In this document: one piece after another, positions 1 to 64,000 of the stretch
Layout: each line of letters opens with the position of its first letter
How positions within the stretch are numbered: position 1 is the first letter of the stretch
Assembly (NCBI GenBank): GCA_016716505.1
Contig: JADJWF010000002.1
Location: forward strand, 471,597-535,596
Source: Verrucomicrobiota bacterium
GTDB lineage: Bacteria > Verrucomicrobiota > Verrucomicrobiia > Limisphaerales > J093
Reading direction: 5' to 3'
DNA length: 64,000 nucleotides
The notes under the pieces: generated by a model
Database searches by the model: none
What the model was told of the DNA's origin: nothing
The model's input: only the letters and a program-made list of their open reading frames with translations
Position numbers and translations under genes: made by a program

Positions 1-9
1 TGGCGTATT

Positions 10-777
<768 letters not shown>

Positions 778-804
778 GGTTGGAAAATCGTTGACGCGGG
801 ATTG

Positions 805-2246
<1,442 letters not shown>

Positions 2247-2250
<4 letters not shown>

Positions 2251-2717
2251 GAAATTGAGTGGCGATTCTTGCGACGCTGGCGGGCGCTGCATTCGGGACA
2301 AAGCCCACGGAGGGAAAGGTCCAGGCTGCGCATCTTGAAGCCGGGGGGCAATTGCGGCTCCAGGCCGGGTACCACGCCATCGGAGTCCACGTCGAAGGTG
2401 CCACCACATTCCTCGCAATAGAAGTGGTGGTGCTGCTTCATGTTGGAGCAGTACCGGGTGGCACCCCGGTCCTGTTTGACCTGCCGCACCAGGCCGCATT
2501 GCACCAGGGTGTCCAGGGTGTTGTACACCGTTGCCATGGATATCTCCGGCATGACCTGCTTGGCCCGCAGAAAGACCTCTTCCGCGCTCGGGTGATCGCG
2601 ATGCTGCAGCAGCACGCCATACACGCGGCGCCGCTGCTCCGTGAACCGCTGCCCGGTGCGGGCCAGGCGCTCGTTCAGGCGCTCGTCGGCGAGCTGGGTG
2701 ACACTGTCCTTCTTCAT
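2247..2717 (-). CDS. Fur-family metalloregulator (Fur/Zur/PerR-like)
   Basis: 156 aa with an N-terminal winged-helix region ([12 protein letters not shown]...[16 protein letters not shown]), an [10 protein letters not shown] motif and a CPEC cysteine pair typical of Fur-family metal sites. Translationally coupled to sufB. Confidence 0.85.
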
Positions 2718-2795
2718 TGGCGGGTGGAACGTAGGCGGGAAGTTCCCCGTGTCAAGATTTGGAGTAATTCCAAATTACCCCTTGGCTCCGGCAAA

Positions 2796-3836
2796 TCACA
2801 GGGCGTTCAGGCGGTCAATGAATTCGCGCAGGCGGCCGTATGACTTCCGATCAAAACCGAGCGCCACCCGTGGCAGTTCCGGGAAGTCTTCATCCTCGCG
2901 CTCTTCCGGGGTCGCCTCAATCACGCGCGCCGGGCCCTCCGGCATCATCTCGGCAAAGTCCTCGTTCAGCGCGGCCAGGGCCGTCGCCGACGGCGCGTGC
3001 TGCAGCCGGATCACGAGCTGGTCTTTCACAAAGCGGCTCGAGTGGTAATTCCGGTAGAAGCGGGTGATCCATTTCACCGCCTGCTCGGGCCGGTCCGTGA
3101 TCTGGTAGAGGTTCAGGTCTTCCGGCGAAATCAACTCGTTGCGCAACAGGTGGTCGCGGATGTGTTGATGCCACGTCTTCCAGAAGGTGCCGCCCGGCTT
3201 GTCAATCAGCACCAGCGGCATGAGCTGGCTCTTGCCCGTCTGCATCAGCGTCAGCGCCTCGTAGCCCTCGTCCAGCGTGCCGAACCCGCCGGGGAACAGC
3301 GCCAGCGCATCCGAGTGGCGGATGAACGTGAGTTTGCGGGTGAAGAAGTATTTGAACGTGATCAGCTTCTGATCGCGCTCGATCACCGGGTTCGCCGCCT
3401 GTTCCCACGGGAGCCGGATGTTGACCCCAAAACTCATCTCCGGTCCGGCGCCCTCGTGACCCGCCTGCATGATGCCCGGCCCGGCGCCGGTGATCACCAT
3501 GAAGCCCGCCGCTGCCATCTGCCGGCCAAACTCGACCGCCTGTCGGTACTCGGGGCGGTCCGGCTGCAGGCGCGCCGAACCAAAGATGGTGACCTTGCGC
3601 CGGCCCGCGTATGGCTCGAAGACCTTGAAGGCGTACCGCAACTCGCGCAGTGCCGTCTGGACGATCTTCATGTCGCCACGATGCTTTACATCCCGCAGCA
3701 ACTTCAGCGCGGTTCGCACCAGGTCGGCCACCAGGTCTGGATGGTGACCGCCTCCGACGGCGGCGATCAGGGCTTCGATTTGCTGGTCCAACTCGGTCTG
3801 ACGAGGGCCGGATTTGCGGCTCGGAGTGCGCGGCAT
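2796..3836 (-). CDS. LOG-family (TIGR00730 / PpnN-like) nucleotide 5'-monophosphate nucleosidase
   Basis: 346 aa containing TIFGSAR, ITGAGPGIMQAGHEGA and PGGFGTLDEGYEALTL, the LOG/lysine-decarboxylase-like signature motifs. Confidence 0.8.
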   Translation of the reverse strand: MPRTPSRKSGPRQTELDQQIEALIAAVGGGHHPDLVADLVRTALKLLRDVKHRGDMKIVQTALRELRYAFKVFEPYAGRRKVTIFGSARLQPDRPEYRQAVEFGRQMAAAGFMVITGAGPGIMQAGHEGAGPEMSFGVNIRLPWEQAANPVIERDQKLITFKYFFTRKLTFIRHSDALALFPGGFGTLDEGYEALTLMQTGKSQLMPLVLIDKPGGTFWKTWHQHIRDHLLRNELISPEDLNLYQITDRPEQAVKWITRFYRNYHSSRFVKDQLVIRLQHAPSATALAALNEDFAEMMPEGPARVIEATPEEREDEDFPELPRVALGFDRKSYGRLREFIDRLNAL

Positions 3837-3937
3837 GGCGTGAAGCTACCGAAATCCTCCGCCCTCGCAACCACCGCGCCCGGGTCGGGCAGCGGCGGGC
3901 TTGCCGGCCCTCGGCCGACCGTGGTTTGCTTGCGCGC

Positions 3938-6271
3938 ATGAACGCTCACTTTTCCTCCCTCGCAGTCCTTCTCATCGCGATGCCGGTCGCGCACGCCGCT
4001 GAGCTGCACGTCGCCCCTTCGGGCAGCGACGCCAATCCCGGCAGCCGCCGCGCGCCGTTTCGAACGATTCAGCGGGCTGCCGAGGCCGCGCAACCGGGCG
4101 ACGTGGTGACCGTTCACGCCGGCACCTACCGCGAGCGGATTAATCCACCCCGCGGCGGCCTTTCTGACCGCCGGCGCATTGTTTATCAGGCCGCCCGGGG
4201 CGAGCGCGTGGAGATCAAAGGATCGGAGGTTGTGACCGGCTGGACTCGCGTACAGGACGACGTCTGGCAGGTCACGTTGCCGAACTCCTTCTTCGGCAGC
4301 TTCAATCCTTACACCAACGTGATCCGCGGGGACTGGTTCAATCCCTTGGGGCGCGTTCACCACACTGGCGCGGTGTATCTGGACGGTGAGTGGCTGACGG
4401 AGGCGGCCAGTCTCGATGAAATCATGCTGCCGGCCGGCCAAAAACCCGCCTGGGTGGGCGGCGGCAGCGAGGACTATTTGCTGAACGTCGCGTGGTTCCG
4501 ACCGGGGCCGGCTTCTGCCAATCGTGACCGCATTCCGGCCGCCCGATTCTCGGCCCAGCACGGGGTTCAGTCCGCTCCGAGTTCCGAGGGTGGCGACTGT
4601 CTGGGCTGGATCAACGCGGGCGACTGGGTTCGCTATGAAAACGTGGACTTCGGGGCCGGCACCTCGGAAGTGGAACTGCGGGTCGCCTCCGCCGCAGCGG
4701 GCGGCGTCATCGAGTTGCGGCACAATTCGCCGGACGGCGAGTTGCTGGGCGCCGCGACCGTCCGGCACACCGGCGATTGGCAGGCCTGGACCTCAGTGAC
4801 CGCGCCGATCAAGAGCGTCAGCGGCACCCAAACCCTCTGTCTCGTCTTCCGGGGCGGGGCCACGACGCAGCGCAATCCGGCCATCAATCCGAATCTTTGG
4901 TTTGCCAAGGTGGAGGGTGGCCAGACGACTCTCTGGGCCCAGTTCCCGGGCGTGAATCCCAACGATCGGCTGGTCGAGATCAACGCGCGGCAGTCGGTCT
5001 TTTATCCGGACCAGCCGGGCCGCAACTTCATCACCGTGCGCGGCTTCATTCTCCGGCACGCCGCCACGCCCTGGGCGCCGCCCACCGCCGAGCAGATTGG
5101 CCTGATCGGCACGCACTGGAGCAAGGGCTGGATCATCGAGAGCAACATCGTCAGCCACTCGGTTTGCACGGGAATCACGCTCGGCAAGCACGGTGATGAG
5201 TTTGACAACACCTCCGCCGACACCGCCGAGGGGTACGTGAAGACCATCGAACGCGCCCATGCCTTTCGCATCCCGTGGACGCGGGAGCACATCGGCCACC
5301 ACATTGTGCGCGGCAACACCATTTCCCACTGTGAGCAGGCCGGCATCGTGGGCAGCCTCGGTCCGGCGTTCAGCCTCGTGGAGGGGAATGTCATCCACGA
5401 CATCCACGTGCGCCGCCTTTTCACGGGGGCCGAGATGGCGGGCATCAAGTTCCACGCCGCGATTGACACCGTGATCCGCCAGAACCGCATCTTCCGCACG
5501 AACATGGGGCTGTGGCTGGACTGGATGGCCCAGGGCACGCGCGTGTCGCGCAACCTCTTTTATGACAACGCCGGCCAGGACCTTTTCGTCGAGGTCAATC
5601 ACGGCCCGTTCGTCGTGGACAACAACCTCTTCCTGTCACCCACCTCAATCCTCGACATGTCCGAAGGCGGGGCGTACGTCCACAACCTCTTCGCCGGCAA
5701 GATCACCAACCGCCCCGAACCGTCGCGCGACACGCCGTACCACCCGCCCCACAGCACGGTGGTGGCCGGGCTCGCGAAAACCACGGGGGGAGACAACCGC
5801 TTCTTCAACAACCTTTTCATCGGCACCGGGGAATCCCCGACCATCGGCCAGCGGGGTAATCTTAAAGAACTCCGGTGGATCAGCAGTCACGGCCTGTGGG
5901 GCTACGACGGCCGGGAGTTTCCAACACTCGCGGCCGGCAACGTGTACTACTACGGCGCGGAGCCCGCGGCCCAGGAGGTCAGCCCGCTGGTTCGCCGTGA
6001 GCACAATCCCGCGCCGCAATTGAGCGAGGACCACGACCGCGTGACCTTGCGGCTCACGCTGGACGACGCGATCGTCCAGGCGCGAACCGTCCGCGTGGAC
6101 ACCGCGCGGCTCGGCAAAACCAAGGTCGCCAATCTGCCCTACGTGAACGCAGATGGTTCGCCTCTCGTGGTGGACCGGGACTATCGCGGCCGACGCCGAA
6201 GCAATTTGAAGCCAACACCGGGGCCGTTTGCGAAGGTGCCATCCGGACCGACCGCGGTGCGCGTGTGGTGA
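3938..6271 (+). CDS. Secreted right-handed beta-helix protein with DUF1565-like N-terminus and an internal CBM6-like module
   Basis: The ATG at 3938 gives a signal peptide (MNAHFSSLAVLLIAMPVAHAAE) followed by LHVAPSGSDANPGS...TIQRAAEAAQPGDVVTVHAGTY. The CBM6-like block is GWINAGDWVRYENVDFGAGTSEVELRVAS...TGDWQAWTSVTA. Parallel beta-helix repeat motifs follow. Codons from 3650 upstream are Arg-rich and overlap the LOG gene in antisense. Confidence 0.75.
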   Translation: MNAHFSSLAVLLIAMPVAHAAELHVAPSGSDANPGSRRAPFRTIQRAAEAAQPGDVVTVHAGTYRERINPPRGGLSDRRRIVYQAARGERVEIKGSEVVTGWTRVQDDVWQVTLPNSFFGSFNPYTNVIRGDWFNPLGRVHHTGAVYLDGEWLTEAASLDEIMLPAGQKPAWVGGGSEDYLLNVAWFRPGPASANRDRIPAARFSAQHGVQSAPSSEGGDCLGWINAGDWVRYENVDFGAGTSEVELRVASAAAGGVIELRHNSPDGELLGAATVRHTGDWQAWTSVTAPIKSVSGTQTLCLVFRGGATTQRNPAINPNLWFAKVEGGQTTLWAQFPGVNPNDRLVEINARQSVFYPDQPGRNFITVRGFILRHAATPWAPPTAEQIGLIGTHWSKGWIIESNIVSHSVCTGITLGKHGDEFDNTSADTAEGYVKTIERAHAFRIPWTREHIGHHIVRGNTISHCEQAGIVGSLGPAFSLVEGNVIHDIHVRRLFTGAEMAGIKFHAAIDTVIRQNRIFRTNMGLWLDWMAQGTRVSRNLFYDNAGQDLFVEVNHGPFVVDNNLFLSPTSILDMSEGGAYVHNLFAGKITNRPEPSRDTPYHPPHSTVVAGLAKTTGGDNRFFNNLFIGTGESPTIGQRGNLKELRWISSHGLWGYDGREFPTLAAGNVYYYGAEPAAQEVSPLVRREHNPAPQLSEDHDRVTLRLTLDDAIVQARTVRVDTARLGKTKVANLPYVNADGSPLVVDRDYRGRRRSNLKPTPGPFAKVPSGPTAVRVW

Positions 6272-6326
6272 TCCGGCCAACGACGATTGCCCGCCGCCGG
6301 CGGCGCGCCGGCGGCTCCCGACGGCC

Positions 6327-7766
6327 TCACTTGCCTGCCGTGATCAGATGCCGCAGCCGGTGATACACCTGATCGGATTCGATCGGACCGGCGGGCAATT
6401 GGCCCGGCTTGCCGGTGAGCATCACCGGCCAGTCTGCCTGATTTGCGGACCGGACACCGTGGGAACCTTTGACCAGTCCCGCGTCGAGGGGAATCACATC
6501 CATCAACATCCGGAAGCCGAGCCGCTTCTGGAGCAGCCGCCACGCGATTTTTGCCCGCAGCCCGAGAGGTGAAAATGACGGATCGGCGAACAACTCGACC
6601 GGGTCGTAGCCGGGTTTGCGATGGATGTCCACGCAGCGGGCGAAGTCCGGCGCAACCGCGTCATCCAGCCAGTAGTAGTAGGTGAACCACGAGTTCTGCG
6701 GTGCCACGGCGATGAGGTCCCCGGCTCGCGGGTGATCCAGACCCGCGGCGGCTTTCTCAGCCGCCCCCAGCACCTCTGCGCCCGTCTGCTCGATCACCTC
6801 CCGCACCTCCCCGGCAATCCGCGGATCGCTCAGATACACATGCGCCACCTGGTGATCCGCCACCGCGAAGACCTGACTCGCGCCACAGTCCAGCAGTTCC
6901 CGCCCCAGTTCCTCGCGCACGGCGATCCAACCCCGCCGCCGAAACTCGCGGTTCAGGTGAATGGGTCGCTCCACGTTCACCAAGCCGTACTCGGACAACA
7001 CGATCACCTGCACCCCGCGCGCCTCGAAGAAAGCAATCAGTTCGCCCGCGATCGCGTCACTGGCCCGCAGGTCCGGGACAATTTGCGCCTTCAGCCGCGG
7101 ACCGTCCGACGGGCCGTCGCTGACGCCGTACCGCTGCAGGTTGTAGTCCAGGTGGGGCAGGTAAATGAGGTTGAGCGTCGGCTGAAACCGACCTTCGATC
7201 CACTTGGCCGACTCCGCGATCCAGCGGGTCGCTGCGTCGGGGCCGCCCTGCGGCGACGTCACGCCCGCCGCCGGTCCCCAGAAGGTGGCGAACGGGAACG
7301 GCCCAAGATCGCGCTGGATCTCGTGCCGCACGGCCGCGGGCCGCGTGTAAATGTCGAACACCTTGCGGCCGTCTGCCGGGTACATCGGCCGCGGTGTGAT
7401 CGAGTAATCGGCGGTCGAGTACATGTTGAACCACCAGAACAGCTTGGCGCAGGTGAACTGCGGGTCGCAGGCGCGCAGTTCGTCCCAGAGTTTGGGCGCG
7501 GTGACCAGGTGGTTGGACTGCTTCCAAAAATGCACCTCCGCCAGCTCGCGGTGATACCAGCCATTGCCGACGATGCCGTGGTCCCGCGGCAGCCGGCCGG
7601 TGAGATAGTTCGCTTGGGCGGTGCAGGTCACCGCCGGGAAGGCCGGTGCGATCGGCGCGAATGAGCCCCGTTCGCGAAAACGCCGCAGATGCGGCGTGTG
7701 CTCGCTGAGCAGAGTGCCGCTGAGGCCGACCACGTTCAGGACAGCGGTCCGTTGCATGGGGTTCAT
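6327..7766 (-). CDS. Alkaline-phosphatase superfamily protein (nucleotide pyrophosphatase/phosphodiesterase-like, EboF-like)
   Basis: Motifs VVGLSG, FPAVTCTAQANYLTGRLPRDHGIVGNGW and LPHLDY are typical of the AP/NPP superfamily. The likely ATG at 7766 forms an ATGA overlap with the stop of the upstream DHQS-like gene. Confidence 0.8.
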   Translation of the reverse strand: MNPMQRTAVLNVVGLSGTLLSEHTPHLRRFRERGSFAPIAPAFPAVTCTAQANYLTGRLPRDHGIVGNGWYHRELAEVHFWKQSNHLVTAPKLWDELRACDPQFTCAKLFWWFNMYSTADYSITPRPMYPADGRKVFDIYTRPAAVRHEIQRDLGPFPFATFWGPAAGVTSPQGGPDAATRWIAESAKWIEGRFQPTLNLIYLPHLDYNLQRYGVSDGPSDGPRLKAQIVPDLRASDAIAGELIAFFEARGVQVIVLSEYGLVNVERPIHLNREFRRRGWIAVREELGRELLDCGASQVFAVADHQVAHVYLSDPRIAGEVREVIEQTGAEVLGAAEKAAAGLDHPRAGDLIAVAPQNSWFTYYYWLDDAVAPDFARCVDIHRKPGYDPVELFADPSFSPLGLRAKIAWRLLQKRLGFRMLMDVIPLDAGLVKGSHGVRSANQADWPVMLTGKPGQLPAGPIESDQVYHRLRHLITAGK

Positions 7767-9172
7767 CCGCCTGCGCCGCAACGCGGGCGGGCGCGCCAGG
7801 CCAATTCCTCGATCGCGTCGGCGACGATCGCCTCGTTCATCGTGTGAACCTCGACTCCCCGACCGACGCCGGCGAGCAGCGTCACCGTCAATTCGCCGCC
7901 CAGATGCTCGCGAAACTCTTCCAGCCCACGCAGGACAGCGAGCCGCCCGGACGGCTCGCGGAGACGGAGTGCTTCGGCGAACAAGTCGAAGCCCAAGAGA
8001 CCCAGCAGCGCCAGCACGCGGTCGCCTTCCGCCGCGTCCAGCAGGCCCACCCGGCGCGAATAGAGCGTGTCCAAGGCGACGCCGATGGCCACGGCCTCCC
8101 CGTGACGGATCCGATAGTCGGAGAGTTGCTCCAGCTTGTGCGCCGACCAGTGCCCAAAATCCAGCGGTCGGGCGGAGCCGAACTCGAAGGGATCGCCGCT
8201 GCTGGCGATGTGGTTCACGTGGAGTTCGGCGCTGCGGCGGATCAACGCGCGCACCGGCTCCGGCTCAAAGGCCGCCAGCCGCGCGGCATCGCGTTCGATG
8301 GTCTCGAAAAACGCGGCATCACGGATGAGCGCAACTTTGACCGCCTCGGCCAGGCCCCCCCGCCGTTCGCGCGCGGGCAGCGTGGAAAGCAGGTCGAAGT
8401 CATTCAGCACGGCAAACGGGGGGGCAAATGCGCCGAGGAAATTCTTTTTGCCGAAGGCGTTCACACCGTTCTTCACGCCCACGCCGGAATCGGCTTGGGC
8501 CAGCGTGGTGCTGGGCAGGCGAACGTGCCGCACCCCACGATGCGCGGTGGCGGCGGCAAACCCCACCACATCAAGATGCGCCCCGCCCCCGACCGCGAGC
8601 ACGTACGAGTGGCGGCAAATCCCGTGTTGTTCGATGGCAGCCTGAACCTGCCCGACCAGCGCCGGGTCATTCTTCGCCGCCTCCCCGCCGGGGAGCACCA
8701 CCGGGGGCGCCACCAGCCGGGCCGAACCGCGCCGCGCCTCGAAGTACCCGACGACGAGCGCCGGAAGGTCCGGCCTGGCCTGCACCAGCCCGGCATCCAA
8801 GGTGACCAGCACCCTGGCCGGACCGGGACTCGCGGTCAGCAAATCCGCGAGCAACGGATTCGCAGCGCGGAACGCGCCCTCGGTGAAGAAGACGCGATGC
8901 CGGAAGGACACTGGAATCTCACGCTCCAGAGACTGCACGCCGGCAGCATGATCCGTTTGGGCGCCCTTGGCGAGGGCGGGGTGGTCACGGGCCACGCATC
9001 GCGCCGGTGGCGGTTGCAGTATGGAGCCGAAGCACCATTGGCCTGCGGGAGGCGTGAGGCCCCGCCAGGATGGGGACCGGGAGCCTTCCGGGGGAGTCCT
9101 TACTTGCCGGAGATCGCCTGCCACTTTGACTAATGGGAGGTTTTCGGTTGTCCGACCCGGGTTAGCGGTCAA
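7763..9172 (-). CDS. 3-dehydroquinate-synthase-like sugar phosphate cyclase (DHQS superfamily, EboD-like, not canonical AroB)
   Basis: Contains LAVGGGAHLDVVGFAAATAHRGVRHVRLPSTTLAQADSGVGVKNGVNAFGKKNFLGAF and HWSAHKLE...HGEAVAIG. The start is uncertain: the first 78 codons look non-homologous, and a GTG at 8938 (VQSLEREIPVSFRH...) is a plausible true start. Confidence 0.78.
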   Translation of the reverse strand: MTANPGRTTENLPLVKVAGDLRQVRTPPEGSRSPSWRGLTPPAGQWCFGSILQPPPARCVARDHPALAKGAQTDHAAGVQSLEREIPVSFRHRVFFTEGAFRAANPLLADLLTASPGPARVLVTLDAGLVQARPDLPALVVGYFEARRGSARLVAPPVVLPGGEAAKNDPALVGQVQAAIEQHGICRHSYVLAVGGGAHLDVVGFAAATAHRGVRHVRLPSTTLAQADSGVGVKNGVNAFGKKNFLGAFAPPFAVLNDFDLLSTLPARERRGGLAEAVKVALIRDAAFFETIERDAARLAAFEPEPVRALIRRSAELHVNHIASSGDPFEFGSARPLDFGHWSAHKLEQLSDYRIRHGEAVAIGVALDTLYSRRVGLLDAAEGDRVLALLGLLGFDLFAEALRLREPSGRLAVLRGLEEFREHLGGELTVTLLAGVGRGVEVHTMNEAIVADAIEELAWRARPRCGAGG

Positions 9173-9199
9173 ACTCCCGGCCCACCTTGGTGGTGCGGG

Positions 9200-11119
9200 A
9201 TGTCCTCGATCGTGTCCTCAGAAGCCATTTTGCTCCTGCTGCTCATTGCCGGGCCGATGATTTTCGGTGCGGCCGCCTGGGGCGTGCGGACGGAATCCGC
9301 CCGCCGGGGCGTCGTGCTGGCGGCGGTGGGATGTGTAGTCGCCAGCGGTTTGGCCCTAGCGCTCCGCGGGCCGTTTGTGCTTGCGGGCGCCCGGTGGCTG
9401 GAGCCGCTGGGCGGGATCCTGGAGGCCGCGCTGGTCGGCGTCTTTTTCGCCCTCGGCGTGTGTCGCCGAATGTGGCTGGTGGCCGCCGCCGCCGGCGTGC
9501 AGGCGGGGTTGCTGGTCTGGGAGCACTTCGGCGCCGACCCGGCCAGTTCCGTGGCACCGCCGTTCATCGTGGATCCTTTGTCCCTGCTCCTGGTGCTTAT
9601 CATCACGCTGGTGGGTTCGGTGATCCTCCTGCATGGGATCGGGTACATGGGCCGGCACGCGGAACACGCTCCGCCAACTGCCGCCCAGAACGGCCGTTTC
9701 TTTCTGGTTCTGATTGGCTTTCTGGGGCTGATGAACGGCCTGGTGCTGGCAGACAGCCTGCGGTGGTTCGCGGTGTTCTGGGAGGGTACGACGCTCTGTT
9801 CGTACTTCCTGATCGGTCACGACGGCACGGAGGAAGCCAAGGCGAGCGCGCGGCGGGCGCTGACCCTCAACGCGCTCGGCGGAGCGATGTTGTCGCTGGG
9901 CATGGTGTGGGATCACCGCCAGGGGGGCACGGGCTTGATCAGCAACCTGATCGCCAATCCCGCCTCCACGCCGCTGGTCTTTCTGCTGACGGCCGCGTTT
10001 GTGAAGTCGGCGCAGATGCCGTTTCAGAGCTGGCTGCTGGGGGCCATGGTGGCGCCCACGCCGGTGTCCGCACTGCTGCATTCCAGCACGATGGTGAAGG
10101 CGGGTTCGTACCTCGTGCTGCGGCTCGCGCCGGCGTTTGCCAGCACGCCGCTGGCCCTGGTGATCGCCCTGGCCGGGGCCTTCACCTTCGCGGCCACCTC
10201 GGCGATGGCGATCAGCCAGAGCAACGCCAAGAAGGTGCTGGCTTACTCGACGATCGCCAACCTCGGCCTGATCGTCGCGTGTTCCGGCATCAACACGCCG
10301 CTGGCCTACGCCGCCGCGCTCGTGGTGCTGGTGTATCACGCGATCTCGAAGGCGCTGTTGTTCCTCTGCGTCGGCACCATCGAACAGCAGATCGGCAGCC
10401 GGCACATTGACGCGATGGGGGGAATCTTCTTCAAGCTGCCCCTCACGACAACCATCGCCGCGCTGGGCATGATTTCGATGATGGCGCCGCCTTTCGGAAT
10501 GCTGGTCGGCAAATGGATGGCCATCGTCTCCGCCGGCCAGACGCCCCTGGTCCTGGTGCTGCTGGTCATCGGCAGTGCCCTGACCATTTTCTTCTGGGGC
10601 AAGTGGCTGGGGCGGATTGTCACCACGGCCTATCACGAGAAATATCACCTCGAGAAAATCCCGCGGACGATGAGCGCGGCGCTCGTGGTGCTCGGCGCAA
10701 TGGTCCTCGTCGCCGGTGCCGGGGTCATGACGGTGTACCGGGCATGGTTGCGACCGCTGGCCATCTCGACCCTTTCGCACGTTTATCTTCAGCCCGATTC
10801 ACTCGGGCTGCTTCAGTCGGTGGACAGTTTCATGGGCTGGCCGATCATGGTGACGTTGCTGGTGGTGGTGCTGGCGGGGCTGGCCTCGTTCTTCGGGCTG
10901 CGCCGCACGCAGGTTCGTCTGCCCTACTTGTGCGGCGAGAACGTCGTCGTCGGCACGCGGACCTTCGAGTTCCGGTCGGTGATGGACCAGCGCACGACCG
11001 CCCAGGTCACCAGCTACTATTTCACGCACCTGTTTGGGGAGGAAACCATGACCCGCTGGGCCAACCTGGTGGCGCTGCTCATTCTCCTGAGCCTGTTCGC
11101 CCGCGTCAGCCTGGCATGA
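9200..11119 (+). CDS. echA: Ech hydrogenase membrane subunit A (NuoL/HyfB-like antiporter-type subunit)
   Basis: 639-aa polytopic membrane protein with a NuoL/Mrp-antiporter-like core (WEGTTLCSYFLIGH, FVKSAQMPFQSWLLGAM.APTPVSALLHSSTMVKAG). It is the first gene of the hydrogenase operon. Confidence 0.85.
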   Translation: MSSIVSSEAILLLLLIAGPMIFGAAAWGVRTESARRGVVLAAVGCVVASGLALALRGPFVLAGARWLEPLGGILEAALVGVFFALGVCRRMWLVAAAAGVQAGLLVWEHFGADPASSVAPPFIVDPLSLLLVLIITLVGSVILLHGIGYMGRHAEHAPPTAAQNGRFFLVLIGFLGLMNGLVLADSLRWFAVFWEGTTLCSYFLIGHDGTEEAKASARRALTLNALGGAMLSLGMVWDHRQGGTGLISNLIANPASTPLVFLLTAAFVKSAQMPFQSWLLGAMVAPTPVSALLHSSTMVKAGSYLVLRLAPAFASTPLALVIALAGAFTFAATSAMAISQSNAKKVLAYSTIANLGLIVACSGINTPLAYAAALVVLVYHAISKALLFLCVGTIEQQIGSRHIDAMGGIFFKLPLTTTIAALGMISMMAPPFGMLVGKWMAIVSAGQTPLVLVLLVIGSALTIFFWGKWLGRIVTTAYHEKYHLEKIPRTMSAALVVLGAMVLVAGAGVMTVYRAWLRPLAISTLSHVYLQPDSLGLLQSVDSFMGWPIMVTLLVVVLAGLASFFGLRRTQVRLPYLCGENVVVGTRTFEFRSVMDQRTTAQVTSYYFTHLFGEETMTRWANLVALLILLSLFARVSLA

Positions 11120-11967
11120 GCACGCGCATGACCCTTGGCCTGGCCGCCGTGGTGCTGGCCCCGATTGTGGGCGGCCTGATCCGCGGGCTGGACCGCGTCT
11201 TGACCGCCCGGTTGCAGGGCCGTCAGGGGCCGCCGCTGCTCCAGCCTTTTTTTGACATCATCAAGCTGTTCCAGAAGGAGCCGGTGGTGGTCAACCGCAC
11301 GCAGGTCTTCTACGCCTACCTGCACCTGGCCCTGATCGCCCTCGCCACCTTCATGCTCGCCACGGGCGGCGACGCGCTGATGCTGCTGTTCATTCTGGCC
11401 TTCTCGACCCTGGCGTTGGTGATCGGCGCGATGAGTGTCCGTTCGCCCTTCAGCCGCATCGGCGCGCAGCGGGAGATCGTGATGATGGTGGCCTACGAAC
11501 CGATCCTCATTCTGATGGTCATCGGTTTCTACCTGGCGAACGGCAGTTTCCGGCTGCAGAGCGTGTACGAGGCGTCGCGCCCGATGTTGCTCTCGCTGCC
11601 GCTGGTGTTCATCGCCTACCTCAGCGTGGTGATGATCAAGTTCCAGAAATCGCCGTTCGACCTCGCCACGTCGCACCACGCGCACCAGGAAATCGTCAAG
11701 GGGGTGACGCTCGAGTTCGCCGGGCCGTACCTGGGCATGATCGAACTGGCGCATTGCTACGAGGCGGCGTTCTTCCTCGGTCTGGCGGGCCTGTTCTGGG
11801 CAACGAATGCCTGGATGGCCGCGCTGCTGGCGGCCGGTGTTTTTGCCGTCACCCTGTTGCTGGACAATCTTTGCGCGCGGCTGACGACCCACTGGATGTT
11901 CCGCTTCATGTGGACGGTGGTCTTCGGCCTCGCACTGACCAACATCATCTGGCTGTACTGGCGGTAA
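11116..11967 (+). CDS. echB: Ech hydrogenase membrane subunit B (NuoH/HycD-like)
   Basis: Starts at MSTRMTLGLAAVVLAPIVGG with an ATGA overlap on echA. Has the motif ARLQGRQGPPLLQPFFDIIKLFQKE, and FQKSPFDLATSHHAHQEIVKGVTLEF is typical of the NuoH/HycD family. Confidence 0.85.
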   Translation: MSTRMTLGLAAVVLAPIVGGLIRGLDRVLTARLQGRQGPPLLQPFFDIIKLFQKEPVVVNRTQVFYAYLHLALIALATFMLATGGDALMLLFILAFSTLALVIGAMSVRSPFSRIGAQREIVMMVAYEPILILMVIGFYLANGSFRLQSVYEASRPMLLSLPLVFIAYLSVVMIKFQKSPFDLATSHHAHQEIVKGVTLEFAGPYLGMIELAHCYEAAFFLGLAGLFWATNAWMAALLAAGVFAVTLLLDNLCARLTTHWMFRFMWTVVFGLALTNIIWLYWR

Positions 11968-11979
11968 CGAAACCAAACC

Positions 11980-12549
11980 ATGCTGCGACAATTCGGCCTC
12001 AAAAAATCGCCCTGGGTGGTGCATTTCAACTGCAACAGTTGCAACGGCTGCGACATCGAACTGCTGGCCTGCCTTTCGCCGCTCTATGACCTCGAGCGGT
12101 TCGGGATCATCCACGTTGGCAATCCCAAGCACGCGGATGTCCTGCTGGTGACCGGGTCGGTCAACCATCGAAATGCCCGCGTGTTGAAGAACGTGTACGA
12201 CCAAATGCCGGAACCCAAGGCGGTCGTCGCCGTGGGCGTGTGCGCCTCCACCGGCGGCATCTTCCGCGAATGCTACAATGTGCTGGGCGGCATCGAGGAG
12301 GTCGTGCCGGTGGACGTGTTTGTGCCCGGCTGTCCGGCGCGGCCCGAAGCGGTGATTGACGGCATCGTCAAAGCCGCCGAGAAGCTCGACCTCAGGCGCC
12401 GCGGCCAGCCGGTCTCCCGGCCGTCGCTGGTCCCGGAGACGCACGAGCCCTCGCCGAAACCAGCGGCGCCACCGGAAACCGTTCCGGCCACGCCGGCCTC
12501 CCCGGCCGCACCCGTCGCCGCGCCCGCCGAACTCGCGAAAACCCCATGA
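11980..12549 (+). CDS. echC: Ech hydrogenase small subunit C (NuoB-like, [4Fe-4S])
   Basis: Has the NuoB-type cluster ligands CNGCDIE, GVCASTGG and PGCPARPE. It carries an additional C-terminal tail of about 50 aa rich in Pro and Ala. Confidence 0.9.
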   Translation: MLRQFGLKKSPWVVHFNCNSCNGCDIELLACLSPLYDLERFGIIHVGNPKHADVLLVTGSVNHRNARVLKNVYDQMPEPKAVVAVGVCASTGGIFRECYNVLGGIEEVVPVDVFVPGCPARPEAVIDGIVKAAEKLDLRRRGQPVSRPSLVPETHEPSPKPAAPPETVPATPASPAAPVAAPAELAKTP

Positions 12550-12953
12550 GCCTCCTGCCCGCCAAAACGGTCACGCCCGACAATCTGTTGCACGAGGTCG
12601 CCGTGCTGCGACAGCAAGGCTACCGCCTGGTGACGCTGACCTGTCTCGACCAGGGAACCGGGCACACGGTGTACTATCATTTCGACAAGGCCTACCAGCC
12701 GTTGCATCTGCGGCTCGAGATTCCGGACGGTCAGGAACTGTGCAGCGTCAGCAGCCTCTACCCGGCCGCGATGATCGTGGAGAATGAGATCAAGGATCAC
12801 TTCGGCGTGAAGTTCACCGGGCTGGCCCTCGATTTTCAGGGGCGGCTGATGCTCACGGAAGCCGCCCCCAAGACGCCCATGAACCGCTTCCGCCGCTGCG
12901 GCATGGAACTGGACGCCCGCCAGCCCGCCGCCGCCTCCCCTGCCGCCGCATGA
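12546..12953 (+). CDS. echD: Ech hydrogenase subunit D (NuoC-like)
   Basis: 135 aa in the NuoC/HycE-N-like position between the small and large subunits (YPAAMIVENEIKDHFGVKF). ATGA overlaps at both ends. Confidence 0.7.
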   Translation: MSLLPAKTVTPDNLLHEVAVLRQQGYRLVTLTCLDQGTGHTVYYHFDKAYQPLHLRLEIPDGQELCSVSSLYPAAMIVENEIKDHFGVKFTGLALDFQGRLMLTEAAPKTPMNRFRRCGMELDARQPAAASPAAA

Positions 12954-14029
12954 GCCAGCGCACCACCATCCCGTTCGGTCCCCAGCATCCGGTCTTCCCG
13001 GAACCGATCCAGTTGCGCCTCATTCTCGAAGATGAACGCGTGGTCGAGGCCCTCCCGGCCATCGGCTACGTTCACCGCGGCCTCGAGAAGCTGGCGGAGC
13101 AGAAGGACTTTCAGCAGGACGTCTTCCTCATCGAGCGCATCTGCGGCATCTGCAGCTTCATGCACGCGATGAACTACTGCCAGGGCATCGAACAGCTCCT
13201 GGGACTAGCCGTGCCGGAGCGGGCAAAATACCTGCGCCTGATCTGGGCCGAGTTGCATCGGATGCACAGCCACCTCCTCTTCCTGGCGCTGCTCGCCGAT
13301 TCCTTCGGCTTCGAAAACCTCTTCATGCAAACCCTGCGTTGCCGGGAGGAGATTCTCGACCTGATGGAGATCACCGCCGGCAACCGCATCATGCTCACCA
13401 CTTGCTGCATCGGCGGCGTGCGCAAGGACATCACGCCCGACCAGTTGAAGCGGATTGGGACGGGGCTGGACCGGGCACAAGCGTCGCTGCGGGAACTCGG
13501 CGGCGCGTTTGCGAAGGACTACACGATTCAGCGGCGGCTCAAGGGAATCGGCGTCCTGACCCGCGAAAAGGCGCACGAACTCGGCGCCGTGGGGCCGGTG
13601 GCCAAGGCCAGCGGCCTTGCGATGGATCTCCGCCAGACCGGCTACGCCCCGTATCCAGAACTCGGTTTCAACCCGATCACCGAGACGAACGGCGACGCCT
13701 ACGCGCGCATGATGGTGCGGTTGCGCGAGCTGGACCAGAGCGCCGAACTCATCCGCGCTGCCATGGGCCGGCTGCCGGACACGCCGCTCTCGGTCCCCTT
13801 CAAGGGCAACCCGACTGGTGAGGTCGCGGCCCGCATCGAACAATCGCGTGGGGAACTGCTGTTCTTCATCAAGGCAAACGGCTCGAAGAACCTGGAACGC
13901 TTCCGCGCGCGCACGCCGACCTTTGCCAACCTCGCGCCCTTGCTCCACATGCTGCCGGGCTGCGAACTGGCGGATGTGCCGGTGATCGTGGTTTCGATTG
14001 ATCCGTGCATCAGTTGCACGGAACGCTGA
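12950..14029 (+). CDS. echE: Group 4 [NiFe]-hydrogenase large subunit (EchE)
   Basis: 359 aa. Both NiFe-ligand cysteine pairs are present: N-terminal ERICGICS and C-terminal DPCISCTER. GPQHP and GYVHRGLEKL are NuoD-like motifs. Confidence 0.92.
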   Translation: MSQRTTIPFGPQHPVFPEPIQLRLILEDERVVEALPAIGYVHRGLEKLAEQKDFQQDVFLIERICGICSFMHAMNYCQGIEQLLGLAVPERAKYLRLIWAELHRMHSHLLFLALLADSFGFENLFMQTLRCREEILDLMEITAGNRIMLTTCCIGGVRKDITPDQLKRIGTGLDRAQASLRELGGAFAKDYTIQRRLKGIGVLTREKAHELGAVGPVAKASGLAMDLRQTGYAPYPELGFNPITETNGDAYARMMVRLRELDQSAELIRAAMGRLPDTPLSVPFKGNPTGEVAARIEQSRGELLFFIKANGSKNLERFRARTPTFANLAPLLHMLPGCELADVPVIVVSIDPCISCTER

Positions 14030-14048
14030 CCCCCACGCCGACCCGACC

Positions 14049-14354
14049 ATGGTGGACCTCCTTCGCAATCTGCTTCGCAACGCCTCCCGGTCGCCGGTGA
14101 CCCGGCCGTATCCGGCCGAACCCCATGTGCCGTTCGCGGAGGCCCGGGGATGCCTCGAATTCGATCCGGACACCTGCACCTACTGCTCGGTCTGTGAGAA
14201 ACGGTGCCCGACCGGCGCGATCAAAGTGACGCGCAAACCCTCCAAATCGTGGACCCTCCAGCCGCACGCCTGCATCCTCTGCGGCTACTGCATTGAAGTC
14301 TGTCCCAAAGACTGCTTGTGGATGGACGAACATCATCGGGGCCCGGCCGCCTGA
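14049..14354 (+). CDS. echF: Ech hydrogenase 2x[4Fe-4S] ferredoxin subunit (EchF, NuoI-like)
   Basis: Two CxxCxxCxxxCP motifs (CTYCSVCEKRCP and CILCGYCIEVCP). The ATG at 14049 lies just after the echE stop. The maximal ORF start at 13998 overlaps echE. Confidence 0.85.
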   Translation: MVDLLRNLLRNASRSPVTRPYPAEPHVPFAEARGCLEFDPDTCTYCSVCEKRCPTGAIKVTRKPSKSWTLQPHACILCGYCIEVCPKDCLWMDEHHRGPAA

Positions 14355-14444
14355 CCACGGCATTCCGGTAACCGGTTGCCAGGGGCGGGCACAACGGATT
14401 CCTGTCCGGTTCCCGCCGGTTCCCGGATCGCCGGACTCCGGAAC

Positions 14445-15497
14445 TCAGCGATGGCCGTCCACCATCACCTTGACGACCCCGTCGCGGTAGGCGCAGTTCA
14501 CTTGGAACGCCTCAACCACTTGGCGCAGGGGAAATCGGTGGCTCACCAGGCCGCGCAAATCCACGCGGCCTTCAGCAGCCAGGCGGAGGGCACGCGGGTA
14601 GCAATGCTTCATGCGCCGGCTGAGGACGAGGGTCAGACCCTTGCGGCGGGCGGTGGAGTGCTTGAGCGCGAGCTGGTCGTCGCCGGGGATGCCCACCAGG
14701 ACGACGCGGCCGCCGTGGCGCGTCATCTCGGCGGCCTGACCGACGGTGTCGCCCGCCCACGCCGCTTCGATGACCACATCCACACCGCGACCGTGGGTTT
14801 CTTTCGTGATGCGCTGGACGGGGTCGTCCCGGTCGCAGGGGATGGGGAAGCCGCCCCATCTCTCGGCGAGCTTGAGGCGCCAGGGAAGCCGGTCGGTCAC
14901 GAAGATCGGAGCGGCACCGGCGAGCTTGGCGACCTGCAGACAGAGCAGACCGATCGGTCCGCTCCCGAGAATCGCGAGGCTGTGGCCGACGCGGAGCTTG
15001 GCGAGGTCCACGGCGTGGAGCGCGACACCGAGCGGTTCGAGCAGCGCGGCCTCGGTGTCATCGAGGGACTTGGGCACGGGGAAGCAACTGCGCGCGGGCA
15101 TGAGCAACCACTCGCAGAAGCTGCCGCCGTAAGGGTAGTTGCCGCAGAAGGCGAGGTTGCGGCACAGGTTCGGGTGCCCGTGCTCGCACGGTTCGCAGTG
15201 ATGGCAGGGCTGCGCCGGGTCAACAGCCACGCGCGTGCCCGGTTTCAGCGGTTGGTGATTGCCGTCGAGTGACTCCGGCCCGACCGCTTCCACCACGGCG
15301 GAGAACTCGTGGCCAAGGATGAGCGGCTGTTCCACCGGCGTATCGCCGATGCGGGCGTCCAGGTAGGAGTGCAGGTCGCTGCCGCAGATGCCGGTGGCCA
15401 GCACGCGCAGGAGCGCCTGACCGCGCTGCGGCGGGCCGGGACGCGGGATGCTTTCGACACGCAGGTCCCGCGGCCCATGCAGGCGGGCGGCGAGCAT
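14445..15497 (-). CDS. Zinc-dependent alcohol/polyol dehydrogenase (MDR family, sorbitol/threonine dehydrogenase-like)
   Basis: Has [16 protein letters not shown] and structural-zinc CxxCxxCxxxxxxxC motifs, plus a GSGPIGLL Rossmann motif. The ATG at 15497 is preferred over the GTG at 15530. Confidence 0.85.
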
Positions 15498-15554
15498 GGT
15501 GGCGGAAGACGATGCGCGGGGAGATTTCACGGACCTCGCCCTCGGGATGGCGCA

Positions 15555-17066
15555 TCAGGCCACAAAGCCATCCTTCAGTCCGTAGTAAATCTCGTTGCCG
15601 CGAAGCTGTTGCTTGAAGTCACGCACCTTCGTGGCGCCATCAATCACCACCAACTCGATGCCCGCGATTTCGGCGAAGTCTTCCAGCATTCCGGTCGTCA
15701 CGGCCTGGCTGAACCCGGTGTGATGCGCGCCGCCAGCGTAAATCCAGCACGCGCAGGCGTCCTCGAAATTCGGCTTCGGCACCCAGAGCGCCCGGGCGAC
15801 GGGCAGCTTCGGCATGGGCTGCTCCGGCGCGACGGCGTCCACCTCGTTCACGAGCAGGCGGAAGCGGTTGCCGAGGTCAATCAGCGAGGCGTTCAGGGCC
15901 GGGCCGGCGGGCGTGTTGAAGACGAGCCGCGCGGGGTCGGCCTTGCCGCCGATGCCGAGCGGATGGACTTGCAGCGACGGCTTGCCGTCCGCGATGGACG
16001 GGCAGATTTCCAGCATGTGCGCGCCGAGCACCTGTTTGCCGTCGGGGTGCAGGTGATAGGTGTAATCCTCCATGAAGGACGTGCCGCCGGGCAGGCCGGT
16101 CGCCATGACCTTCATCGCGCGGAGCAGCGCGGCGGTCTTCCAGTCGCCCTCGGCACCGAAGCCAAAGCCGTCAGCCATGAGCCGCTGCGGCGCGATGCCG
16201 GGCAACTGCACCAAACCGTGCAAATCCTCGAACGTGGTTGTGAACCCCTTGAACCCGCCGGCCTTCAGGAAGGCGCGCAGGCCCAGCTCGATGCGCGCGG
16301 CTTCGCGGACGGACTTGTGCCGGCGACCGCCCCGGCGCAGGTCCGGCGCGACCTCGTAGGCCGACTCGTATTGCCTGCAGAGCTTGTCCACGTCCGCGTC
16401 GGCGACCTCGTTGACGACCTTCACCAGATCGCCCACGCCATAGCCGTTGACCGAGAACCCGAACTTCATCTGCGCGGACACCTTGTCGCCCTCCGTCACC
16501 GCGACCTCGCGCATGTTGTCGCCGAAGCGGGCGAACTTCGCGCCCTGCCAATCGGCCCAAGCGGCGGCGGCGCGCGCCCAGGCGCCGATCTTTTCCTGCA
16601 CCGACGCCTCCTGCCAGTAGCCGACGACGACCTTCCGATTCAGGCGCATGCGGCTCATGATGAAGCCGTGCTCGCGGTCGCCGTGGGCGGCCTGGTTGAG
16701 GTTCATGAAGTCCATGTCAATCGTGGCCCAAGGGATGTCGCGATTGAACTGGGTGTGGAGGTGGAGGAGCGGCTTGCGGAGGAGGTTGAGGCCGTTGATC
16801 CACATCTTCGACGGCGAGAACGTGTGGCACCACGTCACGAGGCCGATGCAGTTCTCCGCCGTGTTGGCGGCCTGCATGAGGGCAGTGGCCTCGGCGGGCG
16901 ACTTGATCACGGGCTTGAAGACGACGCTGACGGGCAGCGCGGGCGCGGCGTCAAGGGCCTTGGCGATCGCCTGGGAGTCTTTGGCGACCTGCTTGAGGAC
17001 TTCAGGGCCGTAAAGATGCTGGCTGCCGGTGACGAACCAGACTTCGAGTTGTTTTAGAGTGGGCAT
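15555..17066 (-). CDS. araA: L-arabinose isomerase
   Basis: 503 aa with a full-length AraA pattern ([27 protein letters not shown]). Confidence 0.93.
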
Positions 17067-17120
17067 GGATTTCTTCAGTGGATCGGTTACGGGAAAGCGA
17101 CGGAGCAGAAAAGCGAGCGG

Positions 17121-18296
17121 TCAGCCAACGGTTGCGGGAGCCTTGCCGGTCATGGGCAAAACCAGCCGGTCAATCCCGGCCGCGACCAGGCCCGCAGTGC
17201 GGCGGCGCGGCGCGGCCTCGACCTCGATCTGGCCGAAGCGTGCCCACAGAGCGCCCCGCGTGATGGCATCGGACAGATAGCGCACCACCAGAGGAGATAG
17301 ATCGGGCAACGATCCCGTCAGCACCACGTGGCGCAAACCGATCACATTCAGGGCGCCAGCGATGCCGGCGGCTGTGGCGTCCAAGGTCCGCGCCAGCCAC
17401 GGCTCGATGCCGCTGGATCGCACCGAAGATTCGAGCGCGGCCCATGAGACGGGCGAGCGCGGATGAGCGGCGGCGAAACTGGCCAGCAACCCCCCGGTGG
17501 ACGCCAGGGTCTCGAGGCAGCCAGAGGCTCCGCAACCACACAACCGTTCATTCCCGATCACCGGGGTGTGGCCCAATTCCCCAGAGATCGGCAGCGGACT
17601 GCCGGACAACCGCCCGGCGATGATGACCGCGCCGCCCACCCCGTCGCCGAAGTCCACCAGCAGGAAATCGTCGCACTCCGGCTCAAGATACTGGTGGCCC
17701 AACGCCAACGCGCGTTCTTCCTGCACCAGCAGCACTGGCGTTTTCCAAACGGTCTCGACCAACGCGGGCAGGTTGGCCGACTCCGTCCAGTGAAGATTGG
17801 GCGAGAACAACACCCGGCCCGCTGCTTCGTCCACGATCCCCGGCACGCTGACCAGAACTCCCCACAGGCCCTTGGCCGGAAGATCTTTCGCCGCTCCCTT
17901 CAATTGGCGCACCCAGGCATCGGCCGAATCCGGCGTGGAGAACTGAAGCGTCCAGCGATCTTCCTGATCCACGCCCACCGGCAGCGCACACAACCCCGTT
18001 TCCCTGACGCCGAGCTGGATACCGATGAAACGCGGGGACGACCGATTCAGCCGCAGCGTCCGGCCCGGGCGCCCCAGTCTCGGAACCGAGTCGGCATCAC
18101 CTGCCGGCGGGGCATCCGCCTCGAATTCCTCGATGACGCCGAGGCGCAGCAGATCATCGGCAATTTTGCCCGCCGTGGGCTGGCTCAGGCCAAGCGATTT
18201 GGCGAGGTCGGCGCGCGACGCAGCTCCGAGGCGTTGAAGCCGGGCCAGCAATGCCCGCTTGTTCAACTGCCCCATTTTGGAAGGTACCACCACCAT
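17121..18296 (-). CDS. ROK-family transcriptional regulator (NagC/XylR-like)
   Basis: N-terminal HTH (NKRALLARLQRLGAASRADLAKSLGLSQPTAGKIADDL) and a ROK sugar-kinase-like body with a CGCGASGCLE zinc motif. The start is ambiguous (TTG 18323, ATG 18296 or ATG 18275). Confidence 0.85.
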   Translation of the reverse strand: MVVVPSKMGQLNKRALLARLQRLGAASRADLAKSLGLSQPTAGKIADDLLRLGVIEEFEADAPPAGDADSVPRLGRPGRTLRLNRSSPRFIGIQLGVRETGLCALPVGVDQEDRWTLQFSTPDSADAWVRQLKGAAKDLPAKGLWGVLVSVPGIVDEAAGRVLFSPNLHWTESANLPALVETVWKTPVLLVQEERALALGHQYLEPECDDFLLVDFGDGVGGAVIIAGRLSGSPLPISGELGHTPVIGNERLCGCGASGCLETLASTGGLLASFAAAHPRSPVSWAALESSVRSSGIEPWLARTLDATAAGIAGALNVIGLRHVVLTGSLPDLSPLVVRYLSDAITRGALWARFGQIEVEAAPRRRTAGLVAAGIDRLVLPMTGKAPATVG

Positions 18297-18349
18297 GTCC
18301 GCGACGCCGCGAAAACTCGCCAATCAAAGCCATTTTGTCATGCCCGGTG

Positions 18350-19915
18350 TTACTGCAGCGCCAGGACCGTCACCGACTTGGCAGGCAGCGTCACCCGACA
18401 CTTGCCCGCGTTGACGTTGATCGTCGCGAGCGTCCGGGGCCGGACCACGTCCGGCTGGTCAAAGGTGTTGTGGGACTGAATCGTGTCGGCAGTCAGAACC
18501 CGCGGCACCGCCGACTTCACCGATGCGCCCGGCAGGCTGAGGTCGAGGTCAACCGCCTCCGAGGGGTGGAGATTGCAGAGCGACACATGGATGACTCCCG
18601 CGGCGTCGCGCGAGGCCGAGGCGTGGAGCCGTGGAAGGCGTTGTTGGCCGAAGACATAGTCCTCGCCCTGAACCTCCACCGGCAGCATCGTGGCGTCCTG
18701 GTGGACCGCGTACATCTCGAAGACGTGGTAAGTGGGGGTGAGGATCATCCTCTCCCGATCGGTGAGAATCACGGCCTGCAGCACGTTGATGGTCTGGGCG
18801 ATGTTGGCCATCTTCACGCGGTCACAGTGCTGGTTGAAGATGTTGAGGGTCAGCGCGGCGATGAGGGCGTCACGCAGGGAGTTTTGCTGGTAGAGAAAGC
18901 CGGGGTTGGTGCCGGGCTCGACGTCGGTCCAGATGCCCCATTCGTCCACGATCAGGCCGATCCGCTTCTGGGGATCGCGCCGGTCCATGATCTCGCCGTG
19001 CCGCCGGATCAGTTCGTCCATTTGCAGCGCGCGCCGGAGGGCGCCGTGGTACTGATCCTCGCCGAACTCGGTGGCTGAGCCCTTGCGACCCCAGTCGCCG
19101 GTCGGGATGGTGTAGTGGTGCAGCGAGAGGCCGTTCATCCGGTGGCCCACCTTGTCCATGAGCACCTCGGTCCAGCGGTAGTCCCCGCCATTGGGACCGC
19201 AGGCGATCCGGTAAATCCGGTTCCCTGAGTAGTCTTTGACGAACGTGTTGTAGCGGCGGTACTGGTCCGCGTAGTACTCGGGCGTCATGTTGCCGCCACA
19301 ACCCCAGCTCTCGTTGCCAACGCCGAAGTAGCGCACCTTCCACGGCTGCTCCCGGCCGTTTCGGCGCCGCAGATTCGCCATCGGCGAGTCGGCATCGGAG
19401 GTCATATACTCGACCCACTCCATCATTTCCTGGACGCTGCCGCTGCCAACGTTGCCGCAGATGTAGGGCTCGGTGCCCAGTTGCTCGCACAGGTCGAGAA
19501 ACTCGTGGGTCCCGAAGTGGTTGTTCTCCACCACGCCGCCCCAATGGGTGTTGATCATGGCCGGCCGCTGCTCGCGCGGACCAATCCCGTCTTTCCAGTG
19601 ATACTCGTCCGCGAAACAGCCGCCCGGCCAGCGGAGAACGGGGATCTTCATCCGTTTGAGTGCCTCCACCACATCCGTGCGGATGCCGCGGACATTGGGA
19701 ATCGGGCTGTCTTCACCCACCCAAATGCCCTCGTAGATACAGCGCCCGAGGTGCTCGGCGAAGTGGCCGTAGATGTGGCGACTGATCTGGTGCTGGCCTT
19801 TGTCCGCGTGGACCACGAGTGATGCGGTTTGGGCGGCAACGGCGGTCCATAGACTGGCGCCGAGAAGGAGACCAAGGACGTTCTGGATCGAGCGAAGGTG
19901 AAGGATGGAGCCCAT
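18350..19915 (-). CDS. abfA: Secreted GH51 alpha-L-arabinofuranosidase
   Basis: Signal peptide followed by [42 protein letters not shown], and the catalytic-region motifs GNESWGCGG and IVDEWG. Confidence 0.9.
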
Positions 19916-20848
19916 AGCTTTTACTTAGGGAAGTTAAGTATTGCAACCCGCCGCCCCACGCGGCAAGCCAAATCACGAACAAACGAACGGATGATGGGTT
20001 CGCCGTCGCGGGGGCTTGGCTCGGCGACGAGACGAATGGCGATCGCCCCCGGGGCAAAGGCCCGCTTCGCTATCGAAATGCCCCCGCTCACTCGAGTATC
20101 GTCAACGGATTACCATCGCAACTGATCGGTCGGGCGAACTTGGGCAAGAACCGCTCCACCTTCGTCTCGAATCGGTTCACTTCGTCCATTCGGGCCGCGG
20201 GGGCTTCCCTCCTTCGGATCGCAGGGCAAGCGGCCGACGACGATTCTGGCAAGACTTCCGTGGACGGTAGGCACCAGTACCCGCAGCGGGGCGGATGGTT
20301 GCTGTGCATCCGGCCTTTGGCCCTCCCCGCCGCGACTCTGACCCTGCTGGCGGCCGACCTTGTTGATCGAATGGAACCGCGCCGCGTTGCATACCCTTCC
20401 CGTCGCCCGTCCCAACCAGCCGGTGGCATCCCGCGCGCGAGCCATCACCGCGCCCGTGGCGATGGAGCGCAACCGTCAGCGCAGCCAGACCGACCGCGAG
20501 TTGGACCGCGCGATGAACCCGGCTCGTTCTGAGACTGGCCCCTGCCGGTGAGCTAATCGTGCAAGTTTTGAAGCGCGCCGGTAACCGACGGCGAAAGGGC
20601 GGCCACCGCGCAGTCGTTAAAGGGTTTCCCGAAATGACGTAGCGGTGGCGTCCTCGCCGGCAGGGTGTGTCGGCGTTCCACCGCCCAACCATCGCCGCGC
20701 TGGGACGGCGCCACGATCCGCTGCCGGGCCGGACTGCGCTACGCGAAAGGTGGAAACGCTCTGGGATGGGAGAGCGTTCTGCTCACCGGCACCGGGGTGA
20801 GTCTTCGCCCCAGGCAAAGCAGCCGATCGAGTGGCTGAAGCGGCCAGC

Positions 20849-20878
20849 AAAAAGGGCGTCCGTTCAGCACGGACGCCC
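20849..20878 (-). terminator. Rho-independent terminator after the DHOD-like gene
   Basis: On the minus strand: GGGCGTCCG-TGCTGAA-CGGACGCCC, a perfect 9-bp GC-rich stem, followed by TTTTT. It lies 22 nt downstream of the stop at 20900. Confidence 0.65.
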
Positions 20879-20899
20879 TGAAGCCGCGGAAACGATGAG

Positions 20900-21898
<999 letters not shown>

Positions 21899-21928
21899 AA
21901 CTGTCTCCGGTTGATGATCGGTTGGTGT

Positions 21929-25522
<3,594 letters not shown>

Positions 25523-25828
25523 GTGTCAGCTTCCAATTCAGGTTGAGCCCCCCAGCCGCCGCCCGGCAAAACGGCAACCGGGTGGCGAATGGCGGATGCC
25601 GCCAAGCGGCCCCCCGGAGGCGGCGATTTGGTTTCTCCGCTCTGGGAATCCACCTGACAGCGGCTTCAGTATCCCGAAACGCTGCCGGGCCGGCTCCACC
25701 TGCATTGGCCAGTCCTTCGCATATTTTGCCCTCGGCGAAACCGTCTCCCGGAAGCCGAAAACACGCGAGCGAAGCCGGGCCGTGCCCGCCAAACCTGCGC
25801 CAACCCCGATCCCCGCCGGATGGCCGGC

Positions 25829-26203
25829 TCAAACCGGGACCGATCGCGTCACGCCGCACTCGTACACGAACCAAGCGGGATTCAGATGGCCGAGCGGGCC
25901 CTTGAGCTGGTCGAGTTCCCCGGCCGGCCCATGCACCTCCACGCGGACCAGCTCGGCCAGCGCCAGGAACTTTTCCAGCAGATCCCCCACGTTGGTCAGA
26001 TGGGCGAGCAGGCCGGCAGCGCCCAAGTATGCCTCGCGGCAGAAGATCTGGTCGTCGTTCAGGGTGAACTCGTAATAGAGCACCTTGTCTTCCCGGGCGG
26101 TCCGGGCGACGAATTCCCGCAACAGGGCCTTGGCCGCCGGCATCTGACCAGAGCGGACGTTGAAGTACGGATGGATGCTGACCGCGCGTTCGATGACATT
26201 CAT
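25829..26203 (-). CDS. ABM/Dabb-fold small protein (putative monooxygenase-like)
   Basis: The ATG at 26203 gives a 124-aa product (MNVIERAVSIHPYFNVRSGQMPAAKALLREFVARTAREDKVLYYEFT...) with an alpha+beta barrel ABM-like pattern. The family assignment is tentative. Confidence 0.5.
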   Translation of the reverse strand: MNVIERAVSIHPYFNVRSGQMPAAKALLREFVARTAREDKVLYYEFTLNDDQIFCREAYLGAAGLLAHLTNVGDLLEKFLALAELVRVEVHGPAGELDQLKGPLGHLNPAWFVYECGVTRSVPV

Positions 26204-26359
26204 GTGGGGCAGCGTGAATGGCCAGCGCCCGGGAGGCAAATCCGGAGATGGTTTGCCCGGCCGGCGTCCCTGCGACCAACGCAGAAGAACCTACCGGGCC
26301 AGGAAACCAACGGGGACGTCGCTTGACGCGATGAGGCAAAAGGGTTCTGTTACCGGCAC

Positions 26360-27367
26360 ATGAAGACGATCCCGGTTTTCGCGGCCTTGTCGCTGGGACT
26401 GTTCGCTCGCCCGGTGGTCATTTGGGCGCAGGGCGATGAGGTCACCGCCCTGTTCCTGTACAAAGCCGCGTGGCACCAACAGAGCGACGACGGCGACCCG
26501 GTGCCGCTGCCGCCTTCGCAGGGGCCGTTTGACATCTTTGCCCAGGCCTATCTGAGCGACACGTTGTTGAACGATCCCGACGCGTTGATGTTCATTACCG
26601 GCATGACGCTGCGGACCCCCTCGGGCTGGGTTGAGGCCATGGAGTTCGATCCCGAGTCCGGCTCGTTCGTGTTCGGCGCCGAAGCGCCCAGTCCCCAGGC
26701 GCTCAATCTCCGCTACGGTCCGGGCACCTACCGCTTCACGCTTTCCAGCCTGATCACAGGCAACTCGGTCTTCACGCTCGACCTGGGTTCGGACGAATAT
26801 CCTCCCGCGCCCAAGGTGACCAACTTCGCCGCTGCGCAGCGCATTGATCCCGCGGCGGAGTTTGGGCTCGAATGGACGGAGTTCACCGGCGACGGCGACC
26901 GGGAAATCTGGGTGGAAATTTTCCGGCCCGAGGGCGGGGACAGCGTGCTCGAACTTGGACCCCTTCCCGGCTCGGACCGCCGGGCACTGATCCCAGCGGG
27001 ATCCCTGACGGTGGATCAAGAGTACCGCGCGCGCTTGACGTTCACACGCTACACCCGGGCGGACGACACGGTGACCCCGTCCGTGTACACGGCCTTTGAG
27101 AGCTACAACTTGCTCCCCATCCGCACCGCGGCCGGTGGCCCTCCCGCCCCGTCGTCGTTCACCGGGTGGCAGCGCCTGCCCAACGGCGATCTGGAGCTCG
27201 TGATCGCTTGCGTTCCCGGACGCGCCCTGACTGTGGAAGGCACTTCTGCACTCGGCGCACCCTGGCAGGAGCTCATTTCCCTGACTCCCGCGGCGTCGCC
27301 GGCCAAGGTCGCGGTGGCGGCTTCGGCACTAGGCGACCAGCGATTCCTGCGCGCGAGCCAGCGGTAA
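26360..27367 (+). CDS. Secreted hypothetical protein with a conserved C-terminal module
   Basis: Signal peptide MKTIPVFAALSLGLFARPVVIWAQG. The composition is protein-like and I recognise no family. The C-terminus (LTVEGTSALGAPWQEL...DQRFLRA) resembles the tails of two other secreted proteins in this window. Confidence 0.6.
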   Translation: MKTIPVFAALSLGLFARPVVIWAQGDEVTALFLYKAAWHQQSDDGDPVPLPPSQGPFDIFAQAYLSDTLLNDPDALMFITGMTLRTPSGWVEAMEFDPESGSFVFGAEAPSPQALNLRYGPGTYRFTLSSLITGNSVFTLDLGSDEYPPAPKVTNFAAAQRIDPAAEFGLEWTEFTGDGDREIWVEIFRPEGGDSVLELGPLPGSDRRALIPAGSLTVDQEYRARLTFTRYTRADDTVTPSVYTAFESYNLLPIRTAAGGPPAPSSFTGWQRLPNGDLELVIACVPGRALTVEGTSALGAPWQELISLTPAASPAKVAVAASALGDQRFLRASQR

Positions 27368-27442
27368 TTCATTCCCTTCAACGGACTCAGGCGGCTGCCC
27401 CTCGTCAGCCAGCCCGGCTCGGGCTCCCGTGGCCGCGGCGAC

Positions 27443-27961
27443 TCAGCGCAATGTCCCTCCGAAGCGGCCCACGGGCACGGGCGGCCGCATCAGGACCCAG
27501 AGGTAGTAGGCCAGGCACACGATGACGACCAGATTGCCGGCGGAGGATAGACCGTGCCACAGACCAAACTGGCTAATCGCCGCGGCTTTTTGTTCCGGCG
27601 TGGAGGACTCCGCGTAACGGATGATCTGCAGCCGGTGCATGGTGGGCAGCAGCCAGAACTTGACCGCGAGGTTGACGACCAAAAGACCGGCCAGACCGCC
27701 GAGGGTCAGCCGCTCGACGCGTTTGCCGCTGAAGAGGTGCTCGGCCAACAGGTGCAGCAGGGCGATGACCGCGCACCAAATCTGCACGGTCGCCAGCCGG
27801 CTGATGATGATCTCCGCCACGCGACCGGCATGGGGACGGGGAAGCACGGTCGCCATCTCCGCCGAGAAGAACGCCGGTCCGGCGGCGATGGTGAAAAAAA
27901 CCACCGAGCCGAACCAGACGGCGGCGTTCAGGATGCCCACGAAGCGGATCAAGCTGTGCAT
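27443..27961 (-). CDS. DUF4149-like four-TM membrane protein
   Basis: 172 aa with four hydrophobic segments and a TMEM205/DUF4149-like layout. Confidence 0.6.
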   Translation of the reverse strand: MHSLIRFVGILNAAVWFGSVVFFTIAAGPAFFSAEMATVLPRPHAGRVAEIIISRLATVQIWCAVIALLHLLAEHLFSGKRVERLTLGGLAGLLVVNLAVKFWLLPTMHRLQIIRYAESSTPEQKAAAISQFGLWHGLSSAGNLVVIVCLAYYLWVLMRPPVPVGRFGGTLR

Positions 27962-28116
27962 TGGGCAAACTTAGGCCGCTTCACACCAGACCGCCAAGCG
28001 CGGATTCCGGGCCCCCTGCCGGCGACCACCCGCGCCGTCGCCACGACGCCCCTCACCCCGGAGCGCCGACCGGCAGCCCCCCGGAACCGGGGTGGCCACC
28101 GTCGCCGAAATCAGAC

Positions 28117-29334
28117 TCAGCCGAGAAAGGCCGCGTGGACGGCGCGCATGGCCGTTTCCGCCTTGGCGATTTCAATCACGACCGAGATCTTGATCTCGCT
28201 CGTCGAGATCATGTCAATGTTGATGCCTTCGCGTGCGAGGGTCTCGAACATGCGCGCTGCCACGCCCGAGTGACTGCGCATGCCCACGCCCACGATGGAG
28301 AGCTTGCCGATGGATTCGTTGGCGATGACCTGCTTGTAACCCAACTCCTTCTTCAGGCCCTCGATGACCTTCTGCGCCTTGAGCAGTTCCGACTTGTCCA
28401 CCGTGAACGAGAGATCGGTCGTGGGAGCGCCGCTTCCGTGGCTGATGTTCTGGATGATCATGTCCACGTTCACCGCCGCATCCGCGAGGGCGGTGAACAC
28501 GCGCGCCGCCATGCCGGGCCGGTCCGACAAGCCGATGATGGTGATCTTCGCCTGGTTCTTGTCCAACGAGACGCCGCGGATCACGACGTCCTCCATGCTC
28601 TTGGTTTCTTCTTTCACAATCGTTCCGGGGTTGTCGTTCAAACTGGAGCGGACTTCAAAGATCACACCGAACTTCTTGGCGAACTCGACTGACCGCAGTT
28701 GCATGACCTTGGCCCCCGTGCCGGCCAGTTCGAGCAGTTCATCGTACGCAATCTCGTCGAGCTTGCGGGCATCCGGCACAATGCGCGGGTCGGCGGTGAA
28801 CACACCGTCCACGTCCGTGTAAATCTGGCAGAGATCCGCCTTCAAGGCGGCGGCCAGGGCGATGGCGGTCAGGTCCGACCCGCCCCGGCCAAGGGTGGTG
28901 ATCTGCCCCTCGGCAGTCTGCCCCTGGAAACCCGCCACGATCACCACGTGCCCGCCGTCCAGCAACGCGTGAACCTTTTTCGGCGTAATGTTTTGAATCT
29001 TGGCCTTGGTGTGAACGCCGTCGGTCACGATGCCTGCCTGCGCGCCGGTGAGGGATTCGGCCGGGATGCCAAGGGCGTGCAGCGCCATCGCCGTGAGCGC
29101 GATCGTGGTCTGCTCGCCGGTGGCCAGCAGCATGTCCATTTCTCGCTCGCTCGGGAGCGGCATGATCGCGCGCGCCAGCTTGATCAGGTTGTCGGTCACG
29201 CCGCTCATGGCGGACACCACCACCACCAGGCGGTCTCCGCGTTCGCGGTACTGCGCCACGCGCGCGGCGACATTCTTGATGCGTTCGGGGTTGCCCACCG
29301 AGGTCCCGCCATACTTCTGAACGATAAGGGCCAT
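28117..29334 (-). CDS. lysC: Aspartate kinase
   Basis: Starts MALIVQKYGGTSVG (ATG at 29334). Has a kinase domain plus two C-terminal ACT domains. The 18 codons upstream in the maximal ORF are unlikely to be translated. Confidence 0.93.
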   Translation of the reverse strand: MALIVQKYGGTSVGNPERIKNVAARVAQYRERGDRLVVVVSAMSGVTDNLIKLARAIMPLPSEREMDMLLATGEQTTIALTAMALHALGIPAESLTGAQAGIVTDGVHTKAKIQNITPKKVHALLDGGHVVIVAGFQGQTAEGQITTLGRGGSDLTAIALAAALKADLCQIYTDVDGVFTADPRIVPDARKLDEIAYDELLELAGTGAKVMQLRSVEFAKKFGVIFEVRSSLNDNPGTIVKEETKSMEDVVIRGVSLDKNQAKITIIGLSDRPGMAARVFTALADAAVNVDMIIQNISHGSGAPTTDLSFTVDKSELLKAQKVIEGLKKELGYKQVIANESIGKLSIVGVGMRSHSGVAARMFETLAREGINIDMISTSEIKISVVIEIAKAETAMRAVHAAFLG

Positions 29335-29559
29335 GCTGGTTGTTCGGTTGCCGCGCCGTTCTATGCGACCGGTTCCGGCAAGGTGCAAGAGAAATTACAT
29401 CGCCTCAGACGCCGCGTCGCTGGTTCAGGCAATGTGATTTCGACCCGAGTACTGCCCGTGGGCCACCTGGACGGACCCGCCGACGACTCCCCCGCCGTCC
29501 GGGGCTGGAACAGAAAAGGGCTTTCCGGCCTCCGCCGGCCCGGCGATAAACCGGGCGGC

Positions 29560-30852
29560 ATGTTGAACTACATCTGGCTCGGGCTGGTGCTGGCCGCAGT
29601 GGGGCTGGCCGGCCATGCCGGACGACTCGGGGAACTGACGACCGGCGCCATCGAGTCGGCCGAGGCGGCGGTGATGAAGACCGCGCTGCCGCTGGTGGGC
29701 ATCACTGCATTGTGGCTGGGGATTCTGCGGCTGGCCGAACGGGCCGGCCTGGTGGCCAGCCTCGCCCGCCTGATGCGCCCGCTGATGCGCTGGCTCTTTC
29801 CCGATGTGCCCGCCCACCACCCCGCCCTCGGCTCGATGCTGATGAATATGACGGCCAATTTCATCGGTCTGACCAACGCCGCCACGCCGCTCGGGCTGCG
29901 CGCGATGAAAGACCTCGAGTCGCTTAACCCGCACCCCGGGACCGCGACCAATGCGATGTGCATGTTCCTCGCGATCAACACCAGTTCGATCCAACTCATT
30001 CCGATGACGGCGATTGGCATTCTCGCCGTGGGAGGCTCGGCCAACCCGACAGCCATCGTCGGCACGTCGCTGCTGGCGACCTTTTGCTCGACGTTTGTGG
30101 GCATCAGCGCGGCCCGGCTGTTGCAGCGTTTCCGGTTTGATCGCGCTCCCCAATCAGCTTTGAGCGGGCCGACGCCTCCGGTACCGTCCGCCACGCCGGA
30201 GGCCGGGCCGACACCGCGCCCCTTGGCGTGGTGGGGGCGGTTGATCTTGGTGGGCGGCGTGGTGGCGGCACTCTGGGCGGTCGTGTCCGGAGCGATTCAC
30301 GGGTCGGGCAGTCCAGCGGCGCGGTGGGTTAACGCGGTGTCCGTGGTCGCGGTGCCCCTTTTCCTCGGGATGATCCCCCTGTACGCCGCGTTGCGCGGAG
30401 TGCGGGTGTTCGACGAGTTTGTAGAAGGCGCCAAGGAAGGCTTCCAGCTTTGGGTGCGGATCATCCCCTACTTGGTCGCCATGCTGGTGGCCATCGGCAT
30501 GTTTCGCGCGGCGGGGGGCATGGACCTGCTGGCCCGTGGACTCGGACCGCTGCTCGGCGCGCTGGGCTTTCCCGCGGAACTGCTGCCGATGTCGGTGATG
30601 CGGCCCTTGAGCGGCAGCGGCACGATCGCGCTGTTCCGCGACCTGGTGGAAACTGCCGGCGCGGACAGTCTCGTCGCCCGGATCGGGGGCACCATCCTCG
30701 GCAGCACCGAAACCACGTTTTACGTCATTGCGGTGTACTTTGGTTCCGTGGGCATCACCCGTACCCGGCACGCCGTGCCGGCCGGGCTGTTGGCGGACCT
30801 GGCGGGCATCATTGCCTCTGTTGGGATCTGCCGGCTGGTGTTTGCGTCGTGA
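29560..30852 (+). CDS. Nucleoside-recognition-domain membrane protein (fused SpmA/SpmB-like)
   Basis: The ATG at 29560 gives a 430-aa polytopic protein with SpmA-like (MLNYIWLGLVL...MNMTANFIGLTNAATPLGLRAM) and SpmB-like (MRPLSGSGTIALFRDL) halves. The maximal ORF from 28699 is antisense to lysC. Confidence 0.8.
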   Translation: MLNYIWLGLVLAAVGLAGHAGRLGELTTGAIESAEAAVMKTALPLVGITALWLGILRLAERAGLVASLARLMRPLMRWLFPDVPAHHPALGSMLMNMTANFIGLTNAATPLGLRAMKDLESLNPHPGTATNAMCMFLAINTSSIQLIPMTAIGILAVGGSANPTAIVGTSLLATFCSTFVGISAARLLQRFRFDRAPQSALSGPTPPVPSATPEAGPTPRPLAWWGRLILVGGVVAALWAVVSGAIHGSGSPAARWVNAVSVVAVPLFLGMIPLYAALRGVRVFDEFVEGAKEGFQLWVRIIPYLVAMLVAIGMFRAAGGMDLLARGLGPLLGALGFPAELLPMSVMRPLSGSGTIALFRDLVETAGADSLVARIGGTILGSTETTFYVIAVYFGSVGITRTRHAVPAGLLADLAGIIASVGICRLVFAS

Positions 30853-30894
30853 CGGTTGGCGGGTCAAGGTTGAACCCGAGCAAGGGCACTTCAC

Positions 30895-31452
30895 ATGGCG
30901 TGGCGAATCGCGGACTGGGTGACGCACGGCGAGTGGGACAACCGCCAGCGCGGCCGGGTCTTTGGCTGGCTCTGGATGGCCGCGCGTAAAGAGCCGCTGT
31001 CGGTCGAAGTGACCGGGAACGCATGTCGCGACCTGGCCGGCTGTTTCCTGGCGTTTCGCCGCCGCGCCACGGCGCCGCCGGCCAAACCGGCGCCGAGTCG
31101 GGCGATTCTGGCGCTGATGCGAAGAGGCGTCGCCGGTGCCCAAACTGCCTCCCGCCGGATCAAGGTGCCTGCCCTGCCGGAGGACGAGGTGGAGATCCGC
31201 CGCCTATTGGGCCTGGAGGTGCCGACGCGCCTCGCGAACGCCTTATCCCTCGAATGGTACAGCGATCAGGGCGAGCGTATCGTACTCGAGTCTCTGGACT
31301 TCGACCTGCAAATCTCCACCCCATTGTGGAATTTGACGGTCGCCGAGGAGGAGCGCCAACGGCAGATTCTTCGAGAGTTTCTAGCGAGGGTTCACCGGCG
31401 TTCGAGGAACCGGGGCGCGGGGCCGGCAGCGGACGAAGCGCAGTCTGACTGA
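30895..31452 (+). CDS. Hypothetical protein
   Basis: 185-aa ORF with partly protein-like composition (Trp-rich N-terminus, acidic/helical C-terminus). I recognise no family. Confidence 0.4.
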   Translation: MAWRIADWVTHGEWDNRQRGRVFGWLWMAARKEPLSVEVTGNACRDLAGCFLAFRRRATAPPAKPAPSRAILALMRRGVAGAQTASRRIKVPALPEDEVEIRRLLGLEVPTRLANALSLEWYSDQGERIVLESLDFDLQISTPLWNLTVAEEERQRQILREFLARVHRRSRNRGAGPAADEAQSD

Positions 31453-31585
31453 GGCGGAACAATCCGCGTCGGCCACCCCGCCTCGACTCAGGATGAAGTT
31501 TTCCGCCGTTTCGGCGTCGAACACGGGGCGTTGGTTGACAAACGGCCGCCCGCCCGAAAAAGTGTCCCTAACATTGAACTCGACC

Positions 31586-33745
31586 ATGATGAAACATCGT
31601 TTGACCGGTTGGCGGAGGTTTGCGACCTGGGTAAGCGCGGGTGGTTTGGGCTCGGCGGCGGCGCTGGCGTTCGTCAGCGAGACGACGCGCGAGTTCTTCA
31701 CCACCGGCGACTTCGACGGGGATGGCAAGAGCGACCTGGTGATCCACGACCGCGCCAGCGGCAAATATCGGATCGGCTACCAGAATGCCGACGGCACCTT
31801 CGAGTGGGTCAACCACCGTCTCAGCGGGGTGAAGGATGCAACCTCGGTTTCGGTCGGCCGGTTGCTGGACCTCAAGCGCGACGTGCTGGTCGTCGCGTCC
31901 GCCGACGCCAACCTGATTCACCTGGTGGAGGCAAGCCAGCGAGGCATCACCGCGAAGCCGAGCCTCGTGCCGTTCTCGCTGCTGGGTCCTGCCTTCGCCG
32001 TGGCCACCGACATCGGCGGCCGGGACAACACCCCGCTCGACGACCTGGTGGTTGTGAGCATTTACAATGACCCGGACCCGTTCAAAGTCACCCTCCACCG
32101 AAATAGCGGCAACGGGAACCTGGAGGAGGTCCTCGCCGAGGAGCAAATCGAGGCCCAACCGTCGCGGGCCAATGTCGTCAAGCTCGGGCCCAACGGCCCC
32201 AAGGCTGTGGCGGCCATCCTTACCAACGACGACGGCTCAGCGCTCGTCCTCACGGACTTCAGCGGGAGCGAGCCTCGTGTGTTGGGCCTGCTGGGCGGCC
32301 TGCCCAAGAATGCGGCTTACGTCATGGCGGACTTTCAGGGGACCGGCCTGCCGCAGGTCGGCATCTACAAACCCGACGACCCCCAAGTGAAGGCGTACTC
32401 TCTCACGTTGGCGAATGATCAGGTCCAGTTTGCCGAAGTGGGTGACTACACCCTCGACAAGCCCGTGAAGCTCATCGTGGCCGTGCCCGGCGAGAGGGCC
32501 GCCAACGCGCTCGTCATCTTTGGCAAGGGCGAGGAGGCGGCAGTGTTCGCGGTCGGGGAAAGCGGCCCCCTCCAGACGCTGACGGCCAAGCCCGGTAATC
32601 TGTTTTTCGGAGCCCTCCCGATTGACGGCGGCTTCTATCTCTTCGGCGCACCGGACTACGCGAAGTACTGCACCGAGGGGCAGCCTTACAAACTGGCCGG
32701 GGGCCGGTACACCGCCGGCGCAGCGGTTGCCTTGGCCTCGATGGCCGACAGCGACGACGCCACCGTCGGCGACATTCACAAGCGCATCGTCGAGACCCTG
32801 GAGAGACACGCCATCAAGGCCTTCGCCGACATGAAGCCCTACACCAACACCATCCCGGGCACCAAGGTCACCTACGTGATGATCCCCATCCCGGGCGGCG
32901 AGTTCACGATGGGCAGCCCCGAGTCCGAGGCTGGGCGCTCCGGTGACGAGGGACCGACGCGCAAGGTCAAGATTTCGCCTTTCTGGATGGCGAAGTTCGA
33001 AACCACGTGGAACGAGTACGAGATTTTCATGTACCCGGACGACGAGCGCAAACTGCGGGCCGACAACCCCACCGAGGAGTACGTCAATGCCGTGTCCGAC
33101 GCCGTGACCCGGCCATCCAAGCCTTACATGGAAATGAGCTTCGGGATGGGCAAGGACGGTTTTCCCGCGATCTCGATGACCCAGCACGCCGCGAACAAGT
33201 ACTGCCACTGGCTCAGCGCCAAGACCGGTCACTTCTACCGGCTCCCCACCGAGGCGGAATGGGAGTACGCCTGCCGCGCCGGCACTACTACCGCCTACTC
33301 TTTCGGAGACGATCCGGCCAAGCTCGCCGAGTACGGCTGGTTCGAGGAAAACAGCGATTTCAAGTACCAGAAGGTCGGCCGTAAGAAACCCAACCCGTGG
33401 GGCCTGCACGACATGCACGGCAACGTCGTCGAATGGTGCCTGGACCAGTACGAGGAAAGCTACGATCCCGTGAAAACCCTTCTGACCGATCCGTGGCACC
33501 GCGCGACCAAGCCCTACCCGCACGCAGTGCGCGGTGGTTCCTTCGATGACCCGCCGGACCGCCTCCGAAGTGCTGCCCGCCGCGGTTCGACCAAAGATTG
33601 GAAAATGCGCGACCCGCAACTGCCCAAGAGCATCTGGTGGCTGACGGATGCGCAATTCCTGGGCTTCCGCATCGTGCGCCCGCTGGCCGTGCCGCCGCCC
33701 GAGCAGTTGCAGAAGTACTGGACCAGCGGCGTGGAACGCGAGTAG
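31586..33745 (+). CDS. FG-GAP/VCBS-repeat protein fused to a C-terminal FGE-sulfatase (SUMF1-like) domain
   Basis: N-terminal TM/signal segment, then TGDFDGDGKSDLVIHD-type repeats. The C-terminal domain has IPGGEFTMGSP, HAANKYCHWLS, YRLPTEAEWEYACRAGT, GLHDMHGNVVEWC and RGGSF motifs. Confidence 0.85.
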   Translation: MMKHRLTGWRRFATWVSAGGLGSAAALAFVSETTREFFTTGDFDGDGKSDLVIHDRASGKYRIGYQNADGTFEWVNHRLSGVKDATSVSVGRLLDLKRDVLVVASADANLIHLVEASQRGITAKPSLVPFSLLGPAFAVATDIGGRDNTPLDDLVVVSIYNDPDPFKVTLHRNSGNGNLEEVLAEEQIEAQPSRANVVKLGPNGPKAVAAILTNDDGSALVLTDFSGSEPRVLGLLGGLPKNAAYVMADFQGTGLPQVGIYKPDDPQVKAYSLTLANDQVQFAEVGDYTLDKPVKLIVAVPGERAANALVIFGKGEEAAVFAVGESGPLQTLTAKPGNLFFGALPIDGGFYLFGAPDYAKYCTEGQPYKLAGGRYTAGAAVALASMADSDDATVGDIHKRIVETLERHAIKAFADMKPYTNTIPGTKVTYVMIPIPGGEFTMGSPESEAGRSGDEGPTRKVKISPFWMAKFETTWNEYEIFMYPDDERKLRADNPTEEYVNAVSDAVTRPSKPYMEMSFGMGKDGFPAISMTQHAANKYCHWLSAKTGHFYRLPTEAEWEYACRAGTTTAYSFGDDPAKLAEYGWFEENSDFKYQKVGRKKPNPWGLHDMHGNVVEWCLDQYEESYDPVKTLLTDPWHRATKPYPHAVRGGSFDDPPDRLRSAARRGSTKDWKMRDPQLPKSIWWLTDAQFLGFRIVRPLAVPPPEQLQKYWTSGVERE

Positions 33746-33862
33746 GGCCGACCGACTGGAATTACGGCGGCGGCACTTCCCCGGGAGTGCCGCCGCTTCG
33801 CTTTGGTGGATGCCTTGCGCCGCGGTTCGGCGCCGAGCGCTGACGCCGTCCTCAAGCCGGCG

Positions 33863-34837
33863 TCAGGCGAACGCCAGCGCCGCCGCGCCCGCCGCCAGTA
33901 GCCAGATCACCAGCACCGCCCGCGTCCGGCTCAGGCCCCGCCGCACGAGGCGGTGCGACAGGTGATTGTTGTCGCCCACGTAAAACGGCTTCCCCAGCCG
34001 CCAGCGGATCACCACCACCCAGACCAGATCCACCAGCGGGACCGCGAGGATGAGCAGCGGATTGAGCACCGCGAGGCGTACCGGGTGATCGGTCGAGTAA
34101 AAGTGCGGGAGAATGGCCAGCACGGCCAACAGGAAGCCCACGAGGTGGCTGCCCGCGTCGCCCAGAAAAGCCGTGGCCCTCGGATAGTTGTACGGCAGGA
34201 AGCCCAGCAGGGCACCGAAGGCCAGAAAGGCCAGGATCGCGACCAGATATTGCCCGCCGATGGCCGCCTTCATCCCGAACGCAAACGCCCCGATCGCGCC
34301 CACGCCCGCGCACAGCCCGTTCATGTTGTCGAGGAAGTTGAACGCGTTGGTCAGCGTCACAATCCATAACACCGTCACGGCGATGCTGAATGCGGCGCTC
34401 GGCACGAACAGCGTGATGCGCACGCCGCTGGCAGCCACCAGCAACGCGATCAACACCTGCCCGCCGAACTTCGTGGCCGCGCGAAGTTCATACCGGTCAT
34501 CCAGCCAACCCAAGACGACCATTCCCAGGCACCCGCCCAGCACGGCAGCCAGTTGCGGCCCCCGCCGCGCCAGACCGTGGGCCACCGCCCGCTGAGTCGC
34601 AGGATCGAGCCAGCCCAGGGCGACGACCGCCGTCGCCATTAGGACGGGCAACGCAAGCCCGGTGAACACGGCCAGTCCACCCGCAAGCGCGACCGGCTCG
34701 GAGTGGATCTTTCGGTGCCCCGGATCATCCACGTGACCAATCCGCCGGCACCAGGCGCGCCACAGCGGAAGCGAGCCGGCTGAAGCCACCAGACCACCGG
34801 CCAGCGCCAGCAAGTAAACGTTCAGCGGAAAGATCAC
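33863..34837 (-). CDS. MraY/WecA-family polyprenyl-phosphate sugar-1-phosphate transferase
   Basis: 324-aa polytopic protein with HRKIH, NAFNFLDNMNGL and the overall layout of the GT4 (MraY-like) family. GTG start. Confidence 0.82.
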   Translation of the reverse strand: MIFPLNVYLLALAGGLVASAGSLPLWRAWCRRIGHVDDPGHRKIHSEPVALAGGLAVFTGLALPVLMATAVVALGWLDPATQRAVAHGLARRGPQLAAVLGGCLGMVVLGWLDDRYELRAATKFGGQVLIALLVAASGVRITLFVPSAAFSIAVTVLWIVTLTNAFNFLDNMNGLCAGVGAIGAFAFGMKAAIGGQYLVAILAFLAFGALLGFLPYNYPRATAFLGDAGSHLVGFLLAVLAILPHFYSTDHPVRLAVLNPLLILAVPLVDLVWVVVIRWRLGKPFYVGDNNHLSHRLVRRGLSRTRAVLVIWLLAAGAAALAFA

Positions 34838-34881
34838 GTCGAAGCCGGAACGGGCCCCCTGCGTTTTCGGGTGTCGTCGGC

Positions 34882-36039
34882 CTACCGCACAAAAGACTTG
34901 GTGAAGTCCTCGGCCTGGACCTCCACGACCTTCTTCTCAAACCGCGATTCCGCGATGAGCTGCTGCAGCGTCTTCTCGTAGGCGGCGCCGTCCAACGGCA
35001 GTTCGATCGTCTGGCCGGTGAGCGAGCTGAACAACATCGCGTTGGCGAGCTCGACCGAGTTCATCCCTTCGGCCCCGGGCGCCACCAGCGGCGCGCCGTC
35101 GAGGATGGCGTCCACGAAGTTCTGGGTCAGCGTGGCGTGCTGGGCGGGTGCGTTGTCGAACGGAATTTCGACGTTCCAGACATCTGGCCGCGCAAAGCCC
35201 GTCTTCGCCGCGCGACTGAACTCAATCATATCCGTCTCATTCCGCGTGAACGTCAGGCGATTGTGTTCAAGCACCAGCTTGCCGCGGGTACCGCACAGTT
35301 CGAGCCGGTTTGTGCCGGGCGCCTCGCCGGTGGAGGTGATGAACACCCCGGTCGCCCCCGACGCCCACTCCCAGTAGGCCGTGACGTTGTCCTCCACCTC
35401 GATGTTGTGGTAGCGCCCAAGCTGGCAGAAGCCGCGCACTTTGGCCGGCATGCCGCAGAGCCACTGCAGGATGTCGAGGTTGTGCGGACACTGATTGAGC
35501 AGCGCGCCGCCCCCCTCCCCCTTCCACGTGGCGCGCCAGCCGCCGCTGGCGTAATACGCCTCCGTGCGGTACCAGTCCGTGATAATCCAGCTCAGGCGAA
35601 CGATTTGCCCCAGCTCGCCGCTGGAGATGAGCTTCTTGATCTTCACGTAACGCGGCTCGGTGCGAAGTTGGAACATCGCGGCAAAGACTTGCCTCGGCCG
35701 CTGCGTGTGTGCGGCGATCAACCGCTCGGCGTCGGCCTTGTGCACCGAGATGGGCTTCTCGACCATCACGTGCAAACCCGCTTCGAGTGCGCCAATGCCC
35801 AGGGTGGTGTGCTGGTAGTGCGGCGTGGCGATGATCACCGCGTCCACTGCGCCCGAGCGGATCAACTCCTCGCCGTCTTTGAACGTCCGAAGCCCCTTGG
35901 CAGCCCACGGGTCCAGCGGCGCCAGCGCGTCCGCCACCGCCGTCAGTTGGCAGCGGGAAACCTTGCCGTTGAGCAGATAATCGGCGTGGTACTTGCCGAT
36001 GTTGCCCATCCCGATGATGCCGATACGAACGGAATTCAT
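34882..36039 (-). CDS. Gfo/Idh/MocA-family oxidoreductase
   Basis: The ATG at 36039 gives MNSVRIGIIGMGNIGKYH (Rossmann GxGxxG) with an EKP motif (MVEKPIS). The upstream 37 codons are Arg-rich. Confidence 0.88.
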   Translation of the reverse strand: MNSVRIGIIGMGNIGKYHADYLLNGKVSRCQLTAVADALAPLDPWAAKGLRTFKDGEELIRSGAVDAVIIATPHYQHTTLGIGALEAGLHVMVEKPISVHKADAERLIAAHTQRPRQVFAAMFQLRTEPRYVKIKKLISSGELGQIVRLSWIITDWYRTEAYYASGGWRATWKGEGGGALLNQCPHNLDILQWLCGMPAKVRGFCQLGRYHNIEVEDNVTAYWEWASGATGVFITSTGEAPGTNRLELCGTRGKLVLEHNRLTFTRNETDMIEFSRAAKTGFARPDVWNVEIPFDNAPAQHATLTQNFVDAILDGAPLVAPGAEGMNSVELANAMLFSSLTGQTIELPLDGAAYEKTLQQLIAESRFEKKVVEVQAEDFTKSFVR

Positions 36040-36098
36040 GCGCCGGAGAGTAGCCGCCCTGCCCTGATTGACCAGCCGCCGATGTGACGTCGCGGCCC

Positions 36099-37016
36099 CT
36101 ATGGTGCGGGCGTGGCGGGTTTGAGACCGCGCAGGTGCTCGTCGAACCAATCCGCCAGCAACGGCAGGTCATCGAGAATATTCGGCCAGCCGTGGGCTTT
36201 GCCCTCGCGCACGATCAGCTTCGTCGGCACGCCGGCCGCCGCCGCCTTTTCGATGAAGAGGTGCGCCTGCTGGATCGGCACCAAGCGGTCCGCGTCGCCG
36301 TGGATGATGAGCGTCGGCGCGGTTTTCGCGGTGATGAAGTTCACGGGCGAGATTTCCCGGCCCAGTTGCTGGCGCCCCTCGGGCGTGTCCGACCGCGGAC
36401 CGAAGGCAGGCTTGAAGTCCTTGAGGATTCCCACGCCCACAGCGTCCTCCCCCGGCGCGCCGTAGTTGAGGACATCGGTCGGCGGGAAGAAACAGGCCAC
36501 CGCCGCCACTGCGCTGCTCTCGCGGTCCACGGGGTCGCGGGCGTCGGCCTTGCCCGGCCCCCCTTGCGTGCCCAAGGTGAGCGACAGATGCCCGCCCGCG
36601 CTCGCGCCGAACACGCCGAGCTTGTCCGGCCGAACCCCGTACTGCGCGGCGTGATACCGGATGAACCGCACCGCGCGATGCACATCTTCGGTGATCTCCG
36701 GAATGGTGTATTTCGGCTGCGAGCCATGCACCACCGCGAACACCACGTAGCCGCGATCGAGGAAGACGCGGAAGAAGGCCGGGTTGATGGCCTCCTTCGA
36801 GGAGAAGAAGCCGCCGCTGACCATGAAGATGACCCCGAAGCCGTTGGTTGCCGCCGGTCGGAAGACATCCATCGTCAACGCCACGCCGTGTTTCCGACCG
36901 TAGATGACGTCCTCGGTGCGTTGCCAGTCGGCCGCGCGGCTGTGGAAAGTGGCCGCGAAGAGGCCCAGACCGATCAAAAGGGAGAACAGCGGAGCGGTGC
37001 GTTTCATGCGTTTCAT
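36099..37016 (-). CDS. Secreted alpha/beta hydrolase (esterase-like)
   Basis: Signal peptide MKRMKRTAPLFSLLIGLGLFAATFHSRA, nucleophile elbow GASAGGH, and an IHGDADRLVP histidine region. ATGA overlap with the upstream reductase gene. Confidence 0.8.
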   Translation of the reverse strand: MKRMKRTAPLFSLLIGLGLFAATFHSRAADWQRTEDVIYGRKHGVALTMDVFRPAATNGFGVIFMVSGGFFSSKEAINPAFFRVFLDRGYVVFAVVHGSQPKYTIPEITEDVHRAVRFIRYHAAQYGVRPDKLGVFGASAGGHLSLTLGTQGGPGKADARDPVDRESSAVAAVACFFPPTDVLNYGAPGEDAVGVGILKDFKPAFGPRSDTPEGRQQLGREISPVNFITAKTAPTLIIHGDADRLVPIQQAHLFIEKAAAAGVPTKLIVREGKAHGWPNILDDLPLLADWFDEHLRGLKPATPAP

Positions 37017-37852
37017 TGCTTTCTTGCGCGGGACGATAACCGCCGGGCTGGTGCCGGGCAATCGCCGGCTTCGGACACCTTGCGTGGCCGGACGGCGAAG
37101 ACACAGAAAAGCTCGTCGCCCACGCGCCGGCAGCGTTGCAACTCCAGCCGGGTGGCGTCCGCCAGCACCTTGGCCCCTTCCCCGCTGGCGATGGTGGGCG
37201 CCTCCTGGCCGCCGAAAACCAGCGGACAAATGGTCAGGTGGAGTTCATCCACCAGCCCGGCTTTGAACATGGCCGCGTTCAATTCGCCGCCGCCTTCGCA
37301 GAGCAAGCGTCTCACTCCCCAGCGTGCGGTCAGCCACCGCAGGGCGGCAGCAAGGTCAAGGTGCCGCTCGCCGCAGATCACCACTTCGTCGGCCGCCGCG
37401 GCCAGCCGGCGCAGGCCGCGGCGTCCGGCGCGGCGGGTGGTTAAGACGATGATGGGCGAGAATCGCTTCTGAAAGAGAGGCAGCGTGGCCGGCAGCGAAC
37501 CCGAGCCGCTGACCACCACGCGCAGATTGAACTCGGCCAGCCCCCGCTTGAGGCGTTGACGTTGGTAGCGCGGCCCGCCCGCATCGAGATGCACCTCGCC
37601 CGCCGCTGCCGTGCGCGCGCCGCACATCACGGCATCCACCGTCGCCCGCAGTTCGTACAGATGTGCAACATCCCGCCGGCTGCCGAAGGAGGACACGGCG
37701 CGATTGGCCGTGGCGATCTTGCCGTCCGCGGTCATGGCCATGTTGATCAGCACGAACGGCGGCCGGGCCCGGCGCCACTGCTGCGTGACCGCCGGTGCCG
37801 CCAGGTCAACGACGTTCGCCCGCGGCCATCCGCCCCCGGAGTTTCGAGTCAT
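37013..37852 (-). CDS. RibD C-terminal-domain reductase (diaminohydroxyphosphoribosylaminopyrimidine reductase-like), stand-alone
   Basis: Has NMAMTADGKIA and LLCEGGGELNAAMFKAGLVDELHLTICP motifs. No deaminase domain is present. ATGA overlap with the queA stop. Confidence 0.78.
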   Translation of the reverse strand: MTRNSGGGWPRANVVDLAAPAVTQQWRRARPPFVLINMAMTADGKIATANRAVSSFGSRRDVAHLYELRATVDAVMCGARTAAAGEVHLDAGGPRYQRQRLKRGLAEFNLRVVVSGSGSLPATLPLFQKRFSPIIVLTTRRAGRRGLRRLAAAADEVVICGERHLDLAAALRWLTARWGVRRLLCEGGGELNAAMFKAGLVDELHLTICPLVFGGQEAPTIASGEGAKVLADATRLELQRCRRVGDELFCVFAVRPRKVSEAGDCPAPARRLSSRARKQ

Positions 37853-38922
37853 AGGATCAGCATCGCGTCACCGTAGCTGAAGAAACGATACCGCTCCGCG
37901 ATGGCCTGCGCGTAAGCGGAAAGGATCAGCTCGCGACCGCGCTCCTCGCCCGGCGCGGCAAAAGCGCTCACCAACATCAGCAGCGTGGATTCGGGCAAAT
38001 GGAAGTTCGTGAGCAGCGCGTCCGCCACTTGGAAGCGAAACGGCGGATGGATGAAGATTCCCGTCCTGCCCCGGCCCGGCGCCAGCGCGCCTGCGCCCGC
38101 GGCCGCCACGCTCTCCAGGACGCGCACCGTTGTCGTTCCCACCGCGACCACTCGGCCACCCCCGCGCCGCGTGGCACGGATCAGTTCCACCGTCTCGCCC
38201 GGCAGCTCGTACGCCTCCTCGTGCATTCGGTGCTCGCTCAGCTTCGCCACCTTCACCGGCGCAAACGTGCCCAGCCCGACGTGCAGCGTCACGAAGCCCA
38301 CCCGGACGCCGCTGGCCCGCGCCTGATCCAGCAGTTCGCGCGTGAAATGCAGACCGGCGGTGGGCGCGGCCACGGAACCCGACGGTCGGGCAAAGACGGT
38401 CTGATAGCGGCTGGCGTCTTCAGGGCACGGCCCCTCCGGACGCGCGATGTACGGGGGCAACGGGACTTCTCCGGCGCCCTCCAGCGCGGCCTGGATGTCC
38501 GGCATTCCGGCAAACCCGAGGCGGTACAAACCCTCGTCATTCTTCTCCCGCACCGTCGCGTGAAAGGGTGCGGGCGAGCCGTCCAGACAACGAAACTCGA
38601 GGCGGGTTCCGACCCGCACCCGCTTGCCGGGTCTGAGCATCACCCACCAATCGTTTTTGCCGACTTCTTCGGCGAGCAGCACCTCGACTTCGCCCCCCGT
38701 GCCGGGCTTGTAAGCGCGCAGGCGCGCCGGGATGACCCGCGAATCGTTGAGAATCAGGGCGTCGCCCGGCCGGAGGTAGTTGAGCAGATCGGTGAAGCGC
38801 CGATGCTCAATCGTGCCGTCGGTGCGATGCAGGACCAGCAAACGGGACCCCGCGCGCTGGGCTGCCGGCACCTGCGCGATCAGCTCCGCCGGCAGTTCGT
38901 AATGAAAGTCGGCCGTTCGCAC
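37849..38922 (-). CDS. queA: S-adenosylmethionine:tRNA ribosyltransferase-isomerase
   Basis: 357 aa with a full-length QueA pattern (DFHYELPAELIAQ, PPYI, TAGLHFT, VGTTTVRVLES). Confidence 0.93.
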   Translation of the reverse strand: MRTADFHYELPAELIAQVPAAQRAGSRLLVLHRTDGTIEHRRFTDLLNYLRPGDALILNDSRVIPARLRAYKPGTGGEVEVLLAEEVGKNDWWVMLRPGKRVRVGTRLEFRCLDGSPAPFHATVREKNDEGLYRLGFAGMPDIQAALEGAGEVPLPPYIARPEGPCPEDASRYQTVFARPSGSVAAPTAGLHFTRELLDQARASGVRVGFVTLHVGLGTFAPVKVAKLSEHRMHEEAYELPGETVELIRATRRGGGRVVAVGTTTVRVLESVAAAGAGALAPGRGRTGIFIHPPFRFQVADALLTNFHLPESTLLMLVSAFAAPGEERGRELILSAYAQAIAERYRFFSYGDAMLIL

Positions 38923-38932
38923 GCGCTGGTCG

Positions 38933-39877
38933 TCACGCCGGCGTACCGAACCGGCGCAGGAAGTCCTCGTACGCGCCGCGAATCCCAGCGTCGAAATCCA
39001 CCTCCGGTCGCCAGCCCAGGGAGAAAATGCGGGAGCTGTCCATCAGCTTGCGGGGCGTGCCATCGGGCTTGGTCGGGTCCCAGGCAATCTCCCCGGCGTA
39101 ACCGACCACCCGCGCGACCCGTTCCGCCAGTTCCTTGATGGTGAGATCCCAACCGCTGCCGACGTTGATGAACTGCTCTTCGCTGTACTCGCGCATGAGG
39201 AACACGCACGCCCGGCCCAGGTCGTCCGCGTGCAGGAATTCGCGGCGCGGTGTGCCGGTGCCCCAGCACACGACCCGCGGCGCGCGGGCCACCTTCGCTT
39301 CGTGGAACCGGCGGATCAGCGCCGGCAGGACATGCGAGTTCAGCGGATCATAGTTGTCGTTGGGACCGTAGAGATTAGTGGGCATGGCGCTGATAAAGTC
39401 GCAGCCATGTTGCCGGCGATAGGCCTGGCAGAGCTTGATGCCGGCGATCTTTGCGATGGCGTACCATTCGTTCGTCGGCTCCAGGGGCCCAGTCAGCAGC
39501 GACTCCTCGCGCAGGGGCTGCGGGGCCAGCTTCGGGTAGATGCACGAACTGCCGAGGAACAGCAGCCTGCGCACGCCGGCGCGCCAGGCCTCGTGGATCA
39601 CGTTGCACTCGAGCACGAGGTTGTTGAAGAGGAAGTCGGCCGGGAAATCGTTGTTGGCCTTGATGCCGCCGACCTTCGCCGCCGCCACGAAGACAAACTC
39701 CGGCCGCTCCTCGGCGAAGAACCGGCGGACCGCCGCCGCATCGAGCAAATCCAGCTCCGCGTGGGTCCGGCCGATCAGGCGGGTGAAGCCTTCGCGCTCG
39801 AGGGCGCGCCAGATGGCGCTGCCCACCAGGCCGCGGTGGCCGGCCACGTAAATCCTCGCGTCGCGTGCCATCTCCAT
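38933..39877 (-). CDS. fcl: GDP-L-fucose synthase
   Basis: 314 aa with [28 protein letters not shown] and TNLYGPNDN motifs. Confidence 0.93.
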
Positions 39878-40112
39878 GATGGCCGCAGGTTAAGCGCCGC
39901 CCCGCCTGAAGCAAGCCGGAGCGGCCGTCAACGCGCCGGGAAAGCTGAAGAGGGAGGGGCCGGCGGACGGTTGAAGCCCATCCCGTGGCAGGCACCAGTT
40001 CTGCGCCGCCGCGGCCACCATTCGCTGGCCCAAAAGCGTCCTCCGCCGGTGGTAGCGAGCGGCATGGTTTCTCCGCTTGTTCGCTCCGCGGCATCGGCCT
40101 ACGCTGCTGACC

Positions 40113-40182
40113 GGCAATGGAGTTTGCCGTCTGGCTCGTCCAGAAAACCGCCTGAATCGTTTTCAGCGCTGATGACTCCTGC
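40113..40182 (+). promoter_or_regulatory. Fluoride riboswitch (crcB motif), variant with an inserted hairpin
   Basis: GGCAA-TGGAGT-TTGCC (P1 enclosing the 5' pseudoknot strand), an extra hairpin TCTGG-CTCGT-CCAGA, AAACCGCC, a P3 hairpin, then GCGCTGATGACTCCTGC. ACTCC pairs with GGAGT. The conserved AAAC..GCC and CUGAUGAnUCCU blocks are present. It lies 146 nt upstream of a DUF190 gene. Confidence 0.75.
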
Positions 40183-40327
40183 CGAACTGCGGAAGCTGAT
40201 CGGTGGCGAAGTGATGTGGAGTCAGCTCCAGACCGGGCGGCCGAACGCGCAGGCAAGCGCGTCCGAAGCCCTCGCTTTCCACGCCACGGGTTGGCGTTGA
40301 GGCGAATGTTCCCGAACCCATCCGTTT

Positions 40328-40687
40328 ATGCATCTCCCCCATGAAGCCATGCTGCTGCGGATTTTCCTTGGCGAATCCGACCGCTGGCAGCACCGCCCGC
40401 TCTACGAAGCCATCGTCCTCAAGGCGCGCGAGGCGCACCTGGCCGGCGCCACCGTGCTGCGCGGACCGATGGGCTTCGGCAAATCCAGCCGGCTCCACAC
40501 GGCGAAAATCCTCCGCCTCTCGATGGACCTGCCCCTGGTCATCGAAATCGTGGACACCGAGGAGAAGATCCAGGCTTTCCTGCCTGTGCTGGACGAAATG
40601 ATGCAGGGCGGTTTGGTCACGCTGGAAAAGGTGAAGGTGATTGACTACCGCGCCGGCCCGGAGGCCGAGGCCTCGCCGGAAATCTGA
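40328..40687 (+). CDS. DUF190 (PII-like, COG1993) protein
   Basis: 119 aa. LRIFLGESDRWQHRPLYEAIVLKAREAHLAGATVLRGPMGFG is the typical DUF190 core. Confidence 0.8.
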   Translation: MHLPHEAMLLRIFLGESDRWQHRPLYEAIVLKAREAHLAGATVLRGPMGFGKSSRLHTAKILRLSMDLPLVIEIVDTEEKIQAFLPVLDEMMQGGLVTLEKVKVIDYRAGPEAEASPEI

Positions 40688-40699
40688 ACCCGCCCGATC

Positions 40700-41914
40700 A
40701 TGGACAACATCTGGTTCATCGCCGCGTTTTGGATGGGGCTGGCGCTGCTGGCCAGCTTGATCTCCATCCGGCTGGGCATCTCGGTCGCCTTGATCGAGAT
40801 ACTCGTGGGCGTGGTGGTCGGCAATCTGCATGGCCCGGGCCAGGCGCCGCTCCTGCACACGACCGAATGGACCAACTTCCTGGCGATGCTCGGCAGCGGC
40901 GTGCTGACGTTTCTGGCCGGGGCGGAAATTGACCCCGCCTCGCTCAAGGCCAACCTGCGAGCCAGCATGACCATCGGGGTCGTCTCATTTTTGCTGCCGT
41001 TTCTGGGCGTGTGGTTCTTTGCGCAATACGTCCTGCACTGGCCGTTGCACCAGGCCTGGATCGCGGGCATCGCGCTGTCCACCACCAGCGTGGCGGTGGT
41101 CTATGCGGTGATGATCGAAGGCGGGTTGGGCAGCACGCCGCTGGGCAAAACGCTGCTGGCCGCCTGCTTCATCACCGACTTCGGCACGGTGCTGGCGCTG
41201 GGCGTCCTGTTCGCCGACTTCAACCTCTGGCTCATCGTCTTCGTCGGCGTGTCGGCGGTGCTGCTCTGGTTCATGCCGCGCTGGACGCGCTTCATCATCA
41301 CCCGGCTGGGCGCGACGCGCGTGAGCGAGCCGGAGGTGAAGTTCCTCTTCCTGGTCTTGTTCTTCCTCGGCGGGTTGGCGTCCACCGCCAAGAGTGAGGC
41401 CGTGCTGCCGGCCTATCTGCTGGGCCTCGTCGTCGCCGGCGTGTTTCTGCGCGACAAGACCCTCGTGCATCGGATGCGTTCCATCGCCTTCGCCATCTTC
41501 ACGCCGTTCTACTTCATTAAGGCGGGCCTGTTTGTCTCGCTGCCGGCGCTGTGGTCCGCCCTGGGCGTCATCGCGCTGCTGCTGGCGATGAAACTGGCGA
41601 CCAAGTATGTCGGCGTCTGGCCGCTCTCACGCGTGTTCTGGATGCGGTCGCGCGAGGCGAATTACACCGCGCTGCTGATGTCCACCGGGCTGACCTTTGG
41701 CACCATCTCCGCCCTGTTCGGCCTGCAAAACCAGATTATCAGTCAGGAGCAGTACTCCGTGCTGGTGACGGTCGTCATCCTGAGCGCGTTCGTACCGACG
41801 CTGATCGCCCAAAAGTTTTTCCAGCCGACCCTGCGGACGATGAACGCGTGGGGCCGACTCTACCAACGCAAGGTCAACGGCAAATCCACTGCCCCACCGA
41901 CCATCGGAAAGTGA
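40700..41914 (+). CDS. Cation:proton antiporter (CPA2/Kef-type Na+/H+ exchanger family)
   Basis: 404-aa polytopic protein with a sodium/hydrogen-exchanger-family layout (GISVALIEILVGVVVGN, FLAGAEID). Confidence 0.85.
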   Translation: MDNIWFIAAFWMGLALLASLISIRLGISVALIEILVGVVVGNLHGPGQAPLLHTTEWTNFLAMLGSGVLTFLAGAEIDPASLKANLRASMTIGVVSFLLPFLGVWFFAQYVLHWPLHQAWIAGIALSTTSVAVVYAVMIEGGLGSTPLGKTLLAACFITDFGTVLALGVLFADFNLWLIVFVGVSAVLLWFMPRWTRFIITRLGATRVSEPEVKFLFLVLFFLGGLASTAKSEAVLPAYLLGLVVAGVFLRDKTLVHRMRSIAFAIFTPFYFIKAGLFVSLPALWSALGVIALLLAMKLATKYVGVWPLSRVFWMRSREANYTALLMSTGLTFGTISALFGLQNQIISQEQYSVLVTVVILSAFVPTLIAQKFFQPTLRTMNAWGRLYQRKVNGKSTAPPTIGK

Positions 41915-41921
41915 GGCCATC

Positions 41922-42347
41922 ATGTTTCAGAAAATACTTGTCGGTTACGACGGCTCGAAAGGCGGGCGCGCCGCGCTTGAGCGCGCCGCGGCGCTCGCCC
42001 GCGAAGGCAACGCGCAACTGACCGCCATCTGGGTCCGCCAACCCCTGCCCCGACACGCCGACCTGCCCGGCGAACCAGAAGGTGAGGAGGAAGCGGCACA
42101 CGACTACTTCGCGGAGCGCAAACGCGAAGTCGAGGAGGTGGCCAAACGGTTTGGTGTCCCCATCACCTGCGAGAGCAAGGCCGGCCACGCCGCCAAGGTC
42201 ATCGTCAACTTCGCCAAGGAAAAGGGCTTTGACCTCATCGTCGTCGGCCACAGCGATCATTCCGAACTCTGGGGCCGCCTGCTCGGCGACACCGCCGACC
42301 GCATCAGCGATCACGCCCATTGCAGCGTGCTGATTGTGAAGGCGTGA
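41922..42347 (+). CDS. Universal stress protein (UspA family)
   Basis: 141 aa: MFQKILVGYDGS...DLIVVGHSDHSELWGRLLGDTADRISDHAHCSVLIV. Confidence 0.85.
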   Translation: MFQKILVGYDGSKGGRAALERAAALAREGNAQLTAIWVRQPLPRHADLPGEPEGEEEAAHDYFAERKREVEEVAKRFGVPITCESKAGHAAKVIVNFAKEKGFDLIVVGHSDHSELWGRLLGDTADRISDHAHCSVLIVKA

Positions 42348-42419
42348 ACCGGCCTGCCCGGGTCGCCCAAGGCAAGCTTCGCCATTTGCCATCGGCTGCT
42401 CCAAGGCCAGCAGCACGTC

Positions 42420-43011
42420 GGGCTGGGCCTCGTTGCTGATCGTAGATCAAGCGTTCCGGAACACAGCGAGCGAGGCCTCGCGAGCCAGATCGGGGCGGCC
42501 AGCGTGGGTGAGATGCTGCCCCCTTAACCCGCGAGATCATGTTCATCGCGCGCCACCTCGCCGGCACCCGGAGCGGACGCCGCGCCCGGGCGAAGTCTCC
42601 CAGCTCGCCCAGCGGCTGATGCAACACCTCGGCGTACAGGAAGACCAGCGCGTTCAACGCCTGATTCTGCGTCGAGGCGGACACCCGGCCTGCGGTGGCC
42701 AAATGGGTCAGAAACGCCGTGACCTCGGCTGCCCCCATCTCCCGGGGGTGCCGCCACGCCTCCGGCCCGGCGATTCCCGGCCGCTTGTGGAATCGCAAGT
42801 ACCGCACGATCCACTGCCAGTACGCCTCCTCCGTGCGCTGCGAGTAATGGAAGAAGCGCATCACCTCGTGGACCTGCTCCCGCAACGAAGCCCTGGGATT
42901 GGGTTGCAGCCGGCCCAGGGGCCGCTGTCGCGCTGGTGGCGTGCTAGGCGACAAAAAATCGGGCGAGGCTGGCGAATTCAACGGCTTGACAGGCAGTTGA
43001 GAAACCTTCAC
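42420..43011 (-). pseudogene. intI: Integron-integrase-like tyrosine recombinase, N-terminal fragment (frame lost, catalytic domain absent)
   Basis: LREQVHEVMRFFHYSQRTEEAYWQWIVRYLRFH...AAEVTAFLTHLATAGRVSASTQNQALNALVFLYAEVLHQPLGELGDFARARRPLRVP matches the pattern of IntI N-terminal SAM-like domains. After RRPLRVP the expected VVL..EV..L.G continues only in another frame (GAGEVARDEHDLAG, then stop). No R-H-R-Y catalytic domain follows. The maximal ORF (to 42304) runs into the usp 3' end. Confidence 0.7.
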
Positions 43012-43087
43012 CCTGCGTAATCATCGATATAGTCACAACCGTTGAAATGCAACTGTCGCTCACTTAACTGATGGGCGAAGAGAAACT

Positions 43088-43450
43088 ATGCCAAATCGCA
43101 GACTCACTGACAAAGAGCTTCAAGATTTGTTTCGCCCGTTATACGAGCAGGTGACCGGGCGTATGCAGGAGTTGAGTCGTGGCGCTTCGGATTTGCTTTG
43201 GGCACTCCGCCGCAAGCTGGCCAAGAGTTTGGTGTACGACGAGCGGGGCACTCCGATGCACCGTCGCCGCATCAAGACGCTCAAGCGTGCAGAGCAGCAG
43301 GGACTTTGTGCCATTTGCCGCGAGCCTTTGCCCGAACGTGGCGCAGTGCTGGATCGTTTGGAGGCTATGCAGGGGTACACACTCGCCAATACTCGCTTGC
43401 TTTGCCGTGAGTGTGATGAGCGAGTACAGGCGGAGCGGAAGTACACATGA
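43088..43450 (+). CDS. Small HNH-like zinc-ribbon protein (catalytic His replaced)
   Basis: 120 aa. The C-terminal CAICREPLPERGAVLDRLEAMQGYTLANTRLLCRECDERV follows the CxxC...DH...N...CxxC(H) HNH layout but has DR and D at the His positions. It sits in a lower-GC context and is the first ORF after the intI remnant. Confidence 0.5.
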   Translation: MPNRRLTDKELQDLFRPLYEQVTGRMQELSRGASDLLWALRRKLAKSLVYDERGTPMHRRRIKTLKRAEQQGLCAICREPLPERGAVLDRLEAMQGYTLANTRLLCRECDERVQAERKYT

Positions 43451-43476
43451 GCATTGCCGCGCCCATCCATGCAGTC

Positions 43477-43565
43477 GAGCGAACCGCGAGCCAGCCGACC
43501 GGCTCGCTTGGTAAAGGCGGCGTCAGGGGCGGCTGGCTCGCGGTCGCTCACTTTTTACGTTAGCC
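43477..43565 (+). repeat. attC-like partial site / terminator hairpin (site 1)
   Basis: GAGCGAACCGCGAGCCAGCCG (43477-43497) pairs with CGGCTGGCTCGCGGTCGCTC (43530-43549), with one extra A in the 5' arm. This is followed by ACTTTTTAC and GTTAGCC (43559-43565). I found no RYYYAAC-like box on the 5' side. Confidence 0.4.
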
Positions 43566-43615
43566 CGTGACGTCGCGGGCGAGTCGAACACGCACAGCAA
43601 CCAGAAACGCCCACC

Positions 43616-44311
43616 ATGAAAACAACCGTCAGAACCACGAAAGGAATCGCAGTCGCAATCACGGCGCTGGCGTTGGCCAGCGCGAGCGTCACTCAACTCC
43701 AAAAACACTCCGAACCGGGCACGTATTATTCGGCCAAGGATTTCGAGTGGAGTCCCCCGTGGCCGTTCCACCCGCATCCAGAACTCGATGCGGTCGAGAT
43801 CGAGCCGGGCATTTTCGTCTTTGACGACACGACCATCCCAGACACGCCGCAGCAGGCTGAGGCACGCAAGCGGCACGAGCAGGCGGCGGCGCACGCCGCC
43901 GCCATCGCGGCTGACCCCGTCCTTGCCGCAGCAGCGCGACAAACAGCCGAGGAAGCCGCGCGTCAGGCCGAGGCGAAATGGCAAGAGAAGAAGGCCGCGC
44001 TTGCGCCACAGATACGGGCACTGATTCCGCCCGGACAAGCGACCAGCGAGCAAAAGCAGCAAGATGGCGAAGCGGAATTCGCAGCACTGCGTGAGCAGGC
44101 GGTGCGCTCCGCAGCGGAACAGCCAGCCAAGGAGCGCGCACTCGACGAACTGGCCAAGCGGCTCGGCGTGCCGCGCGAGATTCAGGAATCAGATGGGCGG
44201 ACGTTGATTCTGACGGACGAAATTGCTGGTTCACCGGCCTACCTGAGCAGCCACAACACGGTGGCGGCGGCGGGCATCAGCGCGGACGAGTTGTGGCCGC
44301 TCGGTGCCTGA
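43616..44311 (+). CDS. N-terminal segment (signal peptide, Ala/Gln-rich linker, pre-catalytic region) of an S8 peptidase, ended by an in-frame TGA
   Basis: Signal peptide MKTTVRTTKGIAVAITALALASA. The C-terminal NTVAAAGISADELWP is the segment that normally precedes the Asp box of subtilases. It is in the same frame as the following ORF. Confidence 0.7.
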   Translation: MKTTVRTTKGIAVAITALALASASVTQLQKHSEPGTYYSAKDFEWSPPWPFHPHPELDAVEIEPGIFVFDDTTIPDTPQQAEARKRHEQAAAHAAAIAADPVLAAAARQTAEEAARQAEAKWQEKKAALAPQIRALIPPGQATSEQKQQDGEAEFAALREQAVRSAAEQPAKERALDELAKRLGVPREIQESDGRTLILTDEIAGSPAYLSSHNTVAAAGISADELWPLGA

Positions 44312-44368
44312 CCTAATTCGGACAGCAACACGGGGCGGAATCTGACCGGCACAAATGTCACGCTGGCC

Positions 44369-46219
44369 TTGTGGGAGAATGACGGCGGGGTACGCACCAA
44401 CCACATGGAGTTTGGCACGCGGGTGCGGCAACGGGACAACGCAGCCGTGGACGCCACCGGCCACGCCACGGCCGTGGCTGGGACCATGGCGGCGGGCGGG
44501 GTGGGCAGCATCTTCGGTCAGTTTTACGAGGCGCGCGGCGTGGCATATCAAGCGCGCGTGTTTGCTTACGACTTGGGGAATTTCAAGAGCGAGCGCGAGT
44601 CGGCGGCGGCAGGCGACGCGACTAACGCGCCGGTGTTTCTGGGTAACCATTCGTGGGGGTTGGCGAACGGCTGGCGGCGGCACCAGACGATCACCAATCA
44701 GTTTGGCGCGGTCGTGACCAACGCTTGGGTTTGGTGGGGACCACCCGAAGCCAGTTTTCCCGAAGACCCAAAGTTCGGTCTTTATACCCGCACCAACATT
44801 CAGGATACCGGCTGCGTTCAAATTGACCAGTTTCATTACGCGGAGGCGCTGCGCCATTTGATGGTCTATTCATGCGGAAATGACCGTTTCGAAGGTCCGG
44901 GCACATCCCCGGGCACCTACTACTGGTTGAGCAACGGCGTTTTTGTTGCCAGCACGGTCACCCGCGACTGGCAGGACGGCGACGACGGCGGTTACGATTC
45001 ACTTTCCGCACCGGGCAACGCCAAGAACGTGTTGACGGTGGGCGCGTGCGAGGATGTCTTTTGGATCAGCAACACGTTCCTCTATTTCGGCATCGGGCCA
45101 GGAGCCAATGCGGTTCCAGCCCCTTTCAGCGGGGCCGGCCCGACCGATGACGGGCAGCTCAAGCCCGACCTAGTTGCCGTCGGCACGCCCAATCTCTGGT
45201 TGCGCGACTTGATGGGCCAGGTCAGCGGCACGAACATCCTGGGGTTGATCTCTCCCACGGTTGTGGCCACCAATCTCGGTGCGACCAACTTCTACGCCGT
45301 CACTGCTCGCTGCACGAGCTTTGCCGCGCCCGGCGTGGTGGGCGGGCTGGGCTTGGTGTTGCAGGGGCGGGCGCAACTGTATCCGCTGTTGACCAACGCT
45401 ACGGATGCGTGGCTGAACTCGACACTCAAGGCGGTAGCAATTGACACGGTGGATGACGTGGGCGCGGAAGGGCCGGATTATCGGTTGGGGCATGGGATTT
45501 TCAACGCCCGGCGTGCGGTGGAGCGCGTGGAACAGGACTACACATGGGGCCGTGGCTCGCTCATCAGAGAGTTCACGCTCTCGCCGACGCAATCGGTTTC
45601 GTGGGTCGTGACCGCCAGCGGCACGAAGCCGCTGTCCGTGACAGTAGCGTGGAGTGACCCGCCGGGGCCGGCCATCACCAACGTCGCGGCGGCGGACATG
45701 CCCAATCCAATGCTGGTCAACAATCTGGACGTGGTTGTGGAGCGACTTTCGGACAGCACCTTGTTCCGCCCGTGGGTTCTGAATCCCGATCTGACGAACA
45801 AGATGGCCAACGCCCGTTCGGCTGCGGCGACCCGCGGGGTGGACAACCGGAACAACGTCGAGCGAGTTTCGATTGCCACACCGTCAGCGGGTGAGTATCG
45901 CATCACCGTGACGCACTCCGGCGGGCTGCCGGGGAATCCCGCACCCAGCATGCAGAAGGTCTCAGTGGTTTCGGGCGGGGTGACGCCGCCAGCGCCGGTC
46001 ATCACCGCGTTGGAGAAATCACCCAGCACGAATGAGTTCCTGCTGACATTTGTGGCGGACCCCGGCGCTTATTTCACAATCTTGACCTCCACCAATGTTG
46101 CCACGCCTCTGTCCAACTGGACGAGCGCGGTTTCGGCGCTGGCCCAGAGCGTCACCAACACGGTGGTGTTGACCAGCAGTGCTGAGCATCGCTTCTGGGC
46201 GCTACGGCGCGGACAATGA
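44369..46219 (+). CDS. S8 (subtilisin-family) serine peptidase catalytic portion; the frame is open from 44312
   Basis: Asp box LALWENDGGVRTNHMEF, His box GHATAVAGTMAAGG and Ser box TSFAAPGVVGG, followed by beta-sandwich C-terminal domains. The TTG at 44369 is only the first listed start. Codons 44312-44368 are open and homologous (NLTGTNVTLA). Confidence 0.8.
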   Translation: MWENDGGVRTNHMEFGTRVRQRDNAAVDATGHATAVAGTMAAGGVGSIFGQFYEARGVAYQARVFAYDLGNFKSERESAAAGDATNAPVFLGNHSWGLANGWRRHQTITNQFGAVVTNAWVWWGPPEASFPEDPKFGLYTRTNIQDTGCVQIDQFHYAEALRHLMVYSCGNDRFEGPGTSPGTYYWLSNGVFVASTVTRDWQDGDDGGYDSLSAPGNAKNVLTVGACEDVFWISNTFLYFGIGPGANAVPAPFSGAGPTDDGQLKPDLVAVGTPNLWLRDLMGQVSGTNILGLISPTVVATNLGATNFYAVTARCTSFAAPGVVGGLGLVLQGRAQLYPLLTNATDAWLNSTLKAVAIDTVDDVGAEGPDYRLGHGIFNARRAVERVEQDYTWGRGSLIREFTLSPTQSVSWVVTASGTKPLSVTVAWSDPPGPAITNVAAADMPNPMLVNNLDVVVERLSDSTLFRPWVLNPDLTNKMANARSAAATRGVDNRNNVERVSIATPSAGEYRITVTHSGGLPGNPAPSMQKVSVVSGGVTPPAPVITALEKSPSTNEFLLTFVADPGAYFTILTSTNVATPLSNWTSAVSALAQSVTNTVVLTSSAEHRFWALRRGQ

Positions 46220-46902
46220 GCACTCGATGGCTCAACTGGCTGCTGCTGGCAGCCGGGCTGCTCGGCCCGGCTGCCTCAGCGGCACTGGCACAAGGCACCA
46301 TCATTACGACAGTTCTACCGTCTCCTTTAGGGATCTGGAGTCCCCTGAATACCCTGCTTTGGCCGATTGATCTGAATGGTGATGGACTGGAGGATTTCAC
46401 ATTCGCCGCCGACTACTCCGGAGTGGGACTGCGCACCGAGCGGGCGAATCGGGTTGTAGTGAGGCTGTCGCCGCCTCCGAACATTGGGGGACGGGTTGCC
46501 AAACTGGACGATGGATTTGAGGTTGGGTCTTCACTTGATCCGCAATTGGCATGGCTGTCCAGCGATCCAGTGGGCGGCTACGTTTCGCCGGGGGAATGGG
46601 CGTTTGCCAGCATTGCAATTGCTGTAAGCACTGGCGAATCCAGCGATTGGCCGAGCATTCCAGGGGCACGTGGTTTCATCGGCATTCAGTTCGAGCTAGC
46701 CGATGGGTTTCACTTTGGGTATCTCGATGTTCACATGGTGGCGGAAGGAGGAGGCGTGCTATTCGGCTGGGCCTACAATACGATCCCGAACGCCCCGATC
46801 ATCGCCAGTCCGGTGCCGGAGCCGTCCACTTGGGCGCTTGTGGTCGGAGGAGGAGTGGTGGTGGTGTGGTTCAGACGAAAGAGGAATGAAAGGAGGGGCT
46901 AA
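46216..46902 (+). CDS. PEP-CTERM sorting-domain protein
   Basis: Signal peptide plus the C-terminal VPEPSTWALVVGGGVVVVWFRRKR motif. ATGA overlap with the S8 peptidase stop. The stop codon TAA lies inside the GGCTAAC box. Confidence 0.85.
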   Translation: MSTRWLNWLLLAAGLLGPAASAALAQGTIITTVLPSPLGIWSPLNTLLWPIDLNGDGLEDFTFAADYSGVGLRTERANRVVVRLSPPPNIGGRVAKLDDGFEVGSSLDPQLAWLSSDPVGGYVSPGEWAFASIAIAVSTGESSDWPSIPGARGFIGIQFELADGFHFGYLDVHMVAEGGGVLFGWAYNTIPNAPIIASPVPEPSTWALVVGGGVVVVWFRRKRNERRG

Positions 46903-47034
46903 CCAGATCACTGGAGCGAACAGCCGCCCCGCTTCGCAGTTCGAGAGTCGCGGGCTTCGGCGAGACGTTCTGGTCGTCGAGAGTCACGGGCGTTAGCACG
47001 GCGGGGCGGCTGTCGCTCAGTTCTGGCGTTAGCC
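46897..47034 (+). repeat. attC-like site 2 (138 bp)
   Basis: GGCTAAC-CAGATCACTG-GAGCGAACAGCCGCCCCGC ... GCGGGGCGGCTGTCGCTC-AGTTCTGGC-GTTAGCC. The arms are complementary apart from extra bases (TC, G, A) in the 5' arm. The boxes match RYYYAAC and GTTRRRY with one mismatch each. The next ORF's ATG lies 3 nt after the box. Confidence 0.6.
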
Positions 47035-47036
47035 CT

Positions 47037-47765
47037 ATGAGAAACTGCATCCTGTCCCTCGCCGCATTCCTTCAAGCGTCGGTTTGTTTTGGCCAGGGGT
47101 CGCTTTACTCGTTCTCTGGGAACGTGAGCAGCCTCTTCTACGACGGTGGTGGCATTCTGGCGGCGCAGAATGTCACCGTCGGAGATCCTGTATCCGCCAG
47201 TTACATCGTTGATTTTGGAGCGCCAGGGTTCTACCGGCTCAACGATGGAACTGTTGATGTACCCGCCGACCCACCGTTGGGCAACGTGCATACGACGTAT
47301 TTCTACTGCCGTTTGGCCTCAGGCACGCTGCTGCCTGAAGCCAATGGAGGGCTGAATAATCGCCCCCAAGACGTGGCTGAGTACTTCACGGGCTGGAACC
47401 AGAGCAGTCCGATGGGAAATGAGGGGTTGTTGTGGGGAGGCACCGGTGATTCCTACTTCACCGTCCGGAAATCGAGCTTCACGAGCGAAAGCCAAGTGCA
47501 GGAATGGCAGGTCGGAACGGAGGTGCGTGGCGTCATTGTCGCTTACAGCGATCAGGATTGGTCTATAGCTTGGGCAGACATGCGGTTGGATTCCATTACG
47601 CCGGTGCCGGAGCCGAGCATCTTGGCGTTGCTTTGCATGGGCAGTGCGGCGTGTTTCGTGTGGAGTCGGCGAGGGGCTAACAAACCGGATGCACCGAACC
47701 CGGCAATAGCGCCTCAGTTTCACATCGGTCACCACTGGCGCCGGGTCGGTGATCCGGGTCGGTGA
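47037..47765 (+). CDS. PEP-CTERM sorting-domain protein with a read-through tail
   Basis: Signal peptide MRNCILSLAAFLQASVCFGQG. The PEP-CTERM motif is PVPEPSILALLCMGSAACFVWSRRG. About 30 further codons follow, translated from the attC-like repeat. Confidence 0.8.
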   Translation: MRNCILSLAAFLQASVCFGQGSLYSFSGNVSSLFYDGGGILAAQNVTVGDPVSASYIVDFGAPGFYRLNDGTVDVPADPPLGNVHTTYFYCRLASGTLLPEANGGLNNRPQDVAEYFTGWNQSSPMGNEGLLWGGTGDSYFTVRKSSFTSESQVQEWQVGTEVRGVIVAYSDQDWSIAWADMRLDSITPVPEPSILALLCMGSAACFVWSRRGANKPDAPNPAIAPQFHIGHHWRRVGDPGR

Positions 47766-47780
47766 TCCGGGTCGTTGGAC
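47675..47780 (+). repeat. attC-like site 3 (106 bp) containing a 13-bp tandem duplication
   Basis: GGCTAAC-AAA-CCGGATGCACCGAACCCGGC ... GCCGGGTCGGTGATCCGG-GTC-GTTGGAC. The 5' arm has extra G and A. GTTGGAC fits GTTRRRY exactly. GGGTCGGTGATCC is repeated in tandem (47743-47755 and 47756-47768). Confidence 0.55.
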
Positions 47781-47896
47781 GGGGCACGCGCCGGCGCGGG
47801 CGTACAGCCGCCGCCGGCCGGTGGCCACCGCCTCCGGCGCGCGGACGGCGGCCGGCGACCCGGGACACCCGCGCCCCGGCGTTCGTTTTCCCGGAA

Positions 47897-48137
47897 GACC
47901 GTTCGCTGCATGGCATCTTCACAGTGGCCAGCAACGTGGACAAGGGGTGTGATGACTGGTACCAGAGGGAGATGCACCACTGCTACGATGCTGGCGAACT
48001 GCGCCCGCCCGTCAGCGGCGAGAAGCGAGTGGTGCGCGGTGGCACCAGTTGGGGACGGCAGAAGCTATGGTTTCGCTGCGCGCGCGCCGCGGCCCCGCAC
48101 CCAACTCAGCAGCGCGCCCTGGGCCTTTTACGACCGC
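47897..48137 (+). pseudogene. Degenerate C-terminal fragment of an FGE-sulfatase (SUMF1-like) domain
   Basis: SLHGIFTVASNVDKGCDDWY...PVSGEKRVVRGGTSWGRQKLWFRCARA echoes the GLHDMHGNVVEWC...RGGSF...FR tail of the intact FGE gene at 31586-33745. It lacks everything upstream of that tail. Confidence 0.4.
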
Positions 48138-48651
48138 CCAGCGGACCGCGTACCATCTGCAAGCGGCGTCACGCTCGACCCCGGGACGTCGCGCTTGAAG
48201 GCCGCGAACCCGAAGCGCCCCCCGTGCGGGTCGCGTTTGCGTTCGACGCTGCATTCGCCACCGTCGGCTGGCTGATCCCGGTGACCGCCTTCCGCGACCC
48301 GATCGAGCGCGTGCTCCTCCGCAAAGCGCGTTACGAGGTGGAGAAAAACCTCTCCCGCCTTGCCGCCGACTGGCGCGACCGGGTTACCGTGGTCATCGAA
48401 GAGTTGAGGCGACAAACCGAGCAGGCCGCCCAGAGCGAACTGGACTCGCTCGAGAACCTGCTGAACCAAACCGCGTCCACCGTGCCACGCCTCCGCGATC
48501 AAATCGCCGCATTGGAAGCCACCGCAGGCGATCCGACCCTCCCTCAATCTTGAGGGACGACGGGGTTCCCCGCCGCCGTTCAACCGGGACGCCGCCGTGC
48601 CGGCCGCGATCGCTTCTTGACGATCGTCGGGGCAAGGCGTAGCACGCCGCC

Positions 48652-49524
48652 ATGATTCACCTCGGACTTCATACGGACAACTGGCGTCCCCTGAGTGTGG
48701 GCTTTGAAGCCGCGTGCCAGAAGATCGCCGCCACAGGCCTGAAGCACATCGAATTCGCCGCGCTCGACGGCCAGAACTTCATCGCCGCGCTGGGTTACGA
48801 CCCGGGCGTTTCGCTCGAATCCAATCCCCGCGCGCTGCGGCGCTTCCTGGACAAGCTGGGTCTCCAGGTTTCGCAAATTGACGGGGCCTACCCGATGATG
48901 GGACCGAACGGCTCCGCCTACGGGGTTCATTACGTGACGCAGAGCATCCGGTTCGCTGCCGAACTGGGCTGCCCCATGGTGGATACGGTGGACGGCGCTT
49001 TTGAGACGCCCGGCTTCACGCGCAAAGAGGTCTTCCGGATCACCTGTGACAACTACCGCCAGTGCCTGGCGTGGGCCGAGGATTACCGCGTCGTCATCAA
49101 CGTCGAGCCGCATGGCCCGTACACGAACGACATCGAGTTTATGCGGAAGCTCTTCAAGGAGTTCGACTCTGAGTGGCTCCGCTGCAACTTCGACACGGGC
49201 AACACTTTCATCGCCGGCCACGACCCGCTGGAATATCTCAAGGCTCTCCGCGAATACATCGTTCACTGCCACATCAAGGACGTGAGCGCGGACCTGGCGG
49301 CGACGGTGCGCGGCGAGGAAACCGGCATCGGCAGCAGCATCGTGCCGGTCGGCGGCGGCGTGAACGCCGGGAACATCCAGCGATGCCTCGACTACCTGAA
49401 CGAAACCGGATGGGATGGCGTGGTTTCGATCGAGTGCCACGGCTCGGACGAAAACACCGCGGCCAGTGTGAAGTGGATGAAACAGGCGATCGCGAAGCAC
49501 CCGTCCAAGCCGCGGCGCAAATAG
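48652..49524 (+). CDS. Sugar phosphate isomerase/epimerase (xylose-isomerase-like TIM barrel)
   Basis: 290 aa with INVEPHGPYT, CNFDTGN, VHCHIKD and SIECHG motifs of the AP-endonuclease-2/xylose-isomerase-like family. Confidence 0.88.
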   Translation: MIHLGLHTDNWRPLSVGFEAACQKIAATGLKHIEFAALDGQNFIAALGYDPGVSLESNPRALRRFLDKLGLQVSQIDGAYPMMGPNGSAYGVHYVTQSIRFAAELGCPMVDTVDGAFETPGFTRKEVFRITCDNYRQCLAWAEDYRVVINVEPHGPYTNDIEFMRKLFKEFDSEWLRCNFDTGNTFIAGHDPLEYLKALREYIVHCHIKDVSADLAATVRGEETGIGSSIVPVGGGVNAGNIQRCLDYLNETGWDGVVSIECHGSDENTAASVKWMKQAIAKHPSKPRRK

Positions 49525-49569
49525 CCCGGCGCGCTGGCTTGCCTGTCCGCCACCTGCCGACGCCCCGCC

Positions 49570-50568
49570 TTGACGCTGGCCGTGATGCTCGTGATTGCGG
49601 CCCCTTGGATGCTGGTGCTCTCGTCGAAGTACGGGCGGTTCACCTTCTCAACCTCGGCCCCAATTGCGCACGCGGTGGTGGGGCCGGATCCGGCTGAACA
49701 AAGCCATCCTTTCGGCCGGATGTTTCACCGCCCTGCGCCGGGGCGGATCACCGCCTGGGAAGACCCGTCCGACATGCCTTACCGCTATTGGTCGCCCTTC
49801 GAGAGTTCGGCGGCGTTCTGGCATCAGCTCGCAGTTTGCCGGGAGCACGCGCGCACGGTGCTCGAGTTGCTCCGGAGTTTTGACTGGTTGATGCTCGGTC
49901 CCATCGCCTGTCTTTACGGAGCGGTTCTGCTGGCGCGGCGAGGGCGGCCGGCTCTGGGCGAATGGTGGCTGGCGGCAGTCCTGCCCCTCGCTGCGCTGGG
50001 CGGGGTGTATCTGCCGGTGTATCTCCAGCCCGTGGATCAGCGCTATCTCTACGCCGCCTGGCCGTTGTTGTACGTGCTCGCCGCCGGTTGCCTCGCGGAA
50101 GTAGCTCGGCGGAACAAGGACTCCACCCTGTTGCGCCCACTGTTGCGCTGGCTGCCGTTGGCGTCTTTTGGGCTGCCGGCGATGATCAGCCTCGCCGGAG
50201 CCCTGGTGGGCTATGCCAATCCAGCCGCCGAAGCGGCGTCGGTCCTGGCACGCCGGCTCCAACGAGCCGAAATCACCGGTCCCGTGGCCGGTTCCGGAAT
50301 GCTTTACGGCGGTCGTACGGGCCTTTACGTGGCGCACCTGACGGGGCAACCCTGGCTGGGCGATGAGCCCCGGGCGGACGCAGAGCGCTACGCGGCTTCG
50401 GGAGCTCGGCTGATCGTGGTGCCACGCCGGCACCCCGTTGCCGCCCTTCTCGCGGCAAGTCCGCGATTCACGGATCTCGATGCCCGACTCTTCACCGACC
50501 GGGCCGAGGCGGAAGGCTTTCCACTGCGCGTTTTTGAACGGGCGCCCGCCGATCCGCCAACACCCTGA
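49570..50568 (+). CDS. Hypothetical membrane protein (resembles only the C-terminal half of ArnT/PMT-like glycosyltransferases)
   Basis: 332 aa with several TM segments and then a soluble tail. TTG start (the alternative ATG is at 49585). The family assignment is weak. Confidence 0.5.
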   Translation: MTLAVMLVIAAPWMLVLSSKYGRFTFSTSAPIAHAVVGPDPAEQSHPFGRMFHRPAPGRITAWEDPSDMPYRYWSPFESSAAFWHQLAVCREHARTVLELLRSFDWLMLGPIACLYGAVLLARRGRPALGEWWLAAVLPLAALGGVYLPVYLQPVDQRYLYAAWPLLYVLAAGCLAEVARRNKDSTLLRPLLRWLPLASFGLPAMISLAGALVGYANPAAEAASVLARRLQRAEITGPVAGSGMLYGGRTGLYVAHLTGQPWLGDEPRADAERYAASGARLIVVPRRHPVAALLAASPRFTDLDARLFTDRAEAEGFPLRVFERAPADPPTP

Positions 50569-50584
50569 GCCGGTGAACCGGTTT

Positions 50585-51082
50585 TCAACCCAGTTGCAGA
50601 CGCGGGTCAGAATCCAACATCGCGTCAAGCTTCGGCCAGTTCACGCCGTTGGTTGCCTTGAGAATGTTCAGGTAGATGATCGCCTTCTCGCGATCATGGT
50701 TGGCGAGGAGGGCTGAGACGGCGGCCTCGAGCTTGGCGTCATCCATCGTCGCCGGGAACTCCTCGACGACGCCCTTGTCGTGCTTGACTCCCAGTGCGTC
50801 GAGGAAGCTGGTGATGAGGGGCGTTTCCGCCTTGAGCAGCCAGCCGCGGAGCAAATTGGCGGCGGCCTCCTCCATCCGGGGGCGGGTGAGGGCGCTGAGC
50901 ATGTCGGCGTGACGCTGCACCCGCGGCTTACGCTCGAGAAACAGCGGCCGCACGCGGTTGGCGGCGGCCACAGCCGCCAAAACGGTCCGGTACAGAACCT
51001 TGTCCGATTGGTAGGCGTACTCGAGAATCCCCTGTGACAGGGCGGGTGAGACAAATCCGATCAATTCATGGCACTTGAGCAT
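50585..51082 (-). CDS. Hypothetical protein (helical)
   Basis: 165-aa ORF with an ATG start and balanced, helical-looking composition. I recognise no family. Confidence 0.55.
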   Translation of the reverse strand: MLKCHELIGFVSPALSQGILEYAYQSDKVLYRTVLAAVAAANRVRPLFLERKPRVQRHADMLSALTRPRMEEAAANLLRGWLLKAETPLITSFLDALGVKHDKGVVEEFPATMDDAKLEAAVSALLANHDREKAIIYLNILKATNGVNWPKLDAMLDSDPRLQLG

Positions 51083-51649
51083 GGCAACTCCTGATTCGAT
51101 ACGGTTCCGGCGCGGCGCTTGGTGACCGTGTCGCGCACTACTCCAAAAGCCCTGTCTGGTGCCTGCGCCCGTGGAACCGGCTTTCCAAGCCGACGGCGAC
51201 CGCGGCAGGCGATAACCGCCGCAGCCGAATGAGGCAAGGCATTTTTCCGGAGCGCGCGGACACCCGGTAGTGCTGGTGAACTGTCGGTTGGCGCGGGCGA
51301 CCTCGAGGCGGATGGGATGGCAGCGGAATTGGGGTTTGGCTTGTGACCAGTGGTCCCACCGCCACGCCCAAGAGGGAAGTCGGATTCGCGGCCCGATTCC
51401 AAGTTGCGTTTGCTGTCGCTCAACTCAGATGACAGGTCCGGGCGAACGCAGCACCGCGCCGCGCGTTACAGAGCAGGGCTGAAGAGGGCCAGCAGCCGCG
51501 GCAAACGATCGAGAGCGGCCCGGAGGACGGGATGATCCCGCTGCAGCCACGCCGGGTCAAACGCCCGGGCCGGTTCCGGAATCGGCGGGAGCGCGGATGA
51601 AGCAGACCGGAGAGCTTGGTCAACTCGGGGATGAGACACACCAGCGGGA

Positions 51650-51725
51650 TGGTAGCGCGTATGGGAATCGAACCCATCTTTCAGCCTTGAGAGGGCCGTG
51701 TCCTAAACCGATAGACGAACGCGCC
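51650..51725 (-). tRNA. tRNA-Glu (anticodon CUC)
   Basis: Hand-folded 76-nt cloverleaf: acceptor GGCGCGT/ACGCGCT (with G1-U72), D arm GTCT-ATCGGTTTA-GGAC, anticodon arm CGGCC-CTCTCAA-GGCTG, T arm ATGGG-TTCGATT-CCCAT, discriminator A and an encoded CCA. Confidence 0.82.
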
Positions 51726-51865
51726 AACCCGTAATGAGAGTGAACCTCCGGGTCTTGGGCTTGTCAACAGCCCCGGCTTCGCCTTCTGCCCAAGCGTCAA
51801 GCACGGCGCGACGTCTCACCGCATCGGGTCTTGACCGCAGCCCGGCGCGTTGCGAGAGATGGCGC

Positions 51866-53212
51866 ATGACGTTCCACGGCATTCTCGTCGCTCTTGGTCT
51901 GGCACTGGCACTGCCCGCCTCCGCCGCCGGCAAGCAGGTTCACTCGTTCCAGCGGATTCAATTGACACCGGAGTTCTGGGCCGAGGGGGCCCACTTCGCC
52001 GACTTCAACCGCGACGGCCACCAGGACGTCGCCTACGGGCCGTTCTGGTTCGAGGGGCCAAGGTTCACCCAGCGGCACGAGTACCGGCCGGCGACGGTGA
52101 GTTTCACCACGAAGGCGGCGGACGGCTCGGAAAAGACGATTCTCGGCTACGAGGGGGCGCTGGGCACCAAGAACGCCTACTCGGACTGCTTCTTCATCTG
52201 GACCGGCGACTTCAACGCCGACGGCTGGCCGGACATCCTCATCGTGGGCATCCCCGGCGAGCAGGCCTGGTGGTTTGAGAATCCGCAGGGCAAACGGGGG
52301 CACTGGAAGAAGCACCTCGTGCTCGACGTGGTGGACAACGAATCGCCGGAGTACCGCGACCTGGATGGCGACGGCAAACCGGAACTGGTCTGCAACCACA
52401 AGGGCTTCTTTGGTTACGCGAAGCCGGATCTCACGGACCCCACGGCCCCGTGGAAATTCACCGCCATTTCGCCGGACAACAAATACCACCGTTTCAATCA
52501 CGGTCTGGGTGTGGGCGACGTGAACGGCGACGGCCGCGTGGACCTGTTGGAGAGCAACGGGTGGTGGGAGCAGCCCGCCTCGCTGACCGGCGCGCCGATC
52601 TGGAAGCATCATCCATTTGTTTTTTGTCCGCCGACCGATCCGGGAGTCCCCGTCGGCGGGGCGCAGATGTTCGCCTACGATGTCAACGGCGACGGGTTGA
52701 ACGACGTGATCACCGCGATCGCCTGCCACGGGTACGGTCTGGCGTGGTACGAGCAGACGCGCACGGGCAGCGAGATCTCGTTCAAGCAGCATCTGTTCGT
52801 GAACAAGCGGCCGGAGGAGAACCGTCACGGGGTGGCCTTTTCCCAACCGCACGCGCTCGAACTGGTGGACATGGATGGTGACGGGCTCAAGGACCTGGTG
52901 ACGGGGAAACGCTTCTGGGCGCACGGTCCGGATGGCGACCCGGATCCCAACGGCACGCCGGTGCTGTATTGGTTCAAGCTCGCGCGTGGCCCGGACGGCA
53001 GCGTGGACTGGCTGCCGAACCTGGTGGATCGCGCTTCGGGCGTGGGCACGCAGGTGGTCGTGGGCGACCTCAACGGTGACCGGCGGCCGGACATCGTCGT
53101 GGGCAACAAGCGCGGGGCGTTCGTGTTCTTGCAGGAAGTCCGCGCCGTGGGACAGGCGGGAAGGAGCCCGGGGCGCCCGACGGTCAGCCAGGTGGATTTG
53201 CCGGTGGAATAA
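51866..53212 (+). CDS. Secreted FG-GAP/VCBS-repeat protein
   Basis: The ATG at 51866 gives the signal peptide MTFHGILVALGLALALPASAAG. Repeated FNRDGHQDV, FNADGWPDI, LDGDGKPEL, VNGDGRVDL, VNGDGLNDV, MDGDGLKDL and LNGDRRPDI integrin-like repeats follow. Confidence 0.82.
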   Translation: MTFHGILVALGLALALPASAAGKQVHSFQRIQLTPEFWAEGAHFADFNRDGHQDVAYGPFWFEGPRFTQRHEYRPATVSFTTKAADGSEKTILGYEGALGTKNAYSDCFFIWTGDFNADGWPDILIVGIPGEQAWWFENPQGKRGHWKKHLVLDVVDNESPEYRDLDGDGKPELVCNHKGFFGYAKPDLTDPTAPWKFTAISPDNKYHRFNHGLGVGDVNGDGRVDLLESNGWWEQPASLTGAPIWKHHPFVFCPPTDPGVPVGGAQMFAYDVNGDGLNDVITAIACHGYGLAWYEQTRTGSEISFKQHLFVNKRPEENRHGVAFSQPHALELVDMDGDGLKDLVTGKRFWAHGPDGDPDPNGTPVLYWFKLARGPDGSVDWLPNLVDRASGVGTQVVVGDLNGDRRPDIVVGNKRGAFVFLQEVRAVGQAGRSPGRPTVSQVDLPVE

Positions 53213-53270
53213 AACCGTCCGGCGCGCCGGGGGCGGGCTAAAACCGGGACCCAAGGAACGGGACGACCCG

Positions 53271-54494
53271 CTACGCCGGCGGCGAAACAGATTGCGCCGG
53301 CTCGGTCGGTGGAAACGCCGGCTGGGGACCGAAGCCGAACAATTCCTTGATCCATCGCCACACGGCGAGCAGTCCGATCTCGCGCACCCCGGCAGCGTTA
53401 ATCAGTTCGCGGATCCGTTCTTCGTGTCCTTTGAATCGCGGCGGGAACCGCAGCAACGAGGTCGAGTCATCGCCAACTGTTGCGTGCAATTCCGGCGCGA
53501 TGATTCCCCGTCCGACGACGTACTCGCCCGCCGGCAGCATCACTTGTCGGGGCGAGCCGACAAGCCAGGGACGAAACGCGAACTCCAGCCGGCCCGATTC
53601 GCCCCTGCGGACCTGCCCGTAGGTGCGCACGGGTACCGATTCGAGCTGGCGGGACGTGAATGCCCACAGCTTGCCAGCGGCCGGCGTGAACCAACGCCTT
53701 CGCCGCAACAGGAGATCCGTCACGAACACCGTGCCGCACACCGTCGCGCGGAAGGACCACCCAGCGATGCAGTAGCAGAAAGCGATGATGATTGCCGCCC
53801 AGACCGCGCCCAGCCAGGGGTTGGCGAAGGAGGTGAAAGTCACGGTGGACAGGATGAACGCCCGGAAGGCCTTCAAGGCCAGGTCCACGGTGCCAAACGG
53901 GCTGATGAGGATGATCACGTTGATCGCGTGGGCGGCCAGCCAGACGATGACGAAGGCAATCATCGCGAACGGGGTGAGCAGCGCGTTGAGGACCGAATCC
54001 CAACCGATGGCGGCGAAACCGGCCGCCGCCAAGGACGATGAATCGCCGCTGCCGAACAAGGAGGACACCGAGATCATCAGAGGCACAAACGCTCCCACGG
54101 CGACCAACCCGCTGAGTTTGTTCTCGATCACCTCAGCGACATCCAACGGCTTTTTTAGGACCGTGGGAACCACGGGCCCGGCAATATCCTTGGCGAATAC
54201 GACGCCCACCAGCAGCAGCGCGGGGAGCCAGAACCACGGCTGGGCAAACCACGGCAGCCGGGGGCGCGTCTCCGCGGTCGCTTCGAAGTACTTCCACGCA
54301 CCCACCGCGCCGACGCCCAGCAGCGGTGAAATCGCCACCCCCGTGAGCATCGAGATGGTTTGCGCCAATTCAACGCCGGGCGCCGGCCGGGCAGGAGCGG
54401 CCGCCGCGGCCGCCGGCACGGGCACCCAGGTCAACCAACCGATTACCGCCACCAGCCCAATCCATCGAACGGATGTGAACGCTTGCACGCGCAA
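53271..54494 (-). CDS. Hypothetical polytopic membrane protein
   Basis: 407 aa: signal-like N-terminus, at least 6 hydrophobic segments and a soluble C-terminal domain. TTG start. I recognise no family. Confidence 0.6.
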   Translation of the reverse strand: MRVQAFTSVRWIGLVAVIGWLTWVPVPAAAAAAPARPAPGVELAQTISMLTGVAISPLLGVGAVGAWKYFEATAETRPRLPWFAQPWFWLPALLLVGVVFAKDIAGPVVPTVLKKPLDVAEVIENKLSGLVAVGAFVPLMISVSSLFGSGDSSSLAAAGFAAIGWDSVLNALLTPFAMIAFVIVWLAAHAINVIILISPFGTVDLALKAFRAFILSTVTFTSFANPWLGAVWAAIIIAFCYCIAGWSFRATVCGTVFVTDLLLRRRRWFTPAAGKLWAFTSRQLESVPVRTYGQVRRGESGRLEFAFRPWLVGSPRQVMLPAGEYVVGRGIIAPELHATVGDDSTSLLRFPPRFKGHEERIRELINAAGVREIGLLAVWRWIKELFGFGPQPAFPPTEPAQSVSPPA

Positions 54495-54551
54495 GACGAT
54501 TGCCGCCGCGGGACCGTTCGCAAGCGGGAAGAAGTCGGCCGGGCGCCGGGC

Positions 54552-55949
54552 TCACACCTCGCGCGATACTCCGGGCACCGGCGCGGGGTAACGCCCGTTG
54601 GCGTCCGCTTTCACGGGGGCCGGACTGCGCTCGTTCAAGCGGTCCACGTCCGGGCAGAACGTGAAGTCTGAGGCCAGCGCCTCGTCCCAGGTGATGATCT
54701 GGCCGGAGTGAACCGCCGCGCGGCCCATGATGGCGGCGAGATTGGAGTAGGCCGCGCGTTTCGCCTCGTTGTGGGGTTTGTTGTTCCGGATGGCGTCGAG
54801 CAACACATTCCATTCTGCCTGCCAAGGATCCACCGTTTCCCGTTCAGGCCGCCAGGCGATGTTCGCGCGTTCGATCCGTTGATCGCGATACATCGCCACA
54901 GTTGGCGCGTGGACGTCGCCCGAAAACTGGGCGGCGCATTTCGTGCCGTGAACGAAGGTTGCGAAGTCATTGTGGCACTTGGGAATGTAACGGCCGGTGA
55001 CCAGGGCCTTGGTGCCATCGGCGAAGGTGTACTCGACCGAATAGGAGTCGAAGTTTTGCGAACAGTCGGCGCTGTCCGGCCCGCGTCCGCCAACCCCGTG
55101 GGCCATCACGGGCCAGCCGTCCTTCAACCAGCAGCACTCGTCAATCTGGTGGATCATCAACTCGATGAAGATGCCTGACGAGGCCCACAGAAACTGGTAC
55201 GGGAGGCGAATTTGCGCGAGGAGTTCACTGGGCTGCGGGTTCAACGGCCCCATGCGGTAACCCGAGTCCATGCGGTAAGCGCGAATCAACTGGAGGTCGC
55301 CCATGGCGCCGTCACGAATGCGTCGGATCAAGGCCTGCCGCGCGGAGGAGTGTCGGCACATCACGCCAGCAGCGATCTTCAAGCCCTTCTTTTCGGCTGC
55401 CTCGCCCGCGCGCAGGATCCGCTTCACCCCGCCCGGGTCGGGCGCGAAGGTTTTTTCCATGAAGACGTGCAGTCCCTTCTCGACGGCGTACTCGACATGA
55501 CGCGGCCGGAACGCGGCGTGCGTCGTGCAGAGGACGACATCGCCGGGGCGCAACGCATCCATCGCCTGCTTGTAGGCGTCGAAGCCCAGAAACCGGCGGT
55601 CGGGCGGCACGTCAACTTGCGCGGCATATTTCTCACGGAGACTCTGGTAGGAGCGGGCGAGGCGATCCTCGAACAAGTCGGCCATGGCCACCAGCTTGGT
55701 CGGACCGCCGGGCGCTTCGAGCGCGTTCGCCACCGCGCCGGTACCCCGCCCTCCGCAGCCGACAATCGCGAGGCGGATGGTGTTGTCCTCAGCAGCATGC
55801 ACGGCTGGAAGCTTTACTCCGGCGAGCGCTGTAGCGGCCGCCGCCCGCGCGGTGGCGCCGAGGAATGCGCGACGGGAAGTGGGGTGTGGGCTGGGAGGTG
55901 GCGGCGTGAGCGAGGAGGCTTTCAGGTGAGGCTGGAGTGGCATAAGCAT
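54552..55949 (-). CDS. TAT-signal Gfo/Idh/MocA-family oxidoreductase
   Basis: Twin-arginine leader SRRAFLGATARAAAATALAG, followed by IRLAIVGCGGRGTG (Rossmann) and an MEKT motif. Confidence 0.88.
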   Translation of the reverse strand: MLMPLQPHLKASSLTPPPPSPHPTSRRAFLGATARAAAATALAGVKLPAVHAAEDNTIRLAIVGCGGRGTGAVANALEAPGGPTKLVAMADLFEDRLARSYQSLREKYAAQVDVPPDRRFLGFDAYKQAMDALRPGDVVLCTTHAAFRPRHVEYAVEKGLHVFMEKTFAPDPGGVKRILRAGEAAEKKGLKIAAGVMCRHSSARQALIRRIRDGAMGDLQLIRAYRMDSGYRMGPLNPQPSELLAQIRLPYQFLWASSGIFIELMIHQIDECCWLKDGWPVMAHGVGGRGPDSADCSQNFDSYSVEYTFADGTKALVTGRYIPKCHNDFATFVHGTKCAAQFSGDVHAPTVAMYRDQRIERANIAWRPERETVDPWQAEWNVLLDAIRNNKPHNEAKRAAYSNLAAIMGRAAVHSGQIITWDEALASDFTFCPDVDRLNERSPAPVKADANGRYPAPVPGVSREV

Positions 55950-56039
55950 GACGAGCGTATCGCCGACCGCTGATTTGGCGAGCCTTGATTGGAATGGGAG
56001 CCGGCGGACGCTCCCGGTGGCGGCGGCGCCGCCCGCCGG

Positions 56040-56993
56040 TCACTCGGCGACCTCCCGCGCGCGGTAAAAGCTCCGGGGGTAGTTGGGCGCGGTGCTGTCG
56101 AGGAACTGCCAGAAGCCGTCGTCAAGGCGACGGGTGGCGAGCGTTTCCCAAGTCACCAAGTCCTCCGAGACGTCAATGGCGTAGGTGAGCCCACGCTCGC
56201 CGTGGACGATCAACTCGAACTGGCCGCCCGGCCGACGCCCGACCAGTTCCAGCACCGGCGGGATGGTCTCTCCCGGCTCGATCGTGAGCGTGTACTCATC
56301 GAACAACAGGTAATTCTCCCCGGGCGAGCCTTGGAGGCGCACGGCCCACACGGCATCCATGTCGCTGAGGTTGAGCCGCACGTTGGGCTTGGTGGTGATG
56401 GGCTGGGAATCCACCACGACCACGCCATTGAGCATGGCCATCCACGTGTTGCGGCGGAAGTTCATGAACACGTCCAGCCAGTAGATCACGGTGTTGCTGA
56501 ACGTGAAGCCGGTGGGCTGGTAGCCCGCCGGGTCGTCGAGGTCGTAGAGGATTTCGGCGCTCCAGTTGTCGAAATCAATCGAGAACAAGCGCTGGCCGTC
56601 GCTGTTGTAGGCGCTCCAGTAAAAGTCGTCGTACTTGCCGTTGCCGGGCCACGGATCCTCGACCTGCATCAACACACTGAACTTGACGACCGACTCGCCG
56701 GGTCGCGGCACCGGCTCGGGCAACGGCCGCCACAGACTCAAGGTGCGGTCTTTCGGCGCCGGCGGCGTGTACCCGATGAAGGCCTGCTGTCCGAAGCCGG
56801 CAAAGAAGTTGGTCACCAGGCCGTTGCCGCCCGAACCTTCGGCAATCCAGCCTTGCTGGCCGCGCAATTCGCAGCACGAGTTGTAGCCCTCGGAGGCCTC
56901 GAAACCCGTGTAGAATACCAACCGGCCCTCCGCAGCTCGCATTCCGCCAGCCAGCAGGGTCAAGACGGTAAGAGCCGCCAGAGCCGGAACCAT
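56040..56993 (-). CDS. Secreted hypothetical protein with a conserved C-terminal module
   Basis: The signal-like MVPALAALTVLTLLAGGMRAAEG at 56993 is the preferred start. The maximal ORF reaches 57191, a GTG overlapping the upstream stop. The C-terminus YAIDVSEDLVTWETL...PRSFYRA resembles the tails of two other proteins here. Confidence 0.55.
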   Translation of the reverse strand: MVPALAALTVLTLLAGGMRAAEGRLVFYTGFEASEGYNSCCELRGQQGWIAEGSGGNGLVTNFFAGFGQQAFIGYTPPAPKDRTLSLWRPLPEPVPRPGESVVKFSVLMQVEDPWPGNGKYDDFYWSAYNSDGQRLFSIDFDNWSAEILYDLDDPAGYQPTGFTFSNTVIYWLDVFMNFRRNTWMAMLNGVVVVDSQPITTKPNVRLNLSDMDAVWAVRLQGSPGENYLLFDEYTLTIEPGETIPPVLELVGRRPGGQFELIVHGERGLTYAIDVSEDLVTWETLATRRLDDGFWQFLDSTAPNYPRSFYRAREVAE

Positions 56994-57187
56994 CAAGCCC
57001 CCGAACCGTGCCGACCGCTGACGGTCGCCAAAGATACCGGCTTCCCGGGGATAGGCGCCCGCGTGGTTCCCGTTGGCCTCAACGGATTGAGGATCACCGG
57101 TGCCGGATGGGATCATCCAGCGAATCTTGTTTAGGAAGTGGATCCCGTAACGGGGTTCGTCAGGACGATCCATCGTTATTCCAGGTG

Positions 57188-59668
57188 TCACTTGGGCTGC
57201 GGCGCTCCGCTGCCTCGTGCGCCGGTGGCGGGTGTGGGCGGCGGCGAACTGAGCGGGGACATCGTCGGGGCAGCCGGGGCTGGCGCGGGAGCCGCGGACG
57301 GCGCGCCGCCCGCGCGCCCCCCAACCGCTGGCGCGTTGAAAGACGGTGGCGCGGAGCGTTGCGGAAGACCGGACGCCGGTGGGTTATAGGTCGCCGCTCC
57401 CCCCGAACGGGTCGGCGGACTGTTAAACGAGGGTGCGGGCACCGACCGCGACGGCGCGGCAGCAGGCGGAACCAGACCCGGGCTGGCGACACGACCCGGT
57501 TGGCCGGGCGCGGCCGACCCCGGGTTCGAGAACTTCGGGGCCACCGCCGTCGGCGGGCCTGCCGCCGGGTTACGGGCCACTTCTCCCCGGGATGGCGCGG
57601 TGACCGGCCCTTGGTAAACGGATGCGTTGCCGGACGGTGCCGCTCCGGTGTTCACCGGCGGGGCTGACCGCTGCGGAACGGACGGCGATGGAGGAACGGC
57701 AATGCCCGGTGTTTCCCGCGACGGCGGAGTCGAGGGTGAGCCACGCCCCGGCGAAGTGGTCGGGCGCGCCGGCACCGTCGAATTCGGCCTGGAACGCACG
57801 GGCGCCGTGACCGCGTCGCCCGTTCGGCCCGTGGTTGCCGTCTCGCGCGGCGGCACCACCGCCGGTTGCGGACCTGCGGCGCCCGCCGAGCCGCGCATCG
57901 GCGCGGTGGTTCCGCCGGCGGCCGCCGGCGGGGTCGCCCCTGTGCGGCCCGGGGTGGATTCAGAAGTCCGGTTGACCGGCACGACTTCTCCGGGGCGCGG
58001 AGTCGGCGCCGAAGCCCGTGCAGGAGGGGCCACGGGGGTCGTGCGGCTGCGCAGCGGAACAGTCGCGCCGCCGGACGAAGGGGCCAGTGCGGAAGTCGGC
58101 CGCTCGCTGGGAGTTTCGCCGGCGCGCTCGGAAGAACGCCGCATTGGCACCGCCGCGCCGGGCGCCAGGGCCGGATTCGAGCGGCTCAGTTCCTGGCTGG
58201 CACGGGTTGGCACCGTTGCCGAGGCCGGCGGTACGGCATCCACGCGCGCCCGGGCGAAGCCGGGTTGCTCCGGAATGGTGGGCCGATAGACAGCGAGCTG
58301 GGTTTCCCGACTCCCGCGCCCGACGGCGTTACCGGGTGGGATCCTCGTGGGCGAAGAGGCTTCAGTCAGCGTGGCGCGCGGAACCTCTTTACGCGTGAGC
58401 TCGGTATAGCGCTGCGGCGGAACGCCGCCATTCACAATGGTGCCGTTGTTGTAGGTCACGTTGTTGATGATCGTCGTGTTGTGAATGTGGACGATTTCCT
58501 GTCGCGGCGGGCGATAGCGGTAGGGGTGAGGGCTGCAGAAATAGGCGGGCGGAACGTACGTGTACCAATCCCAACCGAGGTTGAAGCCGAAGCTGATGCT
58601 GACACTCGATCCGTGCCAGGTGAGTCCTACCCCGGTCGTCCAGCACGCCGCGGGCGGCAACGGCGCCCAGCCCCAGTACGCGTCACTGTAGCGCCACGTC
58701 ACCCAGGCCGGCGCCCACACGCTGCCCGGCACCCACACCCAACCGCAGGCGGGACTGAGATACCAGCGGCCGTAGTGGAATGGCCCCCAACCCCAGGTGT
58801 AGAAGGAATTCCAGTACCAACCGGCACTCGTCCACACCCACACACCATTGTGCGCGTAAGGGCGCCAATCCGGCACCGTGCGCACCACCGCGGGCTGCCA
58901 GCACCAACCGTACGCGGGCAGATAGATCCACGAGCCGTAGGGCGACAGCGCCGAATACCAGTATCCGTACGCCTCCGTGACTGGCTGGGTGACCGTGGCC
59001 GGCTGCGCCGGAGGCGGCACTTGCGTCACGGTCTGCGGCGGCGGATTCGGGGCGGCGCTTGCAGATTCTGCGACGGGGGGCGGGGGCGCGGTGGCAGCCT
59101 GCACCGCCGCGCGGGGCGCGCCCTGCTCGCGGAGGTCATGGCCACGCTTGACGATCGCCGCGATCACCTCATCCGAAAGCCCCACGTCCTTGAGGTACAG
59201 CACATCGTCAGCACTCAATTCGTAAGCCACCTGCGCCTTACGGATGAACTCGAGCAGGACCTGGTCACCCACCGAAGCTGCGGCAAGATCGAGGATTTCA
59301 TTCACGACGGAAGGCAACGGCGGGCGCTGCGCCGGCACTGCCGCCACGGCGACGTCGTTGGCCTCCGACACCGGCTCGGGCGACGGAGCAGGCGTCTCCA
59401 CCGTTGCCGGTGCGGGGGGCGGAGTCGCGGCCGCCGCAGGTGCGGCCACCGGTGCCGGCGCGACCGGGCTCGACGCCGGCGATGCCGGAGGCACGACGGT
59501 CACGGCACCCGAAGCCGCGGCCGGCTGGGGAGGCGGGAGCCGGGTGTAGGTGGTGTGAACCGCCGACTCCTTGCGGCCGGTGTCACCGTCGCTCTTGCAG
59601 CCCGCCAAGATCAGCGAGCCGGTCACAAGGAGGACGCCGAACACGGGATGGACAGGCAGAGTTTTCAT
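57188..59668 (-). CDS. Lipoprotein with a Trp-rich (YxWGxW-type) central domain and a disordered Pro/Ser/Ala-rich tail of about 430 aa
   Basis: Lipobox LILAGC. The central block is YGYWYSALSPYGSWIYLPAYGWCWQPAVV...GPFHYGRWYLSPACGWVWVPGSVWAPAWVTWRY. The second half is low complexity. Confidence 0.7.
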   Translation of the reverse strand: MKTLPVHPVFGVLLVTGSLILAGCKSDGDTGRKESAVHTTYTRLPPPQPAAASGAVTVVPPASPASSPVAPAPVAAPAAAATPPPAPATVETPAPSPEPVSEANDVAVAAVPAQRPPLPSVVNEILDLAAASVGDQVLLEFIRKAQVAYELSADDVLYLKDVGLSDEVIAAIVKRGHDLREQGAPRAAVQAATAPPPPVAESASAAPNPPPQTVTQVPPPAQPATVTQPVTEAYGYWYSALSPYGSWIYLPAYGWCWQPAVVRTVPDWRPYAHNGVWVWTSAGWYWNSFYTWGWGPFHYGRWYLSPACGWVWVPGSVWAPAWVTWRYSDAYWGWAPLPPAACWTTGVGLTWHGSSVSISFGFNLGWDWYTYVPPAYFCSPHPYRYRPPRQEIVHIHNTTIINNVTYNNGTIVNGGVPPQRYTELTRKEVPRATLTEASSPTRIPPGNAVGRGSRETQLAVYRPTIPEQPGFARARVDAVPPASATVPTRASQELSRSNPALAPGAAVPMRRSSERAGETPSERPTSALAPSSGGATVPLRSRTTPVAPPARASAPTPRPGEVVPVNRTSESTPGRTGATPPAAAGGTTAPMRGSAGAAGPQPAVVPPRETATTGRTGDAVTAPVRSRPNSTVPARPTTSPGRGSPSTPPSRETPGIAVPPSPSVPQRSAPPVNTGAAPSGNASVYQGPVTAPSRGEVARNPAAGPPTAVAPKFSNPGSAAPGQPGRVASPGLVPPAAAPSRSVPAPSFNSPPTRSGGAATYNPPASGLPQRSAPPSFNAPAVGGRAGGAPSAAPAPAPAAPTMSPLSSPPPTPATGARGSGAPQPK

Positions 59669-59977
59669 GACTCAACGTAGGGAAGCTGCCGAGGGCGGAG
59701 TCCGGCGTCAAATCCAGCGCCCGACGGGGCCGGCGGCGGCGCGGCGGGCGTTGGAACTGCGCTTTGGACTGACCGTGCTCATGACTTTACCGATGGTGCG
59801 ATCGTTTGCTGAACTGGCCGGGCCGGCGCGCCCTCCGGGGCTCACTGGCCCGCGTCACCGTCATTCGAGCAGATTGACCTAAAGCCACGCGCGCTTATTC
59901 AACGGTTCAAGCGCAGTTGAATTTGGCGCAGCCCCGGTTCCCCGGCGGGCTCCGGCCGTTTCAATCGCGCCCCGGTC

Positions 59978-61555
59978 TCACGCCCAATGCAGGTAGTCGA
60001 GGTGGGGAAAGAGGTTGTCCTGCTCCTCGATGGCCTGGAGTGAGGCGGCGTTCACGCGCCCCGCCAGCAACTGCTCGTGGAGGTTGAAGAACCGCAGCAG
60101 ATGTTCCTTCACCCGGCGGGTGGCGTACTCCGGGCCGGTCCCCGTGTGCAGGATGAACGGCCAGTCGCTGGCCTGCGCCAGCAGCAGCTCGCGGCCGGCC
60201 TGCCGCAGGGCCCGCGCGGTGAGATCGTCCGCCGTCAGGAAACGCTTGGCCAGATCGGTCATGCGCTCCTCCGCGGCGCGGAGATGCGGCTGGATCCACT
60301 CGTTCTTCTCGTTCAGCCAGACGGCATAGTGACCGCCTTCGCCCCAGGTGGAGGGCTTCGGTCGCACCACTTGGAGCGTGGCGTTCTGGCGGAGATAATC
60401 CGTGGGCGTGGTGAAGGTGAGATCCGCTCCGCTCGCGAGCGCGCCACGCACGAACGCATCGAGGAACTGCAGGCCCTCGAACCACCAATGCCCGAAGAGT
60501 TCGGCGTCGTACGGCGCCACCACCAGCGGCGGGCGATCCATGATCTGGGCCGTGGCGGTCAGGCGTTTGAGCTGCGCCGTGAGAAAGTGGGCAGCATGTT
60601 CGCGCGCCGCCGCCGCCGCCGCCCGGAGGTCGTACACCTCCTTGGCTCCCCCGCCCCCGCGCGTGATCCGGTGGTACTTGATGCCCGTAAATCCCCGATG
60701 CTCCGGCGAAGGCAGGTAGGGCCGGACGTACTCGAAATCGAGATCAAAGCCGACGTCCCGGTAGAAATCGCGGTACCGGGGATCGCCCGGGTAACCCGCC
60801 TGCCGGCTCCAGACCTGCCGGGCGGAATCGAAGTCGCGACCGAAGGCCGCCAGGCCGTTCGGCGTGAACACCGGCGCAAATGTGCCGTAGCGCGGCCGCG
60901 GCGAAGCGTTCAACAGGCCGTGACTGTCCAGAACGAACCACCGGATGTTCGCGTCCTGGAGCACTCCTTCGATCTCCGGGGCGTAGGCGCATTCGGGCAA
61001 CCACAGACCCACTGGGTCGCGTCCAAACAGCGCCCGGTGGTGTTCCTGCGCCGTGCGCACCTGGGCTTTCAGCGAACCGGGATTGCGCGCGAGCAGCGGC
61101 AGCAAGGCGTGCGTGGCGGAACAGGTGATGATCTCCAGCCGGCCCGCCGCCTGGAGGCTCGCGAAGGCGCCGACCAGGTTGCGGTCACAGCCCCGCCACA
61201 GTTCCCGGAGGCGAACGAAGCGTTCGACGTAGAACTCCGCCAGCGGCCGCAGGGCTGCATCAAAATGGGTGCGGAAGACCTCCTTCTCCGCCAGCTCGAC
61301 CAGGCCGTTGAGGCGGCGCTCGAATCGCGCCTGAAGGAGCGGATCCAGCAGCATCGTGGAGAGCGTCGGCGACAGCGACAGGGTGAGTCGCACATTGAGC
61401 CGGTCCGCGCGCCAGCGCTCGAGCAGTTCCAGCAGCGGCAGATACGTTTCGAGGATCGCCTCGTACAGCCAGGCCTCCTCCAAAAAGCGTTCGTGCTCCG
61501 GATGACGGACGAACGGGAGATGCGCGTGCAGGATGAGGGCGAACTGGCCGGACAT
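59978..61555 (-). CDS. GH57-family 1,4-alpha-glucan branching enzyme
   Basis: 525 aa: FALILHAHLPFVRHPE, WLPECAY, ELFGHWWFEG, and a DUF1957-like C-terminal helical domain. Confidence 0.9.
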   Translation of the reverse strand: MSGQFALILHAHLPFVRHPEHERFLEEAWLYEAILETYLPLLELLERWRADRLNVRLTLSLSPTLSTMLLDPLLQARFERRLNGLVELAEKEVFRTHFDAALRPLAEFYVERFVRLRELWRGCDRNLVGAFASLQAAGRLEIITCSATHALLPLLARNPGSLKAQVRTAQEHHRALFGRDPVGLWLPECAYAPEIEGVLQDANIRWFVLDSHGLLNASPRPRYGTFAPVFTPNGLAAFGRDFDSARQVWSRQAGYPGDPRYRDFYRDVGFDLDFEYVRPYLPSPEHRGFTGIKYHRITRGGGGAKEVYDLRAAAAAAREHAAHFLTAQLKRLTATAQIMDRPPLVVAPYDAELFGHWWFEGLQFLDAFVRGALASGADLTFTTPTDYLRQNATLQVVRPKPSTWGEGGHYAVWLNEKNEWIQPHLRAAEERMTDLAKRFLTADDLTARALRQAGRELLLAQASDWPFILHTGTGPEYATRRVKEHLLRFFNLHEQLLAGRVNAASLQAIEEQDNLFPHLDYLHWA

Positions 61556-61583
61556 GGCGGCGGGCGGGGGTTGTTCGCCGTCG

Positions 61584-63404
61584 TCAGGCGATCACCGAAC
61601 GGTTGACATGCTCGCCCTTTGGCGGCCGCAGCGCGGGGTCCGGCGGGTGTGTCTCCGCACCGCGATACTCGGTGGCGCGGCGAAACTCGAGCCGCGCGCT
61701 GCGGACATCGGCGTCGTCGGCCGAAACCGCCCGCACCGACAGTTCGTAGTCGCCATCGGGCAGGGCAAACCGCAGCGCGAACGAGCCGTCGGGCCGCAAC
61801 TTCACCGGCCGGCCGGCGACGGTCAGCTTGGCATCCGGTTCCGTGGCGCCGTACACGATCAACTCGGCATTCACGTTGAACCAGAAGCCTCGGCGGCCCG
61901 GAGCTGCGCCGCCGGCTTCGAGACTCGAAACCTCGCCGGCCAGTCTGCGGATGCCCTCCGGTCCGGCGGCTTCCTCGCCGGCCGCAAACCCCGCCGAGGA
62001 CGGCGCCGACGGTCCTTCCCCCGCGGCCTCGCGGACCAGTTCGGTAACGTCCAGCGATCCGACCCAGACCCGGCGATTGGGGGCGACGTGGAGCACCTCA
62101 GCGAGGGCACGCTGCTGTTCGGGAGTCCACGCCGGCGGAGCGGCGGCGCCAATCTCCGGCAAGGCGGTGAAGCCGGCTTCCCGCAACTGGTTAATGGCCT
62201 GGATCAACGGCGCGCTGACCTCGGCGGCTTCCTTGACCTTGGCAAAGATCTCCGCAAACGGGACGTCCACCGGAATCGTCGCGAACTCAGCACTCTCGGT
62301 CGGCGCGGGTTTGTCCGCAGGCACCGCCACGGGCTCTGAAACGCCAAGTGACTTCCATTCGCGCGGCGGCTGGTAGCAGCCCAGTTCCGCCAGATAAGTC
62401 CCCCCGCCGGTGACGGTCACGAACCAGGAGGTGGCCCCGGCCGGCAGCACCACCAGCACGCCGCCACCGGGCGGGGCTGTGGCGGGACGAACACTGAGAA
62501 TGAGATGACCATCCACCGACTGACTGGCAGCGGTTCGGAGTTGGTCCGCCGAAAAGTCCCATTGCACGAGCAGGCGTTGCGGGTCGGCGAGGGTGACCCA
62601 GACACGCCCGGTCGCATAACTCTCTGGCAAGCCCGCATCGGGCAGATGGACCGGTCCTGGTGCCGACCCGGTGAAGAACCGGGCGCCCGGACCGCTGACG
62701 GCCGGCACCGGTGGCACGTCGCCCTCGAACAGGCTGGGCGGAAGCGGTGGCGGTCGCCGGCTGGGCTGCGGCGGCATGGGGGCCGACGTGGCGAACGGTA
62801 CGGTCCGCCTGGTGCTGCCGCGCGCCAGTGACTTCGGGGCTGGCCTCACCGGAGTTGAACCGGCGCCGCCCGCTGCCCGGCGCGCGGGCTCCACAGCGCG
62901 ATCGCTGCGGGAAGCCGGAACGGCTGGCGGGGCTGGCTGTTCACGAGCTGTCACTGCGGCCTTTGCCGGTCGGGCCGCCTTGGGCTGAACTGGCGCGCCG
63001 GCACTCGGAACGGCCGTCGCTGTTTCTAACTGGGACTTGGACGCTTTCGGGCGAGCGGAGGCCGTTGCGGCCTTGCCCGCTGCCGGCACCGCAACCGGCC
63101 CGGTCGTGGCCGGCTTGGCAGCGCCGCGGGCTCGCCCGGCCTTGCGGGGTGTCGTGCCGGCCGGCTCAGCCGGCGTCTTCCCGGCCGATGATTCGGCGGA
63201 CGCCAGCGACGGAGCCTCACCCTTCGACTTCGGTTGCGATTCCGTGTCTGGCGCAGTCTTGGCGCGACGGTGCTTTGTCTGGCCAGTGGCGGGCACGGCA
63301 GAATCCGCGCGCGTTTCAGCGGGCTTGGCGCGGACCGCCGAGGACGGGCGTCGCAGCGCCTTGCTGGACTTGCTGGTTGAAGCGTCTGGATCTGGCGACT
63401 TCAT
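61584..63404 (-). CDS. DUF4912-domain protein with a Lys/Ala/Pro-rich N-terminal region
   Basis: ATG at 63404 (MKSPDPDAS...). About 270 aa of basic low-complexity sequence is followed by the DUF4912-like core (YATGRVWVTLADPQRLLVQWDFS...) and a C-terminal beta domain. The maximal ORF (to 63995) runs antisense through cobA. Confidence 0.7.
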   Translation of the reverse strand: MKSPDPDASTSKSSKALRRPSSAVRAKPAETRADSAVPATGQTKHRRAKTAPDTESQPKSKGEAPSLASAESSAGKTPAEPAGTTPRKAGRARGAAKPATTGPVAVPAAGKAATASARPKASKSQLETATAVPSAGAPVQPKAARPAKAAVTAREQPAPPAVPASRSDRAVEPARRAAGGAGSTPVRPAPKSLARGSTRRTVPFATSAPMPPQPSRRPPPLPPSLFEGDVPPVPAVSGPGARFFTGSAPGPVHLPDAGLPESYATGRVWVTLADPQRLLVQWDFSADQLRTAASQSVDGHLILSVRPATAPPGGGVLVVLPAGATSWFVTVTGGGTYLAELGCYQPPREWKSLGVSEPVAVPADKPAPTESAEFATIPVDVPFAEIFAKVKEAAEVSAPLIQAINQLREAGFTALPEIGAAAPPAWTPEQQRALAEVLHVAPNRRVWVGSLDVTELVREAAGEGPSAPSSAGFAAGEEAAGPEGIRRLAGEVSSLEAGGAAPGRRGFWFNVNAELIVYGATEPDAKLTVAGRPVKLRPDGSFALRFALPDGDYELSVRAVSADDADVRSARLEFRRATEYRGAETHPPDPALRPPKGEHVNRSVIA

Positions 63405-63590
63405 AGAGCCGGATAGGACGGGGCGATTGGCACCCTGTCTGGGCGCAGTTAAGTGCAGCCCGCCGGCCGGGTGCAACGGAAAAGACCTGAAACGGTTTGC
63501 GCCGGCCCGGCACGACGCCGTCGTCGCCCCGCCGGGGGTGTCAGCCGGGAGTTGCCCCGGCCCCCGTCGCGCCGGTAGGTTTGCTGGCGG

Positions 63591-64000
63591 ATGAACAAGA
63601 AAGGAACGGTTTATCTCGTGGGCGCCGGCCCCGGCGATCCGCAGCTCCTGACGCTGCGGGGGGCCGAGTTGCTCCGGCAGGCGGACGTGGTCGTGCTCGA
63701 CGCGTTGGCCAGCCCCGAGTTGCTTCGGCTCTGTCGCGCCGGCGCGGAACTCATCCAGCGGCGCCGCGACCAGCCCATGCCCCAGGCGGAGTTGACCGCG
63801 CTGCTGGTGGAACATGCGCGCGCCGGCCGGATGGTGGTACGACTCAAGGGCGGGGACCCCTACATCTTCGGCCGCGGGGGCGAGGAGGCCGAGGGCCTGG
63901 CAGCGTCGGGCGTGCCGTTTGAGGTGGTGCCGGGGGTTTCGTCCATTGCGGCCGTGCCCAATTACGCAGGCGTGCCGCTGACCCACCGGGAACACTGCTC
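63591..64000 (+). CDS. cobA: Uroporphyrinogen-III C-methyltransferase (5' part; runs off the window)
   Basis: My own translation from the ATG at 63591: [39 protein letters not shown]...[20 protein letters not shown]...[21 protein letters not shown], which are classic SUMT motifs. It is absent from the ORF track because no stop is reached. Confidence 0.85.

Follow-up and report, generated by a model that had tools for sequence, protein, structure and literature searches.

How RNAs fold and recognise anions is studied with the fluoride riboswitch as a model system. Its aptamers from B. cereus and T. petrophila serve as models (PMC8752731). Na+/H+ antiporters are the second most common class of fluoride-riboswitch partners, and the role of these riboswitch-associated antiporters in pH homeostasis has been reviewed (PMC11139923); K+ transport genes had already been listed among the partners of the crcB motif (PMC2864571). 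The association of antiporters with the fluoride riboswitch is, in other words, already published (PMC11139923). An earlier sequence-only reading of the DNA described here had named antiporter, Usp and DUF190-type genes as known partners of the riboswitch, in agreement with this literature (PMC11139923, PMC2864571).

A close known system for comparison is the genomic-island operon of Enterobacter cloacae FRM, with the order riboswitch-ppaC-uspA-eno-gpmA-crcB-orf5249, and fluoride induces this riboswitch-usp-eno-crcB operon (PMC5533749). The locus described here lies in a stretch of 64 kb, which was analysed as a whole and is referred to as the window. Like the E. cloacae FRM operon, it is a multigene operon that includes a universal stress protein and would be driven by the riboswitch. 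Enolase and crcB genes are also found in relatives of the window, and both locations look mobile. Unlike E. cloacae FRM, the window carries a CPA2 antiporter and a DUF190 gene; genes for enolase and pyrophosphatase, gpmA and crcB are all missing from it. With a probability of roughly 0.65, we read the locus as a fluoride ON riboswitch with a lineage-typical hairpin, controlling an operon of three fluoride-stress genes whose most likely ancestor is a crcB-first cassette. What is established in this reading is that the riboswitch belongs to its class, that the extra helix is conserved, which genes are present and in which variants the cassette occurs. Overall, the locus is a known system with modest new details.

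The fluoride aptamer and its extra hairpin

The fluoride riboswitch proposed from the sequence was recovered by cmscan (Rfam 15) as a match to RF01734 (Fluoride) at 40104-40188 (+), with E 9.1e-9 and coverage of the full model (1-64). The whole 64-kb window was searched against 4227 Rfam families, and the match passed the check with 43.6 bits against a gathering score of 34 bits. The aptamer is further delineated by P1/P2 covariation and by its minimum free energy (MFE) fold. As in the described crcB motif (PMC2864571), it consists of P1 with a AUGGNGUU loop, P2 and a 5-bp pseudoknot, and it shares with RF01734 the conserved 3' block GAUGA...CUCCU, in which the linchpin A and U lie. P1 is formed by 40112-40116 paired with 40125-40129, the J segment AAACC lies at 40145-40149, and P2 spans 40150-40169 (all +). 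Direct reading of the sequence bore out the conserved crcB-motif blocks noted earlier, namely GGCAAUGGAGUUUGCC at 40113-40128, AAACCGCC at 40145-40152 and GCGCUGAUGACUCCUGC at 40166-40182 (all +). The pseudoknot noted with them was likewise seen: its 5' strand, GGAGU, lies in the P1 loop (40119-40123, +) and its partner, ACUCC, at 40175-40179, in keeping with the GGNGU (P1 loop)/ACNCC (3' tail) pattern. All core nucleotides are present in the cmscan alignment, including GAUGG in the P1 loop, the AAC linker, CUGAUGA and the linchpin A/U. By our own mapping onto published numbering (PMC8752731), A40172 and U40180 are the two linchpin nucleotides.

Comparison with 107 related riboswitches supports this fold. 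Paired cells amounted to 92.3% in P1, 97.6% in the outer part of P2 and 87.2% in its inner part, with compensatory changes in every pair, in an alignment that is fitted to the model and for which slid controls reach 32-64% paired over the whole structure. The pseudoknot was paired in 96.6% of cells and is near-invariant, so it adds little covariation support. Folded alone, 40110-40171 gives an MFE structure made of P1, the extra hairpin and P2, at -21.2 kcal/mol (z = -2.2, 55% of the ensemble). The aptamer is placed in the 5' leader of the DUF190, antiporter and Usp genes, the location expected of such an element. On these sequence grounds, the RNA probably works as an ON riboswitch of the known fluoride-sensing class, and it would presumably bind fluoride itself.

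Directly after P1, with no spacer, the window carries an extra hairpin, UCUGG / CUCGU / CCAGA (40130-40144, +). It had been described as an inserted hairpin of 16 nt; the hairpin is present, and its actual length is 15 nt. cmscan handles it as a 14-nt insertion after P1. The group of riboswitches to which the window belongs differs from the usual RF01734 members in having such a hairpin, of 10-27 nt, between P1 and the AAAC linker. It was found in 94 of the 107 related riboswitches (89 distinct sequences), 93 of these 94 fold alone as a hairpin, and all 79 related riboswitches from Verrucomicrobiota-labelled genomes carry it. Within the 107-relative set, 92.2% of its cells are paired and compensatory changes occur in 5/5 pairs. 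By these comparisons, the extra hairpin is a conserved helix, and it appears to be typical of Verrucomicrobia.

It had also been stated that other versions of the motif have only a few nucleotides at this position, and for most members an independent metagenome sample agreed. The P1-to-AAC linker was bimodal there, with 2-6 nt in 94/121 matches and 11-28 nt in 27/121, and the long-linker version makes up about one fifth of the pattern matches. The window's riboswitch does not have the short linker of 2-6 nt without a third helix, which is a typical rather than a defining feature of the class. We rejected the idea that riboswitches with this hairpin escape standard annotation, since the Rfam model tolerates it as an insertion; at the gathering score, Rfam recovers 40 of the 41 matches of a custom model in 32 loci, together with one extra match in L016. 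A full-text literature search for an extra hairpin or stem in fluoride riboswitches gave nothing relevant, with the consensus figures of Baker 2012 and Ren 2012 lying outside its scope.

Expression platform and leftover open reading frame

Downstream of the aptamer, an OFF helix is predicted at 40175-40212 (+) from MFE folding and comparison with relatives, in which 40175-40185 would pair with 40200-40212. Its 5' arm includes the 3' pseudoknot strand, the linchpin U and the bases that follow, and the helix ends 1 nt upstream of AUG 40214. For 40174-40216, the MFE is -14.0 kcal/mol, against a family median of -15.4; 5/5 ACUCC bases are paired, and at least 4/5 of these bases are paired in the platform fold of 66/92 relatives. 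This arrangement would follow the logic described for the fluoride riboswitch, an ON switch whose pseudoknot competes with a helix further downstream for the 3' pseudoknot strand.

The platform of the window is homologous to the consensus of the relatives, ACUCCUACCG...CGGUAGGAGU-U-run-AUG. The competing helix of these relatives encloses the Shine-Dalgarno sequence, and the U-run behind it gives it the look of a terminator as well. Both elements are degenerate in the window, where neither a clear Shine-Dalgarno sequence nor a U-run precedes AUG 40214 (1 T in the last 8 nt). Searches for an intrinsic terminator or a sigma-70 promoter near the riboswitch found none, and the fold of the whole leader (40100-40345) is no stabler than that of shuffled sequences (z = -0.38) and is uninformative. 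Each of these points counts against our preferred reading. The whole leader is 96% identical in an independent assembly, L003. An alternative helix between UGACUCC (40173-40179) and GGAGUCA (40218-40224), with seven perfect pairs, was rejected as a conserved element because L003 has GGCGUCA, which breaks the pairing.

AUG 40214 stands at the crcB start position of the relatives and opens a leftover ORF of 28 codons (MWSQLQTGRPNAQASASEALAFHATGWR*) at 40214-40300 (+). The ORF is in the frame of DUF190, with one TGA between them, and the distance from its stop to the DUF190 start is 27 nt, longer than in most relatives. L003 retains the ORF, and with three amino-acid changes against one silent change the leftover peptide is not conserved. 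Both the long gap and the unconserved peptide again count against the preferred reading. The spacer at 40189-40327 (~140 nt) is unrelated to relatives other than L003. A crcB remnant within it was considered and rejected, as hmmsearch of its three forward frames with a CrcB profile gave only E 3.4; blastn of the spacer against the relatives and blastp of the leftover ORF revealed no remnant either. Its likeness to crcB (L038, L007) is confined to the start codon and the opening two codons, MW. Among crcB-less loci, leftover ORFs end between -10 and +35 nt from the next gene, or fuse to it, in 12/17 cases, with about 4 expected from shuffled spacers; the 12 comprise 11 from the script plus L008 (an in-frame fusion), the range was chosen post hoc, and ORFs that are open through descent from crcB would inflate this relay statistic.

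The same leader could be taken for a regulatory relic of the crcB loss, in which the riboswitch controls only a meaningless 28-codon ORF; DUF190, antiporter and Usp would then be constitutive, or the spacer would hold a promoter for them that has gone unrecognised. The unrelatedness of the spacer to all relatives but L003, the controlled AUG without a Shine-Dalgarno sequence or U-run, the 27-nt gap ahead of DUF190 and the unconserved peptide would all fit such a relic. However, the aptamer is intact and scores 43.6 bits, compared with 36-39 in the three relatives' riboswitches that were scored, and the OFF helix matches the family median in stability. The 96% identity of the whole leader to L003 also argues against a relic, as do 12 independent loci in which the riboswitch still precedes DUF190 though no intact crcB is present, and the spacer yielded no promoter-like site. 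We regard a relic as unlikely.

Under our preferred reading, the leader would work as follows. When fluoride is absent, 40175-40185 would pair with 40200-40212, and the helix ending at AUG 40214 would block initiation. In the presence of fluoride and Mg2+, the pseudoknot 40119-40123/40175-40179 would be locked, the OFF helix would be prevented and ribosomes would start at 40214. This AUG corresponds to the crcB start of the relatives; crcB itself is absent from the window, where the 28-codon leftover ORF runs to 40300. We infer that translation of this leftover ORF may relay expression to the three operon genes, of which DUF190 starts at AUG 40328, through re-initiation, structure opening or the prevention of premature termination. 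The antiporter may swap a cation for protons and thereby counter the acidification caused by HF entry, and Usp and the PII-like DUF190 protein would be accessory or regulatory partners.

Control could also be mainly Rho-dependent, with Rho terminating in the spacer when the leftover ORF is untranslated and fluoride-allowed translation giving read-through. The controlled AUG does open an ORF spanning most of the spacer, no intrinsic terminator was found in the window, though the relatives have a U-run, and the polarity of riboswitches and leader ORFs is an established general principle. This is, however, a variant of the main model rather than a true alternative to it, and Rho as the main agent of control seems quite improbable.

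Operon genes, exporter absence and cassette variants

Pfam matches upheld the gene order given by the sequence-only reading, in which the riboswitch is followed by DUF190, a CPA2-type antiporter and Usp. The DUF190 gene (UPF0166/COG1993; 40328-40687, +) encodes 119 aa and matches PF02641 over its full length with 146.9 bits (cut-off 23.4). Its solved relatives are PH1503 (2DCL, E 5e-28) and TM0021 (1O51, E 3.5e-22). The PII-like label of DUF190 is one that we take from the COG1993 / Pfam-clan assignment. A profile of 20 DUF190 sequences aligned by hhalign with E. coli GlnB was co-linear over 82 columns, at a probability of only 7% and E 0.005, and a single-sequence AlphaFold model reached a pLDDT of 48, too low to be of use. 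A literature search for an experimental link between DUF190 and fluoride found none. DUF190 proteins of the PH1503/TM0021 type are usually encoded beside crcB, and that of the window is not. In an independent sample, DUF190 lies downstream of 43/52 crcB genes, and only 2/59 DUF190 genes have no crcB at the locus.

The cation:proton antiporter (404 aa; 40700-41914, +) carries a Na_H_Exchanger domain (PF00999) at residues 14-368, with 142.7 bits against a cut-off of 26.2, and is a membrane domain only, without a KTN/RCK domain. Its best NCBIfam match, TIGR00932 (CPA2), reaches 102.2 bits and misses the cut-off of 238.3, so we call the protein CPA2-like or NapA-like and not a curated CPA2 member. 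The Kef equivalogs (KefB/KefC) score 37.8 and 27.7 bits against cut-offs of 804 and 752; because of these low scores and the missing KTN/RCK domain, the name KefB in the source annotation is a superfamily label only.

The nearest solved relative is NapA, the CPA2 Na+/H+ antiporter of Thermus thermophilus (4BWZ, 5BZ3), which is distant (4BWZ E 1e-9). Both proteins have the 13-TM Na_H_Exchanger fold, co-linear over residues 11-367, and share the TM4 T-S motif, the second TM5 Asp and the TM10 Lys. For NapA, we take the TM5 motif to be D156-D157 and the TM10 Lys to be K305. This Asp-Asp motif, which binds ions in electrogenic CPA2 members, is not found in the window antiporter, where it aligns to T-D (FITDFG, from residue 157). 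The first Asp is replaced by Thr (T-D) in 75/83 clade members and by Asn (N-D) in 8/83, and the TM11 segment PRGE of NapA is TGLT in the window. The TM10 Lys is kept in every listed variant of that segment, and the TM4 motif LSTTSVA(V/I) is found in 83/83 antiporters. By these alignments, the antiporter appears to keep a cation-type binding site (T-D motif, TM10 Lys), and nothing suggests that it is a fluoride exporter. The universal stress protein gene (Usp, 141 aa; 41922-42347, +) begins 7 nt past the antiporter stop and matches PF00582 over its full length with 106.8 bits (cut-off 24); Usp follows the antiporter in 61/83 loci.

The operon had been described as lacking crcB and clcF, and this holds both for the operon and for the whole 64-kb window. 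None of the 30 window ORFs has a Pfam match to CRCB or Voltage_CLC. A six-frame profile and tblastn search of the entire window for CrcB/CLC returned noise only (E 0.13-0.5); the queries were a CrcB profile made from 25 relatives and, from L016, a CLC under riboswitch control.

A fluoride riboswitch lies upstream, in the same orientation, in 77/83 antiporter loci. These take three forms: riboswitch-crcB-DUF190-antiporter-Usp in 23/83, riboswitch-DUF190-antiporter-Usp in 12/83, the window included, and riboswitch-antiporter-Usp in 42/83. Fragments of crcB are documented in L004, L007, L010, L054, L023 and L037. Since crcB-first relatives exist and fragments survive in several crcB-less loci, the form seen in the window appears to be a crcB-deleted derivative, and it most likely arose by loss of crcB from a crcB-first cassette. 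The earlier suggestion that the antiporter and DUF190 may themselves form the fluoride-response module calls for qualification. With crcB-first cassettes in 23/83 loci and crcB fragments in several others, the window does not look like a channel-free design; DUF190 accompanies crcB in 43/52 loci of an independent sample, and the antiporter appears to keep its cation-type site. Judged from their sequences and gene neighbourhoods, DUF190, antiporter and Usp would be fluoride-regulated accessories, and the replacement of an exporter by them is unsupported by the present data.

An exporter module sufficient in itself would mean that the T-D-motif CPA2 antiporter, with DUF190 and/or Usp, exports fluoride or resists it specifically, in place of CrcB in genomes whose cassettes lack crcB. 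The antiporter is indeed the invariant core of the cassette and riboswitch-controlled in 77/83 loci, 54 loci under riboswitch control can do without crcB in cis, the DD that is canonical in NapA is not the TM5 motif here, and the 64-kb window encodes no exporter. On the other hand, the clade conserves three features of cation/proton antiporters, namely the TM4 TS motif, the TM10 Lys and the second Asp, which is essential, and the most complete cassettes have crcB as well. Moreover, the crcB-less cassettes look like decay products with crcB fragments, and in L014, L030 and L061 crcB adjoins the cassette without being in first position. Such a module is extremely unlikely. In a broader form, the T-D-motif CPA2 antiporter and Usp, sometimes with the PII-like DUF190, would constitute a self-sufficient fluoride-resistance device in crcB-less lineages, either through an undescribed CPA2 transport activity or through pH/cation homeostasis that makes a channel unnecessary; this, too, we hold to be very unlikely. 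A likelier, though lesser, novelty is that Verrucomicrobial fluoride aptamers may form a structurally distinct subclass with an obligatory third helix abutting P1, in which the gene at the head of the cassette has decayed again and again, leaving a leader ORF that relays the signal.

The location of the cassette looks mobile. Conjugation genes surround L002, and the cassette flanks are non-conserved. A compositional sign of transfer was sought and rejected, as the GC of the cassette (0.63-0.65) is not distinct from that of the upstream genes; GC falls to 0.58-0.61 only after an integrase fragment.

Relation to other ion-responsive riboswitches

The findings at this locus do not overturn the current understanding of fluoride riboswitches. 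The natural and widespread version with a third helix beside P1 offers a ready variant for asking how peripheral helices tune docking or fluoride sensitivity. The comparison of cassettes illustrates clearly how a riboswitch can survive the loss of its first gene: crcB has decayed several times, and the controlled start codon and a short ORF persist before the remaining genes. The antiporters of the cation/proton type compared here form a tight clade that is nearly always fluoride-controlled, and this clade is the obvious candidate for testing the role of these long-noted riboswitch partners. In the Li+/Na+ riboswitches of nhaA-type antiporters (PMC9646797), as in the window, an ion-sensing riboswitch turns on a cation/proton antiporter. 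Unlike those riboswitches, which belong to another RNA class, the ligand here is an anion that is probably not carried by the antiporter, and the link between the two would be indirect, through pH or ion homeostasis.

The fluoride aptamer and its extra helix

A cmscan search of all 64 kb against Rfam, run at gathering thresholds, returned two matches, one tRNA and the fluoride riboswitch family RF01734. The latter covers the full model at 40104-40188 (+) with 43.6 bits (E = 9.1e-9), above the gathering score of 34. The tRNA, a tRNA-Glu (anticodon CTC) at 51650-51725 (-), is the sole other match obtained with Rfam or ARAGORN. The sequence-only reading had proposed a fluoride riboswitch here, and all of its motif blocks were located where it placed them. 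P1 (GGCA/UGCC, 40113-40116 with 40125-40128, extended by C40112-G40129) carries the loop AUGGAGUU and is followed by the extra hairpin UCUGG-CUCGU-CCAGA (40130-40144), AAACC (40145-40149), P2 (40150-40169, seven pairs with C40167 bulged) and the 3' block GAUGACUCCUGC, which runs to 40182, all on the forward strand. Five pairs between 40119-40123 and 40175-40179 form the pseudoknot. The inserted hairpin had been given as 16 nt; the hairpin itself stands, while its length is 15 nt, aligned by cmscan as a 14-nt insertion. Folded alone, 40110-40171 gave an MFE structure of P1, the extra hairpin abutting it directly, and P2 (-21.2 kcal/mol, z = -2.2). Judged by its sequence, the RNA appears to be a true fluoride riboswitch.

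Using a custom covariance model that includes the hairpin, we identified 107 riboswitches in 83 sources, the window and 82 fetched loci with antiporter homologues at 71-96% identity. An insertion of 10-27 nt was found at exactly the extra-hairpin site in 94 of the 107; the inserts have 89 different sequences, and 93 of the 94 form a hairpin when folded alone. The extra helix is 92.2% paired in the alignment, with changes on both sides at all five pairs. The model was used to fit the alignment, so the slid control, in which 3' partners are shifted, is the more meaningful evidence, and it gave 32-64% pairing over the whole structure. The insertion was present in all riboswitches from Verrucomicrobiota-labelled MAGs (79/79), and the 13 riboswitches that lack it are spread over Holophagaceae, Acidobacteriota, Bacteroidetes, Ignavibacteriaceae, Planctomycetaceae, Latescibacterota and a single contig without a label.

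Metagenome contigs were also scanned independently with an RNA-only pattern allowing 0-30 nt at the insertion site, which yielded at least 121 matches. Among the 121 listed, linker length was bimodal (94 with 2-6 nt, 27 with 11-28 nt), and 26 of the 27 long linkers form hairpins. In the same list, the genes beside long-linker matches encode CrcB, DUF190 or an antiporter with 55-89% identity to Verrucomicrobial ones, and those beside short-linker matches encode distant CrcBs (31-49% identity). Rfam's own model recovered 40 of 41 hairpin-model riboswitches in 32 loci (34.7-57.4 bits), and by this criterion the hairpin-bearing RNAs are ordinary RF01734 members. The comparative data argue for a real, lineage-typical helix. 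No description of an extra helix in a fluoride riboswitch was found in the searchable literature, a scope that does not include Baker 2012 and Ren 2012, and a third aptamer helix conserved in the Verrucomicrobial lineage is a modestly new point.

The operon, its relatives and the probable loss of crcB

The riboswitch precedes genes for DUF190 (40328-40687), a Na_H_Exchanger protein (40700-41914) and Usp (41922-42347), all on the forward strand and matched by Pfam far above cut-off. The gaps of 12 nt (DUF190/antiporter) and 7 nt (antiporter/Usp) indicate one operon. Pfam found neither CrcB nor CLC among the 30 window ORFs, and querying all six frames of the 64 kb with a CrcB profile and a CLC under riboswitch control found none either. 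An exporter is absent in cis from this operon, as the claim that it lacks crcB and clcF had held. Only about 15% of Flucs are riboswitch-controlled (PMC11139923), so a riboswitch-less crcB elsewhere in the genome would be unremarkable. Other window genes include a Fur-family regulator (2247-2717) and an NADH dehydrogenase (complex I) cluster with 20-kDa, 30-kDa and 4Fe-4S subunits (11980-14354), both ordinary housekeeping context.

CrcB, DUF190, antiporter, Usp and enolase were mapped by tblastn on all 83 loci, together with riboswitch matches. The order riboswitch-crcB-DUF190-antiporter-Usp, often with enolase next, occurs in 23 loci, and riboswitch-DUF190-antiporter-Usp without intact crcB in 12 (the window, L003, L004, L007, L008, L010, L027, L029, L039, L054, L056 and L057). 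The riboswitch directly precedes antiporter(-Usp) in 42, and in six none was detected directly upstream of the antiporter. The antiporter clade is thus under a fluoride riboswitch in 77 of 83 members, and 61 of 83 loci have Usp after the antiporter. N-terminal crcB fragments persist in the spacers of L004, L007, L010 and L054 (E 3e-8 to 6e-27), and crcB-like peptides stand at the start, directly before the antiporter, in L023 and L037; crcB-less cassettes therefore look derived. No crcB remnant was detectable in the riboswitch-DUF190 spacer of the window or of L003, an independent assembly whose leader is 96% identical, and for these two we infer crcB loss from context.

The DUF190 protein has matches in PH1503 and TM0021, two structural-genomics proteins. 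Aligning a DUF190 profile with E. coli GlnB (7% probability, E 0.005) did not confirm a PII-like nature. In the RNA-selected metagenome sample, DUF190 followed crcB in 43 of the 52 loci with room for it and occurred without crcB on the locus in 2 of 59, one of which (L202) has exactly the gene order of the window. DUF190 thus usually accompanies CrcB, and what is unusual about the window's form is that DUF190 is kept with no crcB in cis. The best reading of the window operon is that it derives, by deletion of crcB, from a Verrucomicrobial fluoride cassette that is widespread and probably mobile.

Expression platform and leftover ORF

In relatives, the 3' pseudoknot strand and the next bases (ACUCCUACCG) are followed by a short loop and the complement (CGGUAGGAGU), which contains the Shine-Dalgarno sequence, and then by a U-run and the first gene's AUG. 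Over 92 relatives, the median platform hairpin energy was -15.4 kcal/mol, at least four of the five pseudoknot bases were paired in the platform MFE in 66, and a Shine-Dalgarno-like motif or a U-rich tract preceded the AUG in 41 and 38, respectively. The predicted folds correspond to a classic ON-switch arrangement, in which the fluoride-locked pseudoknot and the sequestering/terminator helix would be mutually exclusive. The predicted window helix pairs 40175-40185 with 40200-40212 (eleven pairs, two bulges, -14.0 kcal/mol) and ends one base before AUG 40214. It includes U40180, the linchpin U by our own mapping onto the numbering of PMC8752731. The window has only degenerate versions of the Shine-Dalgarno sequence and the U-run.

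AUG 40214 sits at the crcB start position of relatives and opens a leftover ORF of 28 codons (40214-40300, +) in the DUF190 frame, with its stop 27 nt before the DUF190 AUG. One TGA (40298-40300), also present in L003, parts it from DUF190; at L008:3462-3905 the counterpart ORF runs in frame into DUF190, and the fused product of 147 aa starts from the riboswitch-controlled AUG. In 12 of 17 non-redundant crcB-less loci the leftover ORF ends -10 to +35 nt from the next gene or is fused to it, the scripted count being 11 of 17 with L008 added by hand for its fusion. With shuffled spacers about 4 were expected and 0 of 20,000 simulations reached 11, for a distance range picked after the data were seen and ORFs that crcB descent could keep open. 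For these reasons, the evidence is taken to support, but not to demonstrate, a relay of the riboswitch signal to downstream genes through the leftover ORF. Also modestly new is the repeated decay of crcB to a short leader ORF at the start under riboswitch control.

Possible mobility, the antiporter and known fluoride systems

The window shares its flanking genes (fcl, queA and ribD_C) with L003 but with none of the other 81 loci. The L002 cassette is flanked by conjugation genes (those for TrwB/TraG-like coupling proteins and for a TrwC-like relaxase; L002 4943-8891, 20227-21227), a setting that looks ICE-like, and the window cassette ends at a truncated integrase gene. The neighbourhood is thus not conserved, and the cassette may be mobile. 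The ORF at 42304-43011 (-) has an N-terminal Phage_int_SAM_4 domain only (aa 43-135), without the catalytic domain, and overlaps the Usp 3' end by 44 nt; it probably encodes a truncated integrase and marks where the cassette ends. G+C, 65% over the window, falls to 0.58-0.61 just past it (42800-43800).

MAGs with Acidobacteriota, Planctomycetota, Bacteroidetes and Ignavibacteriaceae labels encode antiporters of 73-84% identity, and these cross-phylum matches suggest horizontal spread. Two 'uncultured Bifidobacteriaceae' bins (L009, L024) hold a Verrucomicrobial-type cassette whose antiporters share 78-83% identity with that of the window, and L024 has a hairpin-bearing riboswitch as well; both contigs are probably mis-binned. 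L047 shows a tandem partial duplication of the riboswitch and the first ~130 nt of the antiporter gene (1691-1940 and 3880-5212), the extra copy lying 2.2 kb upstream of the intact unit, and its 661-kb contig carries a second full cassette (L007).

Fluoride riboswitches were also observed before other genes. A second one, downstream of Usp or enolase, controls a ~245-aa protein (L007:7013-7878, L010:4132-4981) with only a weak N-terminal AAA_16/nSTAND1 P-loop match; ORFs of similar size occur in L031, L032, L037, L040, L053, L057, L060 and L069, making this a putative recurrent fluoride-regulated gene. Dynamin-family GTPase genes lie directly under a riboswitch in L039:5694-7520 and L041:7083-8406, and right after Usp in Fontisphaera persica (L001:11647-13332). 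Further riboswitch-controlled genes encode an OEP-MFP-RND efflux system (L002:13164-18907), a metallophosphoesterase (L015:7721-8394) and a CLC with a CBS domain, divergent from a riboswitch-antiporter-Usp unit (L016:1719-3789, -).

The closest antiporter homologues are from Verrucomicrobiota, including the cultured Fontisphaera persica (87% identity). With 404 aa, the protein consists of the membrane domain and lacks a KTN/RCK domain; among curated models a CPA2 subfamily model matches best (102 bits, under the cut-off of 238), and the protein scores far under the cut-offs of the Kef equivalogs. NapA (4BWZ) is the nearest solved relative (E 1e-9). In the alignment, the TM5 Asp-Asp of NapA is Thr-Asp in the window antiporter, whereas the TM4 T-S motif and TM10 Lys are both kept; across the clade TM5 reads T-D in 75 and N-D in 8. 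The site appears to be of the cation/proton type, and nothing suggests anion transport. Near-obligate fluoride control of this T-D-motif CPA2-like clade is again modestly new.

The sequence-only reading had regarded DUF190, antiporter and USP-type genes as known riboswitch partners, and published antiporter, cation-transporter and uspA cases agree. Cation-transporter genes were named as partners when the fluoride RNA was first described (PMC2864571), and Na+/H+ antiporters rank second only to exporters, an association explained by the acidification accompanying HF entry (reviewed in PMC11139923). In Enterobacter cloacae, a riboswitch drives an operon containing uspA, eno and crcB, for which fluoride induction and resistance were shown experimentally (PMC5533749), and C. 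difficile has a riboswitch-CLC-NhaP pair (PMC11477304). From these cases, the association of the riboswitch with such genes is already known.

Follow-up and report, generated by a model that had tools for sequence, protein, structure and literature searches.

An apparently decayed chromosomal integron with PEP-CTERM and protease cassettes in a Verrucomicrobiota bacterium

Chromosomal integrons with an inactivated intI are known from Xanthomonas, where the locus is conserved across the lineage. In them, a cassette array has outlived its decayed integrase (bioRxiv 10.1101/2025.06.18.660453), a feature shared with the locus described below, which differs in phylum and in cargo. IntegronFinder applies the term CALIN to clusters of two or more attC sites, no more than 4 kb apart, that have no integron integrase in their vicinity. 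Recognisable intI pseudogenes are found near 15 of 279 CALIN, and integrons have been reported in Verrucomicrobia (PMC4889954). Moreover, cassettes can insert at genomic secondary sites, termed attG, with a GWT motif (bioRxiv 10.1101/2022.09.11.507474).

The locus analysed here lies in a 64-kb stretch of DNA from an uncultured Verrucomicrobiota bacterium (the window). It resembles CALIN (PMC4889954) in having promoterless cassettes delimited by two or more attC sites, no functional integrase in reach, and an intI remnant beside the array, but the remnant is N-terminal only. With sedentary integrons from Verrucomicrobiota and environmental genomes (e.g., L028, L021, L011, and L101) it shares the IntI lineage, the attC architecture (R'' GCCTAAC or GGCTAAC, a 5-nt spacer, CTG[G/C]AGC[C/G]A[A]C, and R' GTTAGGC or GTTAGCC), the attI core CACTTAACTG/TTAGGC (the slash marks the crossover), and the divergent orientation. 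In these integrons, however, intI is intact and the array can comprise more than 20 near-identical attC sites in a 10-kb span, whereas the window holds three cassettes, heterogeneous damaged sites, and a truncated intI.

The locus is very probably a sedentary chromosomal integron without its own recombination machinery, comprising a truncated intI, an adjacent attI, and three attC-ended cassettes (Table 1). An earlier note on this DNA had proposed an integron, a reading supported by the relatives of intI, by three attC matches to our covariance model R1, and by the occurrence of cassettes in other contexts. The decay that it described extends further than claimed, as the attI core, attC1, attC3, and the peptidase gene are also damaged. 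With three attC sites spaced by 3.3 kb and 0.6 kb and no intact intI in the window, the element falls into a known class, that of CALIN or degenerate integrons, and is not a new kind of element.

Table 1. Features of the integron locus and its right flank (window coordinates).
Feature	Position	Strand	Basis
intI remnant, N-terminal SAM-like domain only	42562..42981	-	Pfam, TIGR02249, tblastn, alignment A1
attI-like site TGTCGCTCACTTAACTGATGGGC	43054..43076	+	Alignment with regions upstream of intact intI genes
Cassette 1, 489 bp	43071..43559	+	Ends set by attI core and attC1 R' box
attC1	43461..43565	+	R1 34.3 bits, E 1.7e-7, full length; R' GTTAGCC 43559-43565
Cassette 2, 3469 bp, two-gene module	43560..47028	+	Pfam, homologues, G/TTAGCC start
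attC2, intact	46897..47034	+	R1 60.9 bits, E 5.7e-15; R'' GGCTAAC, R' GTTAGCC 47028-47034
Cassette 3, 746 bp	47029..47774	+	Pfam PEP-CTERM, L089 homology
attC3	47675..47780	+	R1 39.8 bits, E 4.9e-9; R'' GGCTAAC, R' GTTGGAC 47774-47780
Right flank, gene fragments fused in one chimeric ORF	47781..48553	+	GC 0.70; Pfam

The minus-strand ORF 42304-43011 retains about 140 N-terminal residues of an integron integrase. As the earlier note had proposed from motif order, it contains a domain like integron-integrase N-termini: it matches Pfam PF13495 (Phage_int_SAM_4) with an E value of 6e-28, its best NCBIfam matches are TIGR02249 and NF011946, and the remnant covers only positions 3-100 of 315 in the TIGR02249 integron-integrase profile (95 bits versus a cutoff of 265). 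In tblastn searches with full-length IntI relatives, residues 1-108 of P0010 align to 42885-42562 with 95% identity and residues 1-156 of P0003 to 42981-42511, while in alignment A1 the similarity ceases beyond RRPLRVP. The postulated frame break is not present: the ORF has no stop until 42304, and it is the homology, not the frame, that ends at 42562. The sequence downstream of 42562 is unrelated, and relaxed Pfam thresholds return nothing credible for the 85 residues past the breakpoint. The catalytic domain is indeed missing, as the same tblastn searches detect no C-terminal piece in any frame of the whole window.

The nearest relatives of the fragment are full-length proteins of about 330-390 aa named integron integrase by their source, not XerC/D or phage integrases, and they contain the IntI-specific ALARKYPNAxxEWxWQWVFP patch. 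Identity over the N-terminal domain is 80-95% to the closest of them (P0010, P0021, and P0042); for the integron loci used in the comparison (e.g., L028, L021, L011, and L101), it is about 50-65%. Judged from its N-terminal domain and these relatives only, the remnant appears to descend from an integron integrase; the catalytic domain and the IntI-specific insertion are not open to inspection because they are deleted here. The intI of a complete integron, with its catalytic and IntI-specific additional domains, is accordingly absent.

Alignment with relatives assigns 43054-43076 as a putative attI-like site, the equivalent region being TGTCGCCCACTTAACTGTTAGGC in L101 and GCCGGTCACTTAACTGTTAGGC in L002. 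Its 7-bp core at 43070-43076 reads GATGGGC, where relatives have G/TTAGGC; GTTAGGC occupies this position in at least 11 of 19 of them. The GTT crossover that an attI beside intI carries in a complete integron is thus replaced here. As candidate elements of a Pc promoter for the cassettes, the region offers a conserved TTGACA-like box at 42986-42991 and a weak sigma-70-like match (9/12) at 42997-43024.

All three inverted repeats that the earlier note had likened to attC sites fold and are matched by R1 (E 6e-15, 5e-9, and 2e-7 for attC2, attC3, and attC1), in the orientation expected of cassettes that face away from intI. They display the R''/R' palindrome, spacer, L box, and loop of attC sites, and attC2 has every one of these features. 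Folding of the bottom strands, one of the checks proposed, gives z values of -3.4, -5.6, and -2.2 for attC1, attC2, and attC3. The DNA fold reaches -34 kcal/mol for attC1 (z -3.4) and -42 to -46 kcal/mol for attC2 (z -5.6 and -6.6). The extra unpaired bases described for the 5' arm are two single-base bulges 6 bp apart (C or G, then A) in each of the three hairpins, located in columns that are unpaired in R1. All three sites thereby carry the extrahelical bases associated with attC strand selectivity; in attC2 these are G46913 and A46920, and R1 scores this site at 60.9 bits on the plus strand versus 16.1 bits on the minus strand, a preference of 45 bits. The R'' of attC2 contains the stop codon of the PEP-CTERM gene, and the site is 88% identical to an attC of the L089 array and 83% to one in L083.

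The other two sites are damaged. GGCTAAC, which had been reported on the 5' side of the hairpins, is present in the second and third but not in the first, where the degenerate R'' at 43461 (GCCCATC) is complementary to R' at 4/7 bases. The 3' arm of attC3 contains a 13-nt tandem duplication of GGTGATCCGGGTC (copies at 47748-47760 and 47761-47773); the R1 alignment spans 47675-47768, and both the duplication and the R' position are fixed by comparison with the unduplicated attC of L089. From sequence features, only attC2 looks fully competent.

The boundary positions suggest that the cassettes would have been captured by IntI-mediated recombination at G/TT, in an array read in a single direction, away from intI. 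The platform is now probably largely frozen, with no integrase in cis, GAT in place of the GTT crossover triplet in attI, lost R''/R' complementarity in attC1, and a 13-nt duplication in attC3; the largest cargo gene, that of the S8 peptidase, is a pseudogene. It is possible, though unlikely, that the array is still alive as a satellite CALIN shuffled in trans by an intact IntI elsewhere in the same genome. The R1 score of the intact attC2 is on a par with those of sites in active-looking arrays, and an intact IntI of 361 aa, P0010 (MBK9139600.1), shares 95% identity with the remnant across 108 residues. The accession number of P0010 lies about 1400 from those of the window proteins MBK9138198.1 and MBK9138200.1, which suggests, as far as accession numbers allow, that it belongs to the same MAG. 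Further, related arrays without a nearby intI differ by a cassette-sized insertion or deletion exactly at the attC R' box (L085 versus L086). However, excision needs two competent sites, and here attC1 has a degenerate R'', attC3 a duplicated stem, and the attI core no GTT. Five Logan contigs from four sequencing runs show the same arrangement at 99.8-100% identity with no variant order among them, and P0010 itself carries a 28-aa insertion near its catalytic region.

Logan contigs also bear on whether assembly or binning errors in the MAG account for the truncation of intI and for the nonsense codon and conceal an intact, active locus. Chimeric MAG contigs occur and integron repeats often break assemblies, but this explanation is very improbable, as 39806-42825 and 42796-46934 recur at 99.8-100% identity in contigs assembled from other runs. 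L094 (SRR7903765) matches 39806-42602 at 100% and L095 (SRR12997672) matches 41309-42825 at 99.8%; together they lead from the USP gene across the truncation junction to what is left of intI. The TGA within the peptidase gene recurs in L081 (SRR12997673) and L082 (SRR11674018).

The training set of R1 comprised 26 attC sites from other genomes, each adjacent to an intact intI gene, and excluded the window. In this set, 95% of cells pair and 16/23 pairs show compensatory changes; these pairing statistics are partly circular because the detector that chose the training sites demanded complementary R boxes and foldable arms. This circularity does not extend to the window matches or to held-out loci. 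Within the window, R1 has exactly three significant matches, all on the plus strand and at the claimed attC sites. A fourth match below E 0.1 (16.1 bits, E 0.022) only mirrors attC2 on the minus strand. Elsewhere in the 64 kb there is no similar hairpin, and the best unrelated match reaches 13.6 bits (E 0.12). All four GGCTAAC heptamers of the window also fall within the locus, and no Rfam family matches this region. A loose detector (NNNNAAC...GTTNNNN with 6/7 complementary bases and a folding-energy cut) had returned dozens of matches on each strand, the window having 65% GC, and gave way to a strict detector and then to the covariance model. The pattern GGCTAAC...GTTRRSY with a gap of 40-70 nt has no match in the window because the attC sites exceed that gap.

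Across 80 intI loci (925 kb) obtained by a scan of genome contigs, a set that includes neither the source MAG nor the contig of P0010, R1 finds 165 matches at E<=1e-3. In every locus for which the position of intI was compared, the matches fall within the cassette array and on the other strand from intI, apart from those of the one inverted locus, L071, and weaker shadows of these sites on the reverse strand. In the held-out loci L099-L101, every distinct R1 site is on the cassette side of an intact intI. An alternative, that the window hairpins belong to generic REP-like repeats or to transcription terminators and lie by chance next to a phage-type recombinase fragment, is hardly credible: they are GC-rich stem-loops directly 3' of ORFs and one overlaps a terminator-like pattern at 43527-43549, but R1 finds these three alone in the 64 kb, with a marked strand preference and conserved bulge positions, the attC2 5' arm is identical at about 30/36 bases to an attC of the L011 array, cassette homology breaks exactly at G/TT, and the fragment is closest to integron integrases.

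Cassettes 2 and 3 are discrete units bounded at G/TT in varied contexts, and the invariant synteny that the earlier note had named as a counter-indication is not observed. The cassette 2 module also occurs in L083, L085-L088, and L097, where the upstream sequences are unrelated and homology begins at 43540-43570, i.e., in the attC1 R' box at G/TTAGCC. Cassette 3 shares 95% DNA identity with an attC-flanked cassette of L089 from exactly 47028 onward, and the attC upstream of that homologue differs from the one in the window. In L083 and L085-L088, the S8 and PEP-CTERM cassette is joined at GTT, lacks an attC immediately upstream, and has no intI closer than 10 kb; tblastn finds no intI remnant beside the module in these contigs. 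This arrangement fits attG-type insertion outside att sites and is a feature of the relatives, not of the window. As their upstream sequence also resembles an attI core, an eroded integron is an equally good reading.

The predicted cargo is secreted or surface proteins, namely a subtilase with a PEP-CTERM partner, a second PEP-CTERM protein, and a small Cys-rich protein, in line with the PEP-CTERM proteins and protease that had been recognised. The ORF of cassette 1 (43088-43450) encodes the Cys-rich protein of 120 aa. It matches no Pfam, NCBIfam, or PADLOC family, and nothing credible in Pfam at relaxed thresholds, and has 307 cluster representatives at E<=1e-3, many of about 119-120 aa; it has no relationship to the 122-aa product of the first-cassette ORF in L099. 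In cassette 2, the S8 peptidase pseudogene (43616-46219; Pfam Peptidase_S8, 1.5e-29) is interrupted by an in-frame TGA at 44309-44311, which replaces the TGG of a tryptophan found in 6/6 homologues; full-length homologues mostly have 800-870 aa. The PEP-CTERM gene (46216-46902; Pfam PEP-CTERM, 5.9e-5) overlaps it by ATGA. The cassette is as large as had been supposed but contains two genes, the third ORF being only apparent because of the TGA. The ORF of cassette 3 (47037-47765; Pfam PEP-CTERM, 4e-6) reads through R'' (..RRGAN..) into its own attC, as its homologues do through GCTAAC. The tight spacing between R' boxes and ORFs holds, with 43616 starting 50 nt past the first box, although 47037 starts 2 nt, not 3, past the second. 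In PADLOC, the peptidase has only generic subtilase matches, and the remaining cassette proteins have none.

PEP-CTERM cargo and a two-gene cassette of 3.5 kb are mildly unusual. A regular-expression scan of 402 cassette-side ORFs from related integron loci yields one doubtful case of a PEP-CTERM-like C-terminus, so that such cargo is no general feature of related arrays, and the literature searched contains no mention of PEP-CTERM together with integron cassettes. The locus hints at exosortase substrates and secreted-protease modules of several genes as possible cargo of integron cassettes in Verrucomicrobia. A bolder reading, which we consider rather doubtful, is that integrons and secondary-site insertion move ready-made surface modules in this group and diversify exosortase-sorted proteins, with decayed platforms serviced in trans by paralogous IntI. 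Both PEP-CTERM-bearing cassettes, the 3.5-kb one with the subtilase and the single-gene one, are found repeatedly in metagenomes, in arrays and at integrase-free sites.

The locus leaves the general understanding of integrons unchanged and provides a well-documented case of integron decay in a little-studied phylum, with intI, attI, attC, and cargo each at a different stage of erosion. The published pseudogene screen (intI_Cterm and PF00589 profiles) would probably miss the remnant and label the locus a plain CALIN. As screens that use the IntI C-terminus would miss N-terminal-only remnants, the share of CALIN arising from local integrase loss may be underestimated.

To the right of the array, one piece of the chimeric ORF corresponds to the C-terminal part of an FGE-sulfatase-type domain (only positions 155-238 of the 255-position profile, E 6e-4); the other fragments have nothing credible in Pfam at relaxed thresholds, and R1 finds no attC downstream of attC3 in the window. 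The array is the lowest-GC part of the window. The AT-richer composition noted from 43020 onward is confirmed by a GC content of 0.613 for 43020-47780, whereas 498 other segments of the same length average 0.658 and none is below 0.630. GC3 is 0.62-0.77 in the cassette ORFs and 0.78-0.90 in flanking genes. Cargo GC and GC3 are thus below those of the surrounding host genes, which fits the expectation for acquired DNA.

The window derives from the genome of an uncultured verrucomicrobial bacterium. To the left of the integron region lie genes for a universal stress protein and a Na+/H+ exchanger, and to its right one for a TIM-barrel isomerase. The minus-strand recombinase ORF is 100% identical to MBK9138198.1 (902-kb contig), annotated by NCBI as 'phage integrase N-terminal SAM-like domain-containing protein'. 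Its matches among NCBI family models are two integron-integrase models, TIGR02249 and NF011946, each covered over the first hundred positions alone, with scores far under the whole-protein cutoffs because the remainder of the protein is absent. Relatives retrieved from 5.8 billion proteins are mostly full-length, with about 330-390 aa and both PF13495 and PF00589. Their sources name many of them 'integron integrase', and identity to the N-terminal part of the remnant is 75-95%. In an alignment of thirteen relatives and the window ORF, the relatives display the IntI-specific patch ALARKYPNAxxEWxWQWVFP, and the window ORF matches them as far as RRPLRVP and is unrelated beyond. Likewise, residues 1-108 of the closest intact relative, MBK9139600.1 (P0010), map to 42885-42562 with 95% identity, while tblastn found no other integrase pieces in any frame of the 64 kb. 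As the ORF continues uninterrupted into unrelated sequence, the gene was cut by a deletion at about 42562 and not by a frameshift. Thus, the earlier note rightly described an intI N-terminus without catalytic domain, as homology stops at RRPLRVP, but its broken frame is not found. A binning or assembly artefact is ruled out, since Logan assemblies of other sequencing runs independently reproduce the junction (L094, 39806-42602, 100%; L095, 41309-42825, 99.8%).

Features of the integron locus and its flanks (window positions)
Feature	Position	Strand	Description
Universal-stress-protein gene	41922-42347		left neighbour of the element; Pfam Usp
intI remnant ORF	42304-43011	minus	Pfam Phage_int_SAM_4, 6e-28
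attI-like site	43054-43076		reads TGTCGCTCACTTAACTGATGGGC; alignment to relatives
attC1	43461-43565	+	R1 34.3 bits, E 1.7e-7
attC2	46897-47034	+	R1 60.9 bits, E 5.7e-15
attC3	47675-47768 as aligned by R1	+	R1 39.8 bits, E 4.9e-9
Chimeric high-GC ORF	47781-48553		right flank; C-terminal FGE-sulfatase-type domain fragment (residues 28-111)

Rfam contains no family for the integron region of the window. Scanning species-representative genomes with the IntI alignment yielded 80 loci in which intI is intact, each with up to 10 kb of flanking DNA. A strict attC detector (NNNTAAC...GTTANNN, all seven bases complementary, arms foldable) picked out 76 sites in these loci, of which 75 are on the side of intI where the cassettes lie; in the window, it recognised a single site, attC2. 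On the cassette strand, the shared 5' half comprises GCCTAAC or GGCTAAC, a 5-nt spacer, CTG[G/C]AGC[C/G]A[A]C, a stem, and a variable loop. In the 3' half, the complementary arm, which lacks the two bracketed bases, is followed by a 6-8-nt spacer and GTTAGGC or GTTAGCC. The covariance model R1 was trained on 26 aligned non-redundant attC sites, with the window left out; pairing is kept in 95% of the alignment cells and 16 of 23 pairs show compensatory changes, which is partly built in by site selection. Over the 80 loci (925 kb), R1 gives 165 hits at E<=1e-3. In each locus whose intI position was compared, they occupy the cassette array and are on the opposite strand to intI; exceptions are the inverted-layout locus L071 and lower-scoring reverse-strand shadows of these sites. 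Three loci outside the training set (L099-L101) were fetched later, and in them 18/18 distinct sites are on the cassette side of an intact intI, the two remaining rows being reverse-strand shadows. L071, from a Candidatus Acidiferrales MAG, carries intI at 653-1597 and an attC array (2748-10253, nine model hits) downstream on the same strand, a layout that differs from all other fetched loci whose layout was compared.

Applied to the full length of the window with filters off, R1 returns three significant hits, exclusively on the plus strand. The reverse strand of attC2 scores 16.1 bits, and the best unrelated hit reaches 13.6 bits (E 0.12). Moreover, each of the three sites folds as single-stranded DNA, and all four GGCTAAC heptamers of the window fall within them. 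Taken with the model controls, the hits identify the three hairpins as members of the attC family that verrucomicrobial integrons use, oriented for cassettes reading away from intI. The earlier note had taken them for attC sites, and the model trained without the window, the folds, and the heptamer count within the 64 kb all agree.

The module of cassette 2 consists of an S8 peptidase gene followed, with a 4-nt overlap, by a gene for a PEP-CTERM protein (about 223-240 aa). Homologues of the peptidase are numerous, and most full-length ones measure 800-870 aa. The same two genes occur in L083, L085-L088, and L097, in differing surroundings. DNA homology starts at 43540-43570, which corresponds to GTTAGCC of attC1, and the sequence upstream of the module is unrelated between contigs. 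In L097, the 3' arm of another attC precedes the module, while the junctions in L083 and L085, which have no intI within 10 kb of the module, read ...ACTGTTAGCC and ...ACTGTTCGCG. At the right end, homology extends into the R'' box and the 5' arm of attC2 before ending at contig-specific points. Cassette 3 shares 95% identity with a cassette of metagenome contig L089; the match starts precisely at 47028, which is the G of GTTAGCC, and runs to 47757. In L089, a different attC lies directly upstream and more attC sites lie on both sides. It follows that cassettes 2 and 3 are discrete units, which were inserted at the canonical crossover into different arrays. Experiments have demonstrated cassette insertion outside att sites, at GWT motifs (bioRxiv 10.1101/2022.09.11.507474), which provides a possible account of how the S8 module came to lie in integrase-free contexts in L083 and L085-L088.

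In relatives, the conserved motif upstream of intI ends CACTnnnCTG|TTAGGC when aligned with the window, and L101, the intact locus closest to the window, has TGTCGCCCACTTAACTGTTAGGC there. The 7-bp core of the window attI carries two substitutions, one of which abolishes the GTT triplet, and the first ORF begins 17 nt further on. A weak promoter match is located nearby (42997-43024). Further, the intI 5' end contains a TTGACA-like box (42986-42991), about 80 nt upstream of the attI core; it faces the cassettes and is conserved at aligned positions in L099, L101, L002, and L022. This box could be the -35 element of a cassette promoter or an integrase-binding repeat.

The array (43020-47780) has a GC content of 0.613, lower than in any of 498 other equally long windows (mean 0.658, minimum 0.630), in line with the AT-richer stretch noticed from 43020 onwards. 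GC3 of its ORFs is 0.62-0.77, compared with 0.78-0.90 in neighbouring genes. Cassette 1 encodes a Cys-rich protein of 120 aa, which received no family assignment; about 300 of 1.8 billion cluster representatives are related to it. Cassette 2 carries a subtilase pseudogene and its PEP-CTERM protein, and cassette 3 a second, unrelated PEP-CTERM protein. The cassette sides of those related integron loci that were examined contain essentially no PEP-CTERM-like ORFs, and no paper linking PEP-CTERM to integron cassettes was found in the literature searched. Thus, the cargo is a little unusual.

Several other parts of the locus are damaged as well. attC1 starts with GCCCATC, in which only four of seven bases are complementary to its R' box. 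The 3' arm of attC3 contains a 13-nt tandem duplication (GGTGATCCGGGTC, 47748-47773) absent from the homologous L089 site, and its R' box reads GTTGGAC. The S8 peptidase gene is interrupted by an in-frame TGA (44309-44311) at a position where six of six homologues encode Trp; Logan contigs L081 and L082 contain this stop, too. To the right of attC3, GC jumps to 0.70 in a stretch of gene fragments, and the FGE-sulfatase-type fragment continues in frame into an unrelated piece that resembles a coiled coil. This fusion suggests that the right edge of the array has undergone further deletion or rearrangement. The cassette-3 ORF reads through GCTAAC into its own attC, which is not damage because most homologues share this read-through. 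In alignment A4 of cassette-3 protein homologues, most end in ..RRxAN.. and continue for another 10-60 residues; reading through GCTAAC of R'' places a variable tail behind the PEP-CTERM sorting signal.

The analysis thereby establishes which parts are present, how they are oriented and damaged, and that cassettes 2 and 3 have a modular history, and the earlier reading as a decayed integron is correct and well supported by the truncated intI, mutated attI, damaged attC1 and attC3, attC model, and cassette boundaries. The cassettes would have been inserted by an IntI at attI, their expression would once have relied on a promoter near attI, and the platform could presumably no longer capture cassettes by itself. 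It is unlikely that the array is still shuffled in trans by an intact IntI encoded elsewhere in the genome. MBK9139600.1 is an intact IntI of 361 aa, 95% identical to the N-terminus of the remnant. Its accession is close to those of the window proteins, which makes another contig (826 kb) of the same MAG its probable location. However, it contains a 28-aa insertion near the catalytic motifs, between HSFATHLLE and RTVQELLGH, which is absent from all of the twelve other relatives, and independent overlapping contigs from the four runs SRR12997672, SRR12997673, SRR11674018 and SRR7903765 display a single arrangement of the array.

The decayed integron of the window belongs to an already known class of integron elements. 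The IntegronFinder authors list Verrucomicrobia among the phyla with integrons and defined CALIN, attC clusters without a nearby integrase, finding intI pseudogenes near 15/279 of them with C-terminal profiles (PMC4889954). The window locus fits this class, and its N-terminal-only remnant would probably escape a C-terminal screen.

Two near-identical module-bearing metagenome contigs differ by a 1664-bp segment (L086 5479-7142; L085 7143-7149), which encodes a 554-aa ORF with a weak DUF4139 hit and is inserted exactly at an attC R' end. The difference is a cassette presence/absence polymorphism in an array without intI within 10 kb. Other samples contain an intact 867-aa S8 peptidase allele without the TGA, together with its PEP-CTERM partner (L097 1-4797 and L098). 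There it is preceded by an attC 3' arm and followed by an IS91-type (Y2_Tnp) transposase, its own attC being cut off directly past R''. In L083 (13100-14698), the PEP-CTERM gene is followed by an attC start only (R'' plus about 20 nt) and then by 1.4 kb with ORFs of 77 and 411 aa of no known family. The attC beyond this stretch is 83% identical to attC2 of the window but lacks R'. This arrangement could reflect cassette fusion or an insertion within an attC. Directly upstream of the L083 module is a DDE transposase.

Follow-up and report, generated by a model that had tools for sequence, protein, structure and literature searches.

Among the integron systems described so far, the closest to the locus presented here are the sedentary chromosomal integrons, with attC sites such as VCR2 of Vibrio cholerae (133 bp; PMC5027507), and the mobile class 1 integrons of Proteobacteria, with attC sites of 57-70 nt and a tiny loop (e.g. 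attCaadA7). Following Nivina et al. [quoted passage not shown] Verrucomicrobia also carry integrons, and the largest known cassette is quoted as ~2 kb (PMC4889954).

In the window, i.e. the whole stretch of 64 kb of DNA that was analysed, the element at 46897-47034 is, with a probability of roughly 0.93, an attC recombination site (site B hereafter) closing a 3.47-kb two-gene cassette in a small, decayed chromosomal integron of a Verrucomicrobia genome. The original prediction, made from the raw letters, had read these positions as attC-like, a reading borne out by a covariance model, by the predicted fold, by an integron integrase (intI) remnant together with an attI site, and by two sister sites, A and C. 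The locus runs from the intI remnant, on the minus strand, through attI to three plus-strand cassettes each ending in an attC site (A, B and C), as follows, where a slash marks the crossover and R1 and R2 designate the covariance models described below:

42559-43011, minus strand: intI remnant, consisting of the N-terminal SAM-like domain only, the catalytic two-thirds being gone

42986-43024, plus strand: candidate cassette promoter (Pc), putatively directed into the array

43046-43076, plus strand: attI site, AATGCAACTGTCGCTCACTTAACTG/ATGGGC, with the crossover at G43070/A43071

43071-43559, plus strand: cassette 1, 489 nt, with an ORF at 43088-43450 (120 aa) and site A

43461-43565, plus strand: attC site A, 105 nt, found by the layout scan; model R2 51.5 bits, E 1e-10

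43560-47028, plus strand: cassette 2, 3469 nt, with an S8 peptidase gene, an overlapping PEP-CTERM gene and site B

46897-47034, plus strand: attC site B, 138 nt; model R2 56.4 bits, E 6e-12, the top match in the window

47029-47774, plus strand: cassette 3, 746 nt, with a PEP-CTERM ORF at 47037-47765 (PF07589, 4e-6) and site C

47675-47780, plus strand: attC site C, 106 nt, closing the array; model R2 51.7 bits, model R1 29.6 bits

Site B is an imperfect hairpin, the arms of which, from GGCTAAC to ACAGCCGCCCCGC on the 5' side (starting at 46897) and from GCGGGGCGGCTGT to GTTAGCC on the 3' side (ending at 47034), are complementary barring a few unpaired bases; the inner 13 bp, formed by ACAGCCGCCCCGC and GCGGGGCGGCTGT, are complementary without a mismatch. 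Its parts are arranged along the plus strand as follows, extra bases being bracketed:

46897-46903, plus strand: R'' box GGCTAAC, followed by the spacer CAGATC

46910-46917, plus strand: L'' box ACT[G]GAGC, followed by G[A]AC, an 11-bp stem, a long variable loop and GTC

47015-47021, plus strand: L' box GCTCAGT, followed by the spacer TCTGGC

47028-47034, plus strand: R' box GTTAGCC

G47028/T47029, plus strand: crossover

The R'' and R' boxes each show one mismatch to the consensus (RYYYAAC and GTTRRRY, respectively), are perfect complements of one another and contain the AAC and GTT triplets. The L'' and L' boxes form seven pairs out of seven plus one unpaired base, seen bulging out alone when the bottom strand is folded. 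Two single extra bases are thus carried by the 5' arm, namely a G at 46913 (or 46914) and an A at 46919 or 46920, the latter corresponding to a bottom-strand T at site position 23 or 24; with the G at site position 17 (46913) and the A at position 24 (46920), six pairable bases lie between them. The arms had initially been described as reverse complements apart from TC, G, A and GC present on one side only; the complementarity holds, whereas these extras are better read as 6-nt spacers plus the single G and the single A. Four of the six bases of each spacer are complementary (CAGA to TCTG) and are paired in the minimum-energy folds, so that what stays open there is a small asymmetric loop. As for the fold itself, proposed at the outset as a check, the folded strand has 6-nt spacers, and its R''-L'' arm carries the extra bases with 6 bp between them. 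Spacer length, number of extra bases, 6-bp stem and a bottom-strand T at 23/24 as the last extra base are all as described for attC sites (PMC5027507). The first extra base is a C on the bottom strand (G on the top) and not the usual G; this is a variant feature and not a disqualifier, since the same work words the G as usual and holds no single extra base to be essential. When folded as single-stranded DNA, the top strand reaches -46.4 kcal/mol (z -5.95) and the bottom strand -41.8 kcal/mol (z -5.5), with none of 200 shuffles folding as stably; the predicted difference of 4.6 kcal/mol favours the top strand, opposite to the trend of mobile-integron sites.

Regarding the junctions with the neighbouring genes, the TAA stop (46900-46902) of the PEP-CTERM ORF 46216-46902 falls within GGCTAAC, as had been noticed from the start, and the ATG of the next ORF (47037) lies 2 nt past the end of R' (47034), instead of the 3 nt first counted. 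The 15-nt direct repeat announced for the central region is present in the loop, as TCGAGAGTCGCGGGC at 46941 and TCGAGAGTCACGGGC at 46977. A second GTTAGC(A) had also been pointed out there; the sequence exists (GCGTTAGCAC at 46990-46999) but is incidental, since it is absent from the copy of site B found in a 7-kb metagenomic contig (L084), which keeps both 15-nt repeats and has GTCATTAC where the window has GTTAGCAC.

The array was delineated with a layout scan, the grammar of which was composed after sites A, B and C had been seen and was therefore validated on other genomes. It allows at most one mismatch in each R box (R'' RYYYAAC and R' GTTRRRY), an R''-L'' spacer of 5-6 nt and an L'-R' spacer of 5-7 nt, has an 8-nt L'' pairing with a 7-nt L' barring one extra base after the third position, and continues into an inner stem of 1-3 further pairs, the second extra base and then at least seven pairs out of eight. 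Run on both strands of the window, its only matches were the plus-strand sites A, B and C, and 40 randomised windows gave none. The two outer sites have the following boxes and intervening letters:

43461-43565, plus strand (site A): R'' GCCCATC, CATGC, L'' AGT[C]GAGC, G[A]AC … GTC, L' GCTCACT, TTTTAC, R' GTTAGCC

47675-47780, plus strand (site C): R'' GGCTAAC, AAACCG, L'' GAT[G]CACC, G[A]AC … GTC, L' GGTGATC, CGGGTC, R' GTTGGAC

The bottom-strand fold of site A shows T and G as single-base bulges, its first extra base being the usual bottom-strand G, whereas sites B and C have a C. A 13-nt tandem duplication lies in site C (47744-47769), into which the ORF of cassette 3 extends. A plain-sequence search of the 64-kb window for further copies of the stem or R' box of site B found nothing above chance; the three sites are related by structure and not by sequence. 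Of note, a terminator scan flagged, among the sites, only the T-rich spacer of site A.

The wider family was explored from relatives of the integrase fragment, sought in one genome per species, which yielded 80 loci, all turned so that the integrase reads on the plus strand; with three further loci obtained via protein look-ups, the set amounts to ~1.0 Mb. Applied to this 1.0 Mb round the related integrases, the layout scan found 69 sites on the minus (cassette) strand, located upstream of the integrases with cassette-like spacing, vs. 4 on the plus strand. At full length, sites A, B and C were misaligned by MAFFT, and arm-only versions from other genomes were aligned instead, so as to give model R1 (41 non-redundant sites from other genomes, loops trimmed). 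In the window, R1 weakly matched sites C and A and missed site B, likely because the 138 nt of the latter exceed the maximum hit length of the model, given the scores of about 50-60 bits obtained for sites no longer than 129 nt. In the related loci, R1 recovered 128 sites, 119 of which lie on the minus strand, all upstream of the integrase match, and seven of the nine plus-strand sites belong to a single array located downstream of the integrase in one locus (L065). These 128 sites at full length constituted model R2, which includes no sequence from the window and was run on the whole window with filters off. The check by covariance model, as had been suggested initially, thus relied on an attC model from other genomes only: R2 matched the three sites end to end on the plus strand with the scores listed above, and the next-best scores in the window (13-14 bits) are the reverse strands of sites C and B, that of B scoring 13 bits. 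As R2 was seeded by the grammar written after seeing the three sites, its independent validation comes from where its hits lie, and which way they point, with respect to integrase genes.

Of the cells in the alignment of the 128 sites, 93% are paired vs. about 30% in slid controls, and each of the 15 pairs in the L box and inner stem shows compensatory changes; this alignment was fitted to the model and hence leans towards the structure. A bottom-strand C stands as the first extra base in 88 of the 128 sites, and the column of the second extra base holds an A (top strand) in 125. Family sites are immediately preceded by 116 ORFs, which blastp sorts into 112 families; 36 of these ORFs terminate within R'', their stop codon being complete 6 nt into the site, like that of the ORF preceding site B. 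Behind still other genes, the sites of two loci (L010 and L044) are 67% identical to site B over its full length.

On the minus strand, the ORF 42304-43011 matches PF13495 at 6e-28 and the integron integrase profile TIGR02249 at 4e-27, the latter over profile positions 3-100 of 315 only. The IntI-region ORFs of related loci (199-394 aa, most of them full length) align with it only by their residues ~11-145, and the alignment stops at 42559; out of the about 350 residues of an integrase, only ~1-145 can thus be recognised. The remnant has no match to PF00589, a tblastn search for the catalytic domain past 42559 with ten IntI-region ORFs and two frameshifted close relatives returned nothing significant, and the 64-kb window contains no second intI elsewhere. 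A faint "RGVRS" match in another frame was judged to be due to chance. An intact universal-stress-protein gene adjoins the remnant, the close relatives of which are also truncated or frameshifted. A protein that shows no difference from the remnant along their common part is annotated in a Verrucomicrobia MAG, on a 902-kb contig.

The attI sequence, located 3.9 kb upstream of site B, recurs, as …AATGCAACTGTCGCTCACTTAAATG/TTAGAC, at an equal distance from intI in three related loci (L001, L004 and L006) and in looser versions in three others (L008, L011 and L024), where the similarity to the window ends at the crossover G. To its left by 80 nt, a TTGACA box (42986-42991) has a TTGACA or TGGACA counterpart at the matching place in related loci, and a promoter scan gave one weak consensus match, TTGAGA-16-AATCAT, at 42997-43024; this sequence signal makes the region a candidate for the cassette promoter Pc.

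In an integron array, the TTRRRY of each R' box counts to the next cassette, so that the R'' box of a cassette should match the R' remnant at its own 5' end. Such own-boundary complementarity was seen in all three cassettes: the R'' of site A, GCCCATC, is the exact complement of G/ATGGGC (43070-43076) at the start of cassette 1 and poorly matches the GTTAGCC that follows, and the R'' GGCTAAC of sites B and C is complementary to the start of their own cassettes, G/TTAGCC. Cassette 1, the 120-aa ORF of which has no Pfam or NCBIfam match, is bounded on the left by the attI crossover and on the right by the R' box of site A. Cassette 2 contains the S8 peptidase gene (43616-46219; PF00082), with an in-frame TGA at 44309-44311, overlapped by the PEP-CTERM gene (46216-46902; PF07589), which encodes a 228-aa protein, and model R2 found no attC-like match inside it; at 3.47 kb, this cassette exceeds the ~2 kb quoted for the largest one known (PMC4889954).

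The same unit was met in another setting. Positions 43540-47035 of the window correspond to positions 1254-4746 of the metagenomic contig L084, with 85.6% identity over 3514 nt; the alignment starts in the R' region of the preceding attC and stops at the GTTAG of R' in the copy of site B (4608-4745, 138 nt, about 90% identical). The flanks, with other cassettes on both sides, are unrelated to those of the window, and the contig has seven R2 matches of 52-67 bits. Since the homology breaks at R' boxes and the neighbours differ, two distinct arrays hold the 3.47-kb unit as a self-contained cassette. Together with the 112 unrelated ORF families, the same cassette in the company of other neighbours in this metagenomic array answers the original prediction that the element should be sought behind different genes. 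Many homologues exist for the 228-aa PEP-CTERM protein, and in the three loci looked up (3/3) it directly follows an S8 peptidase gene (809-935 aa). One locus (L086) has the S8/PEP-CTERM gene pair and then only the 5' half of the same site as in the window, B; in another (L089), the site B-like element is split by a 1.44-kb insert, whose 411-aa ORF has no Pfam match.

A strong GC-rich hairpin within a 134-nt intergenic gap could suggest a terminator or a regulatory stem-loop acting on the mRNA, kept between the two PEP-CTERM genes because of this gene pair. With a loop of about 68 nt, no T-run after 47034, no report of site B by the terminator scan and no Rfam family matching it, either at gathering thresholds or at E <= 1, such a role is very improbable; a terminator would have no use for the asymmetric extra bases or the conserved GTT/AAC boxes, and the strong strand specificity of model R2 (56 vs. 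13 bits) also argues against it. Related sites follow more than 100 unrelated ORFs, and site B is thus not a gene-specific terminator; besides, the window and L084 have the site and the preceding cassette in common but not the gene that comes after. The ATG located 2 nt past the stem remains compatible with a folded RNA affecting translation, which attC sites can do to the next gene as a side effect. Even less credible is a dispersed repetitive extragenic palindrome or a miniature inverted-repeat element unrelated to integrons, to which an intergenic imperfect palindrome of about 140 nt with related sequences in other genomes might be ascribed: in the 64-kb window, neither sequence nor model searches found a copy outside the three-site array, 119 of the 128 family members share one orientation immediately upstream of an integron integrase gene, target-site duplications are absent, and the homology breaks at G/TT and not at the ends of the palindrome.

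What was directly observed is the anatomy of site B, its place in a family of sites found in arrays next to integron integrases, the limits of the cassettes and the recurrence of one of them in another array. The identity as an attC site is also kept by the likeliest of the rival readings, namely that of a true attC by descent that has become an immobile fossil in a decaying array, without remaining function; it bears on present activity and not on another identity, and has a substantial chance of being right, though somewhat short of even. The loss of the integrase catalytic domain and the truncated or frameshifted state of close relatives of the integrase speak in its favour, as do the in-frame stop of the S8 peptidase gene (44309-44311), the duplication in site C with an ORF running into that site, and the half-site kept in L086. 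On the other side, the pairing and spacing of site B are intact, it is the top-scoring site of the window, and an integrase encoded elsewhere in the genome could act in trans, the search having covered 64 kb out of the 902 kb or more of the contig. Given the local integrase without its catalytic domain, the in-frame TGA of the S8 peptidase gene and the 13-nt duplication of site C, the locus looks like a decaying integron, in which present-day movement would need an integrase encoded elsewhere; as to site B itself, it is putatively still recombinable.

According to the established integron model, the bottom strand of site B would, once single-stranded, fold into a hairpin, on which an integron integrase would bind the paired R box (GGCTAAC with GTTAGCC) and L box (ACTGGAGC with GCTCAGT). 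The choice of strand would be read from the unpaired bases, i.e. the bottom-strand C and T, 6 bp apart, and the bottom strand would be cut in the AAC triplet, which corresponds to G47028/T47029 on the top strand. Recombination with another attC site would then excise the cassette as a circle, and recombination with attI would re-insert it behind the promoter.

Site B is a clear but ordinary example of a known system, with minor variant features. It resembles the attC sites of sedentary chromosomal integrons (V. cholerae VCR2; PMC5027507) in its length, its R''/L''/L'/R' boxes and its 5-6-nt spacers, as well as in its extra bases on the R''-L'' arm, its large variable terminal structure, the non-resistance cassettes and the same-orientation chromosomal array adjoining intI and attI. 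Unlike the V. cholerae repeats, site B has a bottom-strand C in place of G, two extra bases and not three, and a partly self-complementary spacer; the array also differs from theirs, as A, B and C are not near-identical, the cassettes are only three and the integrase is degraded. With mobile class 1 sites, site B shares the order and register of the boxes, the extra bases at about 16/17 and 23/24, the 6-bp stem between them, the G/TT crossover and the stop within R'', which is often seen in class 1. At 138 nt, it is longer than these sites, has no sequence likeness to them beyond the consensus boxes and belongs to Verrucomicrobia, where, as far as the window shows, it is not borne by a transposon or a plasmid.

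IntegronFinder detects integrases by PF00589 together with its own IntI C-terminal profile (PMC4889954). As the integrase remnant matches neither, and the gap between sites A and B (3.3 kb) is below the 4-kb clustering limit, this locus would presumably be classed as a three-site CALIN (attC cluster without an integrase). Unlike in a CALIN, the origin is visible here, the array being bordered by what remains of the integrase N-terminus and by an intact attI, which makes it a decayed complete integron. The pseudogene search in the same work used C-terminal profiles and would miss an N-terminal remnant of this kind (PMC4889954); more generally, such remnants beside a "CALIN" would escape any search relying on those profiles. 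A decayed chromosomal integron is hereby documented in Verrucomicrobia, where integrons are known but little described. The presence in two arrays of a two-gene 3.5-kb cassette, made of a protease and its PEP-CTERM partner, shows that integrons can move small operons, and the attC sites of this clade have a different preferred base at the first unpaired position. More speculatively, and rather unlikely as a whole, the mostly Verrucomicrobial integrase clade could read an attC code slightly different from that of Vibrio or class 1 integrons, with a C in place of G as the first flipped-out bottom-strand base in about 70% of the sites, a long loop with a conserved 15-nt direct repeat and, in at least one inserted cassette (cassette 1), an ATC in the R box vs. 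the supposedly universal AAC, and could move multi-gene 3.5-kb modules of exported PEP-CTERM proteins, above the usual cassette size. The current picture of how integrons work is left unchanged by site B, an attC site which was picked out by reading the raw sequence and proved real.

The base composition speaks for the integron reading as well: GC is 58-62% across 43071-47774 vs. about 66% in both flanks, and goes from 58% to about 70% just past site C.

Regarding the boundaries of cassette 1, the unit closed by attC site A, the crossover triplet departs from AAC in the R box:

43461-43467 and 43070-43076: R box of cassette 1 (GCCCATC / G|ATGGGC), ATC replacing the AAC crossover triplet

The middle A of this triplet does not vary across about 123 related sites. 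Because the complementary change is present in both halves of the box, which are separated by 390 nt, cassette 1 seems, judging from these motifs, to have been inserted using a non-canonical crossover triplet.

As for the unpaired bases of the attC sites, the alignment of integrase-adjacent sites from other genomes (A3, sites in loci L002-L081) displays at the first position of the top strand a G in 88 of the 128 sites and a C in only 28, while the second unpaired base of the top strand is an A in nearly all of them (125/128). A top-strand G at the first unpaired position corresponds to a C on the recombining bottom strand, which is also the state of sites B and C of the window; in the literature on attC, G is given as the usual first unpaired base of the bottom strand (PMC5027507). 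Besides, site B has in its loop a 15-nt direct repeat (46941-46955 and 46977-46991), both copies of which are kept in the 138-nt site of L084, a metagenomic contig with the same 3.47-kb cassette. The related sites of 126 nt in L010 and L044 also have a part of this repeat, CGGGCG, in their loops. No function of the repeat is apparent from the comparison with these L084, L010 and L044 sites.

The S8 peptidase gene of cassette 2 is interrupted in the window:

44309-44311: in-frame TGA between the ORF 43616-44311 and the S8 peptidase ORF 44369-46219, which lie in the same frame

The S8 peptidase homologues in L084, L086 and L089 run to 809-935 aa without interruption, and the TGA marks either a pseudogene or else a sequencing error. 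After the same S8 and PEP-CTERM gene pair, loci L086-L088 retain only the 5' half of the attC site (6687-6760, with homology up to window position 46962), followed on this 150-kb contig by a convergent gene, and a single attC-like match (35 bits) is found 3 kb upstream. This pair looks like a chromosomally fixed cassette whose attC has been broken. Two further loci carry a divided copy of the site:

L089 6686-8288, and L090 at identical coordinates: split B-like attC

Here, the PEP-CTERM gene is followed by about 17 nt of R'' and spacer, a 1.44-kb insert and then a near-complete copy of the site with 83% identity to window positions 46897-47023. The insert, whose 411-aa ORF returned no match in a Pfam search, may be an element targeting attC sites.

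The nearest relatives of the window integrase are likewise degenerate (L001 10001-10426; proteins P0002, P0012 and P0022). The L001 copy (P0002) and the window remnant share their end point, the RVPA codon, yet the DNA beyond differs, while P0012 (93% identical) and P0022 (83%) exhibit a frameshift or internal deletion. From the same MAG as L001, L004 harbours an intact integrase reading frame extending well beyond the RVPA point. At L065, where the integrase orientation is inverted compared with all other loci, seven matches to the attC covariance model (2748-10253) lie downstream of the integrase and on its strand.

At the right edge of the array, the cassette-3 ORF has no stop inside R'', the in-frame reading being GGG GCT AAC against GGC TAA at site B, and extends 30 codons into site C (47675-47780) to end at 47765. 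The 3' arm of this site contains a repeat:

47744-47769: 13-nt tandem duplication, GGTCGGTGATCCG

Immediately to the right of site C, the last attC, the GC content climbs to about 70%, and an ORF in this stretch (47762-48553) resembles the FGE-sulfatase domain weakly and over part of its length (positions 155-238 of the 255 in the profile, E 6e-4, below cutoff), which may reflect a gene truncated at the array edge. Two RNA features identified with Rfam lie near the array:

40104-40188, + strand: fluoride riboswitch (43.6 bits), directly upstream of ORFs 40328-40687 and 40700-41914
51653-51725, - strand: tRNA gene, 3.9 kb to the right of the array
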